DNA of 64,000 bases from an uncultured bacterium (GTDB lineage: Bacteria > Zhuqueibacterota > QNDG01 > DTFT01): positions 1 through 64,000 of the forward strand of contig CAVTNR010000012.1 in the NCBI GenBank assembly GCA_963736115.1, given 5' to 3'. This document shows positions 1-64,000 of the stretch, piece after piece. Each line of letters opens with the position of its first letter. Position 1 is the first letter of the stretch. Both the position numbers and the translations under genes were made by a program. The notes under the pieces are model-generated. The model was not told where the DNA came from, ran no database searches, and saw nothing but the letters and a program-made list of their open reading frames with translations.

Positions 1-968
1 AAGGCCTGGAGTGGTATTGATTTCGCCGATGATGCCGTTTGATCGTCAGCTGCTCCCCGATGTCTTTCGCGATGATGTCGACGCCGGCGAGTCGCACCCC
101 GATGTTCCGCGTAAGCCTCGAGCAGGCAGCGATGGTCGCAGGGTGAACCTGCCCAGGCAGGCTGTGGTTCTCGGCAGAACTGTTTTCGTTTACGGCACGC
201 TTGAGCACCACGGTCTCGCCGGCTGCTGGCACGCTGCGCGTTGAAAGGCCCTGGGCTGCAAGATAGTGAAGGCATTCCCTGTCTTGCCGGATGGGGCTGA
301 GCGCCGTGAAGGGACGGCCCGGCAGCCGGGCCGCGTTCTCCGCCGTGACCAGTTCCCCAATGCTTCGCATGCCGTCGCCCGTCACGAGGGGTGGATCGCG
401 CCGCACTGCGTCGACCAATTCTCCGTCGAGAAAGAGGAGCCGCCAGCTGTGGCCTTCGACCTGTTCTTCCGCGATCAGCCGGGGATCGAAGCGGGCCGCC
501 GCAAAGGCCGCCCGGCGGAGTGCAGACGGTGACGTGATGCCGGTCGTGACACCGCGGCCACCGCCGGTTCCCGCATTGGGCTTCACCACCAGGGGGCGGC
601 CGGCGCTTTCCAGAAGCTCCATGGCCTTCGTCATGTCTGTGGCGGTGAACCTCACATGGCGCCGGGGAAGCCCTGTTCGGCGATCAGTTCATAGGTCATC
701 GCCTTGTTGCCCATGAGCTTCAGCGTCAGGTGATCGTCCAGCCTGACATCAGGACCACGCACGATGAGAACCGTGCCATTCCGGGTCAGGCGGCTGAAGC
801 CATCGTCCCATTTGCGGAATTCGGCTCCCAGCTCCTGTGCCACATTGGCCCAGAACAGGTCATAGTAGCGCCGGCGCAGTTCCTGGAACCTGACGTGGTA
901 GTCTCGGGCGCATAGAGGATGCGGAGCGAGCGGAACAGGCTGCGGGTGATGGCGTAAGGCAGCATCAT
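1..968 (-). CDS. ATP-grasp ligase, cyanophycin-synthetase-like N-domain plus ATP-grasp (frameshifted; 3' end outside window)
   Basis: Minus-strand fragments GFSRLTRNG...LMGNKAMTYELIAEQGFP and LESAGRPLVVKPNAGTGGGRGVTTGIT (ATP-grasp VVKP/GxGV motif), split across frames. Confidence 0.6.
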
Positions 969-977
969 GTCACCAGA

Positions 978-1732
978 CTATTCGATCAGGCAATGATCGG
1001 CTTCTAGTTGACGGTCCACCCGCTCGTTCGAGAAGCGGCCGGCTTTTACGTCCATCTCGTACTGCTGCATGCGGGCACGATGGGTGCGAAGCCGCATGAT
1101 GGTTTCTTCGGCCACCTCGCGGCGGATAACTGCGATGCCGCTCATGTCGGCCGCAATGATATCGCCGGGATTGACCACGATGCCGCCGCAGGAGACCGCA
1201 TAGTTGAGCTCACCCGGGCCGCGGTGCAGCGGGCCGAAAGGCGTTACGCCGCGAGCGTATACGGGCAGGTCGGCTTCGATCAGGCCGGGCAGGTCGCGCA
1301 CCAGTCCGTCGACGATAAAGCCAGCAATTCCGCGGTGTTTGGCCTTGTTGGTCACGAGATCGCCGAGCACGGCGTTGCGGTGAGCTCGCTGGTGTCAACG
1401 ACGACGATGTCACCGGGCATCGCAGCGTCGAGAGCCTTGTGGACCATGAGGTTGTCGCCCGGAAACACCTTGACTGTGAGGGCAGGGCCGATCAGGCGCT
1501 TGCTGTTGACGATATTCCTGATTTCCGGCGCCATCGTATACATGCGGTTCAGGATGTCGGAAATGTCCGGCGTCTCGAAGTCGCGCAGCATGTTGATGAT
1601 GTGCTGCGGCGGACGCTCGATGTTGAGGCGAATGCGGAAACCGGCGCCGGGAGTCATCTCGGATGACTTGGGGCGTTCCGTGGCTCCCGTATCGGGAGAC
1701 TGCTTACCGAAGTTGCTGGGTATGATGGCCAT
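978..1732 (-). CDS. RraA / HMG-aldolase family protein (frameshift near 1370)
   Basis: GPALTVKVFPGDNLMVHKALD...PGDIVVVD, then LGDLV..AKHRGIAGFIVDGLVRD and VVNPGDIIAADMSG in the next frame. Confidence 0.85.
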
Positions 1733-1881
1733 GATCCTGATCCTCGCAAGTGGAAGTAAATCTTCCGGCTAAAGACGATGCAGGGCAGGTGCCACGGTCG
1801 CAGTGGATTAACCTTGTCGTTAACGCTTTCTTAATGCGATGTGCCGGGGTTAGAATAATCCAAGCAAGGGGAGTTCGCCAG

Positions 1882-2385
1882 ATAGTCTCGAGAGCGATAT
1901 TGCGCAGATCGCGCGGCAGGAGGAGGCGTTGCGCTTCATGAAATTCAGCGAGGCGGACGCCTGGGCGCTGGGCAGCATAATGCGAGCGAGAGCGGAAGAC
2001 CGGAAGATTTCCCTTCGTTATCGATGTTCGAATAGGCGTCCGTCCACTTTTCTACACAGCCTTGCCAGGCTCGACACCGGAGAACCCGGACTGGGTGCGC
2101 CGCAAGGTGAATACGGTTTTGCGTTTCCACAAGTCATCCTACCGCGTGGGCCGTGAATACGAGCTGCAGGGCAAGAAGTTCGAGGCCGCGCGCGGCATCG
2201 ACCCCATGGATTTCGCCAATGCGGGCGGCGGCTTTCCCATTCATCTGAAAGGCACGGGTGTCGTCGGTGTCATTACCGTCTCCGGTGTGCCGCAGCGAGA
2301 AGACCATGGCTTCGTGGTCGAGATGCTTTGCGAGTTCCTCGGGCAGGATCATGGAAGCCTGGCGCTGGTGCCCGAGAACGCCTGA
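1882..2385 (+). CDS. Heme-degrading-domain (UPF0303/GlcG-like) protein (frameshifted)
   Basis: FSEADAWALG...PGSTPENPDWVRRKVNTVLRFHKSSY...GGGFPI...ITVSGVPQREDH. Confidence 0.8.
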
Positions 2386-3129
2386 TGGAACTGGGCGTGC
2401 TTTTCCTTGTGGTCGCTACCATCGCGGCCTTTCTGGTCGGGGCGTCTAAGGGCGGACTGCCAATGGTGGGAGCACTTGGTGTTCCGCTCATGGCGCTCGT
2501 CATGCCGCCGGTTGCCGCTGCCGCCATGCTTCTGCCCGTTTATATCGTCAGCGACATGGTTGGGCTTTGGGCCTATCGGAAACAGTTCGACAAGCCGGAA
2601 CCTCTACATTCTCGTCCCCGCGATGATCTTCGGCGTCGGCATCGGCTGGGCCACGGCGCGCATCACGGCGGAATGGATGGTGACGCTGCTCGTCGGGCTT
2701 GTCGGCCTCTACTATTGCCTGACCATTGTACTCAAGAAGGCCGATGCGCCGCCGAAGCCCGCTGACGTGCCGCGCGGCATTTTCTGGGGCACCATCACGG
2801 GGTTCACGAGTTTCGTGTCTCACACTGGCGGGCCGCCGTATCAGACTTACGTGCTGCCGCAGAAGCTGCCGAAGATGGTGTTCGCGGGCACCAGCACCAT
2901 CGCGTTTGCGGTCATCAATGTGGTGAAGCTCGTGCCTTACTGGGCGCTGGGCCAGTTCAACCCCGGCAATCTCGAACTTGCGGCCATGCTGTCGCCCGTG
3001 GCAATCGTGGGCGCCGTGATCGGCTACAGGCTTACCGCCATCATTCCCGAAAAAGTGTTCTACCGGCTCGTCGAGGTGGCGCTGTTCATCGTGTCGCTGA
3101 AACTCATCTACGACGCGTTGTTCAAGTGA
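2385..3129 (+). CDS. Sulfite exporter TauE/SafE family membrane protein (frameshift near 2595)
   Basis: FLVGASKGGLPMVG...GFTSFVSHTGGPPYQTYVLPQKL; ATG overlaps the upstream TGA. Confidence 0.85.
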
Positions 3130-3825
3130 TCCGCATCGAGCCCGTCACCAGCCTCGACCTTCGCTGCCTGGACGGCGGCTGGGATTTCGCCACCGGAACC
3201 GCGAGGCCATCGACCGGCACTGGCTGGGCATTGTTGCGGAAAAGCCTGCGCTGTGGAACGGGCAGGTGCTGCTGTGCACGGGCGCCAAGGCGGCGAACGG
3301 GCATTTCTCGGCGACCTTCACTGAGACCGACTACGCGAGCTTCGTCGCCTGGCGCGACTGGGGCAGGCCGGATGCGAGCGTCTGCAATTGCTTTGGCGTT
3401 GCTGCCGCATTCTCGTCCGACGGCGCGCTGGTGCTGGGCGTCATGGGCGGCTGGACGCTGAATGCGGGCAAGGCCTATCCGCCCTCGGGCACGCTGGAGC
3501 CGAAGGATGTCCGGGCCGGACGGTTCTGGTCGATCTTTTCGGAAACATGCGGACGGAGTTGCTGGAGGAGACCGGGCTCGATCTTCACCATTCCACTGTC
3601 GGCGAGATCGTCGCGATCTTCGAAGGGCCGCGCCTTGCGATCGCCCGGCGTCATGACTTTGCGCTGAGTTTCGCCGAGATGGAAAAGCGGTTCGCCGCGC
3701 ATTCCGCCAGCGAGGAAAACCCGGAGCTTGCAGCCATTGAACCCGTGCGGGCCGCATCGCAAATCGATTCAAGAATGCCACCCTATGCAGCGGAAATCAT
3801 TCGGTACTTCATTTCCTCAACTTGA
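3126..3825 (+). CDS. NUDIX-like hydrolase (frameshifted)
   Basis: ETDYASFVAWRDWG...SSDGALVLGVMG..TLNAGKAYPPSGTLEP..., then MRTELLEETGL (Nudix box). Confidence 0.75.
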
Positions 3826-3901
3826 GGGTTGACGGCTTGCGCTGCCACTGCAACTTGCGCGTCTGGAGGGGGCTCCAGATAGCAGACGGCGGATTACCAG
3901 A

Positions 3902-5577
3902 ATGACATTGCTACGACGACTTGCCCTCGCGCTGCCACTGGCCGTGGCGGCGTGTTTCATTTCTTTGACACCTGTACAGGCGGAGGAGGGCCAGCGGGTG
4001 ATCCTCGTTCTGGATGCCTCGGGCTCCATGTGGGGGCAGATCGATGGAAAGCCCAAGATGCAGATCGCCAAGGAGGTGGTCGCCAAGGTCGTCGGCAGCT
4101 GGAAGCCGGAGGACGAACTTGGCCTCGTGGCCTATGGCCATCGCAAGAAGGGTGCGTGCGACGACATTGAAGTGCTGGCCGAGCCCGGAAAGCTCGATGC
4201 CGCGTCGTTTCTTGACAGGGTGAACGGCCTCAATCCCAAGGGCAAGACGCCGATGACGCAGGCCGTGCGGCAGGCGGCCGAGGCGCTGAAATATACCGAG
4301 AAGCAGGCGACCGTGATCCTCGTCTCCGATGGCATCGAGACGTGCGACCCGAACCCCTGCGCGGTTGCCGAGGAACTTGAGAAACTGGGCGTTGCACTCA
4401 CCGTTCACACCGTTGGCTTCGGCCTCGACGACAAGGGCGCGGTCGAGCAGCTCAAGTGCCTCGCCGAGAAGACCGGCGGCATCTCGACCATCGCCGACAA
4501 TGCCGACGAACTGAAGGACGCGCTCACCAAGACGGTCGAGGCCAAGACCGAACCTCCGCCGCCGCCGCCTGAACCCGCCGCGCCTGAGTTCAACGTGACG
4601 GGCACGGTCGAGATGGCCGAGGGCGTTGGCTTCCCGCCGAAGTTTTCGACGCCCAACTGGGAGTTCTTCCGTGCCGTGAACGGTGAGAAGGGCGAATGGG
4701 TGAAGACGGAGTATGGCTCGGCGATCAAGACCAGCATCGAGACGCCCGGAGCCTATATCGCCAGGGTTTCTCTCAGTTCTGCTGCCATCGAAGTGCCCTT
4801 CGTTCTGGAGGCCGGAAAGCCGGTTCAGCTCGATGTCAGCCTGGAAGCGGGCGTCGTGCAGTTGAAGGGCATGATGGATGCCCAGACACCGCTGGCCGAA
4901 GGCAAGGGAACGTGGGAACTGCTGACGACCGAGGGCAACTGGCTTGCCACGGAATATGGCCCGCAGGCCGCATTCATGGCGAATGCCGGCACTTACAAGA
5001 TGAGGCTCACGCTGGGCGAGGCGAAGATCGAGCAGGATCTGACGGTCACGCCCGGCAAGATCGACGACGTGGTGATGACGCTGGGTGCCGGTATCGTGCA
5101 GGCGTCGGCTGTCTTCGCGGCGGGCGGCCCTGCGGTTCCCGAAGGCGCAACATTCGAACTGCGCAAGGCCGAGGCCGCTCTCGACGGCAGTCATGAGTGG
5201 ATTGCGACCGAATACCAGTCGCCGTCGCAGTTCAACGTGCCCGCGGGCAAGTACCTGCTGGTGGTGATCCGCGACTACGCCACCGGCTCGACCGAGGTTC
5301 AGGTGACGCCGGGTGGTGTCACCAAGGTCGAGGTCAATCTCGACGGGGGCTATCTGGCGCTTACCGGTCCAGCAGACGCGACATTTGAGGTTTATGGCAG
5401 CGAGAAGGATATCGCGGGCAACCGCAACCGCGGATCGCCACGGAATTCAATGGCCAGTTCAACAAGGCGTTCAATGCCGGCACATACCATGTCGTGGCGA
5501 GCAAGGATGGCACCGTCGTCGCCGAAAAGGACTTCGAGGTGAAGGCGGGGCAGCGCACCGAAGGCACGATCCCCTAA
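3902..5577 (+). CDS. Exported VWA-domain protein with C-terminal repeated beta-sandwich modules (frameshift near 5430)
   Basis: Signal peptide; MIDAS motif DASGSMWG; VILVSDGIETC; Pro-rich linker; repeated W(I/L/V)xTEY modules. Confidence 0.85.
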
Positions 5578-5647
5578 GCACGGCATCGCGGCAATCGGGA
5601 CAATGTTCCGGTTGCCGCATGCTCCGGCCCGCGCAATAGTTCCGGGC

Positions 5648-6556
5648 ATGAAGCTCACATTCCATACCTATGACGTGTTCACCGCCACGGCGTTCGCGGG
5701 CAATCCGCTGGCGATCGTCGAGGATGCCGATGGCCTGAGCGATGCCCAGATGCAGACCATCGCGCGCGAGTTCAATCTCTCCGAGACGATCTTCGTCCTG
5801 AAGCCGAAGGATCCCGCCAATACGGCGAGCGTCCGCATCTTCTTTCCCACCGCCGAGATCCCTTTCGCGGGCCACCCGACAGTGGGCTGCGCCATTCATC
5901 TGGCCCAGAAGAAATACAAGCCGGGCTGCGCTTTCGAGACGACGATCAGGCTTGAGGAGGTGGCGGGTCTTGTGCCGGTGAAGGTCTCGCGCATCGGCGA
6001 CGTGCCGCGCGCGCAGTTCACGGCACCGGTCACGCCCTTCGCCGTCGACATGCCCTTGCCCTCGATCGAGGACACGGCGCGGGCCTTGTCGCTCGAAGTC
6101 TCCGACATCGGCTTTGACGGTCACGGCCTCGGGCTCTTCCAGGGCGGGCCGCGATTCTTCTATGTGCCCCTCAACTCGCGCGCGGCGCTCGCCAGGGCGA
6201 AGGTCATCGAGCCGCACTGGTCGCGCGTGGTGAGTGCCATGGGGATTGGCAATGCCTATCTCTATGTGCGCGGCGGCGACGACCCGAAGACAAGTTTCCG
6301 CGGCCGCATGTATGCGCCCACCGATGGCATCCCCGAAGATCCGGCCACGGGGTCCGCGACCGCGCTTCTGGCGGCCCAGCTCTTGCGGTCCGAGAAGCTT
6401 TCCGATGGCACGCACCGCTGGCAGCTGGAGCAGGGCTATGAGATGGGGCGGCCGTCCGATCTCTGGCTCGAAGCCGATGTTGCGGATGCGAAGCTCACCG
6501 CCGTGCGGGTTGCAGGTCAGGCCGTGCAAATCATGTCGGGTGTGCTAGAAGTCTGA
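5648..6556 (+). CDS. PhzF family isomerase
   Basis: DVFT...GNPLA, AREFNLSETIF, EIPFAGHPTVG, EDPATGSA, QGYEMGRPS. Confidence 0.95.
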   Translation: MKLTFHTYDVFTATAFAGNPLAIVEDADGLSDAQMQTIAREFNLSETIFVLKPKDPANTASVRIFFPTAEIPFAGHPTVGCAIHLAQKKYKPGCAFETTIRLEEVAGLVPVKVSRIGDVPRAQFTAPVTPFAVDMPLPSIEDTARALSLEVSDIGFDGHGLGLFQGGPRFFYVPLNSRAALARAKVIEPHWSRVVSAMGIGNAYLYVRGGDDPKTSFRGRMYAPTDGIPEDPATGSATALLAAQLLRSEKLSDGTHRWQLEQGYEMGRPSDLWLEADVADAKLTAVRVAGQAVQIMSGVLEV

Positions 6557-6600
6557 CGGGGAAGACGAACGGGCGATATTGGGAGGGGGACCAGCCGCCG

Positions 6601-7023
6601 ATGAAGACGATTTTGCTCATCGCTCATCTGATCGCAATTGCCACGGGAACGGGCATGAGCATCGCCAACTACATCAACATCCGCGTCGCCGCCGGCGAGA
6701 AGGGCGAACGCCGCGAGGCTTTGGCCTTCCTGCGCCGCGTGCTTGCGCGCATCGCCGACATCGTCATTCTCGCCATCTGGATCACCGGCATCGGCCTCTG
6801 GCTCAACCTGCCGCCGGCTGACGAGCCCAACAGCTGGTTCGCGGTCAAGCTTGGTTTCGTGGTGCTCCTCACGCTCAGCCATGGCCTTGCCCGGATGACG
6901 GCGGGCCGCATGATGCGCACTGGCGACCAGTCGCTCTACCCGCGCATGGAACTGTTCGTCTCGGGCGTGTGGATGTCGGCGCTGGCCGCCATCATCCTCG
7001 CGGTGCTGGCCTTCGAAACGTGA
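6601..7023 (+). CDS. Small four-TM membrane protein
   Basis: 140-aa ORF with an upstream GGAGG and four hydrophobic segments. Confidence 0.7.
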   Translation: MKTILLIAHLIAIATGTGMSIANYINIRVAAGEKGERREALAFLRRVLARIADIVILAIWITGIGLWLNLPPADEPNSWFAVKLGFVVLLTLSHGLARMTAGRMMRTGDQSLYPRMELFVSGVWMSALAAIILAVLAFET

Positions 7024-7026
7024 GGC

Positions 7027-7270
7027 TTACTCGATCGAGAGCATGGCCTTCGCTTCGGTGAGCACGTCCACGCCTTCCTGCTCGTTGCCCGCGCCGCATA
7101 GCTTGGCCGCCTGGCTCCGCATGTCCTGAACCTGCGCCTTCTGTTCGGCGGGCACGGCATCGGAGGCCAGTGCCTGCGTCGACCTTCTTGAGGTCGTCGT
7201 CGCAGGGGCCAGCGAAAGCAACGCCGGTCGTGAAGGCAAGCAGGACAAGGGCGGTGGCGGCGGCTTTCAT
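7027..7270 (-). CDS. Small exported helical protein with two Cys (frameshift near 7170)
   Basis: Signal peptide MKAAATALVLLAFTTGVAFA-GPCDDDLKKVD continues in another frame as ALASDAVPAEQKAQVQDMRSQAAKLCGAGNEQ. Confidence 0.6.
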
Positions 7271-7557
7271 GGGCGGGCAATCCTCAGAGTTGGTGTTGCG
7301 GCATCATAGACCCTGCGGGGCGGATGATGCCAGACGTCCCGCACGTCTCTGCAAGCCGATTGTGGCGCTTCCGCAACAGGAACCGGTCATTTGAGGGCAT
7401 TCTTGCAGTTTCTGCTTGTGAGCGAGGTGCGACAGGCTAGAGGCCCGCTCCCCGGACGGACACCGCCCGAGCCCAAGCGGGTCAAGCTCGTGAGCTTGCC
7501 TGGCGCAGCGTCTCCCTGAGATCCGTGTGTACCTGGGCCGGAACAGGACGTCCGGTT

Positions 7558-7630
7558 GAGGATGTAGCTCAGCGGTAGAGCGCCGGCGATCCGCCGGAGG
7601 TCGTGGGTTCGAGTCCCGTCGTCTTCTCCA
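7558..7630 (+). ncRNA. tRNA-like element 1 with aberrant anticodon arm and encoded CCA
   Basis: Acceptor GAGGATG/CGTCTTC; D arm GCTC-AGCGGTA-GAGC; CCGGC-GATCC-GCCGG arm with 5-nt loop; T arm GTGGG-TTCGAGT-CCCGT; ends TCCA. Confidence 0.8.
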
Positions 7631-7703
7631 CTGCGAATAGCTCAGTTGGTAGAGCAACAGATTGGACTCTGTTGGTCGAAGGTTCGATTCCTTCTACGCA
7701 CCC
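7631..7703 (+). ncRNA. tRNA-like element 2 with 6-nt anticodon loop, mismatched acceptor stem and no CCA
   Basis: D arm GCTC-AGTTGGTA-GAGC; ACAGA-TTGGAC-TCTGT; T arm GAAGG-TTCGATT-CCTTC; acceptor CTGCGAA/TACGCAC has two mismatches. Confidence 0.75.
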
Positions 7704-7740
7704 GCGGCGTCAAACCCGCAACAGGCTTTAACCTGTCTTT

Positions 7741-7970
7741 GAACTGAGCCTTCCGGAGTGGCTGGCGCAAACCGTCGATACATCCGCGCAAGCGGAGGTG
7801 GAGGTGGTGCAACGCCGCCCGCATCCTGCCTGTGCCGCGGAGTGCCGCCGCAGCGCGCCTCGGGACCTGGCTCTGACGCAGCCCTGGCTGTCAGGCTCCG
7901 TCCCGCTGGCCCGCCGCGCTGGCGCCAAGGCCCGCAAGGTGCCGGTCCAAGGCCGCTCCGGAAGGTGTTC
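7741..7970 (+). ncRNA. Putative multibranch structured RNA upstream of the slipin gene
   Basis: Closing helix CCTTCCGGAGTGGC / GCCGCTCCGGAAGG; internal TCCGC-GCAA-GCGGA, GGTGG-TGCAACG-CCGCC, CAGCGCG/CGCGCTG, GGGAC/GTCCC. Confidence 0.55.
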
Positions 7971-8060
7971 GCAATTCAACCTCAACCTCAAACCCCAAGC
8001 CCAACGACGACAAAGGAAAATCCGCCTCATGCGATGAGCTGACGCGACCGAAGAAGGAGA

Positions 8061-9236
8061 ATGACGATGATCGAAGTCCGCAAGTTTCTGCTCCGCACCC
8101 GGGTCACCGTGCCTGAGGGCGAGCGCGCCATCGTGCTGGTCAACGGCAAGCTCGATACCATTCTCCGTCCGGGGCGTCACTTCTTCACGGCCATCGAAAG
8201 GTCGGTCTCCGTCGAGGCGCATGCGCTGAAGGACCCGGTGTTCAACAGCGGCCTTGAAGGCGCGTTGCGGCAGTCGCGGCCCGATCTGGTGGCCGAGCAC
8301 TTCACCGACGTGCGGACGGGGGCGCAGGAGACTTGCCGTCATCTATCGCGATGGCAAGCTCTACTGGGTGGTGAAGCCCGATTCACGCACGCTGCTGTGG
8401 ACGGATGCCGGGCCGTGGAGCATCGAGACGGTGGACGTCTCGTTGTCGCTCGCGGTGCCGGAGGCGCTGGCCCAGCGGGTCATCGGATCGGGAACGGTCG
8501 ACCGCATCAAGCGCTTCGGCGTGGAGGAGGGCCAGGTGGGCCTGCTCTACATCGAAGGCGCCTTCGCGGGAAGGCTGGAGCCGGGCATGCACTCGTTCTG
8601 GAACGTGGGCCGCACGGTCAACGTGAAGATCGTCGACACGCGCCAGCACGCGCTGGATGTCACGGGCCAGGAAGTGCTGACCCGTGACAAGGTCTCGATC
8701 CGGGTGAACCTCGTGGCGCGCTACCGCGTCACCGATCCGGTGAAGGCGGTGGCCTCGGTGAAGGACTATGCGGATGCGCTTTACCGCGCGCTGCAGCATG
8801 CCTTTCGCCAGTCGCTGGCCGCGAAGACGCTCGACGAACTGCTGTCGCGCAAGGGTGACACCGATGCCGAGGCGGCGGCTCGGCGTGAAGTCCGAGATGG
8901 CGGCGATCGGGATCGAGGTCGCGCGACATCGCCATCAAGGACGTGATCCTGCCGGGCGACATGCGCGAGATCCTGAACAAGGTCGTGACGGCGGAAAAGG
9001 AGGCGGAAGCCAACGTCATCCGCCGCCGCGAGGAGACCAACGCCACGCGTTCGCTGCTCAACACCGCGAAGGTGATGGCGGAGAACCCGGTGATGCTGCG
9101 GCTGAAGGAACTGGAGGCGCTCGAAAAGATCGCCGACAAGGTCCAGTCGCTGACCGTGCATAACGGAACGCGCGGTCTTCTCGACGACCTCGTGTCGCTG
9201 CGGCCCGGCTCCGACACGCCGAAGCCCAAGGCCTGA
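8061..9236 (+). CDS. Slipin / SPFH (band 7) family protein (about three frameshifts)
   Basis: RBS AAGGAG; LEPGMHSFW...VDTRQHALDVTGQEVLTRDKVSIRVN; DVILPGDMREILNKVVTAEKEAEANVIRRREETNATRSLLNTAKVMAENPVMLRLKELEALE. Confidence 0.9.
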
Positions 9237-9241
9237 CGATC

Positions 9242-9276
9242 AGCCCTCCCTCCGCCAAGCCGGGGGGAGGGCGCTC
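9242..9276. terminator. Hairpin between convergent slipin and ABC permease genes
   Basis: GCCCTCCCTCCG...CGGGGGGAGGGC inverted repeat. Confidence 0.5.
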
Positions 9277-9279
9277 TAT

Positions 9280-10227
9280 TCAGCGCTGCTCCTCGCCGCC
9301 TGCGATGACGATGACGGCGATGATCATCACGCCGGTGAGGATGAGCCGGATGCCGGCGCATGCGCCGAAGGTGTTGAGCATCGTGACCAGCAGATACATG
9401 AAGAGCGCCGCGCCCCAGATGCCCGGCACGTTGGCGCGGCCGCCCGCGACGGAGGTTCCGCCGATGACCACGGTGGCAATCGACGCCAGCAGGAATTCCT
9501 CGCCCATGTTGAGGGCGGCACCGCCCGAGAAGCCCGACAGCACGATGCCGCAGATGCCTGCCAGGAAGGCGCTGAGCACATAGGTTGCAAAGCGCGTGGC
9601 ATCGACGTTCATGCCGGCCAGCCATGCGGCGCGCATGTTCTGGCCCACTGCCAGCACGCTGCGGCCATAGACGGTGCGGGCAAGGATGAGCGCGATGACG
9701 GCGCTGATGGCGAGCACGAGGATGGCAACGAGCGGCACGCCCATGATGCGCGTCGTGGCGAATTCGGCCAGCGGGGCAGGCGGCTTGATGCGGATGCCGC
9801 GGCCATAGGAAATGGCGGTCGAGAGGATGAGAAAGCTCGACGACAGGGTGGCGATGATCGGCGGAATGCGCAGCAGGCGGATGAGCGCGTAGTTGAACAT
9901 GCCGACAAGCGTCGCGGCTCCCAAGGCCGCCACGATGCCGAGGATGAGGCGGGCCGATTGCTCGTCCATCACCTTCATGGCGACGACGCCCGAGAGCGTG
10001 ATGGTGGCGGGAATCGACAGGTCCACGTTGCCGGGGCCCGTGGTGATCACCATCATCTGCCCCAGCCCCACGATGATGGTGAAGGTTGCAAATGACAGGG
10101 CGGCGGTGAGGATGGCGGCGGCGCCCTGTCCGCCGGTGTAGGCAATCGTCAGCAGCCACACGGCAAGTGCCGCGGCGAAGGACCAGACCCAGGGCTTGTG
10201 CCGCAGGCGTTGCAGCATGGCGTTCAT
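9280..10227 (-). CDS. Sugar ABC transporter permease
   Basis: GPGNVDLSI; YGRSVLAVGQNMRAAWLAG; SIATVVIGGTSVAGG. Confidence 0.9.
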   Translation of the reverse strand: MNAMLQRLRHKPWVWSFAAALAVWLLTIAYTGGQGAAAILTAALSFATFTIIVGLGQMMVITTGPGNVDLSIPATITLSGVVAMKVMDEQSARLILGIVAALGAATLVGMFNYALIRLLRIPPIIATLSSSFLILSTAISYGRGIRIKPPAPLAEFATTRIMGVPLVAILVLAISAVIALILARTVYGRSVLAVGQNMRAAWLAGMNVDATRFATYVLSAFLAGICGIVLSGFSGGAALNMGEEFLLASIATVVIGGTSVAGGRANVPGIWGAALFMYLLVTMLNTFGACAGIRLILTGVMIIAVIVIAGGEEQR

Positions 10228-11153
10228 CGCTTCTGCTCCCCGTAGCTCACGAGTGCGCGCAGGGCGAGCACGATGATGAGGATCGCGCCTTGCGCGCCGA
10301 TCTGCCAGTCGGGCGAGATCTTGAGGAAGATGAGGAAGGAGCCCGCGAGCGCCAGCGTGAGCGCGCCGACCACGGCGCCCAGCGGCGAGACGCGGCCGCC
10401 GATGAATTCGCCGCCGCCGAGGATCACGCCCGCGATGGAATAGAGCGTGTAGCGGTCGGCCACATGCGCGTCGCCCGCCGTGGTGAGGCCCAGCAGCGAG
10501 AGGCCGGAGAGCACGCCGAAGAAGCCCGCCAGCATGTACATGATGATCTTGGTCTTCAGCATCGACCAGCCGGCGCGCGTCAGCGCCTTGGGATTGCCGC
10601 CGGCACCGCGCGCGATGACGCCATAGGACGAGAGCATGAGCGCCAGATGGACGGCGACGCCGATGACGATGGCGGCGATGATGGGGAAGGGCACCACCGG
10701 CGTCTGCAGCGCCATCAGGGCTTTCAGGCAGGCCGGCGCCTTGCCGCCCGGTGACGGCAGGATGAGCACGGCAATGCCGAGCCAGACGAAGGACAGTCCG
10801 AGCGTCACCACGATGGAGGGCAGGTTGCGCAGGTGGATCAGCGCGCCAACCGCGCCATAGGCGGCGATCAGCACGAGCAGCGCCAGAATGCCCAGCAGCG
10901 GGATTGTCGAGCAGCAGCGTGGCGCCGATGCAGCTCACGAGGCCGACGAAGGGGCCGATCGAGAGATCGAGGTCGTTGACCGTGATGATGAACATCTGCG
11001 CGATGGTGGCGAGCGCAATCGGCACCGCATATTGCAGCATCAGGTTGAGGCCGAAATAGCTCATGGTGCGCGGCTGCACGATGAAGGTGGCGATCAGCAC
11101 CACGGCCAGCGAGATGAAGGGCAGGGCGTGCCCGCAGCAGTCGCCGGTATCAT
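10224..11153 (-). CDS. Sugar ABC transporter permease (frameshifted)
   Basis: NDLDLSIG; NLPSIVVTLG; SIAGVILGGGEFIGG. Confidence 0.85.
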
Positions 11154-12591
11154 GCGGCGTGCTCCGCGAAGGAGGCATGCAGCACTTTTTCCTCGGTCAG
11201 TTCGTCAGTGCCGAGGCTGGCGACGATGGCGCCATTCCGGAACACATAGGCGCGGTCGCAATGCGACAGTTCGTCGATCTCGGTCGTGTACCAGATGAAG
11301 GTGCGGCCCTCGTCGGCCTGCGCACGGATCATGCGCGTAGACTTCCTGCTTGGTGCCGATGTCGACGCCGCGCATCGGGTCGTCCATCAGGATGATCGCG
11401 GCATCGGAGGCCAGCGCCCGGGCGAACAGCGCCTTCTGCTGGTTTCCGCCGGACAGCGTGAGGATGTTGTTGTTCACGTCCGGCGTGCGGATCGCCATGC
11501 TTGGCCTTCCACTCATCGGCGAGCTTCGCTTCCGCGCCAAGGTCGATGAGGAAGCCCTTGCGGAGGGCTTTAAGCGAACGGATCGTGATGTTGCGGCCGA
11601 TGGACCAGAGATTGAAGACGCCGTCGGACTGGCGGTCGCCGGCGATGAAGGCCTGGGCTCCCTTCACCTGGGCGCTGTCCCGCGCATAGATCTGCAGCAG
11701 CATCCGCGTCTGGCCATGGCCTGCGAGGCCGGTGAGGCCGACGATTTCGCCCTTGCGGGCTTCGAGCGCGATCGAGCCGCCGGTCTTTGGTGTCGGCCTT
11801 TGCCAGAACTTCGCCGGTCGCGGCCTTGGCAGCCTGCCGCGTGTGCTCGCGGGCTTCCGAGCCCATGGCGGCGACCAGCGAGTTGCGGGTGAAATCGGCG
11901 GCCTTGCGTTCGGCCACGGTCTTTCCGTCCTTCATCACGACGATGCGGTCGGAGGTGGAGAGGATTTCGCCGAGCAGATGGGAGATCAGGATGATCGAGG
12001 TGCCGCGCGCGGTCTCCTTGCGCACATAGGCGAGGAGTTGCTCGGCGGTGACGGCATCGAGCGAGGAGGTCGGCTCGTCGAGGATGACGAGGCGCAAGGC
12101 GCCTTCGGTCACTGTGAAGGCGCGGGCGATTTCGGCCATCTGGCGCTTGCCGATGGCGAGGTCGGCGATTTCGTCGTCGGGGCTGATGCCGTGGCCGGGG
12201 AAAATCTCATCGAGCTTGGCTGAAATGATGCTGCTGGCGCGCTTCTTCCAGCCGAGGCCCTTGAGGCTGCGATGCACGATGCGGGTGTTCTCGGCCACCG
12301 TCAGGTTGGGGCAGAGCGACAGTTCCTGGAACACGCAGCGCACGCCCTTGGGCCTGTGCGGCGGCGGCGTTCCATGTGCCTGAGTATTTCGTTCCGCCCA
12401 CGGACAATTCACCGGCAGACGGGCGTGAGGTTGCCGCTCAGCACGTGCATGAGGGTGGACTTGCCGGCGCCATTGTGGCCGACGAGCCCAAGGCATTCGC
12501 CCGCGGCGACGCTCAAGGTCACACCCGCCAAGGCACGGACGGCGCCGAAAGATTTTTCGACGCCGTCCAGTCTGATTGCTTCGGAGGACAA
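11150..12591 (-). CDS. Sugar ABC transporter ATP-binding protein, double domain (multiple frameshifts)
   Basis: Walker [10 protein letters not shown]; [10 protein letters not shown]; LSGGNQQK; [13 protein letters not shown]. Confidence 0.9.
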
Positions 12592-12594
12592 GCC

Positions 12595-13605
12595 TTACTT
12601 GCCCGCGACGACCTTGGCTGCGTCTTCAGCCGAGTATTCGACGTTGGCGACGCCGCCCTTTTCGGTGGTGGCGAGGCTGGCTTCGAGATTGTCCTGGTCG
12701 ATGCGGAGGAACGGCACGGTCAGGTCCTTCGGCACTTCCTTGCCGTCGAGGATCATCTGCGCCACCCAGAAGGCCAGCGTCGAGACGCCCGGCGCGATGG
12801 AGACGGACATGGTCTCGTAGCCATTGGCGTCCTTCTGTTCCTTCCACCACTGCAGCTCGTCCTGGCGGTTGCCCATGATGATCATGGGCGTCGGGCGGCC
12901 TGCGGCGGCAAAGGCCTGCGCGGCGCCATAGCCGTCACCGCCCTGCGTCACCACGGCCTTGACCTCGGGCAGCGACGGCAGGATGCCGGCGACGGCCTTC
13001 TGCGCCACTTCCTGCGCCCAGTCGCCATGGACGGAGCCGACGATCTTGAACTGCGGGTTCTTGGCGACGGTCTCGTTGATGCCCTTGGAAATTTCATCAT
13101 CCACGAAGACGCCGGCAAGGCCGCGGATTTCGAGCAGGTTGCCGCCTTCCGGCATCTTCTTGGCGAGGTACTCGACTTCGGAGGCGCCCATGGCCTTGAA
13201 GTCGACGGCGATCCGCCAGGCGCAGGGCTCGGTCACGATGCCGTCGAAGGAGACGACGATGATGCCGGCATCGCAGGCCTGCTTCACCACACCGTTCAGG
13301 GCGTCGGGCGAGGCGGCGTTGATGACGATGGCGTTGTAGCCCTGCAGAATCAGGTTCTGGATCTGCGCGGCCTGTTCGGTCACCTGGTTTTCGGAGGTGG
13401 TGAAGGGATCGGCAGCGGCCACGATTCCGGCTGCCACGGCGGGCTTCGTCACCTTGTCCCAGCTCTTCAGCATGGCCTGGCGCCAGGAGTTTCCGGCATA
13501 GTTGTTGGACAACGCGATCTTCTTGTCCTTGGTGTCGGCCATGGCGCTTCCGGCGGCCAGCATGGCGGCAAGGGCGATGGTGCAGGCGAGGGTCTTCTTG
13601 AACAT
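12595..13605 (-). CDS. Sugar ABC transporter periplasmic substrate-binding protein
   Basis: Signal peptide; IALSNNYAGNSWRQAM; intact 336-aa ORF heading the ABC operon. Confidence 0.92.
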   Translation of the reverse strand: MFKKTLACTIALAAMLAAGSAMADTKDKKIALSNNYAGNSWRQAMLKSWDKVTKPAVAAGIVAAADPFTTSENQVTEQAAQIQNLILQGYNAIVINAASPDALNGVVKQACDAGIIVVSFDGIVTEPCAWRIAVDFKAMGASEVEYLAKKMPEGGNLLEIRGLAGVFVDDEISKGINETVAKNPQFKIVGSVHGDWAQEVAQKAVAGILPSLPEVKAVVTQGGDGYGAAQAFAAAGRPTPMIIMGNRQDELQWWKEQKDANGYETMSVSIAPGVSTLAFWVAQMILDGKEVPKDLTVPFLRIDQDNLEASLATTEKGGVANVEYSAEDAAKVVAGK

Positions 13606-13648
13606 TGGGTCCTCCCGAGACAGTGGCGAGCCCTCTCAAACGAGGCTC

Positions 13649-13721
13649 ATACTAACATGTTAGCATACCAGATCGCCCTCGCAACCGCCCCGCAACGCAG
13701 GTGCACAAGTTTGTCGTACAA
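13649..13721. promoter_or_regulatory. Putative repressor operators upstream of the ABC operon
   Basis: Near-perfect palindrome ATACTAACATGTTAGCAT (13649-13666) and TTGTCGTACAA (13711-13721), which resembles GntR/FadR boxes. Confidence 0.45.
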
Positions 13722-13741
13722 TTGAGATGGATCAAGTGGCG

Positions 13742-13859
13742 GCCCTCATCCGTCGCTCCGCGCCACCTTCTCCCATGGCTGCGCCACGGGAGAAGGAAGT
13801 GAAGGAGCCTTCTCCCGTTCGAAGAATGGGAGAAGGTGGCCGAAGGCCGGATGAGGGCT
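13742..13859. repeat. Alphaproteobacterial intergenic palindromic element (RIME/CIR-like)
   Basis: GCCCTCATCCG...CACCTTCTCCC..GGGAGAAGG...CCTTCTCCC..GGGAGAAGGTG...CGGATGAGGGC: two inner hairpins enclosed by terminal inverted repeats. Confidence 0.75.
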
Positions 13860-13931
13860 CTTCGCGCCATCCATTGCGCCAGCGCGCGTGATGCTCTATA
13901 GGCTCGGCTCATGGCACACGCGCGGAACATC

Positions 13932-13997
13932 ATGTCCAGCCCAGCAGCTCTTCCGCTGCCGCTCGCGCTTGGCCGCCTCCTTCTTAGCTGCCCCTGA
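13932..13997 (+). CDS. leuA leader peptide MSSPAALPLPLALGRLLLSCP (in-frame upstream ATG at 13911)
   Basis: 7 Leu in 21 codons including a CTC-CTT-CTT run; stop codon lies in hairpin CCCCTGAGGG...CTCTTCAGGGG; 80 nt upstream of leuA. Confidence 0.75.
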   Translation: MSSPAALPLPLALGRLLLSCP

Positions 13998-14078
13998 GGG
14001 CCGGCCGGGCTTCTGCCCTGGCTCTTCAGGGGATCGCAGTTCACCAGCTAAGCCAGGCACAGAAGAGAGTTTCCGACC

Positions 14079-15753
<1,675 letters not shown>

Positions 15754-15756
<3 letters not shown>

Positions 15757-15782
15757 ACAAGGGGCGGCGGGCCATGTATAGA
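15754..15782 (+). promoter_or_regulatory. Sigma70-type promoter for tRNA-Lys
   Basis: TAGACA-N17-TATAGA followed by a GC-rich discriminator. Confidence 0.55.
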
Positions 15783-15828
15783 GCCCGCCGTCGGCCCCGG
15801 ATTTCGGGGCCGTACGTCCTTCATGGAC

Positions 15829-15904
<76 letters not shown>

Positions 15905-16261
15905 TTAAAATCACACATCGAAGTCGAGATGATTGGGAAGCTCCTGCGGATGTGGGCGTGTACCGGCTGCATGTCATGCAAATTTTTGTCCTCGCGCTGA
16001 CACTGACCATCCGTTCTTCTCGCAAGAGAAGCAAACACCGGCCGCACACATGCCGAGACGGTTGGGATACTGCTCTACAACAGAAAATCGACCAGGAAGG
16101 CCAAACCTGAAATCAGGGGCAGGGTCCAGAAGAGAACTTGCATGGACGAAATGTCGATTTCTTGTTGAGCTGGTGTCACGTGGGGCTCGTTCTCTTTCGG
16201 CGACCTGGAGTAATTACGCCGAAACGGTCGGCTGGCATGAAGTTTTCGCAAGATGCCTCGA

Positions 16262-16597
16262 TCAGGCGGCGTGTCCGATAAGCTTGGCGCGGCAGAACGG
16301 ACGCTCTGACCCCGAACTGTCGGCCACGGCGAAGCCGACGCACACGGCATCTTCCGGATCGATGGTGAAACAGCGCTCTGCATCGTTCCAGTAAATCCGG
16401 TCGCCCACCTGCCAGTCCTCGGAAGGCGCTCTGTCGAGATCGAAGACCCCCGCCGTGCTGATCACGACACTGTCGCCAGCCTGTGCCCATGTCTGGGCGA
16501 TGCCGAACAACGCGCCCTTGAGCACACCACCACCGGGTTGAACCTCGTAAGGCGCGGCAATCTCGACATTGAGGCCCTGATGCACAAAGCTGTTCAT
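16262..16597 (-). CDS. DUF2190 / phage capsid-cement-like protein
   Basis: MNSFVHQG...APY.V..GGGVL.GALFGIA...GVFDL...WQVGDRIYWND. Confidence 0.75.
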   Translation of the reverse strand: MNSFVHQGLNVEIAAPYEVQPGGGVLKGALFGIAQTWAQAGDSVVISTAGVFDLDRAPSEDWQVGDRIYWNDAERCFTIDPEDAVCVGFAVADSSGSERPFCRAKLIGHAA

Positions 16598-16649
16598 GGA
16601 ATTTCCCCTGTGATTCGGTTTTAGAAAGACAGTCGAGACCAGGCTGCCA

Positions 16650-17009
16650 CTACTGGCTTGCCCAAAGCACGCGCGCGAGATACGTCACGTCATCGGGCTT
16701 TATCAGCACCTCGCGCCGAGACTTGCCGCCGAGCGTAACGGAAATGGCAGTGTTGTCACGGTGAACCAGCACGCCACCGATGAGTCCGAGCCGACCTGAT
16801 TCGATGACGATACGGTCGCCTACTGCAATCGGCACACCGTCCGATACGATCAGCATGTCGCCATGGCCGTACAGCGGCAGCATGGAATTGCCGAATACCT
16901 TGATGGTGCGGCCCTTGCTCACCTCGGGCGCAAGACCATTCATGGAGCGCTCCATTTCAAAGATGTCCTCACAGATGAAAGAATGATTGGAACACGACTG
17001 CGCCGCCAT
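16650..17009 (-). CDS. Stand-alone S24 (phage-repressor C-terminal-like) domain protein, no HTH
   Basis: VFGNSMLPLYGHGDMLIVS...VGDRIV...LARVLWASQ. Confidence 0.7.
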   Translation of the reverse strand: MAAQSCSNHSFICEDIFEMERSMNGLAPEVSKGRTIKVFGNSMLPLYGHGDMLIVSDGVPIAVGDRIVIESGRLGLIGGVLVHRDNTAISVTLGGKSRREVLIKPDDVTYLARVLWASQ

Positions 17010-17021
17010 AGGCAGCGCTAC

Positions 17022-17654
17022 CTAGATTCGCTTCCGGAATCGGGTCGGCGTGCGACGGGGCACCAGAAGGAGAAAGCGCAGGAGTTGCGGCAGCGATGTT
17101 GCCTGCATCTTGGCCAGAATGGCAGCGCGGTGATGATCGACGGTTCGGACGCTTATCGAGAGTTCGGTTGCAATAGCGGAGCTTGAGTAGCCCTGAACCA
17201 CCATTCCTGCGACATCACGCTCGCGCGGGGTCAACGTTGCGTAACGCTCGCCCACGGCACGGACGAGTGAATGCTCCTCACCCATGCGCCCGTTTGCACT
17301 GATTGCCGTGCCAATGCTCTCCGCGAGAACCTCGTCCACCACCGGCTTCTCGATGAAGTCGGCCGCCCCGCTTTTCATCGCCTGCACCGCCATTGGCACA
17401 TCGGCGTGACCGGTGATGATGATGACCGGCGGAGCACTCTCCATCTTGCTCAGCATTTGAAGCATTTGCAGACCGTCGATCTCAGGCATGCGGACGTCGA
17501 GCACGATACAGTCAGGCCTCGTCGTCTCGATCTCGCGCAACGCGTGGTGAGCAGAAGAGCAGGTCACGGTCTGGTAGCCATAGGTTGAGAGCACGGATGA
17601 AAGCGACTCCCTCACCGCTGCTTCGTCATCAATGATCATGACCGTCTGTGTCAT
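17022..17654 (-). CDS. FixJ/LuxR-family response regulator
   Basis: IIDDE; LDVRMP; TGHADVPMAVQAMKSGAADFIEKP; LTPRE...LSISVRTVDHHR. Confidence 0.93.
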   Translation of the reverse strand: MTQTVMIIDDEAAVRESLSSVLSTYGYQTVTCSSAHHALREIETTRPDCIVLDVRMPEIDGLQMLQMLSKMESAPPVIIITGHADVPMAVQAMKSGAADFIEKPVVDEVLAESIGTAISANGRMGEEHSLVRAVGERYATLTPRERDVAGMVVQGYSSSAIATELSISVRTVDHHRAAILAKMQATSLPQLLRFLLLVPRRTPTRFRKRI

Positions 17655-19304
17655 TTCGTTTCCCCTTCATTGTGCACGACCGGCAGCGTGAAAACGAATG
17701 TCGCCCCCTTTGGCGAAGATCCATCGAGCCAGAGCTCGCCGCCGTGACTCCGTATGATGCTGCTGCACAGCGAAAGCCCCAGCCCCAAACCATCAGGCTT
17801 TTCTGATTTCAACGGATGGAACAACAGCGGCTGAAGGTCCGGCGACACGCCCGGTCCCGTATCGCTGACGCTGATTTCAGCAAAGCCGGGGCGGCTGACA
17901 ACCGATACCCGAACCACGATTTCGCCATGGTATGCACCGCTCATCGCGATGGCGTCCTTCGCATTGCGAAGCAGGTTGAGGATGACCTGCTGAATCTGGA
18001 CCTCGTTGCAGATCGCCATTTGATGAGGGAGTGGGCTGAGGAGACGAAGCTCGATTCCGGCCTTTCTTAGTTCCGGCTCCATCAGCGCCAAGGATGAGCC
18101 TACGACGCCGGCAATATCCAGCCGTTCCTGATGCTCACCTCCGCGTTCGAGGAACCTCCTGGTAGAGCGCAGCAGCGTTGCCGCCGCGTCGACCTGTACG
18201 ACGGCAGCATCGATATCGCTCTGGATGGCTGCAGCGTCGCCGCTACCCGAGGCGAGCCGCCGCTTCACCGCCCGCACATAATTCCGAATGGAACTCAAAG
18301 GCTGGTTCAGCTCATGGGCCAGTGCTGCGGCAATCTCGCTTGCCAGAGACAGGCGAGACGCCTGCAGGAGAGCGCTCTGGCTTTCCTGCAGATTGCGATG
18401 GGATTCCGCAAGCTGTTCAACCGCCCGCTCGCGGTCGCTCACGGCCGCGCCGAGAAACAGACCCGTCACGGACAGCGACAGCATCAGGAACTGAAGCTCG
18501 GTGGCAGTCGATGCCTCATAACTTCGCACAGTAAAGAATGAACAGCATCAGTGCGTCGCTCAGGAAGACCGAGAGCGCGGCACCCCGTGACCCATCCTTC
18601 ACGGCAAAGGCGATGACCGGCACAAAGACGAGATAGAAGAACTTGAACTCGTCGATGACGCGAATACCGAAGACCATGACTGACGCGATGACCAACGCTC
18701 CGAGAAAGGCCCATTGCGCGCCTGTCCAGCGCGCCAGGTAGTCCTTCCAGCCGGTCCAGCCTGCAAACGTGAGAAAGAAGGGGACAAGCGTCATCAGTGC
18801 GATCAGATTGCCGATGGACAGCGTCGCCGTGTAGCTCAGGAGATAGCTTGGCTCAATCCCGATGCTTTGCCAGAGGATCACAAGGCGGACGGCTGCATAG
18901 GCGAGCGTGATGAGAACTGAAATGATGAGCAGGCGGATGACAGTCTGAACGTGACTTGCCGTTGCCGCCATGAGCCAGGGTTTCACTGCCACGGCGACGC
19001 CCGTGAAGAGTAATGCTCGCAATATGGCCGAAGCGAACTCCCATGAACCGGGAAGTGACCATCCCCATAGTCGCGTGCTGACGAGCATGCAGATGGTCAC
19101 CGTCACGACCGCCGGTCTGCCCAAAATCAAACCTGCCGCGAATGCCAGGCCGGTCGACGGCGTCCATGGAGATGTCCGCAGATCTGTAGCCTGGAATATT
19201 GATGCCAGGCGTGAGAGCACAAGGAAAAGCAGGAACAGGCCGGCATGAAGCAGGACTTGCCGCAGCAGCGCGGCCGCCCATCCGCCCGCGTCATGCTTGT
19301 TCAT
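17651..19304 (-). CDS. Membrane sensor histidine kinase, MASE1-like input (frameshift near 18525)
   Basis: Multi-TM N-terminal half; H-box AHELNQPL; N-box NLLRNAKDA; DTGPG; GLGLGL. Confidence 0.85.
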
Positions 19305-19556
19305 TGCTTGCAATGGCAGCTTTCGGTTCGACGGTTTTCCTTGGCTGAGCTTAGCCTGCCGATGGCGGGACGCAAATGTCATTCAAGCACTGAGGACCAC
19401 AAGCATTGAAGAAAAGCGGACCACGCAACTGGATGGCAGGGGATGGGGAAGTGTTGCGCGGTCCGCCCTTTGGTGGGGTCCTCCTTAAACTCGAGCCAGT
19501 TGACTTCGAGGCGATTTGATTTTCTCTCATCGACACTCTCGTGCCAATGGGCAGGG

Positions 19557-19778
19557 TTACCTATCCCTGCTTGCCTTGAAATTCGCCATGAGGCGAGACT
19601 CCGGGTAGACGTCGACCAGCCCGCAGTGTGGGCACTTGCATTCGATGAGCGAAGACTGTGCGTCTTCCGGCGAGCACCGGATATCGCCGCCGCAATTGCT
19701 GCAACTGACCGAGAGCTGCTGCTCCGGCACGAAGAGCAGTGGATCGCTGCCTTTTATTATATTCTTTTCGTGGATCAT
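19557..19778 (-). CDS. Small zinc-ribbon-like protein
   Basis: CSNC...CPHC; overlaps upstream ORF by 4 nt. Confidence 0.45.
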   Translation of the reverse strand: MIHEKNIIKGSDPLLFVPEQQLSVSCSNCGGDIRCSPEDAQSSLIECKCPHCGLVDVYPESRLMANFKASRDR

Positions 19779-20080
19779 GAGTGCACGCGGAACCAGCAGC
19801 GCGCCGAGGTCTCCACTGATTTTGCCTCATGCACTATGATTTCGGCCGACGCTGTTTCGCCGATCTGCAATGACAGCGGTTCGTCGTGGAGAAACGCAAG
19901 TGACGCCGTGTTGCTGTCGGTCACGAAATCGCCTTCGCCCGAAACCGAGAAAAAGGAACGATTTACGTTGATTCGTGCGTCTACGTTGACACTGCGGCCG
20001 TCGGGGAAGCGAAGCAAGGCGGGTCCACTGGCGGAGAGGGTTTTCAGCAAGCTGTCCTCCTGAAATTGTTGACACCTCAA
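19775..20080 (-). CDS. Hypothetical protein
   Basis: ~100-aa ORF coupled to the zinc-ribbon ORF. Confidence 0.4.
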   Translation of the reverse strand: MRCQQFQEDSLLKTLSASGPALLRFPDGRSVNVDARINVNRSFFSVSGEGDFVTDSNTASLAFLHDEPLSLQIGETASAEIIVHEAKSVETSARCWFRVHS

Positions 20081-20469
20081 TCAATCACTGTTCGCCAAGG
20101 GGGGCCATGGGCAGGACTACCTATCATTTTATGATTGTGCAGGAGTGCCGCCGAACGGGACCGGGCTGCCGAAGCACGGTGTTCAGGCGGCATCACCTTT
20201 ACCGGACACTGTGGGGATACCTTGCGCCCTCCGTGACCTTTGGCATGGCCGAGGCCGGCGCAGTCGTTTCAATGGCCACGATCCTGGTGTCCTGGTCGAC
20301 TTCACATGGGCATTTGCATCTCCGAAGCCTTGGCATGCTTCAGGATCTTCAATTTACGCTGAATCTCGCGATCTTTCGTGGTCATCGAAGACATCCTCCC
20401 AGCCCAGTAGGGCTATGAAATCGGATGTCTCGCAAGATCGTACATATCTACACTCTTTAGCCGATACTC

Positions 20470-22092
<1,623 letters not shown>

Positions 22093-22236
22093 CTACATGG
22101 TGCGTGAACTGGCGTCGACCGGCAAGAGGGCAGGAGTAGGGGATAAGGGCGTGGAACAAACTGGCCACTGCGGTGTTAATGAGCGCCGCTTGACGAATGA
22201 TCCATCCGCAATCGGCAGGCATCAAAGGAGTTTCAT

Positions 22237-22566
22237 TTGCACAGCACTGTCAATCCTGCTCGTTTCGTCGGCAAGGACGTTACTCTCAGTCCGCTCTCGA
22301 GAGGTCAGTCCGCAGTCCTGCTCGATGGGCTCCGCATTGGCCGCGTCAGCCATGTGAGTGAGAACCAGAATGGAAAGGAATGGCTTTGGTGCTTGACGGG
22401 TCCCTATTGCGAAACCGCTCCCCCAACTGCTCCCATGATGGGTGAGGCGCGTTCGCTTGCTGAAGCAAAAGTCCAGTTGAAACAGTCTTTCGATGTGTGG
22501 CTTGGATGGGCACTTGAGCAGAGCACACCTGTACATTGGCATTGGTCAGAAGCATTGGCAGCTTGA
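22237..22566 (+). CDS. Hypothetical protein
   Basis: 109-aa ORF after AAGGAG; W.W.L.GP...GEA.SL.EAK..F..WL.WA pattern. Confidence 0.5.
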   Translation: MHSTVNPARFVGKDVTLSPLSRGQSAVLLDGLRIGRVSHVSENQNGKEWLWCLTGPYCETAPPTAPMMGEARSLAEAKVQLKQSFDVWLGWALEQSTPVHWHWSEALAA

Positions 22567-22635
22567 GATCTGGTCAAACGCTCACTTGTGAACACAACTC
22601 TTTGAAAACCGGCGCGGGAGTGTCGAACGGTCACA

Positions 22636-23298
22636 CCCCGCAAAAACGAGAACCGGTTCGGCTCCCGAATCCGGTCTGGCGGACTCCCATTCGGTATTCA
22701 GCGGGCCGTCGAGTATCCAGGCGGGCCTGTGCATGAAAATAAAAATCGTCTCCGTCTGCGGTCCGGACCGTGCCGCTTGTTTCAGAAAAGCGGTCTGCCG
22801 GGGTCCGAGCCCTCCCCTGCCGGACGGGGCCTCGGATTCCGTATCGAGCAGGATAAACCGGCTCCCCGCGAAATCGAATGTTTGACGCGTGACTCCGAAC
22901 CGTTCGATCCAGGCCGCGCGGCCCGCGGGGTTGGAAATGTCATGATTTCCGGGCACGAGAAAAAGCGGCACCTGGAGAGAATCCAGATGGCGCAGGGCCT
23001 CGTCCCATTGCGTTTTCAGAACCGCGGCTGACGATCCGCCTGAAATCAGATCCCCGATGTGGACGGCAAAATCGGGTTTCAACCGGTTCGTCTCCGCGAT
23101 GGCGCGGTCCAGAATTCCCCATGAATCCGGCCCGGAACCCGTGCGGTCGCCGATTACGACGAAACGGAGAGACGAAGGCGTCTTTCCCGTAAGCTGGACC
23201 GGAGAATTCCATTCGCGGCCGAGGCCGGTTCCCGCGGCAGACAGGGAGATCAGAAAAAAAACGATCCGCGCCAGCCGGTTTTGAAACGAATGCATCAC
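22636..23298 (-). CDS. Exported calcineurin-like metallophosphoesterase, truncated at the junction
   Basis: IGDRTG, HIGDL, PGNHD, FMHRP; ends at VFAG where the GHxH motif should follow. Confidence 0.85.
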
Positions 23299-23460
23299 AG
23301 CCTTTCCACGGGTTGAGTTTATACGGTAAATGTAGGCATAAAAAATCGATAATGCAAAATTTCGGAAAACCGGGAACCTTTATGTTTCCAGTGTCGTTTG
23401 TATTGAACAGTGAAACTGCAATAATGTTCCTGAACCCGCACCAAAAAGGAGCTAAGTATC

Positions 23461-24180
23461 ATGAAAAACAAAGTGTTGAGCTTGTTTATTGCCATGGCTC
23501 TCGTTTCTGCATTCACCGCAGGCGCCGTATTATCGCAGGATTCTTCCGTCCAATCCCCCTGCGATTCCACGAAAGCGGCCATGCACTGCGAGAAAAAGGG
23601 CGATGACGCCTGCTGTGGAAAAATGGCTGAAGCCTGCTGCAAAGCCGCCATGACGTGCCCCGTGTCCGGCAAACCGGCGAGTAAGGAATTCTTCTCCGAG
23701 TACAAGGGCAACAAAGTGTTCTTCGGCTGCGCGGAATGCAAAGCCGCCTTTGACAAGGATCCGGAAAAATTCGCCTCCAAAATCCACGTCTGCGGCGACG
23801 GATGCAAGGCGCAGATGAAGGAACGCTGCAAAAAGCATGAGTGCAAAGGCGACAGCTGCAAAGCGGAGATGAAAAAGGAATGCTGCAAAAAGCACGGGGA
23901 CAAGGGCGAAGGCTGCAAAGGCAAGAAAATGGAACACTGCTGCAAAGCCGCCATGACCTGCCCCGTGTCCGGCAAGCCCGCGGGCAAGGAATTCTTCTCC
24001 GAGTACAAGGGCAACAAAGTGTTCTTCGGCTGCGCGGAATGCAAGGCCGCTTTCGACAAGGATCCGGAGAAATTCGCGGCAAAAATCCACGTCTGCGGAG
24101 ACGGCTGCAAGGCTGAGATGAAGAAGGAATGCGGCAAAAAGGAGAAGCAGGAGAAGGAAAAACAGGAAAAAAAGAAATAA
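23461..24180 (+). CDS. Exported Cys/Lys-rich protein with two YHS/TRASH-like domains
   Basis: Signal peptide; two copies of CPVSGKP..KEFFSEYKGNKVFFGCAECKAAFDKDPEKF; 25 Cys. Confidence 0.85.
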   Translation: MKNKVLSLFIAMALVSAFTAGAVLSQDSSVQSPCDSTKAAMHCEKKGDDACCGKMAEACCKAAMTCPVSGKPASKEFFSEYKGNKVFFGCAECKAAFDKDPEKFASKIHVCGDGCKAQMKERCKKHECKGDSCKAEMKKECCKKHGDKGEGCKGKKMEHCCKAAMTCPVSGKPAGKEFFSEYKGNKVFFGCAECKAAFDKDPEKFAAKIHVCGDGCKAEMKKECGKKEKQEKEKQEKKK

Positions 24181-24206
24181 GGGGAGGAATCCCGCATTCC
24201 GCTGTT

Positions 24207-24323
24207 TTAGAAGATTCCCCGCCGCAAGCGGCGGAGAATCTTCTAACTGTAGAGAAGAGACATCTGATATTCGCTCGCATTCCCCGCGGCAAGCCGCGGG
24301 GAATGCGTTCGCTGACAGTTTCA
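24207..24323. mobile_element. Double-hairpin palindromic element (MITE/REP-like), copy 1
   Basis: TTAGAAGATTCCCCGCCGCAAGCGGCGGAGAATCTTCTAA plus GCATTCCCCGCGGCAAGCCGCGGGGAATGC; second copy at 30670-30871. Confidence 0.7.
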
Positions 24324-24331
24324 GGCGGACT

Positions 24332-24374
24332 GAAACAAAAGGCCCCGGGGAACCAAACCCGGGGCCTTTTGTTT
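24332..24374 (+). terminator. Rho-independent, bidirectional-type terminator
   Basis: AAACAAAAGGCCCCGGGG-loop-CCCCGGGGCCTTTTGTTT. Confidence 0.8.
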
Positions 24375-24468
24375 AATCAGGATGCTCCCATTCCGGCGAC
24401 GGGTAAACATTGCTCCAGGACGTAACGCAACATCGACTTTCGGGATCAGCCGGAGAAACGGAGAGAAC

Positions 24469-26709
24469 ATGCAGAACGAAAAATGGACATTCGGAATAGA
24501 AGGTCTGCACTGCGCGGCATGCGTACGCCGCGTTGAGCAGGCGCTGAAAGCCGTGCCCGGCGTCACGGATGCGGCTGTCAACCTTGCGGTTGAGGAGGCG
24601 ACCGTGGCCGTCGATCCGAATCGGGTTCAGGCCGGTCTTTTGGAAAAGGCCGTGGCCGATTCAGGCCCGTACCGGCTGATCCGTCCGGATCCTTCTCTCT
24701 CCCCGGAATCCGCGGAAGAGGCGTCCGAAGCGCGGAAACGGGAGGAAATCCGTCTCCTGAAGCGCCGAACGGCGGCCGGCGCGGTTCTCTCGATCCTGAT
24801 CATGGCGCTTTCCATGGGGCATTCATGGCCGCTGCTGAACCGGCTTCCCCATGCAGCGACCGGCCCTGCCGCATGGGCATTGACGACCGTTCTACTCGCC
24901 TGGATCGGATCCGGTTTCTTCAGGGACGCCTGGTCCGCGGCCCGCCGCCGCACTTCGGACATGAACACGCTGGTCGCGGTCGGCATGGGTTCCGCCTATG
25001 TCTACTCCACGCTTGCGCTGATCTTTCCCGGATGGTTCGTATCGGGAGACGGCCTGCCGCCCCTGTATTTCGACACCGCGGGCATGATCATCACCTTCGT
25101 CCTGCTGGGCCGGACTCTGGAGACAGTCGCCCGTCGCCGGACCTCCGAGGCCATGGCCGGACTGGTCCGCCTGCGGCCGCCGACGGCCCGGGTGAGCCGG
25201 AACGGATTGGAGACCGACATACCCGCCGACCGGGTCCGGATCGGAGACATGATCGTGGTCCGCCCGGGCGAACGCGTGCCTGTGGACGGCCGGATTCTGG
25301 ACGGCCGCTCCTCGGTCGACGAGTCGCTCATGACCGGCGAATCCCTGCCTGTCGAAAAAAAGGCCGGAGATCCGGTGACCGGCGGCACGCTCAACGGTTC
25401 CGGCGGTTTCCGGATGACCGCGACCGCGGTCGGTCGGGACACCGTGCTGGCGCGCATGATCCGCATGGTCCGTGAGGCCCAGGCCTCCAAACCGGCTGTT
25501 CAGCGCCTGGCCGACAGGGTCGCATCCGTTTTCGTGCCCACGGTCATGGCCACGGCCGCGGTGACGCTGGCTGTGTGGCTGGCCGTGGGCCGGCCGTTTT
25601 CAGAAGGCCTGACCGCATTCATCTCCGTACTGATCATCGCCTGTCCCTGCGCGATGGGAATCGCCACGCCAGCCGCGGTTACGGTCGCATCGGGCGCTGC
25701 CGCGCGACAGGGCATACTCATCCGGAACGCGGAAATACTCGAAACCGCCGGACGGACGGGCATCGTGGTGTTTGACAAGACGGGCACCGTCACCGAGGGC
25801 CGGCCTAAGGTGACAGCCGTTTTCGCGGCGGCCGGATGGAGCGAAACGGAAGTTCTGGAAACAGCCGCCTCTGCGGAGAGCCGGTCCGAACACCCGCTCG
25901 CGGCCGCGGTTCTGGAAGAGGCGAAGAACCGGGGGATTCGGACGTCCCCGGCGGAATCCTTCGAAGCTCTGCCCGGGCTCGGCGCATCAGCAATGATCCA
26001 CGGCCGGAGAATCCTGATCGGCAGTCCCAGGCTCCTGCAGGACGCCGGAGTCAATCCGGCTCCTCTCATGAAATCCATCGATGCGTGGACCGGATCCGGC
26101 ATGACCGTGATGGCACTGGCCGTGGACGGCCGTCCTTCGGGCGCGATCGCTGTTTCGGATCCCGTGAAGCCGGACGCCGCCGCATCCGTGGCCGCCCTGA
26201 CCGCGGCGGGCATCCGTACCGTGCTGATCTCCGGTGACAACCGGCGGACCACCGGGACCGTGGGACGCGCCATCGGCGTGGACGAGATCCTGGCCGAAGT
26301 CATGCCCGGCCAAAAGGCGGAGGAAGTGAAGCGGCTTCAGAAGCGCGGCGCCACGGTGGTCATGGTCGGGGACGGCATCAATGACGCGCCCGCTCTCGCG
26401 AGTGCGGACGTCGGCATCGCCATGGGCTCCGGCGCGGATGCAGCCGCGGATGCCGCGGATGTCACGCTGATCGCAGGCGGCCTGTCGGCGGTTCACCAGA
26501 CCATCCGACTGTCGGCCCGGACGCTCCGGATCATACGGCAGAACCTGTTCTGGGCATTCGCCTATAACACGGTCGGGATACCGGTGGCCGCCGGCCTGCT
26601 GGTCCCGGTTTTCGGGATCCAGATGAACCCGGCCCTGGCCGCCCTGGCCATGTCCCTGAGTTCGGTCTCGGTGGTGCTGAATTCCCTCAGGCTGAAGAAA
26701 GCGGTCTGA
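24469..26709 (+). CDS. copA: Cu(I)-translocating P1B-type ATPase
   Basis: HMA GLHCAAC; TGES; CPC; DKTGT; HP; GDGINDAP; YN and MSLSS transmembrane metal ligands. Confidence 0.93.
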
Positions 26710-26831
26710 TGCCGGGCTGAGGTTCGGGTCCGAAGGCCGGTGGACACGCCTGCGTCCGGCCGGCGGCCACCGGCTCGCGCGCCCTCTGGAATCCGGTTGA
26801 CACAGCCGCGACCGCGCCGGCTGAATACCGG

Positions 26832-26860
26832 TTGACATTGTTCCGATTCCTTCTTATACT
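26832..26860 (+). promoter_or_regulatory. Near-consensus sigma70 promoter
   Basis: TTGACA-N17-TATACT. Confidence 0.75.
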
Positions 26861-27073
26861 TCTGTCATCATTCCCACCGGCGTTTTCGCCACAGTCATTC
26901 GAACCGCTCGGTCCTATTCCGGGAAATATCCGTTTCCGGGCCGGACGAACCGCCGCGCCGGTCAATCACGACCCATTCCATATCGGGAGGGCGGCCGCTG
27001 AGTCGCATGCGACTCAGGCGCGCCGACGGGTGCCATGGAGGATTTCTTTTCACCTCCAGCGCAGGAGCTTCCG

Positions 27074-27688
27074 ATGAAGGTCGTCATTTTCGGCTCAGAC
27101 GGCAAGACCGGTCATCATCTGATCCGTGTCGCCCTTTCCAGGCGCCATCAGGTCACCGCTTTCGTCCGCGACCGATCCGGCCTGCTGGTGGATTACAGCC
27201 GCCTCCGCGTCGTGGAAGGGGATGCGCTTGATCCCAAGGCCGTGGACCGGGCGATGAAAGGGCAGGAAGCCGTGCTGTGCGCGCTTGCCGGGTCCGGGAA
27301 CGCGGCCGACGGCGTTCTCTCCAGGGGAACGGCCAACATAGTGGAAGCGATGCGCCGCCACCGCGTCCGGCGGCTGGTCTGCCTGTCCGAAGCCGGCGTG
27401 CTGGGGGGCGACTCCGCCTCCATCCTGCCGGGATTCCGGATTCCTTTCCTGGGCAGAAAACGCTTTGCGGACATGCGGCGTCAGGCGGCGGAAATCAGGG
27501 ACAGCGGCCTGGACTGGATTCTCGTGCGGCCGCCCCGGCTGACCGATGAACCCCTCAAGGGACGTTATGAAATTTCACTCAAGCGTCCGAAACACCGCAC
27601 CATCACCCGCCTCGATCTCGCCATCTTCATGGTGAACCAGCTCCGCAGCAAGGAATTCGTCCGCAAGATGCCCGCGGTGTCGAACTGA
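27074..27688 (+). CDS. NAD(P)H-binding flavin reductase / BVR-B-like SDR
   Basis: VVIFGSDGKTG; VTAFVRD; VVEGDALD; SGLDWILVRPPRL; ITRLDLA. Confidence 0.88.
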   Translation: MKVVIFGSDGKTGHHLIRVALSRRHQVTAFVRDRSGLLVDYSRLRVVEGDALDPKAVDRAMKGQEAVLCALAGSGNAADGVLSRGTANIVEAMRRHRVRRLVCLSEAGVLGGDSASILPGFRIPFLGRKRFADMRRQAAEIRDSGLDWILVRPPRLTDEPLKGRYEISLKRPKHRTITRLDLAIFMVNQLRSKEFVRKMPAVSN

Positions 27689-27718
27689 CGGCCGCGGCCG
27701 GCTTGCCCGATCGAACCC

Positions 27719-28603
27719 ATGGATACACCTGTCGTTCTCGTCATCGGCTCCGCCACGCTCGACGTGGTCTCCTTCGACGGAAGATCGCGCCGCAAGCTCG
27801 GCGGCGTGGCGACGTACGCCGGCGTGACGTTCCGCAGGCACGGCCTTGACACCGCCGTGGCCGCCAATGTCGCGGCCGCGGACGTTCCCAGGTTCCGGCT
27901 CTACACGGACGAGGGTCTGTTCTGGACGAACGGACCGACCCCGACCACCACGCGTTTCATCAACCGCGAAACCGGGGCAGGCCGCGTGCAGGAAATGCCG
28001 TCCGCCGCGGATCCCATCCGGTGCGACACCTGGCTTGCGGAACGGCCCGCCATCCGTCACGTGCACCTCGGCCCCCTGCATCCCGACGACATCCATCCGG
28101 ACACGCTGTCCCTCGCCGCGAGCGGCCGGTATTTCGTCTCTCTGGACGTGCAGGGTTATGTGCGCGGCATTGCGGCCGGCAGGATCGTGCCTCGCGTCTC
28201 GGACCGGCTCGAAACAGCGCTGGCCGCGGCGGACGCGGTCAAGGCCGACGAAACGGAATGGGATCTCATTCTCGCGCATTTCGGATCGGACACAGCCTGT
28301 CTTCGGTCCAGGCTGGGTTTCGGCGAACTGCTCCTCACGGCCGGGGCCAGAGGCGGACGGCTGATCGGCCGCGACGGGTCCGTCATCGATTACGCACCGG
28401 TCCCCGTCCCGCCTGAACGGATCGAAGATCCCACGGGCGCGGGCGACGTATTCTTCGCCGCCTATCTGTCCGGCCGGCATCATGAAGGATGGACGGAACA
28501 GGAGTCGCTGTCCCACGCGGCCCGCATCGCGGCCCTGCATGTGACCGGGGAATACCTGACTCCGGCGTCGCTGTCGGCGGAAACCGAACCCACCGGAGGA
28601 TGA
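27719..28603 (+). CDS. PfkB-family carbohydrate kinase
   Basis: LGGVATYAG; LTAGARGG; DPTGAGDVFFAAY. Confidence 0.88.
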   Translation: MDTPVVLVIGSATLDVVSFDGRSRRKLGGVATYAGVTFRRHGLDTAVAANVAAADVPRFRLYTDEGLFWTNGPTPTTTRFINRETGAGRVQEMPSAADPIRCDTWLAERPAIRHVHLGPLHPDDIHPDTLSLAASGRYFVSLDVQGYVRGIAAGRIVPRVSDRLETALAAADAVKADETEWDLILAHFGSDTACLRSRLGFGELLLTAGARGGRLIGRDGSVIDYAPVPVPPERIEDPTGAGDVFFAAYLSGRHHEGWTEQESLSHAARIAALHVTGEYLTPASLSAETEPTGG

Positions 28604-29499
28604 CCGTCATGATTTCTTTTCAGCAACTGCTTTTTCCCGCTGCGGTTGCGATCGCGACTGCGGCCGGAACCGGCCCGCAGGCACGCAATCCCATACTTCC
28701 CGATTTTCACGCCGACCCCTCGGCGCATGAATGGGACGGCCGGATGTGGATTTATCCGTCGCACGACCTCCCGGGCAGCACCGGGTGGGATATGGTGGAC
28801 TGGCACTGTTTCTCGTCAGCGGATATGATTCATTGGACCGATCACGGCGTCATTTTTTCCCTCAAGGACGTCTCCTGGGCGGACCGATGGGCCTGGGCGC
28901 CGGACTGCGTGCGACGGAACGGCCGGACTTATTTTTATTTCACGGCCGACGACCAGATCGGAGTGGCGGTTGCCGACAGGCCCGAAGGCCCTTTTCGGGA
29001 CGCGCTGGGCCGTCCGCTCATCGGCCGGGGGGAAACCGGCACCCGCGTCATGGATCCGGCCGTGTTCATTGACGACGACGGCCGGGCGTACCTGTACTTC
29101 GGCCAGAACGAGGCTCGGGTCGTCCGACTGAAAGACGACATGGTCTCGTTCGACGGGCCCGTTCTGCCGCTGGCGGTGCAGGACTTTCACGAGGGAATTT
29201 GGATGCACAAACGGAAGGGTGTTTATTATCTGTCGTACTGCTCCCTGAGCGGCGACGGGGAACTCAAGAATCGGATGGAATATGCGACTTCGGATTCTCC
29301 GCTCGGCCCCTTCGTCCATCGGGGGCTCATCATCGACAACCGGTCCAGGAACGTGCACGGATCCATCGCCCCTTTCCGGGGCGAGTGGTACTTGTTCTAC
29401 CACGTCCAGGGGCCGAGCTGGTACGAACGCCGCGTGTGCATGGAGAAGATCCGCTACCGGAAGGACGGGACGATACGGGAAGTGCGGATGACGAGATAA
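28600..29499 (+). CDS. Glycoside hydrolase family 43 (xylosidase/arabinofuranosidase type)
   Basis: NPIL...ADPSA; WAPD; MDPAVFIDDDG; FHEG; YYLSY. Confidence 0.92.
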   Translation: MTVMISFQQLLFPAAVAIATAAGTGPQARNPILPDFHADPSAHEWDGRMWIYPSHDLPGSTGWDMVDWHCFSSADMIHWTDHGVIFSLKDVSWADRWAWAPDCVRRNGRTYFYFTADDQIGVAVADRPEGPFRDALGRPLIGRGETGTRVMDPAVFIDDDGRAYLYFGQNEARVVRLKDDMVSFDGPVLPLAVQDFHEGIWMHKRKGVYYLSYCSLSGDGELKNRMEYATSDSPLGPFVHRGLIIDNRSRNVHGSIAPFRGEWYLFYHVQGPSWYERRVCMEKIRYRKDGTIREVRMTR

Positions 29500-29584
29500 A
29501 AAACAATCTCGGATCAACGATTGCGGAACATGAGCGTCTGGTTCAATTTTGACGGCCCGGGACACCGAAGATCCCGGGCCGTTC

Positions 29585-30592
29585 TCACTCCTCCGCCAGC
29601 GCGGCCATGCTGCGCTCGCACTCGGCCAGCGCGCGGGCCGCTGCCGCCGAATCTTCAGCGGCGGCATGAACCAGCCTGTCGCGGAGTCGCGTCTGATGTG
29701 ACTGAAGGTATGCGAGGAGTTTGGATCGATCCACCTGGGCTTTGTATTCGTACACAGGGTTGAGGCGGTTCAGGCGGCTCATTTCGACCGGCATGGCGCC
29801 GACCGGAGTGACAAGCATCAGCAAGTTTTGAGGAGAAATTTTCTTCCGCGTCAGAAAGCCCTTGGAAACCAAAAATTCCAGTTCCCGGTTGTAAAGCGAG
29901 GCGGTCATCGGTTTGCCCGGATCCAGGTCGAGGTACAGGTCTTTTTGCGTGGGCTTCTGCTTCCGGTACACGGACGCCATGGCCCGCACCTGGACCTCAC
30001 TGGGCATGAAATCAAAACGCACCGGATTCTTCTCGGGCTTGGGCTGAGGGGCATCCGGGCGGAAAACATCGGCGAGACCGGACTTTTTCCGCATCATCTC
30101 CCCGGCCGCGTCCGCGGGCGGCCGGATTCCCGAGAAATCCCATCCCGATTTCCACCAGTCCCGGACATGCGCCGCTGCCGCGCTGTCCGCGGCCGCGGAA
30201 CCGGCGTAAGGCCGCCTGTAAACGGGCCCGGCCACCGGAACATAACGGCTCCCGGATCGGGCCTTCCAAGCCGGGAAACGGCCCGATCCGTCCGTTTCAT
30301 CGGATGTTCCGGACTGCGCATTCCCCCGTTCCTCTCCCCCGTTTTCATGTCCCGGGCCGCCTCCGGAGATAATTTCAGACGCTTCCGGGGAAATGGTCCC
30401 CGAGCCGGTTCGCGCCGGTTTGCCCGCCGCCGCGGACTGCGCACCTTCCGGAATGAGATTGACCTCGGTGTAGAGCGCAAGCAGCGGGCCTGCAGAAGGG
30501 TCCTGCCCGGGTGTCCATATCCGGGATACGAGTAAAAAGACAAGAATGTGCGCGCCCAGGGAAATCAGAAAGGCGGATGATAGTCGTCTCAT
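29585..30592 (-). CDS. Hypothetical membrane-anchored protein
   Basis: N-terminal TM with S...H (TonB-like anchor), low-complexity linker, possible winged-helix-like C-terminal domain. Confidence 0.6.
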   Translation of the reverse strand: MRRLSSAFLISLGAHILVFLLVSRIWTPGQDPSAGPLLALYTEVNLIPEGAQSAAAGKPARTGSGTISPEASEIISGGGPGHENGGEERGNAQSGTSDETDGSGRFPAWKARSGSRYVPVAGPVYRRPYAGSAAADSAAAAHVRDWWKSGWDFSGIRPPADAAGEMMRKKSGLADVFRPDAPQPKPEKNPVRFDFMPSEVQVRAMASVYRKQKPTQKDLYLDLDPGKPMTASLYNRELEFLVSKGFLTRKKISPQNLLMLVTPVGAMPVEMSRLNRLNPVYEYKAQVDRSKLLAYLQSHQTRLRDRLVHAAAEDSAAAARALAECERSMAALAEE

Positions 30593-30669
30593 GCGGCATC
30601 GTTCTTTACTTTTGTACGATGCCGCCGTTGAGAGGTTCCGTATGGAATGAAGCTTCCAGCGGCCCGGAT

Positions 30670-30871
30670 TGAAGCTCCCCGCCGCCCGCTGCGCGGGACC
30701 AAGCTATTATGTGCCTTCTGTTTGAAGGCAAGCGGCGGGCCTTCAATAGTGAAAGAATCAAATAACTTGGTGCCGCTTTGCGGCGAATCTTCTATCTGTA
30801 GAGAAGAGACATCTGATACTCGCTCGCTAACCCCGCGGCAAGCCGCGGGGAATGCGCTCGCTGACGATTCA
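30670..30871. mobile_element. Double-hairpin palindromic element, copy 2, with a ~100-bp IR-bounded segment in its left arm
   Basis: Shares GAATCTTCTA.CTGTAGAGAAGAGACATCTGATA.TCGCTCGC....CCCCGCGGCAAGCCGCGGGGAATGCG.TCGCTGAC with copy 1. Confidence 0.7.
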
Positions 30872-30900
30872 CTGCCGGCCCGGCTCCGCCTCCCGCCTGC

Positions 30901-31494
30901 TCATCCCGGAAAGCATTGATCCACGAGGCGTTCCGCCAAGGACAGCCATTCCCGCCTCTGCTCCGGCGTGCTCGTCGCCACGACACGGAACGTCTCCAGA
31001 CGAACATCGGACACGCCGCACAGCCCGAAAATGCAGTTCCGCCAGAGGGTGTTCAGGGGATCCCCGAACACCGACGCCTCCCTTTCCGACGGGGTGTTGG
31101 ATGTCATGAATATGAGAGCGGCCCTCGCTTTCAGCAGGCCTTCGGGAATGCCTTCCCCCGTGTCCCCCTCCAAAAAACGGTACGCGACTCCGGGCCTCAG
31201 GATCCGGTCGATCCAGCCTTTCAAAACAGCCGGCGGCTGACCCCACCAGTTGGGATGGACGACGACGATACCATCCGCCTCCGCGATTTCCCTGCAATGG
31301 AGTGCCACGGCGTCGGGCAGGACCGCACCCTTCGGGATCTCGCCCGCTGGCAGCGCTGGATCGAATCCCTCCATGCAAAGGTCATGGAAACGGACGCGAT
31401 ACCCGTTCCGGCGAAGAACACGGACGGACGCGGAAGCGACGGCGTGGTTGAAGCTCCCGGGATCCGGATGACCGAGCAGAACGGAAATAGTCAT
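30901..31494 (-). CDS. NAD(P)H dehydrogenase (quinone), flavodoxin-like fold
   Basis: LGHPDPGSFNHA; HPNWWGQPPAVLKGWIDR. Confidence 0.9.
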   Translation of the reverse strand: MTISVLLGHPDPGSFNHAVASASVRVLRRNGYRVRFHDLCMEGFDPALPAGEIPKGAVLPDAVALHCREIAEADGIVVVHPNWWGQPPAVLKGWIDRILRPGVAYRFLEGDTGEGIPEGLLKARAALIFMTSNTPSEREASVFGDPLNTLWRNCIFGLCGVSDVRLETFRVVATSTPEQRREWLSLAERLVDQCFPG

Positions 31495-31497
31495 CAC

Positions 31498-32721
31498 TCA
31501 GCCTTTCAGTATCCCCAGCTCCTTCGCCCCGGCCACCAGCGTGTCGGCGCAGATAGCCAGGTCCTCCCGTGAATGGCAGGCCAGCACCGCCGCCCTCAGC
31601 CGCGCCCGGCCCTTCGGGACGGTCGGGTAGTAAATCGCGTGTATGAACACGCCGTGCTGCTGGCAGTAACGCGCCAGGTAGGCCGTATTCTCGGTATCGT
31701 GGCACATCACGGGAACGATCGGCGTTTCGGTGAGGCCCAGATCGAATCCGGCCTCGGACAGGAGGCCCTTGAAATACGCGGCGTTCTCGTGCAGTTTCCG
31801 GATCCGCCAGGGCTCCTCCTGGATCAGTCGGATGCCGGCGATGGCCGAGGCGATGACGCCGGCCGAAGGGGCGCCCGAATACACGAACCCCCGCGCGGCA
31901 TGTTTCAGGAAAGTGCAGAGATCCGCGCTCCCCGCAATGTATCCCCCCGTGCTCGGAATGGCCTTGCTGAGCGTGCCCATTTTGACGTCGATTGTGTCGG
32001 GCGGCATGCCGAAATGCTCCTCGATGCCCGATCCGCCTTCGCCGAGCACACCCGTGGAATGCGCCTCGTCCACCATCAGGTAGGCGCCGTATTCGCGGCA
32101 GAGCCGGTGTATGCCGGGCAAATCCGCGATGTCGCCGTCCATGCTGAACACGCCGTCCACGATCACCAGTTTCTTCGGCCGGTCCCGGTTCTCCCGGAGC
32201 CGGTGCTCGAGCGAGGCCATGTCGTTGTGCAGATACCGGACGAACTCCGCCTGGGACGACAGGCAGCCGTCGATGACGCTGGCATGGTTCATCTTGTCGC
32301 AGATCACGACATCTCCCTTGCGCAGAAGCGTGGAGATGGCGGCCACATTGGCGACGTAACCGGTGGAAAAGGTGACCGCGGCTTCGGTTTTTTTCAGGCT
32401 GGCGATTTCCGTTTCGAGCCGGTTGTGCAGATCGAGCGTGCCGGCCAGAAGGCGCGACCCGTGCGTGCCCGTGCCGAACCGGTCAATCGCCTCCTTGGCC
32501 GCCCTGCAGATGGCCGGATGCTGATCGAGGCCGAGATAGGAGTAACTTCCCAGCATGATCATGTCCCCGAATCCCTCGACCGTCACGTGTCCGTCGGGCC
32601 TGACTTCGGTGACGGGCTGAAGCCAGAAATACAGACCGTTTTTCTTGAATTCCTCGATGGAGAGAAAGGCATCCGGATGGATTCGAGCGATTTCCGTGTT
32701 GAGATCTTCGACGAGCGGCAT
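31498..32721 (-). CDS. PLP-dependent alpha-oxoamine synthase (AONS/SPT/KBL family)
   Basis: GSYSYLGL; GSRLLAGT; NHAS; DGVFSMDGD; DEAHS; GTLSKA; RBS AAGGAG before ATG at 32721. Confidence 0.9.
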   Translation of the reverse strand: MPLVEDLNTEIARIHPDAFLSIEEFKKNGLYFWLQPVTEVRPDGHVTVEGFGDMIMLGSYSYLGLDQHPAICRAAKEAIDRFGTGTHGSRLLAGTLDLHNRLETEIASLKKTEAAVTFSTGYVANVAAISTLLRKGDVVICDKMNHASVIDGCLSSQAEFVRYLHNDMASLEHRLRENRDRPKKLVIVDGVFSMDGDIADLPGIHRLCREYGAYLMVDEAHSTGVLGEGGSGIEEHFGMPPDTIDVKMGTLSKAIPSTGGYIAGSADLCTFLKHAARGFVYSGAPSAGVIASAIAGIRLIQEEPWRIRKLHENAAYFKGLLSEAGFDLGLTETPIVPVMCHDTENTAYLARYCQQHGVFIHAIYYPTVPKGRARLRAAVLACHSREDLAICADTLVAGAKELGILKG

Positions 32722-33123
32722 GGGGAGTCTCCTTTCCGCGGGCAAGGTGGGGGGATCGGGTGCGAAAGGAAATCTTATTTCTTGCTTCAGTTGCTGCCGG
32801 GTGAGCGGCACGGATACGAATTGATCACATGATCAGTAGAATGATAAATAGAATTTTATTCATATGCAAACGAAAAATGACCTTTTCGAAATCAGTTGTT
32901 TCGGAATAATCCCAAGTTTGGCGGGATGTGATCGGATAGGATGCCCGCCTTTCCTCCCGGGCCGGAAACACCGGTTTTGGAAACATTTAAACCGTTTTTT
33001 CAGCTTGAAATTGTGATTTTCCTTTATTAACATCCGACATGCCAGGCCCGGCGGCTTTTTCCCTGCTCGTCCGCCGAAGAGCCTTCCTCGACACATCGTC
33101 ACGGGTCACCGTGGGAGGAACCG

Positions 33124-34758
33124 ATGCACGTTCTGTCCGCCCCAGTCGCCGTCATCGCCGGCGTCACGCTGTATGTTGCCTTGCACCACCTGTTCCTTTA
33201 TATCCGGCGGTCCGTCAAGAAACCCGAGGACCTGTCCTTCGCGGTGCTCTGCCTGACCCTTTTCCTGTACGACGCCTTCTGCATCGGAGCCTACAACAAT
33301 CATTCGCTTGAAACAGGAATGCTCTGGCAGCGGTGCCAGGTGGCCACTCTCTCGCTCATCGGGGCCGCCTTCGCGTGGTTCGTGTTCGATTACACCGGAA
33401 CCCGGAACAAGCGCCTGCGCAATTTTTTCTCCGTCTATTTCATCCTGGCCGCTCTGCTGGCCCTGTTCGACAACACCGGTCTCTCCTGGCAGACGGACAA
33501 GCCGGCCGTGAAGCACATCCCCCTTCCCATGGGCCTGGACATCACCTATTACGAAGTCACGCCCGGAATCATGACCACGCTCGTCAGCCTCATGGGCATC
33601 GCGGTTTTCATCTACGCCTTCCGGCTCGGCATCCGGCTCTACCGCCAGAACGAAAAAGGGAAAGCCCGTCCGCTGTTCTGGTCCGTGGCTTTATTTTGCG
33701 TCGGCCTGTGCAATGACGCGGCCGTCCAGTCCGGGCTGTACAAGTCGATCTACCTGATCGAATACACTTACATGGGCATCGTCATCATGATGGCCTATTT
33801 TCTCTCCAAAGAGATCATCCGGAGCGCCGAGATGAAAGAAGCCGTGCAGAAGGCCTATAACCAGCTGGTTGAAACCAGCTACCGCCTGTCCGGCAGTTCC
33901 CAGGATGTGCACTCGGTGACGAGCACCATCGACCAGGCGATGACCGAAATGTTCACCGAAACACAGAGGCAGAACGAACACATCCGGAATTCCCACAGGA
34001 CGATCAGCGACCTTCTCGCCAACATCCACGCGATCAGCCGGGAAGCCCAGCAGGGCGCATCCATCACGCAGAGCACGGCCAGGAGAATCACCGACAGTAT
34101 CGGCTCGCTGAAGGAGTCGTTCGATCGCATGAAAACGGCGGAGCAGTCGCTGACGGACATGCATACGACGATCGAGGCTTTCTCCGGACACTCGAAGAAG
34201 GTGGACGCGATTCTGGGACTCATCGACGATATCGCGTCGCGGATCAACGTCCTTTCACTCAATGTCGCCATCGAAGCATCGAAGGCGGGCGGCCGGGACG
34301 GCGGATCCATGGTCGTGGCGAATGAGATCCGTCAACTGGCCAAGAACACCCGGGCCCACACGGACGAAATCGCGGAATTGATCACGGGATTTCAGGAGGA
34401 CATCGTTCGCGTGCGGACCGCGATGCGGGAGGGGCTGGGGCAGTTTCAGGAGCTCGGCCAGACCACCGAGCGGAGCCGGTCCGGTCTCAACGACATCCTG
34501 CGCCTCACCGAGGAGGAGGAACAGCGGCTGCAGCGGATCTCCACGCGGATTCTGGACCTCCGCGCCTATTCCCAGCAGGTCGAGACCGAAATGGGAACCG
34601 TGGCCCATGCCAGCGAGCAGAACCTCAAGACCGCCGAACGCGTGAACACCGGCACCAAGGCGATGAGCGCCAGCATGCAGGAACTTTCGGTTCTCGCAGA
34701 CACGCTCCGCGAGACCGCCACCGCCGGCATCGGCGGCATGGCCGCGGATTCGGCGTAG
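33124..34758 (+). CDS. Methyl-accepting chemotaxis protein with a ~7-TM N-terminal sensor
   Basis: About seven hydrophobic helices, then IASRINVLSLNVAIEASKAG...VVANEIRQLA hairpin tip. Confidence 0.88.
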   Translation: MHVLSAPVAVIAGVTLYVALHHLFLYIRRSVKKPEDLSFAVLCLTLFLYDAFCIGAYNNHSLETGMLWQRCQVATLSLIGAAFAWFVFDYTGTRNKRLRNFFSVYFILAALLALFDNTGLSWQTDKPAVKHIPLPMGLDITYYEVTPGIMTTLVSLMGIAVFIYAFRLGIRLYRQNEKGKARPLFWSVALFCVGLCNDAAVQSGLYKSIYLIEYTYMGIVIMMAYFLSKEIIRSAEMKEAVQKAYNQLVETSYRLSGSSQDVHSVTSTIDQAMTEMFTETQRQNEHIRNSHRTISDLLANIHAISREAQQGASITQSTARRITDSIGSLKESFDRMKTAEQSLTDMHTTIEAFSGHSKKVDAILGLIDDIASRINVLSLNVAIEASKAGGRDGGSMVVANEIRQLAKNTRAHTDEIAELITGFQEDIVRVRTAMREGLGQFQELGQTTERSRSGLNDILRLTEEEEQRLQRISTRILDLRAYSQQVETEMGTVAHASEQNLKTAERVNTGTKAMSASMQELSVLADTLRETATAGIGGMAADSA

Positions 34759-34783
34759 TCCGGGCGCCGCTCAATCGGAAAGT

Positions 34784-34822
34784 CCGGCCCCGGGGTTCTT
34801 CGGCCCCGGGGCCATTTTTTTT
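34784..34822 (+). terminator. Rho-independent terminator
   Basis: GGCCCCGGGG-loop-CCCCGGGGCC followed by a T-run. Confidence 0.85.
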
Positions 34823-34917
34823 GCCCTTCGGTTCCGAGCATAGAATTAGAAACCCCATTTTTCCGGAAATCAATTATCCTTCTTCAGCCAACCCCGGGAT
34901 CAAACCGTAAAAACCCC

Positions 34918-34960
34918 TTGACCGGCGGTCCCTGAATTACTATCTTATTGGCATATGCCA
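34918..34960 (+). promoter_or_regulatory. Sigma70 promoter with palindromic operator over the start site
   Basis: TTGACC-N17-TATCTT followed by TGGCATATGCCA. Confidence 0.65.
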
Positions 34961-34979
34961 GAAACAGGAATGCCGGCGG

Positions 34980-35453
34980 ATGCCGAGACCGTGTAAACCG
35001 CGCCGGATCGGGGTTTTCCCCCGGATCACGGCCTTCCGTCCGGCCGACATCAGACCGGCGGACGGTGACGATTTCGTCCGACTCACGCTGGACGAATATG
35101 AGGCGCTGCGGCTGGCCGACCACCTGCATCTGTATCAGGAAGAAGCCGCCAGGCGCATGACCGTGTCCCGGCAGACCTTTGGATCCATCATCGCAAGCGC
35201 CCGCGGCAAGACGGCCGAGGCCCTGGTCCTGGGTAAAACCCTACGAATTGACCAGGGCGCCGCTGAAAGAGACAAGTGCCAGTTCCTCTGTTCCGACTGC
35301 GGGTCCGTCTGGAGTTCGGCATCCAGGGGAAAAGCATCATCCGGCTGTCCCGAATGCCGGGCCAGCCGGATGCAGCGGCACTCCCGAACCCAACAGGCCG
35401 GAGAGCGGCGGTGCCACCGTCGTTCCGGCGCATGCAGGAGGAAAACCGTATGA
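34980..35453 (+). CDS. DUF134 (UPF0251) HTH protein with C-terminal zinc ribbon
   Basis: MPRP.K.R; LTLDEYEALRLAD; QEEAA..M.VSRQTF; CSDC...CPEC. Confidence 0.9.
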   Translation: MPRPCKPRRIGVFPRITAFRPADIRPADGDDFVRLTLDEYEALRLADHLHLYQEEAARRMTVSRQTFGSIIASARGKTAEALVLGKTLRIDQGAAERDKCQFLCSDCGSVWSSASRGKASSGCPECRASRMQRHSRTQQAGERRCHRRSGACRRKTV

Positions 35454-35815
35454 CCATTACCATCCCCGTCACCGAGGACTCGGGCCTGTCCTCAAAAATA
35501 TCCGATCACTTCGGAAGCGCCCCGTTCTTCACAGTGGTCGACCTGGAATCGAACGCGGTCGCGTGCGTCCGCAATCCGAACGCGGAGCACGTTCACGGCC
35601 GTTGCATGCCGGTGGATTTTCTCATGGAAAAAGGGGTGAATGCCGTCGTGTGCCGGGGCATGGGTCGCGGAGCACTGTCCCGCCTGACCGAAGCGGGCAT
35701 TGCCTGTCACGTGACGGACGCCGAAACGGGTGAAAAAGCCCTGGAACTGTTCCGCTCCGGCCGCACCGCGGTCATGACCGGGGACTCGGCGTGCCACAGC
35801 CACGGATGCCACTAA
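35450..35815 (+). CDS. NifB/NifX-family (dinitrogenase FeMo-cofactor-like) protein
   Basis: ISDHFGSAPFF; VCRGMGRGA; His/Cys tail CHSHGCH; ATGA overlap. Confidence 0.88.
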   Translation: MTITIPVTEDSGLSSKISDHFGSAPFFTVVDLESNAVACVRNPNAEHVHGRCMPVDFLMEKGVNAVVCRGMGRGALSRLTEAGIACHVTDAETGEKALELFRSGRTAVMTGDSACHSHGCH

Positions 35816-35985
35816 ATGACTCCACCGCAATAGGCGGATCATTTGAAGAAAATTGGATGAAGGGCGCCGCCCGTCCCGCTTCGCGGGATCGATCAACAGA
35901 TGCGGATTTTTGAAGACTTCGCGGGATCAGGCTATTTTACTTTTAAAGTATTGAAGACAAGAAGTGGAAAATCAGACCCGGCGGA

Positions 35986-36054
35986 GCTGTCAGAAGCCCG
36001 CATCAACCGACTTTCAGGTGAAAGTTCTTAGATGGAAAGCGGGCTTCTGACAGC
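35986..36054. repeat. 16-bp perfect inverted repeat, MITE-like
   Basis: GCTGTCAGAAGCCCGC ... GCGGGCTTCTGACAGC. Confidence 0.6.
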
Positions 36055-36098
36055 CCGATTGAGGCGTCTTTAGAATCCGGAATTTATTCAGGCATGAT

Positions 36099-36133
36099 AA
36101 AAAAGGCTGGAGCCTCGGGGCTCCAGCCTTTTG
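36099..36133. terminator. Bidirectional terminator
   Basis: AAAAAAGGCTGGAGC-loop-GCTCCAGCCTTTT. Confidence 0.8.
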
Positions 36134-36188
36134 ATTTCATAGTCCGGACGAACCGGGCGGCCGCGGCCGCCGGCCGGGCGAGACCTTT

Positions 36189-37556
36189 CTACATGTCGAA
36201 CGGGAACCGGAAGGCCACCCGCGGCTGAATCCGCTCCTGCGGCTGATAGGCCTGCCGTTCGTTGTTCCACACGAAATTCCAGATATAATCCATGTACAGC
36301 ATCAGGTACGGTTTCATCTTATATCCCACTCCCACCCGTGCCACGCTCCTCGCATCCAGCGTTCGGATGTCCTTGAACGTGCCGATGCCCCGCTTGTCGT
36401 AAGCAGCTTCCAGAGACAGAACCGGGATGGTCGGGGACAGGCCGGCGCCGAGGTGCAGTGTGCCGCTGTTGCCGTACTTGTCCACTTTCTCGAACGACCC
36501 GACCGTGTGGATCAGCTTGAAGAAATTGAGGTCCAGCGCGCCGTACCAGGCGTTGCGCGACTCGGTCATCATGGAGAGCAGGTTGTTCTGGCTGATCAGA
36601 GTGTCGGACGGCGCCGCGGCCAGGCCTGCCGGTATCCCCGCGGGGTTGCCGCCGATGAGCGAAAAATAATCCTGCACTTCGTTCAGCGTGGTATGCCGGA
36701 GCATTTCGTAGAACGGCCCGAAATAGGGCGCGATGAATTCCTTGCCCATGAACCGCCGCTCCACGTTGAAGGACAGGCCCAGGAATCCCCACAGCGTGTT
36801 CAGGTCGGTCCTCAGCCCCAGCGTCTGGCCGGATCCGTAATCAACGATCTGGCCGTGGTCCGCATAAACCATGGTGGTCAGCGCCTGGGACTTCAAGAGC
36901 GGCAGTTCCACGTCCGCGCCCCACACCGAGACGCCGTCTTTGGTGGAACGGCGGCTGTCCGGATCGGTGTCCCGGGCCATGCTGGCGCCGAAAGCGAGGC
37001 GCTTGAGAATCGGAATCTCACTGTTCCAGAGAGGACGGACATACAGCCGGCCTCCGACCACGCCGAGCCGCTCGAGGCTGTTGGTCATCGATTCGAATCC
37101 CGCGACCCCCAGATCGAGATCGAACGAGAGTCCGGTTTTCCGGTCTTCGTAGGCAATCTGGTTGTTGTAGAAGTTGAGAAGGAAGCCGTGACCGATCCGC
37201 TCCACGTCCAGCGCGCCGACCCGGCCGTACACCGGATCGCCCTTGCGCCCGTACCGGGCGTAGCGGATGATCCTGAGCCAGTCCGTCTTGCCCGTACGCC
37301 GGTTTTCCCAGTCCTGGGAATAGAATCTGCCGTTGGAGGTGTTGTACAGCAGGTTCACGTTGAGCCCGATGCCGAACTTGCCGAGCGCGATGTCGGGCTG
37401 TAAATTGATGCTGTAAAAAGCCTGGTTGTCGATCCATGTCATGCCGACACCGCCGTCGAACGAACTCTGGTTGTCGGTCGGCGGAAAGGCCATGTACTGG
37501 CCCGCCGCGAACGCCGGCAGGAGCATCAGCAGAAGAAACTGCGCGCATTTTTTCAT
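36189..37556 (-). CDS. Exported, probably outer-membrane beta-barrel protein
   Basis: Signal peptide; alternating amphipathic strands; aromatic C-terminus AFRFPFDM; RBS AAGGAGG. Confidence 0.65.
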   Translation of the reverse strand: MKKCAQFLLLMLLPAFAAGQYMAFPPTDNQSSFDGGVGMTWIDNQAFYSINLQPDIALGKFGIGLNVNLLYNTSNGRFYSQDWENRRTGKTDWLRIIRYARYGRKGDPVYGRVGALDVERIGHGFLLNFYNNQIAYEDRKTGLSFDLDLGVAGFESMTNSLERLGVVGGRLYVRPLWNSEIPILKRLAFGASMARDTDPDSRRSTKDGVSVWGADVELPLLKSQALTTMVYADHGQIVDYGSGQTLGLRTDLNTLWGFLGLSFNVERRFMGKEFIAPYFGPFYEMLRHTTLNEVQDYFSLIGGNPAGIPAGLAAAPSDTLISQNNLLSMMTESRNAWYGALDLNFFKLIHTVGSFEKVDKYGNSGTLHLGAGLSPTIPVLSLEAAYDKRGIGTFKDIRTLDARSVARVGVGYKMKPYLMLYMDYIWNFVWNNERQAYQPQERIQPRVAFRFPFDM

Positions 37557-37620
37557 GAGCAATCCTCCTTACGGTTCGACGCGGGGAATCCGTCCCGTCG
37601 CGGGCAACGCTGAAAGTGTA

Positions 37621-38658
37621 CTAAAAATCGGGAGACTTGTCAAGCGAATAGTGCCCCGCCTCCGGTCCGTCCGGACGCGATGCAGGCCGCGGCTCGCCCG
37701 CGCGGTCGCGGAAGGCCTCGAGCCTGGTCCGGACGTCCTCCGGGTCGGTCCGTGTGAACGCCTCCTTCCGGAATTCGGCGGCCCCTGGCATGCCCCGGGT
37801 GTACCAGGCGATGTGCTTCCGCATTTCCCTGACTGCTTTGACTTCGGGGAGAAGCCGGAGCGCGGTACGGTAATGTTCCAGGCAGGCATCGATCCGGTCG
37901 CGGAAAGGCGGATCCTCAGCGGGCCGTCCCGTCTCCACGAGCGTCCGGACGGCCGAGAAGATCCACGGCCGGCCGAGTGCGCCGCGGCCGATCATCACCA
38001 GGTCGCAGCCGGTCTCGGTGAGCATGCGAAGGGCGTCCCCGGCCGAACCAATGTCCCCGTTGCCGATCACCGGGATCGAGACCGACTCCCGGACGGCCCG
38101 GATCACCGACCAGTCGGCCGTTCCACGGAACGCGGCCTGTCCGCTGCGGGCATGCAGGGTCACAGTCCGGATGCCGCAGGATTCGAGGATCTTTGCCGCT
38201 TCCACGGCGACCGGCTTCCCCTCCTCCCACCCGGTCCGAATCTTGGCGGACACGGGAAGTCGGACCGCCCGGACCACACCCTCAGCGATGCGCCCCATCC
38301 GGTCGAGATCGGTCATGACACCGACCCCGGCCCCACGGCGCACCACCTTCCGGGCCGGACAGCCGAAATTGAGGTCCAGGCAGTCGGGCTTGAGAGCTTC
38401 GGCTATCACCGCGGCCTCAGCCAGAACCGCAGGATCATGGCCGAACAGCTGAATCCCGAACGGTCGCTCTTCAGGGAGGAATTCCATGAGTCTGCGGGTT
38501 TTCCCGCTGTTTCGGACCAGGCCGTCCGCACTGACCAGTTCGGAAAACACCATGCCCGCGCCGCAGGCCCTGGCCATCAAACGGAATGAAGAGTCCGTGA
38601 TTCCGGCCATGGGCGCGAGCACTGCTTTCTCGGAAATATCCAAGTCGAAGATTCGCAT
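37621..38658 (-). CDS. dusB: tRNA-dihydrouridine synthase B
   Basis: LAPMAGITD; QLFG; LNFGCPARKV; KIRTGW; HARS; GNGDI; GRGALGRPW; MRKHIAWY. Confidence 0.93.
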   Translation of the reverse strand: MRIFDLDISEKAVLAPMAGITDSSFRLMARACGAGMVFSELVSADGLVRNSGKTRRLMEFLPEERPFGIQLFGHDPAVLAEAAVIAEALKPDCLDLNFGCPARKVVRRGAGVGVMTDLDRMGRIAEGVVRAVRLPVSAKIRTGWEEGKPVAVEAAKILESCGIRTVTLHARSGQAAFRGTADWSVIRAVRESVSIPVIGNGDIGSAGDALRMLTETGCDLVMIGRGALGRPWIFSAVRTLVETGRPAEDPPFRDRIDACLEHYRTALRLLPEVKAVREMRKHIAWYTRGMPGAAEFRKEAFTRTDPEDVRTRLEAFRDRAGEPRPASRPDGPEAGHYSLDKSPDF

Positions 38659-38780
38659 TCGACCGGTAATTTAGGCTTTCCAGCCTTGATAAACAAGGAC
38701 TTTCAGGCCTTTTCAAGCAGTACCGGAAAGGACCTTTGGACCCAAAAGCACGAAAAATAAAGCAATTATCTATAAAAGTG

Positions 38781-38809
38781 TTGCTTTTTTCCTCCGATTT
38801 TTGTATAAT
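38781..38809 (+). promoter_or_regulatory. Sigma70 promoter of rpmB
   Basis: TTGCTT-N17-TATAAT with extended -10 TG. Confidence 0.7.
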
Positions 38810-38867
38810 TTAGTTCGTTTTTCCGTTGTCACACTCGAACCTAGTCCATTAATGAGCAGGGGAATTT

Positions 38868-39056
38868 ATGTCACGCGTCTGTGAAATCTGCGGTAAAAAA
38901 CCCATGGCCGGACACCGGGTCAGCCACGCCCATAACCTGAAAAACCGCCGTTGGCTTCCCAATCTGCAGACGATCAACGTCCGTGTGGACGGAAAACCGA
39001 TGAAAAAGGTGGTCTGCACCGGCTGCATCCGAACCGGATCCGTCAAGAAGAAGTAA
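38868..39056 (+). CDS. rpmB: 50S ribosomal protein L28 (zinc-binding form)
   Basis: [22 protein letters not shown]...RRWLPNLQ...VCTGC. Confidence 0.97.
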
Positions 39057-39162
39057 CGCCCGCAGGAGAGGACTCCGGCCTCTCCGAGGAATCCCGCCTC
39101 TTCACTTCCGCCGCATGCGTCCTTTCTTCGGACCCAGATCGATCCAACTCACGGAGGCTTCC

Positions 39163-40650
39163 ATGAACCGAAAAGCGATTGCCGCGTTTTCGACAGGGAT
39201 TCTTCTGTTCCTCGGACAGACGGATCTCCCGGCCCAGAACGTCCAATCAGAACTGTTCCGCGAAGCGGAAACGGCCAAAGCCGAGGCAACCGGTCTCGAT
39301 GCCGCCTTCCTGTCCCCCGGCCATTTCCAGACGGCCGCAGACTGGATGCGCAAGGCTGAAGCGGATTTCCAGACCGGAAAAAACATGGAGGATATTCAGA
39401 AGAAGCTGAAAATGGCCTCCGTGTACTGGCAGAAGTCGTCTGCGTCCGCGGCAGAGGCCCGGGTGATCTTTAAAGACGGTCTCAAGGCGAGAAGCGACGC
39501 CCGACTTGTCGAAGCGCCCGCGCTGCGGAAGACCCTCTGGGAGGAGGCGGAAACCACGCTGTCCCAGGCCTGCCGGAGCCTGGAGGAAGGCGATGCGAAC
39601 GGTGCCAGGAACAAGTCGCGCAAGGCCGAGCGCGCTTTTCGCCAGGCCGAGCTTGAGGCGATCAAGGCGAATTACCTGGATGCCACGCGCGAACTTCTGA
39701 AAAAAGCCGAGGCCAAGGATGTCCGGAAACGCGCGCCCCTGACCCTGGCCAGAGCCGCCGCGCTCGCGGACAAAGCCGAATCGCAGCTCATCGAAAACCG
39801 GTACGACACCGACGAGGCGCGCCAGCTCGCGCAGGAAGCGCACTACGAGGCAAAGCACGCCCTGTATCTGAACGACACCATTCTCAGCCTGGAGAAATCA
39901 AAGGCCACGGTGGAATCCATCCTGCTGGCCGCCGAAATCCCGGTTCGCAGGATCGCGGACGCCTTCGACCAGAACGCGCGTTTCGACGCCGGGTCCGGAG
40001 CGCCGGTGGCCGCCATATCGGGCGAGATCCGGAAACGGGAGCAGACCGCGGCGTCCCGTGAACAGGCCCTTGCGGAGAAAGCCGAGCAGATCGCCGCTTT
40101 ACAGAGCGAGACGGACCGTATGCGGAGCCGGCTCGGCGCCCTGCAGGACCGGGAAGCCGACCTCACGGAGAAAATGAGCCGGCTGCTCGAGGAACAGGCC
40201 GCGGCGCGCGAACGCCTGGAACGAGTGGAGAAGCTGTTCACGTCCGACGAAGCGACGATCATGCGGAGCGGGGACCAGGTCATCCTGCGGTTGACCCACA
40301 TCACATTCCCGGTCGGCAAGTCCGTCATTGAACCCGGATATTTCAGCCTGCTGACCAAGGTCACCGAGGCGTTCAGGGAATATCCGGATTCGCGGATTAC
40401 AGTCGAGGGCCACACGGATTCACGCGGCGGGGACGAAGCAAATCTCAAGCTGTCCACGGAGCGCGCCGAGGCCGTGCGGGAATACCTGCTCGCCACCGGT
40501 TCCGTGGACGCCTCCCGGCTGTTCGCGGCCGGATACGGGGAATCCAAACCCATCGCATCGAACGACACGGAGGAAGGCCGCAGGAAAAACCGCCGCATCG
40601 ACATCGTCATTGAAACCGGACACGGCCCCGACGGGGAAACCGCGCCATGA
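39163..40650 (+). CDS. OmpA-domain peptidoglycan-binding protein with helical/coiled-coil N-terminus
   Basis: VEGHTDSRG...NLKLSTERAEAV...GYGESKPIASNDTEEGRRKNRRIDI. Confidence 0.9.
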   Translation: MNRKAIAAFSTGILLFLGQTDLPAQNVQSELFREAETAKAEATGLDAAFLSPGHFQTAADWMRKAEADFQTGKNMEDIQKKLKMASVYWQKSSASAAEARVIFKDGLKARSDARLVEAPALRKTLWEEAETTLSQACRSLEEGDANGARNKSRKAERAFRQAELEAIKANYLDATRELLKKAEAKDVRKRAPLTLARAAALADKAESQLIENRYDTDEARQLAQEAHYEAKHALYLNDTILSLEKSKATVESILLAAEIPVRRIADAFDQNARFDAGSGAPVAAISGEIRKREQTAASREQALAEKAEQIAALQSETDRMRSRLGALQDREADLTEKMSRLLEEQAAARERLERVEKLFTSDEATIMRSGDQVILRLTHITFPVGKSVIEPGYFSLLTKVTEAFREYPDSRITVEGHTDSRGGDEANLKLSTERAEAVREYLLATGSVDASRLFAAGYGESKPIASNDTEEGRRKNRRIDIVIETGHGPDGETAP

Positions 40651-40913
40651 AAAAACCGGGGCATGTCATTGTCGGCATACACATTCGCGACCGGATCCGG
40701 AAGGTTCCGGATATGCAGAAAATTCTGTCGAAACACGGCTGCGTCATCAAGACGCGCATCGGCCTGCATGAAGTTTCTGAAAAATTCTGCGATCCGGCAG
40801 GCCTCATATTACTCGAATTGGCCGGAGAACGGAAAGTCATGGATGCGTTCATCAAGGAAGTGTCCGGACTCAAGGGCGTGGATGTCAAAAAGATGACGTT
40901 TCCGCACAGCTGA
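40647..40913 (+). CDS. Small ACT-like protein (TM1266 / iron-only hydrogenase regulator-like)
   Basis: QKILSKHGCVIKTRIGLHE...GLILLEL; ATGA overlap. Confidence 0.7.
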   Translation: MKKPGHVIVGIHIRDRIRKVPDMQKILSKHGCVIKTRIGLHEVSEKFCDPAGLILLELAGERKVMDAFIKEVSGLKGVDVKKMTFPHS

Positions 40914-40979
40914 CTCTGATCGCTCGCGCATTTCCCGCTGCGCGGGACAGGCGGCTGATCCATGTGATCTGTGAGGGGT

Positions 40980-41021
40980 GAAAAGGGGACGACGGCTGAA
41001 GCCGCCTGTCCCCTTTTCTTT
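40980..41021 (+). terminator. Rho-independent terminator
   Basis: GAAAAGGGGAC...GTCCCCTTTTCTTT. Confidence 0.7.
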
Positions 41022-41255
41022 TACGATCCTGGAAATGGGACGGTTTATTCTCAGCTTTCAACTCTTTGCCCTTTGCGTTTTACGCCATGGGTTTTTCAAC
41101 CCGGTCTCCTGACGCCATACCGCCGCCTTTCTCCCCGGCACTCGAATTGCAGCCTTTTTCCGGTATCGATCTGATTCCCATAAATACATGATTTTCAATC
41201 AGGATCGGCGGTTTCCAACACCCGGAAACGTCCATTTTTTCCCAGGAGGTCAGGC

Positions 41256-44051
41256 ATGAGTCCACGTTGTCGGATTCAACCGTCCATCATTCTCTTGCCG
41301 GGAATCGGCCTTATCCTTGGAGCGGGCATTCTGCCGGCGCGATCTTCCATGACTGCCGCATTGACCGGGGGACAGGCTGTCCATGCTTCTGCCGTCGGAA
41401 TGGATATGGAATCCGGATATGATCTCGGTGACGCGCCTGACGGAAGCAACGGATCCGGAGTGGTGATGACCGCATACCCCCAAGGCGGGCCTCCCGGCGT
41501 GACGGCTTCCTTTCCAACCGTATTCAGTGACGGCGTAAAACCGGCCGGTCCCCTGCACCGTTCGCCTGCAGGAACCGCTTTCCTCGGATCATCCGTATCC
41601 AATGAACAGGAAGCCGACACTGGAACCGATACGGATGGAGTGAACAACATACTGCCTTCCGCGGATTTCTCCGACCGGGATGGAGGGGACGACGGCGTCC
41701 TCATCCCGGTCGTTCTCCCCGGCTGTTCTCCTGTCTCCTTCAGCTTCACCGTCACCGTGGCTCGGCCCGGCGTCCGGCTATATGTCAACCTATGGATTGA
41801 CTGGAACCGGGACGGCGACTGGGACGATTCCCCGAAATGCCCCTCAGGCGCGACTGCGTACGAATGGGCGGTCCAGAACCAGCCGCTGTCCGGTCTGGCG
41901 GAGGGAATACACACAGTGCCATCGCCCTCCTTCATTCCGTACCATCCGGAGTCCGCCGTTCCCCTGCCGGTCTGGATGCGCGTTACGCTTTCAGAAATGC
42001 CGTGGAGCACCGAGTGGCTCTCCGGCGGAAAGGGCGCGGGATGCGGCCCGCCGGACGGATATGCTTCAGGCGAAACCGAAGATTATTGCTTCGTCCCGCT
42101 GTCCGGACAGGACTTCGATTGGGGCGATGCGCCCGCTCCCTACCCGACCCTGGATACGGACGGAGGGCCTTCGCATTTCATCACGCCCGGGCTCTGCCTC
42201 GGCCGGGCGGTGGACCCGGAAACGGAGGGCCTGGCCGATTCGCACGCCGCAGGCGACGATACCGGCGGCATGAACGACGCGGACGGCGTGACTTTCGATA
42301 CGCCGATTGAACCCGGGGCCGAGGCTTCGGTGACTGTGACCGCAACCGGGCAGGGGATCCTGAACGCCTGGATGGATTTCAACCGGGACGGTGACTGGAA
42401 CGACGTGGGCGAAAAAATCGCGGACGAACGGCCAATCGGTTCCGGGCCATTCTCGCTGGAATTCACGGTTCCCGCCGAGGCATCGCCCGGACTCTCGGTC
42501 TCGCGGTTCCGTTTCAGCCAGACCCGGGGCCTTGGCGTCTCCGGCAGCGCCCCCAACGGCGAGGTCGAGGACCATGCCTTCTCCATTGTTCCAACCGGCG
42601 GTTTTCCGCTGAAGTGGGACCAGGCGCTTCTCAAATTGCCGGTCTTCATCGAACCGGACGGTCTGGTTTTCTACTCTGACGGATGGGGGGAAGCGTCTGC
42701 GGTCGGGGACCGGGTCGTGGCCGATGACTGGATCTGCCTGGATCCGGGGCCGGTGACCGGCATCGTCTTCTGGGGCGCTTATGCGGGCTGGGATTCCGCG
42801 GCTCCGCCTCCGGAGGCGCCGGCGGCCTTTCAGATCGGGCTGTGGTCCGCGAGTCAGGCGTCCGGCGACACGGTTTTCGGAGGCCCGGCTGAACTCATCC
42901 GCCAATGGCGCGTGAACCGCTCCGCGCTCTCCGAGACAGACACAATCAAGACCTTGGAGAGCGGTAAAACCCGCTGCTTCCGCTATTCCTTCGATGTCCC
43001 GCCTTCGGACCGATTCTTCCAGGAGGCTGATTCGACCGTTTACTGGCTTTCGATCGCAGCGGTTTACGGCGGATATCCCGAGGAACACACCTGGGGATGG
43101 CTGACCCGGAATCATTATTTCCGGGATGACGCAGTTGTGATACGGGATCCGGCATTTCCCTCCATCGGATCCCGGACTCTTCAGACCGCACCCATCCAAA
43201 AGGGATGGGATATGGCCTTTCAGCTCAAAACCGACCGCTTCGAAGCCGCATTCGACTGGGGCGATGCGATGGGCAATGTTTCCTTTCCGGGGGCGGACTT
43301 TTACACACTCAGGGAATGGAACGGTGCGTGTCATTTCATCCGGCCCGGCGTCCATCTCGGATCCCGCGTGGATGCGGAAGAGGACGGACAGCCGGACGAA
43401 TCAGCGGCCGGGGACGGGGACGACGAGGACGGTGTTTTCATGCCGGAACAATTAATTCAGAACTGCATGAACGAATGCCGGGTGGAGGCATCCTGTCCCG
43501 GATTTCTGAACGGCTGGATTGATTTTCACGGGGGCGGACGATGGACGGCGGAGGGTGACCAGATTTTCCTGAACGTACAGTTGAACGCCGGGACGAACGT
43601 CCTCTCGTTCAGCGTTCCGTCGGATCTAGTCCCGACCGATCGGTATGCACGGTTCCGGTTCAGCACTGAGAGAAGCCTGAAACCGTATGGCCTGGCCGTG
43701 GACGGGGAGGCGGAGGATTATCTCGTGCATATCGCGCCCTCGGACGTCGAGGATCCGGAAGGCATCCTTCCCTTTCAAAACCGTTTGATGCAGAACTTTC
43801 CGAATCCCTTCAACCCCTCGACACGGATCGGATACAGCCTGGCCCGGCCCGGCCGCGTCAGGCTCGCTATAATCGATCTGACCGGAAGGGAAATCGCTGT
43901 GCTTATCGAATCGTCCATGCAGGCGGGAAATCACGCGGTTGTGTGGAACGGCAGGGACGGGACTGGCCGCTCGGTACCGGGCGGCCTTTATCTCTGCCGA
44001 ATCGAATCGGACGGATTCACGAAAACGCGGAAACTGCTGCTGGTGAAGTAG
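41256..44051 (+). CDS. Secreted protein with three GEVED-type domains and a T9SS/FlgD-Ig-like C-terminal domain
   Basis: Repeated D(W/L)GDA...W(I/M)D(W/F)N.DGDW...GETEDY / GEVEDH / GEAEDY; C-terminal QNFPNPFNPST...KLLLVK. Confidence 0.85.
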   Translation: MSPRCRIQPSIILLPGIGLILGAGILPARSSMTAALTGGQAVHASAVGMDMESGYDLGDAPDGSNGSGVVMTAYPQGGPPGVTASFPTVFSDGVKPAGPLHRSPAGTAFLGSSVSNEQEADTGTDTDGVNNILPSADFSDRDGGDDGVLIPVVLPGCSPVSFSFTVTVARPGVRLYVNLWIDWNRDGDWDDSPKCPSGATAYEWAVQNQPLSGLAEGIHTVPSPSFIPYHPESAVPLPVWMRVTLSEMPWSTEWLSGGKGAGCGPPDGYASGETEDYCFVPLSGQDFDWGDAPAPYPTLDTDGGPSHFITPGLCLGRAVDPETEGLADSHAAGDDTGGMNDADGVTFDTPIEPGAEASVTVTATGQGILNAWMDFNRDGDWNDVGEKIADERPIGSGPFSLEFTVPAEASPGLSVSRFRFSQTRGLGVSGSAPNGEVEDHAFSIVPTGGFPLKWDQALLKLPVFIEPDGLVFYSDGWGEASAVGDRVVADDWICLDPGPVTGIVFWGAYAGWDSAAPPPEAPAAFQIGLWSASQASGDTVFGGPAELIRQWRVNRSALSETDTIKTLESGKTRCFRYSFDVPPSDRFFQEADSTVYWLSIAAVYGGYPEEHTWGWLTRNHYFRDDAVVIRDPAFPSIGSRTLQTAPIQKGWDMAFQLKTDRFEAAFDWGDAMGNVSFPGADFYTLREWNGACHFIRPGVHLGSRVDAEEDGQPDESAAGDGDDEDGVFMPEQLIQNCMNECRVEASCPGFLNGWIDFHGGGRWTAEGDQIFLNVQLNAGTNVLSFSVPSDLVPTDRYARFRFSTERSLKPYGLAVDGEAEDYLVHIAPSDVEDPEGILPFQNRLMQNFPNPFNPSTRIGYSLARPGRVRLAIIDLTGREIAVLIESSMQAGNHAVVWNGRDGTGRSVPGGLYLCRIESDGFTKTRKLLLVK

Positions 44052-44062
44052 CGCCTGAAACG

Positions 44063-44138
44063 GAAGTGCCGGACCCTTCGAGGTGTCCGGCACTTCAAAC
44101 TCTCAAGTGCCCGGTACCCTGAAGGTGCCGGGCACTTG
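44063..44138. repeat. REP-like hairpin doublet between convergent genes
   Basis: GAAGTGCCGGAC...GTCCGGCACTTC and CAAGTGCCCGGTACC...GGTGCCGGGCACTTG. Confidence 0.65.
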
Positions 44139-44141
44139 CCA

Positions 44142-46121
44142 TTACATCAGCTTCGCAATCTCCCGACCCGGCGTCACGCGGAAAATCGACAAGGCGTCGC
44201 TCTCCGGGATAGCGATCTCCCGGTCTTCGCAGAAAGCCTTCCCCTCGATTCTCCCGCCCGGCGCCGCCGGACACACCAGGAGCAGCACTTCTCCCGCGTG
44301 CCGGATCACGGACCCCAGTCCGCCCTCGGGCAGGCGGATCGGCGGCTTTAATCCGAACGCCTCCAGATGGGCTGGTTTGAACGCTTCGGGATCCAGGTCC
44401 GGTTCCGCGGGAAAGGGGATCGGTCTTCCTTCCGAGGTCATCAGCGGCACGCCGCCCGCGAAAAGAACCGGGAAATCCCTTTTTTTAATCTGCTGAAGTC
44501 TCTCCAGAGTCTCGGCTTCCAGTACATCCGGAAACGGGCAGATCAGGCTCCGGTACAGACGGAAACCGATCCGGAAACCGTCCCGCGAAAGGCGGCCTGC
44601 CATCAGAAGCGGAGACGATGCGACGTCCATCTGGAGTCCGGCGGACGCGAGTTTCCCGATGAAGCGATGCAGGCGGTCGGTGATGGAAGCGGCTGATTCC
44701 GGGCCGGCCGCGGCGAGCGTGCAGGCGGGATACAGAACCAGCGTATCCGCGTCCGGAAAGCGGAATCCCGTCCAGGCCTCCGCCGCCTTCAGCCTGCGGT
44801 TCGCCTCATGGAACGCGTCGAGCCCGGTATCCGGCGCGCATCCGGGTCCGATGCCATCCGCGACCCACCGGAGCGAATGAAGACCGCACAGATCCGTCCA
44901 GTGCCTGATCTGTTCCGGCCCGCAGTTCCGCAGATCGGCGCGCACGAGTCCGGACCGCATCGAGGAGAAGACGCCCAGGCCCTTGGTCAGTATCATCCGG
45001 CCGTTCATGCGGCCGTCCGCTTCCCGCATCCCTTCGGCCGCGTCCACAGCCGCGAAACCGGCGGCCGCCGGATAGAGCATGCGCCATGGATCCGGAACAG
45101 ACTGGAAGGTTCCGCCGCCGGGTTCCCATCCGTGCAGCATGGCCGCGCCCATGGACCCGAAAAATCCGTGCAGGCCCGCCTGCAGATCGCGGAATCCCCC
45201 GCGCAGCAGGTCGGTCAGCAGAAAACGGTAATGGAGACGGACCGCCACATGCGACCCGTCATCGAACGGAAAAACCAGGCCTAGCAGGCGGTCCCGCAGG
45301 TCGTATCCGTATTCCGCGATGAAGCTGTTGAAAAGGGAGAGGCTGACCGGAAGTCGGCCCGGATCGCCGCCGTATCCGCCGCGGTCCCAGGTGACGCCGT
45401 CGAATAGGGCCCCGCCGTCGAACAGGGACTCGACCAGCGCGATCAGGAGGTCGTTGTTCTCCCGGCCGCCCGGGTCCGCGAACCGGGTATTGAACCTCGG
45501 AAAGGCAATGACCCGCCAATCTTCCCCGTCCGGGCAGACCGCGGAACCGAACAGGTCGATTGCCCCTGCGCGGACATCGTCGAACATCCGCATTTCTGCG
45601 CTCAGGTCCCGGACGCTGTCGCTCAGAACCGTTCCGTTGTGGAGACGGAAGGCGAACGCCTTCTCGATTCCGTCCGGCTCGAGACCGAGCCTGGCCCCGT
45701 CGGTTTCCGGCTGCCGGGGCTCTCCCCGGTAAACGCACCGGATTTCAAACTTCCCTTTCCGGACGGGCGCCATGCAGAGATTCTCCGGTCCGAAGGCCGA
45801 ACCGGCGTCCCTGAGGATGAGGAGATTCTGAATGCGCTCCCCGGTCCGGGCGATGAGCGACTGCGAGGCGGAACGGGAGTCGGCCTGGAACCAGAACCGG
45901 ATGGACCGCTTCCGCGCCCATTGCCCGGCCTGCGCCACGGCTCGGACCACCTTCCGGTCCGTCAGGTCGTACCGCAGGGTCTTTCCGGGAACGGCCAGCA
46001 CGGCCGCAACGCCCTCCTTCTGAAACGCGTCGAGGTCCGACTTCAGCGAGTGCGGATCTTCGATGCGGTCGTCTCCCCAGGGCCACACCAGAAAGGCGCC
46101 CGTGCCTCCGGAGGCGGTCAT
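44142..46121 (-). CDS. Hypothetical protein, possibly a divergent glycoside-hydrolase-like fold
   Basis: 659-aa ORF overlapping the epimerase stop; F.AEYGYDL..RL..L motif. Confidence 0.55.
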   Translation of the reverse strand: MTASGGTGAFLVWPWGDDRIEDPHSLKSDLDAFQKEGVAAVLAVPGKTLRYDLTDRKVVRAVAQAGQWARKRSIRFWFQADSRSASQSLIARTGERIQNLLILRDAGSAFGPENLCMAPVRKGKFEIRCVYRGEPRQPETDGARLGLEPDGIEKAFAFRLHNGTVLSDSVRDLSAEMRMFDDVRAGAIDLFGSAVCPDGEDWRVIAFPRFNTRFADPGGRENNDLLIALVESLFDGGALFDGVTWDRGGYGGDPGRLPVSLSLFNSFIAEYGYDLRDRLLGLVFPFDDGSHVAVRLHYRFLLTDLLRGGFRDLQAGLHGFFGSMGAAMLHGWEPGGGTFQSVPDPWRMLYPAAAGFAAVDAAEGMREADGRMNGRMILTKGLGVFSSMRSGLVRADLRNCGPEQIRHWTDLCGLHSLRWVADGIGPGCAPDTGLDAFHEANRRLKAAEAWTGFRFPDADTLVLYPACTLAAAGPESAASITDRLHRFIGKLASAGLQMDVASSPLLMAGRLSRDGFRIGFRLYRSLICPFPDVLEAETLERLQQIKKRDFPVLFAGGVPLMTSEGRPIPFPAEPDLDPEAFKPAHLEAFGLKPPIRLPEGGLGSVIRHAGEVLLLVCPAAPGGRIEGKAFCEDREIAIPESDALSIFRVTPGREIAKLM

Positions 46122-47098
46122 CCGGATTTTCCCTCGATGAGGAGTCTCAGCCCCTGCTCCAGGGTGATGCGGGGCGTCCAGCGGATTTCCCGCCGGATTT
46201 TCTCGATGTTGAGCACGCGCCTGCGGATATTGTCAATGTCGAGACGGTCCACGGTTTCGATGGGAGACGACGATCCGGCCGCGGATAGCACTTTCTCCAT
46301 GAGCGTATTGATCGTGGTCTCGATGCCCGTTCCGACGTTGTAGATCTGTCCCTCGGCCTTGGACAGGCAGCAGGCCTGCAGCGTGGCGTCCACCGCATCA
46401 TCGATGAAGACAAAGTCGCGCGTCTGTTCCCCGTCACCGTGCACCTGAAGCGGTTTGCCGTCCAGCGCGTTTTTCAGGAACCGGTCCGCCGCGCCCGACG
46501 GAATGCGGCTGTCGCGGAGCGGCGCGCCGTACACGTTCGCGTACCGGAGCACGGTGGTCGACAGCCCGAAGGTCTCATAATACGCCTTGCAGTAATTCTC
46601 CCCTGCCAGTTTCGACACCGCGAACGGACTCAGCGGATTCAGCAGGTCGTCCTCGTTGATCGGGAGGTACCGGGGATTCCCGTACACGGCGTCCGTGGAC
46701 GCATAGACGACGCGCCGGACGGATCTGGATTTCCGGGCCGCGTTGAGCATATTCAGCGTCGCGCGGACGTTCAGGTCGCAGTCCAGCACCGGATCCCGCA
46801 GGGCGATGTCGATCGACGAGCCGGCCTCGTGCAGGACCACCGTGCAGTCCGCCATGGCGTCGGCCACCTGGGCGGGATTCAGGATGCTTCCCGTGAGTAC
46901 GGTCAGCCGTTTGTTCTCGGGAAGCCGGCGCCGGTCCCCCGCGCTCCAGTCGTCCAGAACGGTGACGGCCGCGCCTTCCTCGAGCAGGACGCGGACCACC
47001 GCGGATCCGATAAAGCCGCCGCCTCCCGTGACCAACGCCCGTTCATTTTCGAAATGCGGCCTTTCGAGGGCCTGATCCTTCTTCGCTTCGATTCCCAT
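46118..47098 (-). CDS. NAD-dependent nucleotide-sugar epimerase/dehydratase
   Basis: VTGGGGFIGS; FAVSK in place of YxxxK; LRYANVYG; GDGEQTRDFV. Confidence 0.9.
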   Translation of the reverse strand: MGIEAKKDQALERPHFENERALVTGGGGFIGSAVVRVLLEEGAAVTVLDDWSAGDRRRLPENKRLTVLTGSILNPAQVADAMADCTVVLHEAGSSIDIALRDPVLDCDLNVRATLNMLNAARKSRSVRRVVYASTDAVYGNPRYLPINEDDLLNPLSPFAVSKLAGENYCKAYYETFGLSTTVLRYANVYGAPLRDSRIPSGAADRFLKNALDGKPLQVHGDGEQTRDFVFIDDAVDATLQACCLSKAEGQIYNVGTGIETTINTLMEKVLSAAGSSSPIETVDRLDIDNIRRRVLNIEKIRREIRWTPRITLEQGLRLLIEGKSG

Positions 47099-47193
47099 CG
47101 GTTTGTCCTTTTCGCTTGATGGACCGTCCGTTCCCGCTCCTGTGCTCCGGAAAGACCGGCGCCTGCGGCCGGAACGCCGGACCGGTTCCGCGT

Positions 47194-48885
47194 CTATTCC
47201 GGCGTGTAACCGGCGACCCGGTAGTTGAACTCGTACGCCAGCGCGCCGCTCCAGTCCGCGTCATACACACCCTTGTATCGCGTTCCGTCGACCGGACCCA
47301 CCGGCTTGCCGTAAGTATAGAACCAGTTCACGACCGGACTGCCGGTGAAGCCGAGGCAGATCCAGTATTTCCCCGGAGACAGAACCGGAGGCGAGGTGTC
47401 GAATGAAAAATCCACCCAGTCATAGCCCGGTTTCCGGGGAATGCCGTCCAGCGGGATGAAGTCGCTCGTGGCGATCGCGGCGCCGGGTTTGCCGCCCGCG
47501 TCCCGGACCAGTTCCACCCAGAGCTGGCCGTTCCCGCCGAAGGCGTGCAGTGCGAGACCGATGCGGCGCAGTTTCAGCGGCTTTTTGAGAACGAACACCT
47601 GCGCGTACTGGGTCATCTTGGTCGTGACGTACTCGGCCGTCTCGACGAGGAAGTTCTTCTCCATCCGGAACTCGTCGGCCGCGCCCCGCTCGGCCGGTCC
47701 GCGGGTCAGGAGAAAATCCGCGCCCGCGGGGAAATCGAGGTTGCCGAAAACGGCCCGTCGGGTGTAATTCAACCGGTCGAGCTGGTCCCGGGGGACGGTC
47801 TTCGGAGGCGGAGGCGGCGCTACGGTCACGGGGACGAATTCCGCCTTCACGTCCGGGCAGACCAGCATGTTCCGCGGACCATAGGCCTGTTTCTCCATGC
47901 TCAGGCTCACCTGGTCCGAAACAAATTCGCCTTCGATGCCCTCCTCGAAAACCGGCTGACCGCCCCGGTCACCGGACTGCGTCCACCGGACCAGCCCGTC
48001 GTTCACGGTTTCCCGGTTGTCCAGGCCGACCTCGGCCCGGATGAACCGGTTGGATACGAAGAGCTCGGTCTGCTGGGGATCAAACGGAACCCAGCCGAGA
48101 TCCGGGAAGAACACCTCGATCCAGGAATGCCGGCCCTGCCCCAGGCGGAAGGCGAACTCGCCGTCGGGCGTCTTCACGGTGTACGGCTGTTTGAGCGTGA
48201 CGCCGTTGACGATGCGGACCGGTATGCCTGCGGCCCGCATGAGCGCGGCCGCGAGGTGGGAGTAGTTCTGGCAGTTGCCCTTGCCGCTCGTGAAGCTGTA
48301 GAGCGCGTCGTACTGCTGGGGCGGCGTGACATACCGCATGTGGTCGACCACCCAGGTCAGGATGCGCTGGACGGCGTCAAATTCAGTGGTTACGCCCCTG
48401 ACCAGTTCCGCGGATCGGGACCGGATGCCCGGATCCCCGGCCTGAACCTGTTCCGTGGCCTTCAGGTATACGGCCGTGTCCGATGTTGGCCGGACCGGGG
48501 GATACGGCGCCGCGGAGCGGAGGGTCTGCAGGACGGTTCGGTTCAGCGCCGTGAACTGCATTGAAACATCGACCGCCGCGGCCGGCGCCTTCCACACCAC
48601 CCGCACCACCGCGTTGCCCCGATTGTCCGTCTCATCCTGCCGTTCGGACGGGGGGACTGAAAAGGTCAGCCGGAAATCCTCGATCCGCTGGTTGAAGGTG
48701 GGAGAATTGAAATCCCCGGGGACGACGTAACTCAACGTGAGCGATCGCGTTCCCGCCGCGGGCTGAACACGCTGGGTCAGGCGGTAACGGATGCGGGATT
48801 CCTGCCCGCCGTTGATCAGGTAGTTTTCGCCGAAAGCGGGCGCGGCCGTCAGAGCCAGGCAGAGAACCGGGACCAGTCGTTTCAT
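47194..48885 (-). CDS. Exported transglutaminase-like (Cys-His-Asp) protein
   Basis: GNCQNYSHL...GIPVRIVNG...GRHSWIEVFFPDLGWVPFDP; signal peptide. Confidence 0.88.
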   Translation of the reverse strand: MKRLVPVLCLALTAAPAFGENYLINGGQESRIRYRLTQRVQPAAGTRSLTLSYVVPGDFNSPTFNQRIEDFRLTFSVPPSERQDETDNRGNAVVRVVWKAPAAAVDVSMQFTALNRTVLQTLRSAAPYPPVRPTSDTAVYLKATEQVQAGDPGIRSRSAELVRGVTTEFDAVQRILTWVVDHMRYVTPPQQYDALYSFTSGKGNCQNYSHLAAALMRAAGIPVRIVNGVTLKQPYTVKTPDGEFAFRLGQGRHSWIEVFFPDLGWVPFDPQQTELFVSNRFIRAEVGLDNRETVNDGLVRWTQSGDRGGQPVFEEGIEGEFVSDQVSLSMEKQAYGPRNMLVCPDVKAEFVPVTVAPPPPPKTVPRDQLDRLNYTRRAVFGNLDFPAGADFLLTRGPAERGAADEFRMEKNFLVETAEYVTTKMTQYAQVFVLKKPLKLRRIGLALHAFGGNGQLWVELVRDAGGKPGAAIATSDFIPLDGIPRKPGYDWVDFSFDTSPPVLSPGKYWICLGFTGSPVVNWFYTYGKPVGPVDGTRYKGVYDADWSGALAYEFNYRVAGYTPE

Positions 48886-48914
48886 CGTCGCCTCCTTGTC
48901 CAACCGCAGACGTG

Positions 48915-51199
48915 TCACAGGCTGCGGAGAAAAAATCGGTCAGACCGTTGAACAGATGCACCCGGGTATCCTTCCCCGACAGGCCATGCTCCTTCCGCGG
49001 GTACAGCATGAGGCTGAACGGCTTGCGGCCGTTCTGGAGCGCATGCGCCATCTGCAGCGTGTTGGACGCGTGCACATTGTCGTCGGACATGCCGTGCACA
49101 AGCAGAAGACCGCCCCGGTAGCCGTCGATCCATGTCATCGGACTGCTCTCGTCATACCCTGAAGGATTGCGGGCGGGCAGACCCATGTAGCGCTCCGTCC
49201 ATATCGTATCGTAGTTCCGCAGGTCCGTCACCGGCGCCACGGCCGCGCCCGCGCGGAACACGCCCGCGCCCCGGGTCATGGCGAGGCAGGTCATCCAGCC
49301 GCCCCCGCTCCATCCCCAGATGCCGATCCGGCTGGAATCGACAAACGAAAGCGATCCGAGCCATCGCGCGGCTTCGATCTGGTCGAGCACACCGATGCCC
49401 ATGTTGCCGGCCACGAGATTCATGAAACGGTTGCCGTGCCCGAATGTGCCGCGGTTGTCCACGCTGAAAACAAGGACCCCGTGACGGAGCATGATCTGAT
49501 GCCAGCCGCTGCCCATCCCGTTGCCCCATGAATCGGACACCGTCTGCGAGGCCGGCCCGCCGTAGGTGTGGAAGAGGACGGGATACTTCCGCGTGGAATC
49601 GAAGCCGACGGGTTTGAACAGCATGGCGTTCAACTCGAGACCGTCCCGCGTGCGGAACGTCAGAAATTCCGGCGCGACCAGGTCGAATGCGTCGAGGCCG
49701 GGAAGCGCGCCGGACCGCAGGACGCGGATATCCGAGCCGTCGGACCGCCGCAGAACCGCGCGGGTCGGCGTCCGCACATTCGAAAAGGAGTCCAGAAAGT
49801 TCTCCTGATCCGGCGACAGGTTGGCCCGGTGGATTCCGGGCTCGACCGTGAGCCTTTCCGGAACGCCCCCTTCCAGGGAGACGCGATAGAAATGCCTTTC
49901 GAGCGGGGATTTCTCCGTGGCCTCGAAATAAATCCGGCCATCCGTTTCCGAAACGCCGGCCAAAGCGGTCACATCCCATCCGCCCGAGGTCAGGGGCCGG
50001 ATCAGGGCCCCGTCCGGAGCGAACAGGACCAGGTGCATCCGATCGAACCGTTCCGAGGCCCAGACGAAGCGGCCGTCCGGCAGAAAACGGACCATGTCAT
50101 TGCAGTCCACCCATCCGGCCGAATCCGTCTCCGTCAGCACGGTTCTCGTCCCGCCCTTCCGGATGTCCATGAACAGCAGGTCTAGCCGGTTCTGCTCCCG
50201 GTTCAGGCGCTGGATGGCCAGGGACTTTCCATCCGGCAGCCAACGAATGCGGGGGACATAGATGTCCGGGTCCGGACCCAGGCCGGCCCAGACAATGCGT
50301 CCGCCTTCCGCCGGAACCACGCCGATGCGGACCTTCGCGTTGGGATCTCCGGCTTTCGGGTATCGGATCCATTCGACTTTATTCAGGACGGGGATGAAAT
50401 CCGTCAGAGGGAACCGGGGTTCCCTCGAAGTGTCCAACTCCCAGAAAGCGAGGTGTTTCGAATCCGGGGACCAGGCGAATCCCGTGCGGATCGAGAACTC
50501 CTCTTCGTACACCCAGTCGAACCGGCCGATCAGGAGTTCGTCATTTCCCCCGCGGGTCAGCCGTTTCTCCCTTCCGGCACGGAGGTCCAGCACGCACAGG
50601 TTCCCTGATTTCACATACGCGACGGCACGTCCGTCCGGTGATACCGAGGCATCCCGCTCCTCTTCCGGATCTCCGGTGAGGCGGACGACGGCCCGTGGTC
50701 CGGAGGCGTAGAAAACGGAGGAATCCGCGGCCGGACGGCCGCTGTCCGTCCGTTCACGGCCTGCCGGTCCGGGGATTTCCGGATCGAAGGCCGCCGGGTC
50801 CAGAATCGCCGGATCGAGAACCACCAGGTCTAAGATCGCCAGATCCGTTCCGGAATTGAGAAGTATTCTTCTGCTGTCCGGGAACCAGGAATACCCCGGA
50901 AGCCGGAACCGTTTTTCATGACGGGATTCCGCGAAACGGGAAAGAACCGCGGAATCGAGCAGAACGGTTTCCCTGCCGGATGCGATGTCCTGAAGGATCA
51001 GGCTTCCGCCCCGATCCCGATCGGAGAAGGAAACCGCGCGGCCATCCGGCCGCCACTGAAAATCGTCCAGGGACTGCGGCTTGAGCACGCCGCTTTCATA
51101 CACATCCTCAACCGTCAGCGGTCTCTTTTCGCCGGCTTGCGCGGTTCCAGCCGCGAGTGCGGCTGCCAGCAGAATACAGATACGCGATTGAAGCCTCAT
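48915..51199 (-). CDS. S9B dipeptidyl peptidase IV family (probable 1-nt deletion near the stop)
   Basis: DWVYEEE; YPKAG; GWSGGG nucleophile; HGMSDDNVH; YP..EH; one extra T in the poly-T run gives the end DFFLRSL* at 48915. Confidence 0.92.
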
Positions 51200-51681
51200 C
51201 CCCTACCCCCGCCGTGCTTTTCCAGCCGGTCCAAACCGTCCCGCAGCGCTTCCACCCAGTCTTCAGCCGAATGCACGGCCGATTCCGGCAGACCGCCCAG
51301 AAAATTGCTGATCCTCGCGGCTGTGATGGCCCTGGCTTCCGTGATAGACCGGTTCAACGCCAGCTGAACCGCAGCACTGCCGCAGGCCATGGATGGGGCG
51401 CATCCGTCTGCGAGAAAGGACGCCCGCGTAATGCGGCCGTCCTGGATCTTGAGGAAAACCTCGAGCCTGTCTCCGCAATCATCGGTGTGGGTTCCCACCG
51501 CGTCCGCATCGTCCATACTGCCAAAATACGCGGGATCATAGGCTGTTTCAAGCGCTTTATCCGTGAACGGGCCCGAAGCCTCGCCCATCCAGTAGGCGCG
51601 GAGCCCGCCGAACACGCGTTCCAGCTCTTGGGCGTCCTCGGGATTGACTTTACCGTCATCATTCAATGAATTCTGTCTCAT
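51196..51681 (-). CDS. NifU/IscU-like Fe-S scaffold domain protein
   Basis: DDCGD; DGCAPSMACGS; GGLPESAVHSA (third scaffold Cys apparently replaced by Ser). Confidence 0.8.
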   Translation of the reverse strand: MRQNSLNDDGKVNPEDAQELERVFGGLRAYWMGEASGPFTDKALETAYDPAYFGSMDDADAVGTHTDDCGDRLEVFLKIQDGRITRASFLADGCAPSMACGSAAVQLALNRSITEARAITAARISNFLGGLPESAVHSAEDWVEALRDGLDRLEKHGGGRG

Positions 51682-52023
51682 CGAAAGGACTCCTGTAACA
51701 TGCGCCCCGCCGGTCCATCGCCCGCCTGAGAGGGGCCGCTTCTCCCGAATCCGCGCATGTAAATCGGTTCATTTTAATTTAGCCTTTTTTTCATGAAAAT
51801 CAAGGACAAAGCCTTTGGATTTGACGCCTGTTTTTCTTAAAATACAGTCGCCTCCATCACACCCCCGGGAGCTATTATGGCCGGCAAGCTCTGTCCCAAG
51901 ATCATTCTCGAAGGAACCCGTCTCACGCACAAAACCGACCTGGCATTCCGCCTGAACGAGCATCCCCGCGTGGTCGGGCCAATCGCCTCACTTCGATCCG
52001 AATCAATTACAGCCGATAAAAAC

Positions 52024-52743
52024 ATGATCGACCTCTCCATTATCATCCCCGTCTGGAACGAGCGCGGGAAAATCGGACGGGACATCGAAGCCGCGGCCGA
52101 TTTCTTCAGGCGTGGACGGATTACGGGTGAACTGATCATATCGGACGACGGCAGTACGGACGGCACCGCGGACGCGGCCGAATGCGCAGGCCGTTCCGCA
52201 GGTGTACGGATGAAGGTTCTCCGGCTGCCGCATCGCGGGAAGGGAAACGCCGTACGCTCCGGCATGCTCGCCTCGACCGGACACGTCGCTGGTTTTATGG
52301 ACAGCGGACTGTGCATCCCGTTTGAGGACGCGTGGAAAGGCATCGGGTGGATATTATCCGGGAAATGCGAACTTGCGCATGCGTCCAGAAGACTACGGGA
52401 GAGCGTCATCATCCACCCCGGCAGGAAAAGCCGCAGGCTCGCGTCCGCCTTGTTCGGGTCAGCGGCAGGACTGCTCTTCGACATTCCAACCGGCCTGACC
52501 GACACCCAGGCGGGATGCAAGTTCTATAGGGGCGATACCGGCCGCGCATTATACACAACCTGCCGTTCGAACGGCTTTATGTTCGACCTGGAAATACTGG
52601 TCATGGCCAAAAGAGCCGGTTACCGGGTTCTCGAATTTCCGGTTCATTGGACTTCGGATCCAGACAGCCGGCTGTCCCTTGTCCGTTCCTTACCAAACCT
52701 TGTTTCTGAAAGTATTGCGCTCATAAGAAGGACAGGGAAATGA
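52024..52743 (+). CDS. GT2 glycosyltransferase, dolichyl-phosphate beta-glucosyltransferase-like (ORF extends in frame to 51877)
   Basis: LSIIIPVWNE; SDDGSTDGT; GKGNAVRSGM; DTQAGCKFY; GFMFDLE. Confidence 0.88.
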   Translation: MIDLSIIIPVWNERGKIGRDIEAAADFFRRGRITGELIISDDGSTDGTADAAECAGRSAGVRMKVLRLPHRGKGNAVRSGMLASTGHVAGFMDSGLCIPFEDAWKGIGWILSGKCELAHASRRLRESVIIHPGRKSRRLASALFGSAAGLLFDIPTGLTDTQAGCKFYRGDTGRALYTTCRSNGFMFDLEILVMAKRAGYRVLEFPVHWTSDPDSRLSLVRSLPNLVSESIALIRRTGK

Positions 52744-52746
52744 AAT

Positions 52747-52795
52747 GTTCCGAGTTCCGAGTTCCGAGTTCCGAGTTCCGAGTTCCGAGTTCCGA
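52747..52795. repeat. Heptanucleotide tandem repeat (GTTCCGA)x7
   Basis: Seven perfect copies directly after the GT2 stop codon. Confidence 0.95.
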
Positions 52796-53035
52796 GTTGG
52801 AAATCTGATAACCCGGACCGAAGGCTTGATCCGGGCGTAGCTCCCAGAAACTCCACCCGGATAATGCATTGTTTTTATTTAAAATGGCAGAAGCGTGTCG
52901 CGCTTTTAATGTAGTGTATGAATCGCATAGGACACCAGCCATTAACTGTTCCAATTACACTTAAAATAATGATAAAATAAAGAAAGGCTCCGATAGGGTA
53001 ATAACCTACTGGAGCCTTCCTGATTTACAAGTCGT

Positions 53036-53776
53036 TTATTTTAAATATTTTACAATATCCAGGTTCAATTCCTTCAGCCCCTCCGCCGCCAGCCTGGCCA
53101 TCTCCATTGCACCCTTTTTCGTAAAATGCGTATTGTCTTGTTTTCCTTCTGGATACATCTCATAAACACCTTGACTCACCCACAGGTACAACTCCTTGGA
53201 CTTTTCCGGACCGAGGGACAATACGAGATCTTCTGACTTGAGCTGCATGTCCACAAATGGCACATCCAGCTCCCTGGCCACCTCCCTCATGACAAACGGG
53301 TATGCTCCATGCGCATCCTCGAGGGTTCCGCTTTCGTTGAATTTTCTCCGCACAATGGGCGAAAAAAGAACGGGATTCGCGCCTTTCCGGCGGGATTCGG
53401 TCACGTACCGGATCAGGTTCCGCCTGTAACCGGTGTATGGATTCGTGTACCGGGTGGAATCCGTGATTTTTGCGTCATTATGCCCGAACTGAATGAAGAC
53501 ATAGTCGCCTTTTTTCAGATGGACGAGTACGGAATCCCAACGGCCTTCGCGGATGAAGCTCTTCGTGCTGCGTCCGTTGACCGCATGGTTGCGGACATCC
53601 ACCCGCTCCGAGAAGAATGCCGGAAGCATCTGACCCCATCCCCTTTCAGGATTATTACCGGGGTCCGGCTTGTCCGCCATAGTCGAATCGCCGATCAGGT
53701 GGATGGCGATGCGCCCGCTGGGCCCGGAGGCGGCGAATACCGGAAGGAGCAGAAACAGGACAGCGTATTTTTTCAT
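53036..53776 (-). CDS. SGNH/GDSL esterase, rhamnogalacturonan acetylesterase (CE12)-like
   Basis: IGDST; GWGQ; NGRSTKSF; QFGHND; DNTH. Confidence 0.92.
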   Translation of the reverse strand: MKKYAVLFLLLPVFAASGPSGRIAIHLIGDSTMADKPDPGNNPERGWGQMLPAFFSERVDVRNHAVNGRSTKSFIREGRWDSVLVHLKKGDYVFIQFGHNDAKITDSTRYTNPYTGYRRNLIRYVTESRRKGANPVLFSPIVRRKFNESGTLEDAHGAYPFVMREVARELDVPFVDMQLKSEDLVLSLGPEKSKELYLWVSQGVYEMYPEGKQDNTHFTKKGAMEMARLAAEGLKELNLDIVKYLK

Positions 53777-53810
53777 GTTGAAGACCTCTTGATGATGCAT
53801 TCTGTAATTA

Positions 53811-53851
53811 AAAAAAAACAGCCTGCCCGCTTTTGACGGACAGGCTGCTTT
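53811..53851 (-). terminator. Rho-independent terminator after the repeat-protein gene
   Basis: CAGCCTGCCCG/CGGACAGGCTG hairpin with a long T-run on the minus strand. Confidence 0.75.
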
Positions 53852-53911
53852 CGATGCTTCAAGATGCAACTTCTATCAGGAGAGGAACCTGATAGTCACG
53901 CAAGCCGGGCA

Positions 53912-56900
53912 TTACTTCATCAGCACGGCTTTTTTCACGCTCGTGAATTCGCCCGCCTTCAGCCGGATGATGTACGTGCCGGAGGAAAGCTTCGACGCGT
54001 CGAACACGACTTTATGCACGCCGGCGCCGAACTTGCCGATGGCCAGTTCCGCGGCCACCCGTCCCGCCATGTCGTACACGATCAGGCTGACTTCGCTGCT
54101 CTTGGGCAGTGCGAACGAAATCGTGGTGGTCGGGTTGAACGGGTTCGGGTAGTTCTGCACCATGGCGTAGGTCTTCGGAACCGAGCCGGCCGAGGGTTCC
54201 ATCTCGACTGCCGTCACCCAATCCGGAAGCGCGATGGGATCGCCCATGTCGACCTGAATGTCGCGCAGGGCCATTCCCGTGGTCGTCCCGTTGTTGACGC
54301 CGAAGGCCACGCAGTTGAAGAGCTCCGTGGTGACCGGGCTGTGGGAGTCAATGTTCTTGGACACGAACATATAACTGCTGTCCGCATTGACCACACTGAC
54401 CCGCACCTCGACGGTGCCGTCCGCCTGGGGCTGTACCGAGAGGGCGAAATCATAAACGCCCGCACCCGCCACCGCGCCCGCGGGAACCTGCGCCGCGCTG
54501 CCGAGCACATAGTCATTGGCGCCGTTGGTGCTGATCCACGGACGGTCGACGACCGCGCCGATCGTTCCGGACAGACCGATGCCCTGCCATGCCACAGTCG
54601 TGTTGGTTCCGCTCGGGGGCAGGAAGAGGTAACCGGAATGATGATTCTCGGTTCCCGTCCACTTCGTCTCCTCGGCCGGTGTCGCGTCCACCTGTCCCGC
54701 GCTGTCGCTGTGGAACACGCCGAAACGCAGGCTCGCCCAGCTTTCGAAACCGCCGCCCGTGAATTCCATCTTGCCGGTGACGATGAGCGCCTTTTCAACC
54801 GTGGGCGTCACCGGTTCCGGGAATCCGCCGCGCAGAACGGCCCAGCCCGTCGCCGGAGCCGTGCCCGAAATGGTGGCATTTCCCTCGAAGTCCTCGGGAA
54901 TGAACGTGAATCCGCCCGTGCGGTCGCCGATGAAACCCCACTGACTGACATAGAAGGGCTCCCACGGGGCCGTCGGAACGACGAACGGTTCGCCCATGTC
55001 CACCTGGACTGCGTAAAAATTGACCTGGGTGGCTCCCTGGTCGGTGTTGAAACCGAACGAAACAGCGTTGAACTTCTTCGTCACGGCGGACGTGTCGATC
55101 ACCGTGCCGCCGTACCAGTACTTGTTGTCCTGCTCCACCATGTACCAGCGGAGCTCGTTGGTTCCGTCATCCAGCGGCTGGACGCAGATACCCCAGTTGT
55201 AGAGGCCCGCCACCATCTCCGCGTTGCGCGGAGCCTGGTAGGTGGTTCCGAAAGCCGGGCCGCCATTGGAGTTCGTGCTGTTCCAGTTGCCGTTTTTCAC
55301 GATGCCCTCGGTGCCCACGCCCCAGGCGCCGTTCGAAACGATGCCCGTGCCGCTCCTCGGACAGAACTCGTAGCCGAAATGCTTGGTCAGAACGGCATCC
55401 TTCCACTTCGCGGAGTCCGTGTACTGATATTGAAGCGTGGTGCTGTCCTGATAGGTCAGTGAGTACCGGAAATGCGTGTATCCGGCTCCGCCGCCGCCGC
55501 CCACCAGCTCCATCTGGCCGGTGACGATGAACGCCTTCGAGGTGGTCGCCTCGACCGCGTCAAATCCGCCGCGGATCGAGGACCAGCCCGTCGGACGCGC
55601 GCCGTTGCCGATGCCCGCGTCTCCGTCCAGATACGTCGCGTCGTTCATGATCGGCCAGTTCACGGCGTTCGGGTTCTTGCCCCACTGATTCACGTAGAAG
55701 GGCTCCCACGGCGCTTCCGGAACCGTGATCGGTTCGCCCATGTCCACCTGCACCGCGTAGAAATTGACCTGGGTGGCGTTCTGGTCGCTGTTGAATCCGA
55801 ACGAAACGGCGTTGAACTTCGCCGTCACCGCGGTCGTGTCGATCATCGTGCCGCCGTACCAGTACTTGTTGCCTGTTTCAACCATGTACCAGCGGATCTC
55901 ATTGCCCCCGCCGGCCAGCGGCTGAACCGACATCGCCCAGTTGTAAACGCCCGCCACCATCTCCGCATTGCGCGGAGCCTGGTAGGTCGTCGAAAGGGCC
56001 GGCCCGCCGTTGGAGTTCGTGCTGTTCCAGTTGCCGTTCTTCAGAATGCCCTCGGTGCCCACGCCCCAGGCGCCGTTCGATACGGTGCCCGTGCCGCTCC
56101 TCGGACAGAACTCGTAGCCGAAATGCTTCGTCAATACGGCATCCTTCCACTTCGCGGAGTCCGTATTCTGATACTGAAGCGTGGTGCTGTCGATGTAGGA
56201 CAGCGCGTACCGCAGATGCGTGTACCCTGATTCGCCGCCGCCGCCCACCAGCTCCATCTGGCCGGTGACGATGAACGCCTTCGACAGCGTCGCCTCGACC
56301 GCGTCGAATCCGCCGCGGATCGAGGACCAGCCGGTCGGCTTAACGCCGTTCCCGATGCCCGCGTCGCCGTCGAGGAACGTCGCGTCGTTCAGAATCGGCC
56401 AGTTCACGGCGTTCGGGTTCTTGCCCCACTGATTCACGTAGAAGGGCTCCCACGGCGCTTCCGGAACCGTGATCGGTTCGCCGAGCGCAACCTGGACGTC
56501 ATTGAAATTGACCTGGGTGGCGTTCTGATCGTTGTTGAATCCGAACGAAACGGCATTGAACCTCGCCGTCACCGCGGTCGTGTCGATCATCGTGCCGCCG
56601 TACCAGTACTTGTTGCCTGTTTCAACCATGTACCAGCGGATCTCATTGCCACCGCCGGCCAGCGGCTGAACCGACATCGCCCAGTTGTAAACACCCGCCA
56701 CCATCTCCGCATTGCGCGGAGCCTGGTAGGTTGTCGAAAGGGCCGGGCCGCCGTTGGAGTTCGTGCTGTTCCAGTTGCCGTTCTTCACGATGCCCTCGGT
56801 GCCCACGCCCCAGGCGCCGTTCGATACGGTGCCCGTGCCGCTCCTCGGACAGAACTCGTAGCCGAAATGCTTCAGAACGCCGGTTTCCACCCACTTCGCG

Positions 56901-57742
56901 GTGTCCGTGTTCTGATGGGTCAGCGCGGTGCTGTCGATGAAGGACAGCGCATAGCGCAGATGCGTGTAGCCTGATTCGCCGCCGCCGCCCACCAGCTCCA
57001 TCTGGCCGGTGATGACGAACGCCTGATCCTCGCTCGCAGTTAACGGCGCGAATCCGCCGCGGATCGAAGACCAGCCGGTCGGCTTAACGCCGTTGCCGAT
57101 GCCCGCGTCTCCGGCCTGGGTCGCGGCCGTGTTCAGAATCGGCCACGCCATCGCGTTGCCGTTCTTGCCCCATTGCGACACGAAATTGGCCGCCGCAGGC
57201 CTCGACACCGCGATGTCATCGATGTAAACCGTCGGTGTGGCTGCTTCATTGCCAGCCTTGAAAAGAATCTGGATGCCGATGCGATCGAGGGGAAGGGCCA
57301 CATCGGTTTCCACGGTCTTGGCAAGCGCGGTCCACGCGTCCCCCGTCAGATCCGAGCCGTTGATCCAGATGCTGTTCCAGGTCCAGCTTGCCCCGGTCTG
57401 CCAGAAGAGCTGAACGCCGTTGACCTTGTCCTTGTCGGCCGCGGAGACCCAGATCTGGAAACTGAACTGGTCACCCTTCTGAAAATCCTCATAGACGTCG
57501 TTCTGCAGATTGATCTCCAGGCCGCTGGCGGGCTTCGTCAGTTTCACCGACTGCGCCCCGACCGCGGCTTTTTCAGCGGTCAGCGCGATGGCCGAACCGT
57601 CTCCGCCCACGCCCCAATCCTCCAGGGCGGATTCGAAGCCCCACGTCTTCACGGGCGTCATCGTCTGCGCCTGTGCCGCAATCCCGCCCAACAGCAGGAA
57701 CGCGGCGACAACAGCGATCCACCCCATTGCTGTTTTTCTCAT
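53912..57742 (-). CDS. Large secreted protein: CBM-like N-domain, four 248-aa repeats, T9SS-type C-terminal domain
   Basis: Signal peptide; (F/Y)V.QWG repeat starts spaced 744 nt apart; QNYPNPFNPTT...KAVLMK. Confidence 0.9.
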   Translation of the reverse strand: MRKTAMGWIAVVAAFLLLGGIAAQAQTMTPVKTWGFESALEDWGVGGDGSAIALTAEKAAVGAQSVKLTKPASGLEINLQNDVYEDFQKGDQFSFQIWVSAADKDKVNGVQLFWQTGASWTWNSIWINGSDLTGDAWTALAKTVETDVALPLDRIGIQILFKAGNEAATPTVYIDDIAVSRPAAANFVSQWGKNGNAMAWPILNTAATQAGDAGIGNGVKPTGWSSIRGGFAPLTASEDQAFVITGQMELVGGGGESGYTHLRYALSFIDSTALTHQNTDTAKWVETGVLKHFGYEFCPRSGTGTVSNGAWGVGTEGIVKNGNWNSTNSNGGPALSTTYQAPRNAEMVAGVYNWAMSVQPLAGGGNEIRWYMVETGNKYWYGGTMIDTTAVTARFNAVSFGFNNDQNATQVNFNDVQVALGEPITVPEAPWEPFYVNQWGKNPNAVNWPILNDATFLDGDAGIGNGVKPTGWSSIRGGFDAVEATLSKAFIVTGQMELVGGGGESGYTHLRYALSYIDSTTLQYQNTDSAKWKDAVLTKHFGYEFCPRSGTGTVSNGAWGVGTEGILKNGNWNSTNSNGGPALSTTYQAPRNAEMVAGVYNWAMSVQPLAGGGNEIRWYMVETGNKYWYGGTMIDTTAVTAKFNAVSFGFNSDQNATQVNFYAVQVDMGEPITVPEAPWEPFYVNQWGKNPNAVNWPIMNDATYLDGDAGIGNGARPTGWSSIRGGFDAVEATTSKAFIVTGQMELVGGGGGAGYTHFRYSLTYQDSTTLQYQYTDSAKWKDAVLTKHFGYEFCPRSGTGIVSNGAWGVGTEGIVKNGNWNSTNSNGGPAFGTTYQAPRNAEMVAGLYNWGICVQPLDDGTNELRWYMVEQDNKYWYGGTVIDTSAVTKKFNAVSFGFNTDQGATQVNFYAVQVDMGEPFVVPTAPWEPFYVSQWGFIGDRTGGFTFIPEDFEGNATISGTAPATGWAVLRGGFPEPVTPTVEKALIVTGKMEFTGGGFESWASLRFGVFHSDSAGQVDATPAEETKWTGTENHHSGYLFLPPSGTNTTVAWQGIGLSGTIGAVVDRPWISTNGANDYVLGSAAQVPAGAVAGAGVYDFALSVQPQADGTVEVRVSVVNADSSYMFVSKNIDSHSPVTTELFNCVAFGVNNGTTTGMALRDIQVDMGDPIALPDWVTAVEMEPSAGSVPKTYAMVQNYPNPFNPTTTISFALPKSSEVSLIVYDMAGRVAAELAIGKFGAGVHKVVFDASKLSSGTYIIRLKAGEFTSVKKAVLMK

Positions 57743-57947
57743 CTTCCCACTCCTTTCCTCTGAATCAGATGTACGTCAAAGCAGGAAATCCAAAACGGAT
57801 ACGGCTGAACCGGGATCACCTCCTCTCCTGTCGTATCAGTGAATGGTTTCTGCTGTTAATCCTTCCGCGAAAAAACCGCTCATCCCGTCCCGGCCGGGGT
57901 CTTTCCGAAAGCCACCGAAGCCGGGAAGGGATGAAGCGAAAAAACCG

Positions 57948-59816
57948 CTATTTCATAAGTACAAGCTTGCGCGTGATCGAAACATCCCCGGACTGCAATT
58001 TATAGAAGTACACGCCGCCGGCCAGCCCAGATCCGTCGAATGTGGCCGCATACTTGCCGGCCTGCCGGATTCCGTCGAACAGAACGGCGATCTCCTGCCC
58101 GAGCGAGTTGAACACCTTCAATGACACGTGACCGGCCGACGGGACCGAATACGCGATCCGCGTCACGGGATTGAACGGGTTGGGATAATTCTGGTTCAGA
58201 CTGAAGTCGCCGGGTTTCCGGCTGTCGGGTCTGTCCTTGACCGCGGTGATACCGTTTTCCAGCCAGTTTGCGATCTGCGTCCGCTCCGCGTCCGCCTGGG
58301 CCAGCCACGCGGTGTAATGATCCGTGGCGCCTTCCCGGACGGCCGGGTTCCACCAGTGGTAGAGGTCGCCGAGCGGGAATCCGCTCATGCCCGCGGCCTT
58401 GAGGGTCTCGTTCGTATAGGCCAGATTCTCCGGCAGCGGCCACTGGTGCGCGAATCCGGCTTCGGGCATGTACGCCCACATGGAATCCAGGTTGGTGTCC
58501 CATTTTTCCGCGAGGAAGTACTTGAGCGGCTCCAGATTCAGCGGAGCCGTGATGAATCCGGGATCGATCGCGTCTCTCAGCACGGTGACGTCGTACAGAT
58601 CCCTCTTGTTGATGAAGGGGAACGCCTTCGCCGTTCCACCGCCCTCGAGGGCGACGGTTGAATCAAAAAATGAGGTCGTCACGCTGTCCATCATCGCGCG
58701 CGGGTAGGGGATGGACGAGAAATCACGCGCCTTGTACAGGGCGACGCTGTAGGGATTTCCCTTGGAGGTGATTCCGGGATCCGGCCGCCAAGCGGTGTTT
58801 CCGTAATTCTTCTCCCAGCCGCCCCGCATCCAGTCGACCAGCCAGGTGTCTATGTAGTAGGCGCTGTGCGTGAACAGGATGCGACGGTCCTGATCCGTGA
58901 ACGGAACTTCAAACGCGATCGAATCCGCGGGTGTGAGGATCACCGTGGCGCCGGCATCGCCCTGCGCCGGAATGTACCCCAGCATATAGGCGTTCACGAA
59001 AAGGCAGTTGTTCACGTTGAGCTTGTACCACCAGCCGGCTTCCAGGGAGAACATCACGACATTGTAGAAGGTGCAGTGATTGAAATGAACGTTATCCGAA
59101 TAGTTGTTGGATTCCTGCATCAGCACGTATCCCATATTCGAAAACGTGCAGTTTTCGAAGGAGATATTGTCCGTGTGATAGCCCGGAACGTCGAACGGGA
59201 AGGAAACGGCCCTTCCGTAGTACATGTAATGCCGGTCCACGCAGTTCCGGAACCAGCAGTTTTTGAAACTGCCGTTGAACCGCTTGCTCCTGATACAGAC
59301 CGACCCGGAGGCGGTCACGGCCGGACAGGGCATCCATTCGAAAATGCAGTTTTCGAAAGTGCCGTACTGGGGGACGAGCCCGTCCACATCGCCGTCGAAC
59401 ACGATCGGCGTGCCGGTCTGAATGCCCGCGGCGTCCGCGAACCGGATCCAGATGTTTTTCATGATCAGGTCGCCGAAAACATCGATGAAGAAGTTCTTTG
59501 TCACGCTGGTGCTGGCCGTCCACAGGATCTGGGGCGGGGCGGTCTGCTGGGTGTTTCCGGCGGGCGGGGCGACGATTTCGAGGGTCTGGCCCGCGGGCAC
59601 TTCGATGGTGCCGGTCATCACATACCAGTCGTAATGATTCAGCTTGAATACGGTGTTGGACAGGGTGCCGGCATCGATGGCCGCCTGAACCGCCGTGTTC
59701 AGTTCTCCTTCTACTCCGCCGGTATACATGCCCTTGACAGCAACCGTATCCTTCTGGGCGTAAAGGGATACGGACAACAGCATTGCAGATATCAGGGAAA
59801 CGACGATCCGTTTCAT
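57948..59816 (-). CDS. Secreted beta-helix-like protein with T9SS-type C-terminal domain
   Basis: Signal peptide; FENCIF/FKNCWF/FENCTF/FNHCTF/VNNCLF repeats; QNYPNPFNP...KLVLMK. Confidence 0.8.
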   Translation of the reverse strand: MKRIVVSLISAMLLSVSLYAQKDTVAVKGMYTGGVEGELNTAVQAAIDAGTLSNTVFKLNHYDWYVMTGTIEVPAGQTLEIVAPPAGNTQQTAPPQILWTASTSVTKNFFIDVFGDLIMKNIWIRFADAAGIQTGTPIVFDGDVDGLVPQYGTFENCIFEWMPCPAVTASGSVCIRSKRFNGSFKNCWFRNCVDRHYMYYGRAVSFPFDVPGYHTDNISFENCTFSNMGYVLMQESNNYSDNVHFNHCTFYNVVMFSLEAGWWYKLNVNNCLFVNAYMLGYIPAQGDAGATVILTPADSIAFEVPFTDQDRRILFTHSAYYIDTWLVDWMRGGWEKNYGNTAWRPDPGITSKGNPYSVALYKARDFSSIPYPRAMMDSVTTSFFDSTVALEGGGTAKAFPFINKRDLYDVTVLRDAIDPGFITAPLNLEPLKYFLAEKWDTNLDSMWAYMPEAGFAHQWPLPENLAYTNETLKAAGMSGFPLGDLYHWWNPAVREGATDHYTAWLAQADAERTQIANWLENGITAVKDRPDSRKPGDFSLNQNYPNPFNPVTRIAYSVPSAGHVSLKVFNSLGQEIAVLFDGIRQAGKYAATFDGSGLAGGVYFYKLQSGDVSITRKLVLMK

Positions 59817-59924
59817 GATTCTGCCTCCTTCGTGGTTAATGAGTGTAATTGATTTTTATTTTCAATTGCCAGCCGCCGCCGGACCGACGGCCCGCCGGAT
59901 GCCTCACTCCGGACGGAACCCGGC

Positions 59925-62900
59925 TCACTGCCGGATCCGGATCCCGAGGTTGCCGGTCAAACCGTAATGCTTGACGTTCGTGAAGCCGTCGATGGATCTC
60001 TGCGCCGACTCGTTCTTCCGGTTGTTGAGATTGTTCACGTCGAGATAGACCTCCATGCCGAGGAACGGCAGGGTCTGCCTTACAGAGGCGTCGATGCGGA
60101 AATAATCCCGCGTATACCCATCCTGCTCCGCAAAGGCGCCCACGTAACTGACGGAGTTGCCCTGGAACAGGAAGGACACGCGCGCCGAGAACCCCTTGAT
60201 TTCATATCCGGCGTACGCGTTCAGCAGATCGTTCGGCTGATACAGCAGGCGGCCTTCGCGCGTGCTGTCAGTCGTCGTGGTGACCGGCGGACGGGTCGAG
60301 TAATCGGTCCGCTCGTCGCGCAGGGGATACGTGGCTTCCGATTCGATCTTGGTGTAGTTGATTCCGAACAACAGCCCGTCCAGCCCGTAGGGCAGATACC
60401 AGAGCCGGGTCTGAAAGTCCACTTCAAAGCCCTTCACGCGGGCCGCATAGGGGCTGTTGATATAGGTGTACAGCGTGGCCCCGTCCTCGGGTTTGCTGCC
60501 CATGATGTTGAAGTCGTTAATCGTCTTGATGTCCTTTGAAACCGCCGTTTTATGGAGGATATAGGTGGTGTAGTAGGTGAAATCCTCAATGGTCTTGTAG
60601 AATCCGCCCACGGTGAAAAGACCCAGCTTGTTGCTGTGCGTGGTCAGGATCAGGTCGTGGTTATAGGCATGCGCCGGCTTCAGATTCGGATTTCCGGCCC
60701 GGATGTTCTTCCTGGGGTTGTCATAGGTGATCTTGGGGGACATCTGGTGATAGTCGGGTCTGGCCAGGGTCTGCGTATACGCGTAACGCACGTCGAACCA
60801 GTCGAACGGCGCGAACTTGGCCTGCACCATGGGAAGCCAGAATTCGCTGTTCGGATGGGCGACGACCGTATCGCAGTTCTGCGAATCCGGGTTGCGCATA
60901 TCGTACATGTTGAAGGCTTTGTATTTCGATTCCGTTCTCTCATAACGGGCGCCGCCGACCAGCATGACTTTCTTGAAGTTGAGTTCAGACATCAGATATG
61001 TGGCATAGTAGTCTTCGTCGTACCGGTAGGTATTCGCCAGTTGCTGGAACATGCCGTTGTACCATCCGCCCGTCTGATCCGCTCCGCCGGTGGCTTTCCC
61101 GGCCCATTGCGGGGATCCGGACAGATATCTGGCCATGTCGGTCGGAATCCGGGGATCGCTCGCCCAGAAAATACTTCCGAACTGATCGTCCAGGAAGGGC
61201 CGGGTGAGCTCCGAACCGCCAATGAAATTCGATCCCGCGAACTTGGCCGTCGCCGGATCGACCGCGACCCCGAACCGCTGCGAGAGATCATTGACCATGG
61301 CCGTCTGGAACTCGCCGCTGGACCGGATGCTCGCGTAGGGCGTCTGCTGATCGTTGCTGTTTTTCTGGAACCGGTACACGCCGCCGACTTTCAGGAATCC
61401 CGAAAGGGCCGAACTCAGGTTGAACGGGAATTTCAGGTTCGAGTAAAAGGCCGTATTGTTCTCTTTATAGAGGGAGCTGAACAAATTGATGTTGTCGAGG
61501 TACACCAGGTCGGCGCCCGGATAGGCCCACAGTTTCTTCAGGCTGTCGGGAATGGTATTCGATGTGACGGGGCCCGTGGTCACCTGGCCGGTCTTGAATT
61601 CGACAAACGGGGATTCGGGCAGGCTATTTTTGGAGGAGGCGTGCGAGGCCTTCAGGTCGAATGAAAACCGCTTGAAATCGTTCTTCCACTCGATCGAATT
61701 CATGGTCAGGTCGGTGGTGTTGACGCCCTCGCGGTACGTGAAGTTCAGTTGCTTGTCGAAATAATTCAGGACCGTGCGGTTGTCCTGGAAATCGGACTTG
61801 AGCCGCGTGGCCATATTCACGGACTTGATGGTGCCGGACGGCAGTTTGTAATCGAATATCAGGTTGCCGCCCATGCGGTTGCGGGTTTCAAGATGCCGGT
61901 TGAGCGGCACCTGGGTCACGCTGACAGGCCGGTAACCCGTGGCCGGATCGACATTCTTGCTGTCCGTCTTGTAGTTGGCGCTCATATTGTCGTCGTCCCG
62001 GTCGTATTTCTCGATATTCCCCAGAAAATAGACGCCGAGCTTGTCCTCGAAAAACCGCTTGCTGACGGATCCGACCGTTCTGAAATTGCCGTAGTTTTCG
62101 GTTTTGTCGGTGTAACCGGACTGCCACAGGAGGTCGTAATGCAGTTCCGACGGCGCTTCGCGCAGTTCCATGTTCACCGATCCGCCGATGGAGTTGGCGT
62201 CCATGTCCGGCGTCAGGGATTTGAAGACGGAGATGGATTTGATCATATACGGAGAGACCATGGTGAGGTCGACGCTGCGGTCATTGGAGAGGTTCCCCGC
62301 GGTGTTGCCCAGGGCCGACACGCCCATCTGGGTGCTCCCCGTGGATGTGAGCTTGACACCCTCGACGGTCACCAGGTTGAACTGGGGCGCCAGCCCGCGG
62401 ATGACGATTTTATTCGCCTCGCCCGAACTTTCAAGAGTCGAAACACCCGGCAGGCGGCTGATGGCCTGCGCGGCATTGAAGTCCGGAAGCTCCTGTATTC
62501 TCGCCTCGCCGACCATGCTGGCGATTTTGTCCGATGACAGCTGGAGGTTGATGCCCTGCATCTGGCCCAGGGCCTGGGCGCTGACCTCGACCGGCTTGCC
62601 CTGGATAGCGACGGATTGAAGGGCGAAATCCTTCTGCACCGTGCCGTCCTCCGGAACGTTCAGCACAACGGTCATGGAAGTGTATCCGATGAAGGAGACA
62701 ACCAGCGTCCGCTCGCCTTCCGGCACATTGGATATCGTGAAGGCGCCGTTCAAATCAGTGGCGGCCCCGAGGCTGGTTCCCCTGACAAAGACATTCGCGC
62801 CCGGAAGCGCATCCTTGCTCTCCCTGGCAGTCACTTTTCCCCGGATGGTTCCGGCTGACAGAACGGAATGGAAGGCCGTCAGTAAAACAATTCCCGCCAG

Positions 62901-62984
62901 CACAAAATTGACGCGCGAACAAAGACCGGCGCGATTCCGTCCGGATCCATCCGCTGATCCGGGAAGACCAGTTTTGTTTTTCAT
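59925..62984 (-). CDS. TonB-dependent receptor
   Basis: Carboxypeptidase-regulatory-like N-domain; plug RLPGVS...IRGL; ARPDY; GNPNLKP; C-terminal VNNLNN...GIRIR. Confidence 0.93.
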   Translation of the reverse strand: MKNKTGLPGSADGSGRNRAGLCSRVNFVLAGIVLLTAFHSVLSAGTIRGKVTARESKDALPGANVFVRGTSLGAATDLNGAFTISNVPEGERTLVVSFIGYTSMTVVLNVPEDGTVQKDFALQSVAIQGKPVEVSAQALGQMQGINLQLSSDKIASMVGEARIQELPDFNAAQAISRLPGVSTLESSGEANKIVIRGLAPQFNLVTVEGVKLTSTGSTQMGVSALGNTAGNLSNDRSVDLTMVSPYMIKSISVFKSLTPDMDANSIGGSVNMELREAPSELHYDLLWQSGYTDKTENYGNFRTVGSVSKRFFEDKLGVYFLGNIEKYDRDDDNMSANYKTDSKNVDPATGYRPVSVTQVPLNRHLETRNRMGGNLIFDYKLPSGTIKSVNMATRLKSDFQDNRTVLNYFDKQLNFTYREGVNTTDLTMNSIEWKNDFKRFSFDLKASHASSKNSLPESPFVEFKTGQVTTGPVTSNTIPDSLKKLWAYPGADLVYLDNINLFSSLYKENNTAFYSNLKFPFNLSSALSGFLKVGGVYRFQKNSNDQQTPYASIRSSGEFQTAMVNDLSQRFGVAVDPATAKFAGSNFIGGSELTRPFLDDQFGSIFWASDPRIPTDMARYLSGSPQWAGKATGGADQTGGWYNGMFQQLANTYRYDEDYYATYLMSELNFKKVMLVGGARYERTESKYKAFNMYDMRNPDSQNCDTVVAHPNSEFWLPMVQAKFAPFDWFDVRYAYTQTLARPDYHQMSPKITYDNPRKNIRAGNPNLKPAHAYNHDLILTTHSNKLGLFTVGGFYKTIEDFTYYTTYILHKTAVSKDIKTINDFNIMGSKPEDGATLYTYINSPYAARVKGFEVDFQTRLWYLPYGLDGLLFGINYTKIESEATYPLRDERTDYSTRPPVTTTTDSTREGRLLYQPNDLLNAYAGYEIKGFSARVSFLFQGNSVSYVGAFAEQDGYTRDYFRIDASVRQTLPFLGMEVYLDVNNLNNRKNESAQRSIDGFTNVKHYGLTGNLGIRIRQ

Positions 62985-63216
62985 AAAGACACTTCCTTGG
63001 TTAGGTTGTGTTTGTGTTTTCGGCTATCAGGTTATCATACAACAGGTGTGATCAATCTTCGAATGGCGCCGGGTGAAGTCCCGGTATCTTTGATGGTTCG
63101 TAAAACCGGACAAGCGAACCGGTTTAGCATCAATAGTAAAGGCAATGCGCCTCGTCTTTTGATGGGACGATTACAGAAAATGGTGTCGGTATTAAATTTC
63201 GGGGTATTAGAGCCTT

Positions 63217-63245
63217 GATGTTATTTTAACATGTTAAATCACATC
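63217..63245. promoter_or_regulatory. Putative operator upstream of the TonB-receptor operon
   Basis: 14-bp perfect palindrome TTTAACATGTTAAA (63225-63238) with flanking GATGT/ACATC in an AT-rich promoter region. Confidence 0.45.
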
Positions 63246-63526
63246 ACAGCAGATCACTCTTGAGATACTTTAAAAAGTAGTTTTAAATTTCGAAAAAAGC
63301 AAGTAAAAAAAAACTTTTACTAAACCTTATCCATTTTTATACTTTAGATTCATCCTGCGCCAGTCAGTTCATCATTGTTCGCGCGTTTCGGAGTAGGGCT
63401 TCAGAGGTTACTGTGATGTGATGTTCGTTTTTGCGCATCGAATCTTTTCGTGAATATTCAATCATTAAAGGAATCATATTTTTATACCCGCAGGCCATTT
63501 CGGCTCCGCTTCCGCGGCCATCCGGA

Positions 63527-64000
63527 TCATGACCGTATCTTCTTCAGCGCCGGATGCATCCGGACATAGGCGCGGAAAAGCCTGTCGTAAATCCTCCGGT
63601 TCTTCGGGTCCGGCTCAATGCGTTGACCGGGGCCTGTCATAGCCTTCGCCGCCTGCCTGAAGGTGCGGTGCCATCCGGCGGCCACGGAAGCGGAAATGGC
63701 GGCGCCCAGGGCCGATGCTTCTCCGATCCGGGGAATGCGTATGCGCTTTCCCGTGACATCCGCGAGAATGCGGCGCCACAGGATGCTGGCCGCGCCCCCT
63801 CCGATGACAATGCATTCCCGTACCTTGGAGCCTGCCGCCTTCTCGACCGCTTCGATCGCGAACCTCTGCTCAAAGGCAATGCCCTCGAGCATGGAACGGT
63901 ACAGATGTCCGCGGTAGTGAGACGCGGACAGCCCGACGAACGCCCCGGCCGCGTCCATGTCCCAGTACGGATTCATGGCGCCGCACAAATAGGGCAGGTA
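63527..64000 (-). CDS. FGGY-family sugar kinase (xylulokinase-like), 5' part outside window
   Basis: YLCGAMNPYWD...GAFVGLS...YRSMLEGIAF...IGGGAAS..W..ILADVTG...EASALGAA. Confidence 0.9.
   Translation of the reverse strand, partial: YLPYLCGAMNPYWDMDAAGAFVGLSASHYRGHLYRSMLEGIAFEQRFAIEAVEKAAGSKVRECIVIGGGAASILWRRILADVTGKRIRIPRIGEASALGAAISASVAAGWHRTFRQAAKAMTGPGQRIEPDPKNRRIYDRLFRAYVRMHPALKKIRS

Follow-up and report, generated by a model that had tools for sequence, protein, structure and literature searches.

A Band-7-associated tRNA-like RNA, b7a-tRNA, was reportedly predicted by Burroughs and Aravind in Nucleic Acids Research in 2016. As one passage of a preprint describes it, the occurrence of b7a-tRNA beside Band-7 and RtcB genes was an in-silico prediction (Burroughs and Aravind 2016), and that passage presents it as lacking experimental validation as of 2018 (bioRxiv 10.1101/312249). 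In Anabaena, one study places a slipin gene, derepressed 42-fold, in the same translational-stress regulon as rtcB and a tRNA operon (PMC10272220, Table 1). A further system of similar design is YrlA with Ro60/Rsr, whose genes form rsr-yrlBA-rtcBA operons (Chen et al. 2014, PMC4201824; Hughes et al. 2020, PMC7790460).

The current work concerns a locus in an uncultured bacterium (GCA_963736115.1 CAVTNR010000012.1:1-64000), in which two tandem tRNA-like elements, T1 and T2, precede an SPFH/Band-7 gene of the slipin type; the whole stretch of 64,000 nucleotides analysed is called the window. The arrangement, an SPFH gene without a transmembrane segment directly preceded by a tRNA-like non-coding RNA, is that of the Band-7 and b7a-tRNA unit, of which the module is very probably a homologue. 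The pairing of a tRNA-like RNA with a Band-7 gene is not new, having already been predicted in 2016.

T1 (7558..7630, plus strand) and T2 (7631..7703, plus strand) were identified by ARAGORN, Rfam and reading of the sequence. ARAGORN calls them 'tRNA-Asp (atc)' and 'tRNA-??? (gg)', and both programs place them in direct contact, with zero spacer nucleotides. With the Rfam tRNA model RF00005 (gathering score 29) they score 53.7 and 52.1 bits; for comparison, the ordinary tRNA-Lys at 15829 scores 76.8 bits. Like canonical tRNA, they have D and T arms, the GG of the D loop and a GGUUCGA T loop. The acceptor stem of T1 (GAGGAUG/CGUCUUC) forms 7 of 7 pairs, including G3:U70 and U6:G67, the D and T arms are canonical, and the anticodon stem CCGGC/GCCGG closes a loop of 5 nt, GAUCC (7588-7592); at the 3' end, U73 is followed by an encoded CCA (7628-7630). 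In T2, the D, anticodon and T stems are canonical and the loop has 6 nt, UUGGAC (7662-7667), with an acceptor of 5 out of 7 pairs, mismatched at C1.C72 and A6.A67, and without CCA. Both observations of the preliminary description therefore stand: the abutting cloverleafs with 5-nt and 6-nt loops in ARAGORN and Rfam, and the contrast between the encoded CCA of T1 and the mismatched, CCA-less acceptor of T2 on reading of the sequence. Unlike canonical tRNAs, the elements combine these odd loops and the defective T2 acceptor with anticodons that are not conserved among orthologues, and they are embedded in a longer conserved RNA.

As judged from conservation and predicted folding, the cloverleafs are the core of a structured RNA of ~640 nt that runs into the slipin gene without a terminator. 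A candidate sigma-70-like promoter lies at 7415..7442 (plus strand), with a -35 element CTTGTG (7415-7420), a 16-nt spacer and a -10 element CTAGAG (7437-7442). The TTG of the former and the TA of the latter are kept at fixed spacing between lineages, and the promoter block CTTGCGACAACCCGTCGCAGGGGCTATAG is almost invariant in Mesorhizobium; the call is drawn from this conservation only, because a strict E. coli-type sigma-70 consensus scan of the window found no promoter at the site. A sigma-54 promoter for the leader was rejected, since the -24/-12 pattern occurred in 0 of 80 upstream regions. The transcript would start near 7449. The 5' leader (7449..7557, plus strand) is alignable in all lineages and contains two covarying hairpins, CAAGCU/AGCUUG at 7483-7498 and a longer one at ~7503-7531, for which RNAalifold on 24 leaders predicted 15 pairs, 11 of them with compensatory changes. 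Directly 3' of T2 are two small hairpins (7704..7736, plus strand), GCGG/CCGC at 7704-7719 and ACAGG/CCUGU at 7721-7736. A hairpin just past T2 occurs in every lineage; the second helix shows 97.6% pairing, with compensatory changes at 2 of 4 pairs (alignment A2), and 14 nt comprising most of this second hairpin are missing from L032.

The 3' part of the leader (7737..8060, plus strand) contains the block CCGGAAGGUGUUCGCA (7958-7973), a CA-rich tract (7974-8012), the hairpin-forming block GCCUCAUGCGAUGAGCUGACGCG (8024-8046) and a GGAG ribosome-binding site (8056-8059). These blocks are kept in the window and in four further loci (L022-L025), and in 61 distinct Mesorhizobium sequences conservation extends all the way from the promoter to the start codon. 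Neither in the window nor in L066 was a terminator-like site found from T2 to the gene, and it is from the absence of this motif only that co-transcription of leader and slipin is suggested. The 'minimal module' of the preliminary description is accordingly too small, the cloverleafs making up only ~146 nt of the conserved leader.

The RNA and the slipin gene almost certainly form a real conserved module. In 84 of 86 loci, the tandem lies ~350 nt 5' of an orthologous SPFH gene with position and spacing fixed, and the remaining 2 loci are sequences too short for testing. T-loop-anchored parsing found the tandem in 82 of these loci, and L036 and L043 were added with the covariance model R1 (108.5 and 89.3 bits). 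Same-strand upstream tRNA-like genes were present in all nine of the first homologous loci, and at least one ARAGORN call was made in 77 of 80 further loci. As a negative control, tRNA-like genes were found at 0 of 20 generic SPFH loci. The control loci were drawn from a phylum sample in which 47 of 167 genomes matched slipin at E <= 1e-25; the 46 matches outside the host genome, a tally that takes in one unpublished genome (G163), are generic SPFH genes of ~260 aa with 30-38% identity. A DNA search for T1-T2 in 41 genomes including the host returned ordinary tRNAs only, the apparent tandems being tRNA-Lys pairs, and in the same 41 genomes the window slipin fragment matched the host genome only (E <= 1e-20). 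Pattern scans of metagenomes for the T1-T2 pair gave no match. By Pfam, the gene neighbours of the module differ in all four lineages examined. RNA and gene move jointly, as one module, across many Alphaproteobacteria and into unrelated neighbourhoods. The conserved, self-contained combination of cloverleafs and SPFH gene is in this way supported, and the homologous slipin loci proved to have the RNAs, whose absence there the preliminary description had named as evidence against it.

Conservation within the RNA is structural. Paired cells amount to 93.4%, against 40-46% with slid partners, compensatory changes occur in 31 of 51 pairs, and the observed values were reached by 0 of 500 shuffles. 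The D, anticodon and T stems of T2 are 100% paired family-wide, and loci that diverge by 16-24% at four-fold sites show a difference of 2-3% in the T2 stems and T loop; the outer acceptor pairs of T2 are unpaired in 52/63 and 56/63 sequences. T1 carries CCA in 43 of 69 distinct sequences and a fully paired acceptor in 38 of 69. Its 3:70 pair is G:U in 40 of 63 sequences and G:C in 16 of 63, including Novosphingobium, and G3:U70 is present in three lineages with differing adjacent acceptor pairs. G3:U70 is the main identity element for AlaRS, and among the 39 ordinary tRNAs of the host genome it occurs only in the 3 tRNA-Ala genes. In Mesorhizobium, the T1 CCA is drawn into the weak acceptor helix of T2, which argues against a simple release and charging of T1; where CCA is predicted to pair in this manner, charging may be hindered.

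The anticodon loops, by comparison with the stems, drift. The T1 loop ranges from 3 to 10 nt across the family (mode 6). Just 10 of 69 distinct sequences have 7 nt there, and on a 77-taxon tree the length changed at least 23 times. Among 62 distinct T2 sequences, the loop is 7 nt long in 58 and 6 nt long in four, the window and L032 included, and on the same tree the T2 anticodon label undergoes at least 39 changes among 15 distinct anticodons. A functional decoding tRNA is thereby excluded for either element, given the loops of other than 7 nt, the defective T2 acceptor without CCA and the unconserved anticodon. On these sequence comparisons, both cloverleafs are conserved tRNA mimics that do not decode.

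Two other origins of such elements have to be weighed against this conservation. One is that they are ordinary tRNA genes whose loops were shortened by assembly indel errors. The window assembly is indeed noisy: the slipin gene has three frameshifting insertions, the ABC-transporter genes downstream are split into many overlapping ORFs, related contigs have, among the indels listed, an extra T after 7549, and one base may have been lost from the T2 loop of the window. Sequencing runs contained at most 0.13 of the window words per run, and four runs assembled into short contigs of relatives only, one of which, of 419 bases, covers 7435-7826. However, L032, the closest relative and an independent assembly, has the same 5-nt and 6-nt loops with different letters, and Mesorhizobium isolate genomes have T1 loops of 3-8 nt. 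Deletions alone would not turn the Asp loop CUGUCAC into GAUCC, the defects of the T2 acceptor are substitutions common to the family, the anticodons of orthologues differ, and the three errors in the slipin gene are insertions, not deletions. Odd loops are the family norm, so the earlier caveat that the loop lengths may be artefacts falls away and an indel origin is exceedingly improbable. The other origin, decaying tRNA pseudogenes or tRNA ends duplicated by mobile-element integration, would agree with the ~79% identity and common anticodon stem of T1 and the host tRNA-Asp, with neighbourhoods that vary by lineage, and with a module that was not found in 40 relatives of the host. It hardly deserves credence, however, in view of the purifying selection and compensatory changes on every arm, the spacing and position kept relative to slipin in 84 of 86 loci, the equally conserved flanking leader, and the lack of any integrase or repeat among the neighbour genes scanned; covariation and fixed synteny with slipin rule it out.

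The SPFH/Band-7 slipin gene (8061..9236, plus strand; ~389 aa if intact) was delimited from ORFs and the Pfam Band_7 domain. It starts at ATG 8061 or 8067, 357-363 nt past T2, and ends at 9236. Band_7 (PF01145) matched the window fragment at E 2.7e-19 and an intact orthologue at 1.5e-35, and intact orthologues have 382-394 aa. In the window, the gene is spread over four frames by single-base insertions near 8331, 8884 and 8923, as compared with intact L032. Short-read contigs of related strains, among the indels listed, do not have the base inserted at 8923 and show, at 8879/8884, a net -1. If the frameshifts are real, the module would be dead in the window strain.

The predicted fold of slipin is stomatin/HflK/C-like (Foldseek E 4.9e-15), and residues 133-389 match human stomatin and HflK/C with a VIA Z of 15.2 (model pLDDT 83.9). 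In the model, an SPFH core is followed by a long helix, a feature that slipin would have in common with the ring and cage formers stomatin, HflK/C and prohibitin. As to a vault-like reading of the protein, two chains of the major vault protein align over residues 13-380 (Z 11.9 and 9.9). The N-terminal 140 residues, folded alone (pLDDT 91.3), matched nothing at Z >= 8; their best match, at Z 6.0, is a generic small beta-sandwich, and weak matches (Z about 5) were seen to the first strands of SPFH proteins. No N-terminal hydrophobic anchor, transmembrane or hairpin, was found among 80 orthologues, in which the N-terminus is a polar, beta-rich domain and the highest 19-residue Kyte-Doolittle means, at most 1.7, fall on internal beta strands containing D or K. 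Slipin is thus predicted to be a soluble stomatin-type SPFH protein without a membrane anchor. In this it differs from the membrane-anchored scaffolds of the stomatin, HflK/C and QmcA type, and the 'membrane scaffold' of the preliminary description finds no support.

The gene neighbours are as first described: a small divergent ORF (6992-7270, minus strand) with a signal-peptide-like N-terminus, and convergent ABC-transporter permease and ATPase genes (Pfam) downstream. A Pfam scan of 31 ORFs and ORF fragments at 291-19379, covering ORFs of at least 90 aa and part of the overlapping frames, found no RtcB, RtcA, TROVE or RtcR domains. RtcB was found within 5 kb of slipin in 0 of 80 loci, and Pfam searches of the neighbourhoods of four lineages found no RtcB, RlaP, RtcA or RtcR adjoining, in agreement with the earlier report that no such gene is adjacent. 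The suggested search for rtcB elsewhere in the genome had a positive outcome, since the host RtcB is encoded on another contig (C9), with neither slipin nor a tRNA-like RNA beside it. Of 5 host genomes searched for RtcB, 2 gave no match, and RtcR was not found in the host genome (87% complete), G041 or G042. Searches of two Mesorhizobium genomes, including one complete chromosome record, turned up no RtcB and no RtcR; a role as RtcB cofactor therefore cannot be general.

The connection with RNA repair is provided by the protein. Slipin homologues in Burkholderia and Citrobacter were detected by tblastn with 38-40% identity over 94-100% of length, a homology that may be one of orthologues or of paralogues. 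In Citrobacter, rtcR is divergent from a slipin-NTase pair. In Burkholderia, the order is RtcR, a sigma-54-like TGGCAC-N5-TCGC motif, two T-arm modules, slipin, RtcB and RlaP. The protein of the window is by this homology a full-length relative, at sequence level, of the slipin in RtcR/sigma-54-controlled slipin-RtcB-RlaP RNA-repair operons, and the link to RtcB-type operons drawn in the preliminary description is thereby borne out.

The two adjacent T-arm modules of the Burkholderia leader match T1/T2 in spacing. With the full R1 model this leader scores 58.9 bits, not above the 62.9 bits of a genuine single tRNA-Lys, so RNA homology across the two classes rests on alignment and position, not on score. 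In the alignment to R1, the acceptor and T arm of the first module are placed at high posterior and the D arm is absent; the 3:70 pair of this module is G:C. The Citrobacter and E. coli leaders were unrecognised by ARAGORN, Rfam or R1. Slipin homology and the twin T-arm modules of Burkholderia therefore point to the predicted Band-7 and b7a-tRNA unit, of which we infer the module to be an alphaproteobacterial stand-alone descendant without RtcB, RtcR and sigma-54. The b7a unit has RtcB adjacent, a feature of 0 of 80 loci here; RtcR/sigma-54 control in Burkholderia and Citrobacter is replaced here by a putative sigma-70-like promoter; and here both modules are full cloverleafs, with a hypervariable T2 anticodon.

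Other tRNA-like RNAs offer partial parallels. In the YrlA/Ro60 system, as here, a non-coding RNA with a tRNA-like domain stands beside a ring-forming, RNA-associated protein in an RNA-repair context, and two RNAs are in tandem (yrlB and yrlA there, T1 and T2 here). The present RNA, however, has no Ro-binding stem and scores below gathering with the Rfam YrlA model (22.9 bits, E 0.028, against 69). The partner is of SPFH fold, whereas that of YrlA is TROVE, and no TROVE gene (PF05731) was matched in the 87%-complete host genome. T1 also resembles the tRNA-like domain of tmRNA, with G3:U70, CCA acceptor and T arm kept and a degenerate anticodon arm, but there is no tag reading frame or pseudoknot here and G3:U70 is not family-wide.

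Taken as a whole, non-decoding mimics, leader and slipin are on balance best explained as a ribonucleoprotein unit of the b7a type, an account we favour by a little. The mechanism by which slipin would scaffold such a particle is more tentative and falls somewhat short of probable. On the model of Ro60 and its Y RNA, YrlA, the leader RNA may be the cognate partner of a slipin oligomer. It would be made in cis with slipin, its tRNA-like ends possibly trimmed by tRNA-processing enzymes, and through tRNA mimicry the particle might engage enzymes that handle or damage tRNA when the cell is under translational or RNA-damage stress. Within one conserved ~640-nt RNA, the two mimics show different faces: T1 would present an acceptor/T-arm face with G3:U70 and CCA, an alanine-type acceptor signature, and T2 the elbow together with an anticodon arm in which the loop can vary freely. 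An elaborated form, independent of RtcB, is speculative and quite improbable. There, a slipin ring or cage loaded in cis would carry T1 as an alanine-type mimic and T2 as a diversifying bait; AlaRS, CCA-adding or other tRNA-processing enzymes may charge or bind T1, the T2 loop would diversify to match the anticodon nucleases or toxins of each lineage, and a bait that is cut or bound would switch the particle or slipin expression. If true, bacteria lacking Rtc repair enzymes would have here a sensor or decoy for tRNA damage of a new kind.

Two functional alternatives to the ribonucleoprotein unit draw on the same RNA. The leader may act purely in cis, its tRNA-like modules serving as processing or regulatory signals for the slipin mRNA: for example, RNase P or RNase Z cuts could set the mRNA 5' end, or tRNA-binding factors could refold the region of the ribosome-binding site, and the RNA would have no life of its own as a protein partner. 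Such a leader, an unlikely reading but one that deserves real attention, is consistent with the lack of a terminator from T2 to the gene, with the hairpin-forming blocks conserved just before the ribosome-binding site (8024-8046, with an equivalent in Mesorhizobium), and with the order of leader and slipin, kept even in RtcR-controlled operons. There is also precedent for tRNA genes co-transcribed with a downstream protein gene, as in the tufB operon of E. coli. However, ~640 nt of conserved structure with two full cloverleafs far exceeds the needs of a processing signal, and a cis-acting leader would still be compatible with a ribonucleoprotein. No consistent partner for the T2 loop was found in the leader or gene start (the one 7-nt complement, shared by three related loci, is no more than chance would give), so nothing points to a simple anti-sequestor logic.

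The second alternative, that T2 is a bait, decoy or sensor which soaks up anticodon-loop nucleases or is cut by them, is rather doubtful. As T2 lies in the leader, such a cut would change slipin expression. In its favour, the T2 anticodon ranks among the fastest-changing sites of the locus: on the 77-taxon tree, position 34 took 28 steps and position 35 took 23, each exceeding 36 of the 37 four-fold sites used from the adjoining gene (mean over these sites, 10.5 steps), and other T2 positions took 3.6 steps on average. The pairwise difference in the anticodon went from 0.23 at a four-fold divergence of 0.08 to 0.50 at 0.165 and 0.505 at 0.24, and the 7-nt T2 loop is retained in nearly all sequences. 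A role as competitive inhibitor of anticodon nucleases has been suggested for YrlA in one account of that system (Hughes et al. 2020, PMC7790460). Nevertheless, a simply unconstrained loop would give the same pattern, the four-fold sites are only 37 in number and, in a GC-rich genome, themselves under codon bias, and position 36, with 17 steps (reached by 16% of four-fold sites), is unexceptional. Moreover, the neighbour genes scanned include none for a nuclease or toxin, and many T1 loops, at 3-6 nt, are too short to pass for a substrate loop.

The clade is a clean test case for the pair of RNA and protein, which stand alone behind an ordinary-looking promoter in cultivable and genetically tractable hosts, Mesorhizobium and Novosphingobium. 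For some of these, the genomes searched gave no RtcB or RtcR, so the role of the pair may be studied apart from RNA ligation. ARAGORN labels for elements of the family vary between Asp, SeC, 'Stop' and '???', and genome annotation will go on naming them odd or pseudo tRNAs.

Both cloverleafs lie on the forward strand of the window and abut each other; the first (T1, 7558-7630) was called by ARAGORN as 'tRNA-Asp (atc)' and the second (T2, 7631-7703) as 'tRNA-??? (gg)'. They scored 53.7 and 52.1 bits with the Rfam tRNA model, which has a gathering score of 29, and an ordinary tRNA-Lys at 15829 scored 76.8 bits. The Rfam alignments show that the anticodon loops of T1 and T2 are short by 2 and 1 positions, respectively. 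When read base by base, the acceptor stem of T1 (GAGGAUG/CGUCUUC) is paired throughout, G3:U70 and U6:G67 included; its D and T arms are canonical, a 5-bp anticodon stem surrounds the 5-nt loop GAUCC, and U73 with an encoded CCA forms the 3' end. In T2 the D, anticodon and T stems are canonical and the loop is UUGGAC (6 nt); the acceptor contains 2 mismatches (C1.C72 and A6.A67), and CCA is absent. The slipin (SPFH/Band-7) gene starts at ATG 8061 or 8067, 357-363 nt 3' of T2, ends at 9236, and is spread across four frames in the present assembly. ARAGORN, Rfam and the base-by-base reading thus bear out the preliminary description of the pair throughout, in its loops, stems, CCA and distance from the slipin gene.

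The same description had cautioned that the contig is rich in indels, and this is the case. Compared with the intact orthologue of the closest relative (locus L032, 84% nucleotide identity), the slipin gene of the window has three single-base insertions that are not compensated, at about 8331, 8884 and 8923. In short-read contigs of related strains, the base at 8923 is missing and there is a net -1 at 8879/8884. Downstream, on the minus strand (9280-12496), the genes for an ABC-transporter permease and ATPase are broken up into numerous ORFs that overlap in different frames, which likewise implies frequent indel errors. The further suspicion, that the loop lengths are artefacts, is not sustained. 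The loops of L032, an independent assembly, equal those of the window in length with different letters (AUCAA and CUGUAA). The T1 loop GAUCC is not obtainable by deletion from CUGUCAC of the host tRNA-Asp, with which T1 has its anticodon stem in common. In addition, the defects in the T2 acceptor are substitutions, the sequence errors in the slipin gene are insertions and none are deletions, and the unusual features recur family-wide. For these reasons the odd loops are not due to assembly noise; a one-base loss in the T2 loop of the window could, in principle, have occurred.

A DNA search for the pair in 41 genomes, those of the host and its relatives, returned ordinary tRNAs only, and the slipin fragment was found in one of the 41, the host genome itself; the module is thus missing from the relatives. 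The pair was also not found in two metagenome pattern scans. A scan of one genome per species yielded 9 loci with slipin at 53-87% identity, from Aestuariivirga, Oricola, Novosphingobium, Devosia and MAGs. All 9 have tRNA-like genes on the same strand approximately 350 nt upstream of slipin, arranged as a tandem pair in 7, and the 'anticodons' reported by ARAGORN vary from locus to locus. With a profile built from these proteins, 290 stretches were matched; the 80 highest-ranking, mostly from Mesorhizobium isolates, were taken on as loci. Among these best 80 of 290, 77 have at least one tRNA-like gene called by ARAGORN, 58 have two, and 3 have none. The upstream regions of slipin homologues, to which the preliminary description had pointed, do carry the RNAs: parsing anchored on the T loops recovered the tandem in 82 of 86 loci, and R1, a covariance model of the tandem, added L036 and L043, each with a full-length match (108.5 and 89.3 bits). 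The remaining loci, L042 and L055, have less than 400 nt of upstream sequence, which is too short for tandem parsing. No tRNA-like gene and no RtcB were found at 20 control loci with generic SPFH genes (~260 aa, 30-36% identity), which were drawn from a wider tally of such genes that also counts G163, an unpublished genome. The RNA-protein module is genuine and strongly conserved, and is neither an artefact nor tRNA debris.

In an alignment of 63 sequences, the two cloverleafs and two downstream hairpins are 93.4% paired, versus 40-46% with slid partners. Compensatory changes were seen in 31 of 51 pairs, and the observed values were reached by none of 500 shuffles. Among 69 distinct sequences, the anticodon loop of T1 ranges from 3 to 10 nt; 6 nt is the commonest length (33 sequences), 7 nt was seen in only 10, and loop length has undergone at least 23 changes on a tree of 77 taxa. 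T1 encodes CCA in 43 of these 69 and has A as its discriminator in 46. The 3:70 pair of T1 is G:U in 40 and G:C in 16 of the 63 sequences, and G3:U70 has been retained in three lineages despite differing adjacent acceptor pairs. G3:U70 is a mark of alanine identity; in the 39 ordinary tRNAs of the host genome, it occurs only in the three tRNA-Ala genes.

The D, anticodon and T stems of T2 are 100% paired in the same alignment, and its loop is 7 nt in 58 of 62 distinct sequences, among which there are 31 distinct loops. Only three inner pairs of the T2 acceptor are maintained, the outer positions being unpaired in 52 and 56 of the 63 sequences. T2 has no CCA, and in Mesorhizobium the T1 CCA is overlapped by the 5' acceptor strand of T2. 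In one Mesorhizobium subclade (L041, L046, L049, L050, L054, L056, L057 and L059), a reduced T1 that lacks CCA and has just 3 T-stem pairs and a shortened D loop stands beside an intact T2, so T1 can degenerate while the module is kept.

The anticodon of T2 changes very quickly. Positions 34 and 35 show 28 and 23 changes on the slipin gene tree, outpacing all but 1 of 37 four-fold degenerate sites (mean 10.5); position 36 shows 17, and the remaining T2 positions average 3.6. Pairwise anticodon difference is 0.23, 0.50 and 0.505 at four-fold-site differences of 0.08, 0.165 and 0.24, with a pairwise difference of only 0.02-0.03 in the T2 stems and T loop. This shows that the tRNA body is strongly constrained and that the anticodon is either unconstrained or under diversifying pressure, both of which fit the data equally. 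No complement of the T2 loop in cis is consistent across loci. In three related Mesorhizobium loci (L087, L092 and L103), the 7-nt T2 loop UCGAGAA is perfectly complementary to a site shortly after the slipin frame begins, at +6 relative to where the slipin match starts; no other loop type has such a site, and this complement is probably due to chance.

A conserved sigma-70-like promoter precedes T1 by approximately 125 nt. For the window it is predicted, from conservation, at 7415-7442 on the forward strand (CTTGTG-N16-CTAGAG), and in Mesorhizobium it is the nearly invariant CTTGCG-N17-CTATAG, enclosing a palindrome. This palindrome (TGCGAC-N5-GUCGCA, between the -35 and -10 boxes; about 4355-4385 in the Mesorhizobium locus L066 and at the corresponding position of other Mesorhizobium loci) may act as the operator of a repressor. 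It has no clear counterpart at 7415-7442 of the window, and in L032 a different palindrome lies between the two boxes. The sigma-54 pattern was matched in none of 80 upstream regions. From the promoter to T1 the leader forms hairpins, with 11 of 15 predicted pairs compensatory; conserved hairpins follow 3' of T2, and then more conserved blocks up to the ribosome-binding site. A terminator-like site was found downstream of the slipin gene in L066, and none ahead of the gene in either L066 or the window. Because no such site precedes the gene, the leader and the slipin gene are likely co-transcribed.

Intact orthologues of the slipin protein (NCBI name 'slipin family protein') are 382-394 aa long. 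In the AlphaFold model (pLDDT 83.9), a beta-rich region takes up the N-terminal ~135 residues, and the SPFH core and a long helix make up the rest. As modelled, the core and helix resemble SPFH proteins that form rings or cages (human stomatin, Foldseek E 4.9e-15; with VIA, Z 15.2 to stomatin and HflK/C and 15.0-15.1 to prohibitin). No hydrophobic N-terminal anchor is present in the slipin orthologues, and the proposed 'membrane scaffold' is therefore unsupported. Two vault-protein alignments span most of the model, but the search with the N-terminal domain, which folded alone with a pLDDT of 91.3 and had a best structural match of Z 6.0 with no clear relative, did not bear them out, so a vault-like reading is speculative.

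Neighbouring genes are wholly different among the window, Mesorhizobium, Novosphingobium and Anderseniella, and include no RNA-repair genes; RtcB lies within 5 kb in none of 80 loci, in agreement with the absence of adjacent repair genes already noticed in the window. The rtcB gene sought elsewhere in the host genome (87% complete) was found on a separate contig, with no slipin or tRNA-like RNA alongside; RtcR, TROVE and RlaP were not found in this 87% complete genome. RtcB was searched in five other host genomes and RtcR in the four other than Anderseniella. Neither was found in two Mesorhizobium genomes; Novosphingobium and Devosia have RtcR-RtcB loci, and Anderseniella has RtcB, elsewhere in the genome and without slipin.

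The suggested link of slipin to RtcB repair operons is upheld at a distance, as tblastn against plasmid and chromid records detected full-length homologues at 38-40% identity in this setting. In Citrobacter the order is slipin-nucleotidyltransferase with a divergent rtcR, in E. coli slipin-nucleotidyltransferase, and in Burkholderia cenocepacia RtcR is followed by a TGGCAC-N5-TCGC motif and a leader, after which come slipin, RtcB and RlaP. According to ARAGORN, the Burkholderia leader contains a tRNA-like gene whose 'anticodon' has 2 nt, and R1 aligns this leader across the full tandem; its first module keeps the acceptor stem and T arm and is missing the D arm. Since its R1 score of 58.9 bits is not above the 62.9 bits of the window's genuine tRNA-Lys, RNA homology between the classes rests on alignment and position. 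The Citrobacter and E. coli leaders were not recognized as tRNA-like or tandem.

A different arrangement was observed in a Devosia genome (L140, G044:C3:403500-413500), in which the stretch from RtcR to RtcB, at about 4319-4975, contains five T-arm-bearing modules repeating ...GAAUGCC..GGAACUACAG..GGUUCGA.. with R1 matches of 16-30 bits. This stretch resembles a series of Y-RNA-like tRNA mimics in an array. It has no slipin, and a stand-alone slipin module is located 150 kb away in the same genome.

The Band-7-associated tRNA-like RNA (b7a-tRNA) is credited to Burroughs and Aravind 2016, and described as experimentally unvalidated, by Wang et al. (bioRxiv 10.1101/312249); a search of the accessible literature for b7a-tRNA or SPFH-linked tRNA-like RNA found nothing relevant beyond this preprint. 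The present module fits best as a variant of the predicted Band-7/b7a-tRNA unit. Like that unit, it combines a Band-7 protein gene with a tRNA-like RNA, but RtcB is not adjacent and the RtcR/sigma-54 control is missing, so its regulatory setting is different and its functional setting possibly so. According to a study in Anabaena (PMC10272220), deletion of the TrcR repressor derepresses the slipin gene alr0740 42-fold, together with rtcB and a tRNA operon, as part of a translational-stress regulon. RlaP enzymes were uncharacterised as late as the end of 2025, as stated in bioRxiv 10.64898/2025.12.29.696909.

The mechanism judged most likely by analogy, though its chances are put at somewhat less than even, is that the tandem mimic derived from the leader would partner a soluble slipin oligomer as an RNP, which would engage tRNA-handling or tRNA-damaging enzymes. 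That the leader might be purely cis-regulatory is a rather unlikely alternative to such an RNP. A role as nuclease bait, which is compatible with the other readings, seems less probable still. What may be new about the module is its stand-alone context, its two differentiated mimics, the ~640-nt conserved RNA with an ordinary-looking promoter, and the very fast turnover of the T2 anticodon.

Several other RNA elements were seen. Contig C8 of the host genome (221239-222963 and 164513-164872) has seven tRNA genes lying in an array (Gln, Arg, Glu, Arg, Ser, Ser, Ala), of which Ser-GGA, Ser-CGA and Glu-CTC duplicate tRNAs of other contigs with different sequences, as well as a one-piece tmRNA with the tag GNNYSYAMAA; the array could be a mobile tRNA array or C8 a mis-binned contig. 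On contig C9 of this genome (170011-170082), the 72-nt ARAGORN 'tRNA-Arg (tcg)', which is GC-rich, non-canonical and without a GGUUCGA T loop, is probably a false call. Matches to the Rfam suhB/mmgR sRNA (L027, 7373-7450, and L028, 7393-7470, minus strand; 57 and 54.7 bits, gathering score 41) occur approximately 2.5 kb downstream of the Novosphingobium slipin genes and are unrelated to the module.

Follow-up and report, generated by a model that had tools for sequence, protein, structure and literature searches.

The window, a stretch of 64,000 nt of DNA from an uncultured bacterium, was analysed around positions 7741-7970, where an earlier note had described a multibranch RNA fold between a tRNA-like pair and the start of a slipin gene. 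The fold was found to be one part of a leader of about 620 nt, in which promoter-like boxes, a 110-nt 5′ domain, two tRNA-like genes, small hairpins, the junction, a linker, and a Shine-Dalgarno sequence with a mini-ORF are followed by the slipin gene. Individual related loci are given by their L numbers. The features of the unit were as follows.

7416-7440, + strand: promoter-like boxes TTGTG (7416-7420) and CTAG (7437-7440) with a 16-nt spacer, found by regular expression
7445-7557, + strand: conserved 5′ leader domain, starting with CCGCTCCCCGG, delimited by motif spacing
7558-7630, + strand: tRNA-like gene 1, with a 5-nt anticodon loop (Rfam tRNA, 53.7 bits; ARAGORN)
7631-7703, + strand: tRNA-like gene 2, with an irregular anticodon loop and a mispaired acceptor stem (Rfam tRNA, 52.1 bits; ARAGORN "tRNA-???")
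7704-7719 and 7721-7736 (within 7704-7738), + strand: two small hairpins, the second with a 6-nt loop
7741-7970, + strand: three-way junction (P1, P2 and P3), from the minimum-free-energy fold and covariation
7748-7763 with 7951-7966, plus 7741-7744 with 7967-7970, + strand: P1, the closing helix
7764-7816, + strand: P2, a hairpin arm with a GNRA tip at 7783-7796
7817-7946, + strand: P3, the long arm
7971-8011, + strand: C/A-rich, G-poor linker, kept in 5/5 sequences of the window's own clade and absent in clade B (both clades are defined below)
8012-8037, + strand: Shine-Dalgarno sequence AAAGGAAA (8012-8019) and two-codon mini-ORF ATG CGA TGA (8029-8037), in a small hairpin
8054-9236, + strand: slipin (SPFH/Band-7) gene, with Shine-Dalgarno AAGGAG at 8054-8059, ATG at 8067 and TGA at 9234-9236
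9243-9273, + strand: GC-rich hairpin past the stop codon of slipin, where the unit may end, read from the sequence and uncalled by the terminator scan

The promoter-like boxes were searched for with a regular expression (TTG[CT]N, 16-17 nt, a CTA-type box, 4-6 nt, then CCGC..CCCG). The full pattern was present in 14/27 loci, and near variants were seen by eye in others; in the 14 matched loci, the CCGC..CCCG motif lay 109-121 nt before the first tRNA-like gene. A scan for E. coli-type consensus promoters and terminators called nothing in the window. A sigma-54 promoter was considered and rejected: the close clade yielded none, and a sigma-54-like box occurred in the Citrobacter relative only.

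Contigs from RNA libraries (four runs of four studies, 189-240 nt long, with 1-7 differing letters) started at 7458-7469 and ended at 7657-7697. These contigs, from libraries of a kind that may also hold DNA, hint that transcription starts near 7458, a position that fits with initiation shortly downstream of the promoter-like boxes. Beyond the tRNA-like genes, one contig reached 7773 and another covered 35 nt (7905-7939). Most of 7774-8400 had no contig in the same four runs, and the contig data are uninformative either way on the junction. The interval from the junction to slipin was free of genes, called terminators and sigma-70 boxes.

By eye, tRNA-like gene 1 had a G3:U70 pair and an encoded UCCA end; G3:U70 is the identity element of alanine tRNA. 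Many relatives carried one or two hairpins resembling an anticodon arm (5 bp with a 7-nt loop) between tRNA-like gene 2 and P1, with U as the second base of the loop and a purine as the sixth; examples are L066 (3382-3417), L082 (2106-2140) and L090 (455-488). These hairpins might be decoys for anticodon nucleases.

The unstructured A/C-rich linker that had been noted after the fold was present, with a length of 51 nt (C19 A18 G7 T7). Its bias was shared by L063, the closest relative (C15 G3), and by L065 (C30 G5). The linker has CAACC-type repeats and extends up to 64 nt in L065. At 7971-8011, it has the look of a site for Rho loading or of a translation enhancer of the CA type. The Rho-loading reading was left as an idea; a C-rich and G-poor linker occurred in the window's clade and a few other loci, and not in clade B.

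The Shine-Dalgarno sequence with a two-codon mini-ORF was found in 26/29 close loci. The length of the mini-ORF was fixed and its sense codon varied (CGA, CAC, CAA, CCA, ACA, TCC, ACC, CCT, ACG, AGT and others). Its stop lay 29 nt before the slipin start in the window and roughly 16-37 nt before it across loci. The exceptions were L080 and L085, with TTG CGA CGA CGA and a stop, and L077, with no clear mini-ORF. The distant loci had ORFs of 3-4 codons (by eye).

The middle frame of the slipin gene matched Pfam Band_7 (2.7e-19), and its homologues were annotated as "slipin family protein". The window's slipin lies in three frames, with single-base insertions near 8331, 8884 and 8923 in comparison with L063. 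Slipin was intact in 9/9 homologues from genomes (379-388 aa).

Structure, coding content and copy number of the fold

The minimum-free-energy fold of 7741-7970 on the + strand had an energy of -129.2 kcal/mol, compared with -110.99 ± 5.06 kcal/mol for 200 dinucleotide shuffles (z = -3.60), and 1 of the 200 shuffles was as stable as the native fold. The minus strand gave z = -2.08. When the 520 nt before slipin were folded, a helix of at least 12 pairs spanning 195-280 nt appeared in 30/32 real loci of the close clade and in 34/96 shuffles. The GC content of the folded DNA was 65-68%, so that energy by itself is weak evidence. Neither the folding energy nor the long helix was kept as proof, and covariation was taken as the stronger evidence because long helices are common in shuffled GC-rich sequence.

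The helices described in the earlier note were recovered at the places given there. Its 14-bp closing helix (7749-7762 with 7952-7965) lies inside the predicted P1, with 7759:7955 as the sole G-U pair, and the proposed extension was present in the minimum-free-energy fold of the + strand, in which GAAC at 7741-7744 pairs with GTTC at 7967-7970. The hairpin with a GNRA loop at 7783-7796 was kept among relatives, with loops GCAA, GCGA and UUCG and compensatory changes in the stem, and the long nested arm was largely kept. A hairpin shaped like a T-arm (7802-7818) formed in the single-sequence fold; it was unsupported in the 5-sequence consensus, because its 3′ half pairs elsewhere there.

The fold is not protein-coding, in agreement with the earlier note. 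Two overlapping ORFs over it had no Pfam family, and against L063 it has indels of 2, 1, 1, 1, 3 and 1 nt. Inside the fold, 178/212 positions were identical to L063, and 953/1117 were identical in the protein gene, about the same rate of divergence.

Rfam gave no credible match to 7741-7970, in agreement with the statement that no described RNA family could be recognised. At gathering thresholds, the scan of the window with Rfam 15 gave three tRNA matches only, and the stretch 7300-8100, scanned at E values up to 10, gave nothing credible on the fold. Only tRNA and suhB were matched in 9 homologous loci. A dispersed repeat was looked for and not found: the fold was single-copy in the 3.34-Mb assembly. 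DNA searches of 60 related genomes, plasmids and phages gave matches confined to the tRNA-like parts, and in the 60 related genomes the fold was unmatched except for one match of 35 nt.

Covariation within and between clades

The window's own clade consisted of the window and L063-L066 (alignment A2, 5 sequences). RNAalifold predicted P1, P2 and P3 for this clade, with 78 pairs. In the alignment, 82.9% of cells were paired, compared with 73.5% in shuffles, and 28/78 pairs had changed on both sides, compared with 16.1 ± 2.4 in shuffles; 0/500 shuffles reached this number. Controls in which the structure was slid had 8-18 pairs with change on both sides. P1 was paired in 93.8% of cells and had 5 compensatory pairs. 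The middle of P2 was weak (71% paired, zero compensatory pairs).

Clade B consisted of 17 sequences, Novosphingobium included, and was the source of the covariance model R1. RNAalifold gave 47 pairs for these 17 sequences, of which 34 were compensatory. R1 also found L082 (142.5 bits), the AT-rich L089 (42.2 bits) and L096 (20.7 bits). The 19 best R1 matches, 17 of them used to build R1, were aligned as A7, an alignment that was fitted to the R1 structure and is therefore biased towards it. With this bias, 90.0% of cells were paired in A7, compared with 73.3% in shuffles, and 36/47 pairs had changed on both sides, compared with 22.3 ± 2.2 (0/500 shuffles); the slid controls gave 14-24 pairs.

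The search for homologues and covariation suggested in the earlier note thus gave compensatory change above the controls in the window's own clade and in clade B. These results showed that the fold domain is kept by compensatory change in both clades, and that 7741-7970 holds a real RNA domain of three arms that evolution has maintained.

A clade of Devosia-like sequences had the same layout of P1, P2 and P3, with 81 pairs, 9 of them compensatory, and little variation. In a distant clade that includes L124, which is linked to RtcB, P1 and a second long helix covaried (12/23 pairs). The domain measured about 210-250 nt across clades, and its layout was kept where the slipins were only 52-58% identical.

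No sequence link between the clades was detected. With default filters, R1 did not detect the window's element; with the filters off, its best score there was 4.6 bits, on the wrong strand. The nhmmer profiles of the clades did not cross in either direction, no conserved sequence core was found across clades, and a single MAFFT alignment of all clades (30 sequences) recovered P1 alone. The shared short strings CCCGCT, GGCCCGC and TGCCGGTCC were not counted as a link, because they may occur by chance in GC-rich sequence. From position, size and shape, we infer that the clades carry one homologous domain; these are the basis of the proposed cross-clade homology because R1 and the profiles fail to cross.

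Distribution and genomic neighbours

Among the 31 species genomes of the window's class, this slipin was absent except in one (G000), and the unit is therefore sporadic. Nine loci, whose slipins were 52-86% identical to that of the window, came from the scan of species genomes. In the metagenome scan, at least 566 stretches encoded slipin relatives, and 80 of these were taken for analysis.

One or two tRNA-like genes were present upstream of slipin on the same strand in 9/9 genome loci, with a spacer of 330-390 nt between them and slipin. ARAGORN detected an upstream tRNA or tRNA-like gene on the same strand in 57/80 metagenome loci; 16 of the 23 loci for which it called none have less than 300 nt of upstream sequence. 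Wherever the three-way junction was found, the tRNA-like gene(s) preceded it and slipin followed, all on one strand. In the metagenome loci L112, L114 and L122, the tRNA-like gene and slipin were closely preceded by arrays of 4-8 tRNA genes that look ordinary. In L148, a gene of the CCA-adding or poly(A) polymerase type (342-1619, PolyA_pol and HD) came immediately before the tRNA-like gene and its slipin.

The neighbours were surveyed in 127 flanking ORFs of 27 loci. Those of the close loci were unrelated housekeeping genes, with leuA, malate synthase, polA, ABC transporters and fatty-acid synthases among them. With such housekeeping neighbours, the RNA and slipin therefore travel as one self-contained unit. 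None of RtcB, RtcR and RlaP lay beside the window's unit or the close loci among these 127 ORFs, and RtcB adjoined the unit only in the distant L124.

The sole RtcB in the window's genome lies on another contig, and no tRNA-like gene was found near it. RlaP and RtcR were not found in this genome, which is 87% complete. Slipin relatives of 36% identity in E. coli and Citrobacter precede a nucleotidyltransferase gene. The Citrobacter slipin lies behind the divergent activator gene rtcR, and its leader has a sigma-54-like box and a sequence like a T-arm. A gene with a von Willebrand factor A domain (3902-5542) lies on the same strand, 2 kb upstream of the window's unit, with PhzF-like and UPF0093 genes between; it is probably unrelated to the unit.

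Relation to described systems and possible roles of the junction

[quoted passage not shown] The summary lists the b7a-tRNA without experimental validation as of 2018. The tRNA-like pair of the window is this predicted b7a-tRNA. The window's locus resembles the predicted system in having a tRNA-like gene directly upstream of Band-7/slipin on the same strand, and distant relatives of its slipin adjoin rtcR and an NTase, or RtcB (L124). However, the preprint's summary describes the system with a tRNA-like RNA only (bioRxiv 10.1101/312249), whereas two tRNA-like units, a 110-nt 5′ domain, a 230-nt junction and a mini-ORF were found here. The linkage with RtcB, RtcR or RlaP that the system leads one to expect is absent at the window's unit.

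The bacterial Y RNAs YrlA and YrlB lie in the rsr-yrlBA-rtcBA operon, and the likeness to them, as far as these sources describe it, is that of a structured ncRNA with tRNA mimicry in an RNA-repair operon, upstream of protein genes (PMC7790460; bioRxiv 10.1101/312249). The YrlA model, however, scored 22.9 bits against a gathering threshold of 69, across the two tRNA-like genes only and off the junction. No TROVE/Ro60 (rsr) gene was present among the window's neighbours, and the junction contains no tRNA-like module.

Very short upstream ORFs occur as leader-peptide attenuators, as "start-stop" elements and as two-codon minigenes, for example lambda bar. The leader of the window is similar to them in that a Shine-Dalgarno sequence and a tiny ORF lie in a hairpin just before the gene that would be regulated. 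It differs from them in having one unconserved sense codon, no terminator after it, and a large structured domain before it.

No mention of a larger RNA was found in the literature on b7a-tRNA, on Band-7/SPFH with RtcB, and on RtcR with slipin, in which the 2016 original was represented by the 2018 preprint's summary. A 2026 paper on Pseudomonas SPFH proteins places one of them within an rtc locus and, in the text available, says no more of it. In comparison with print and Rfam, the covarying 230-nt junction, the fixed two-codon ORF and the stand-alone module appear to be new; the RNA-repair system itself is known as a prediction. The longer conserved leader, the predicted Band-7 and b7a-tRNA system and the two-codon mini-ORF go beyond the earlier note.

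Taken together, the element is very probably the conserved three-way-junction domain of a composite leader, belonging to a stand-alone module of b7a-tRNA and Band-7/slipin. How it would act is a more tentative matter. A single transcript would start near 7445-7458, and tRNA-processing enzymes would cut it at the tRNA-like units; structures that resemble tRNA are cut by such enzymes. The junction would then stay as the tightly paired 5′ part of the slipin mRNA and act in cis. There it could shield the processed 5′ end and, with the linker and the mini-ORF hairpin, set the amount of slipin. In the window's clade, the junction overlaps neither Shine-Dalgarno sequence, so that a simple switch is not apparent. 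This cis mechanism, taken by itself, falls somewhat short of an even chance, and the best explanation as a whole, identity and mechanism together, is evenly balanced.

The earlier note had proposed either a discrete ncRNA processed from the same transcript or a cis-regulator of slipin. Its structured, conserved and non-coding RNA tied to the tRNA-like pair and slipin was borne out, and both of its alternatives are retained. For the former, the junction could be a stable ncRNA, alone or with the tRNA-like units, that serves as the cognate partner of a slipin cage, taking part in RNA repair or quality control as a scaffold or as a mimic of a substrate. Y RNA with Ro60 and vault RNA with the vault are analogues of such a partner. 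The domain is long, its closing helix of 16-20 bp would protect both ends, and its arms are capped by tetraloops; its divergence from L063, about the same as that of the protein gene, also fits. In clade B, a U-run seen by eye directly after P1 could end a discrete RNA, but the window's clade has neither a U-run nor a terminator past P1. A Band-7 scaffold with a cognate tRNA-like RNA was itself proposed by Burroughs and Aravind, according to the preprint's summary (bioRxiv 10.1101/312249). Against this, the sequence is barely conserved between clades, which would be unusual for an RNA bound by a specific protein, and a cofactor role of this kind is considered rather unlikely, though a serious rival to the cis reading.

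Two further readings make the leader a sensor, and in both it would take the place of RtcR in the stand-alone modules. One combines the junction, the anticodon-arm-like hairpins and the mini-ORF into a protein-free sensor of damage to tRNA or the ribosome. Such a sensor would activate the slipin cage when decoy arms or tRNA mimics are cleaved or ribosomes stall at the mini-ORF, and so do the job of RtcR; this speculation is improbable. The other sees the junction as a riboswitch-like or tRNA-binding sensor of damage (cleaved tRNA, 2′,3′-cyclic-phosphate ends or a small molecule) that would signal to the mini-ORF and slipin and replace RtcR. The close loci lack adjoining RtcR, RtcB and RlaP, RtcR was not found in the 87%-complete genome, and the homologous slipin of Citrobacter stands behind rtcR and a sigma-54-like box, all of which would agree with such a replacement. 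The 3′ strand of P1 in clade B can, by eye, pair with a downstream CCGGG-type segment instead, as a switch would, but this alternative pairing is absent in the window's clade. There is also no pocket-like sequence core conserved across clades and no Rfam riboswitch match, and a junction that senses damage by itself is quite improbable. The U-run and the CCGGG-type alternative were seen at L068 (3640-3665), L075 (2166-2190), L100 (2368-2390) and other clade B loci.

So far, the Band-7/b7a-tRNA branch of RNA repair in bacteria has been predicted by computation only. If its RNA part is a multi-domain leader of about 620 nt and not just a single mimic of tRNA, the system's models will need revision. 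The leader offers concrete elements that can be mutated and tested in cultivable carriers such as Novosphingobium mangrovi HK4-1 (L068) and N. beihaiensis (L069). The junction may represent a new family of structured RNAs, and the stretches with slipin relatives, at least 566 in number, are a large pool of loci to search.

That the region has no function, being a GC-rich spacer that folds as any GC-rich RNA does or a remnant in decay next to a broken slipin gene, would agree with the long-range helices of the shuffles, the three insertions in the window's slipin and the lack of a sequence signal across clades, but is very improbable given compensatory changes above both controls in two independent clades, a size and layout kept at slipin identities of only 52-58%, and slipins that are intact in all nine genome homologues.

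If the three-frame slipin is real, the window's copy is decaying. Assembly error is at least as likely as decay as the source of the insertions; they may be such errors because at 7508, too, the window carries one base more than L063 and than the contigs of all four RNA runs.
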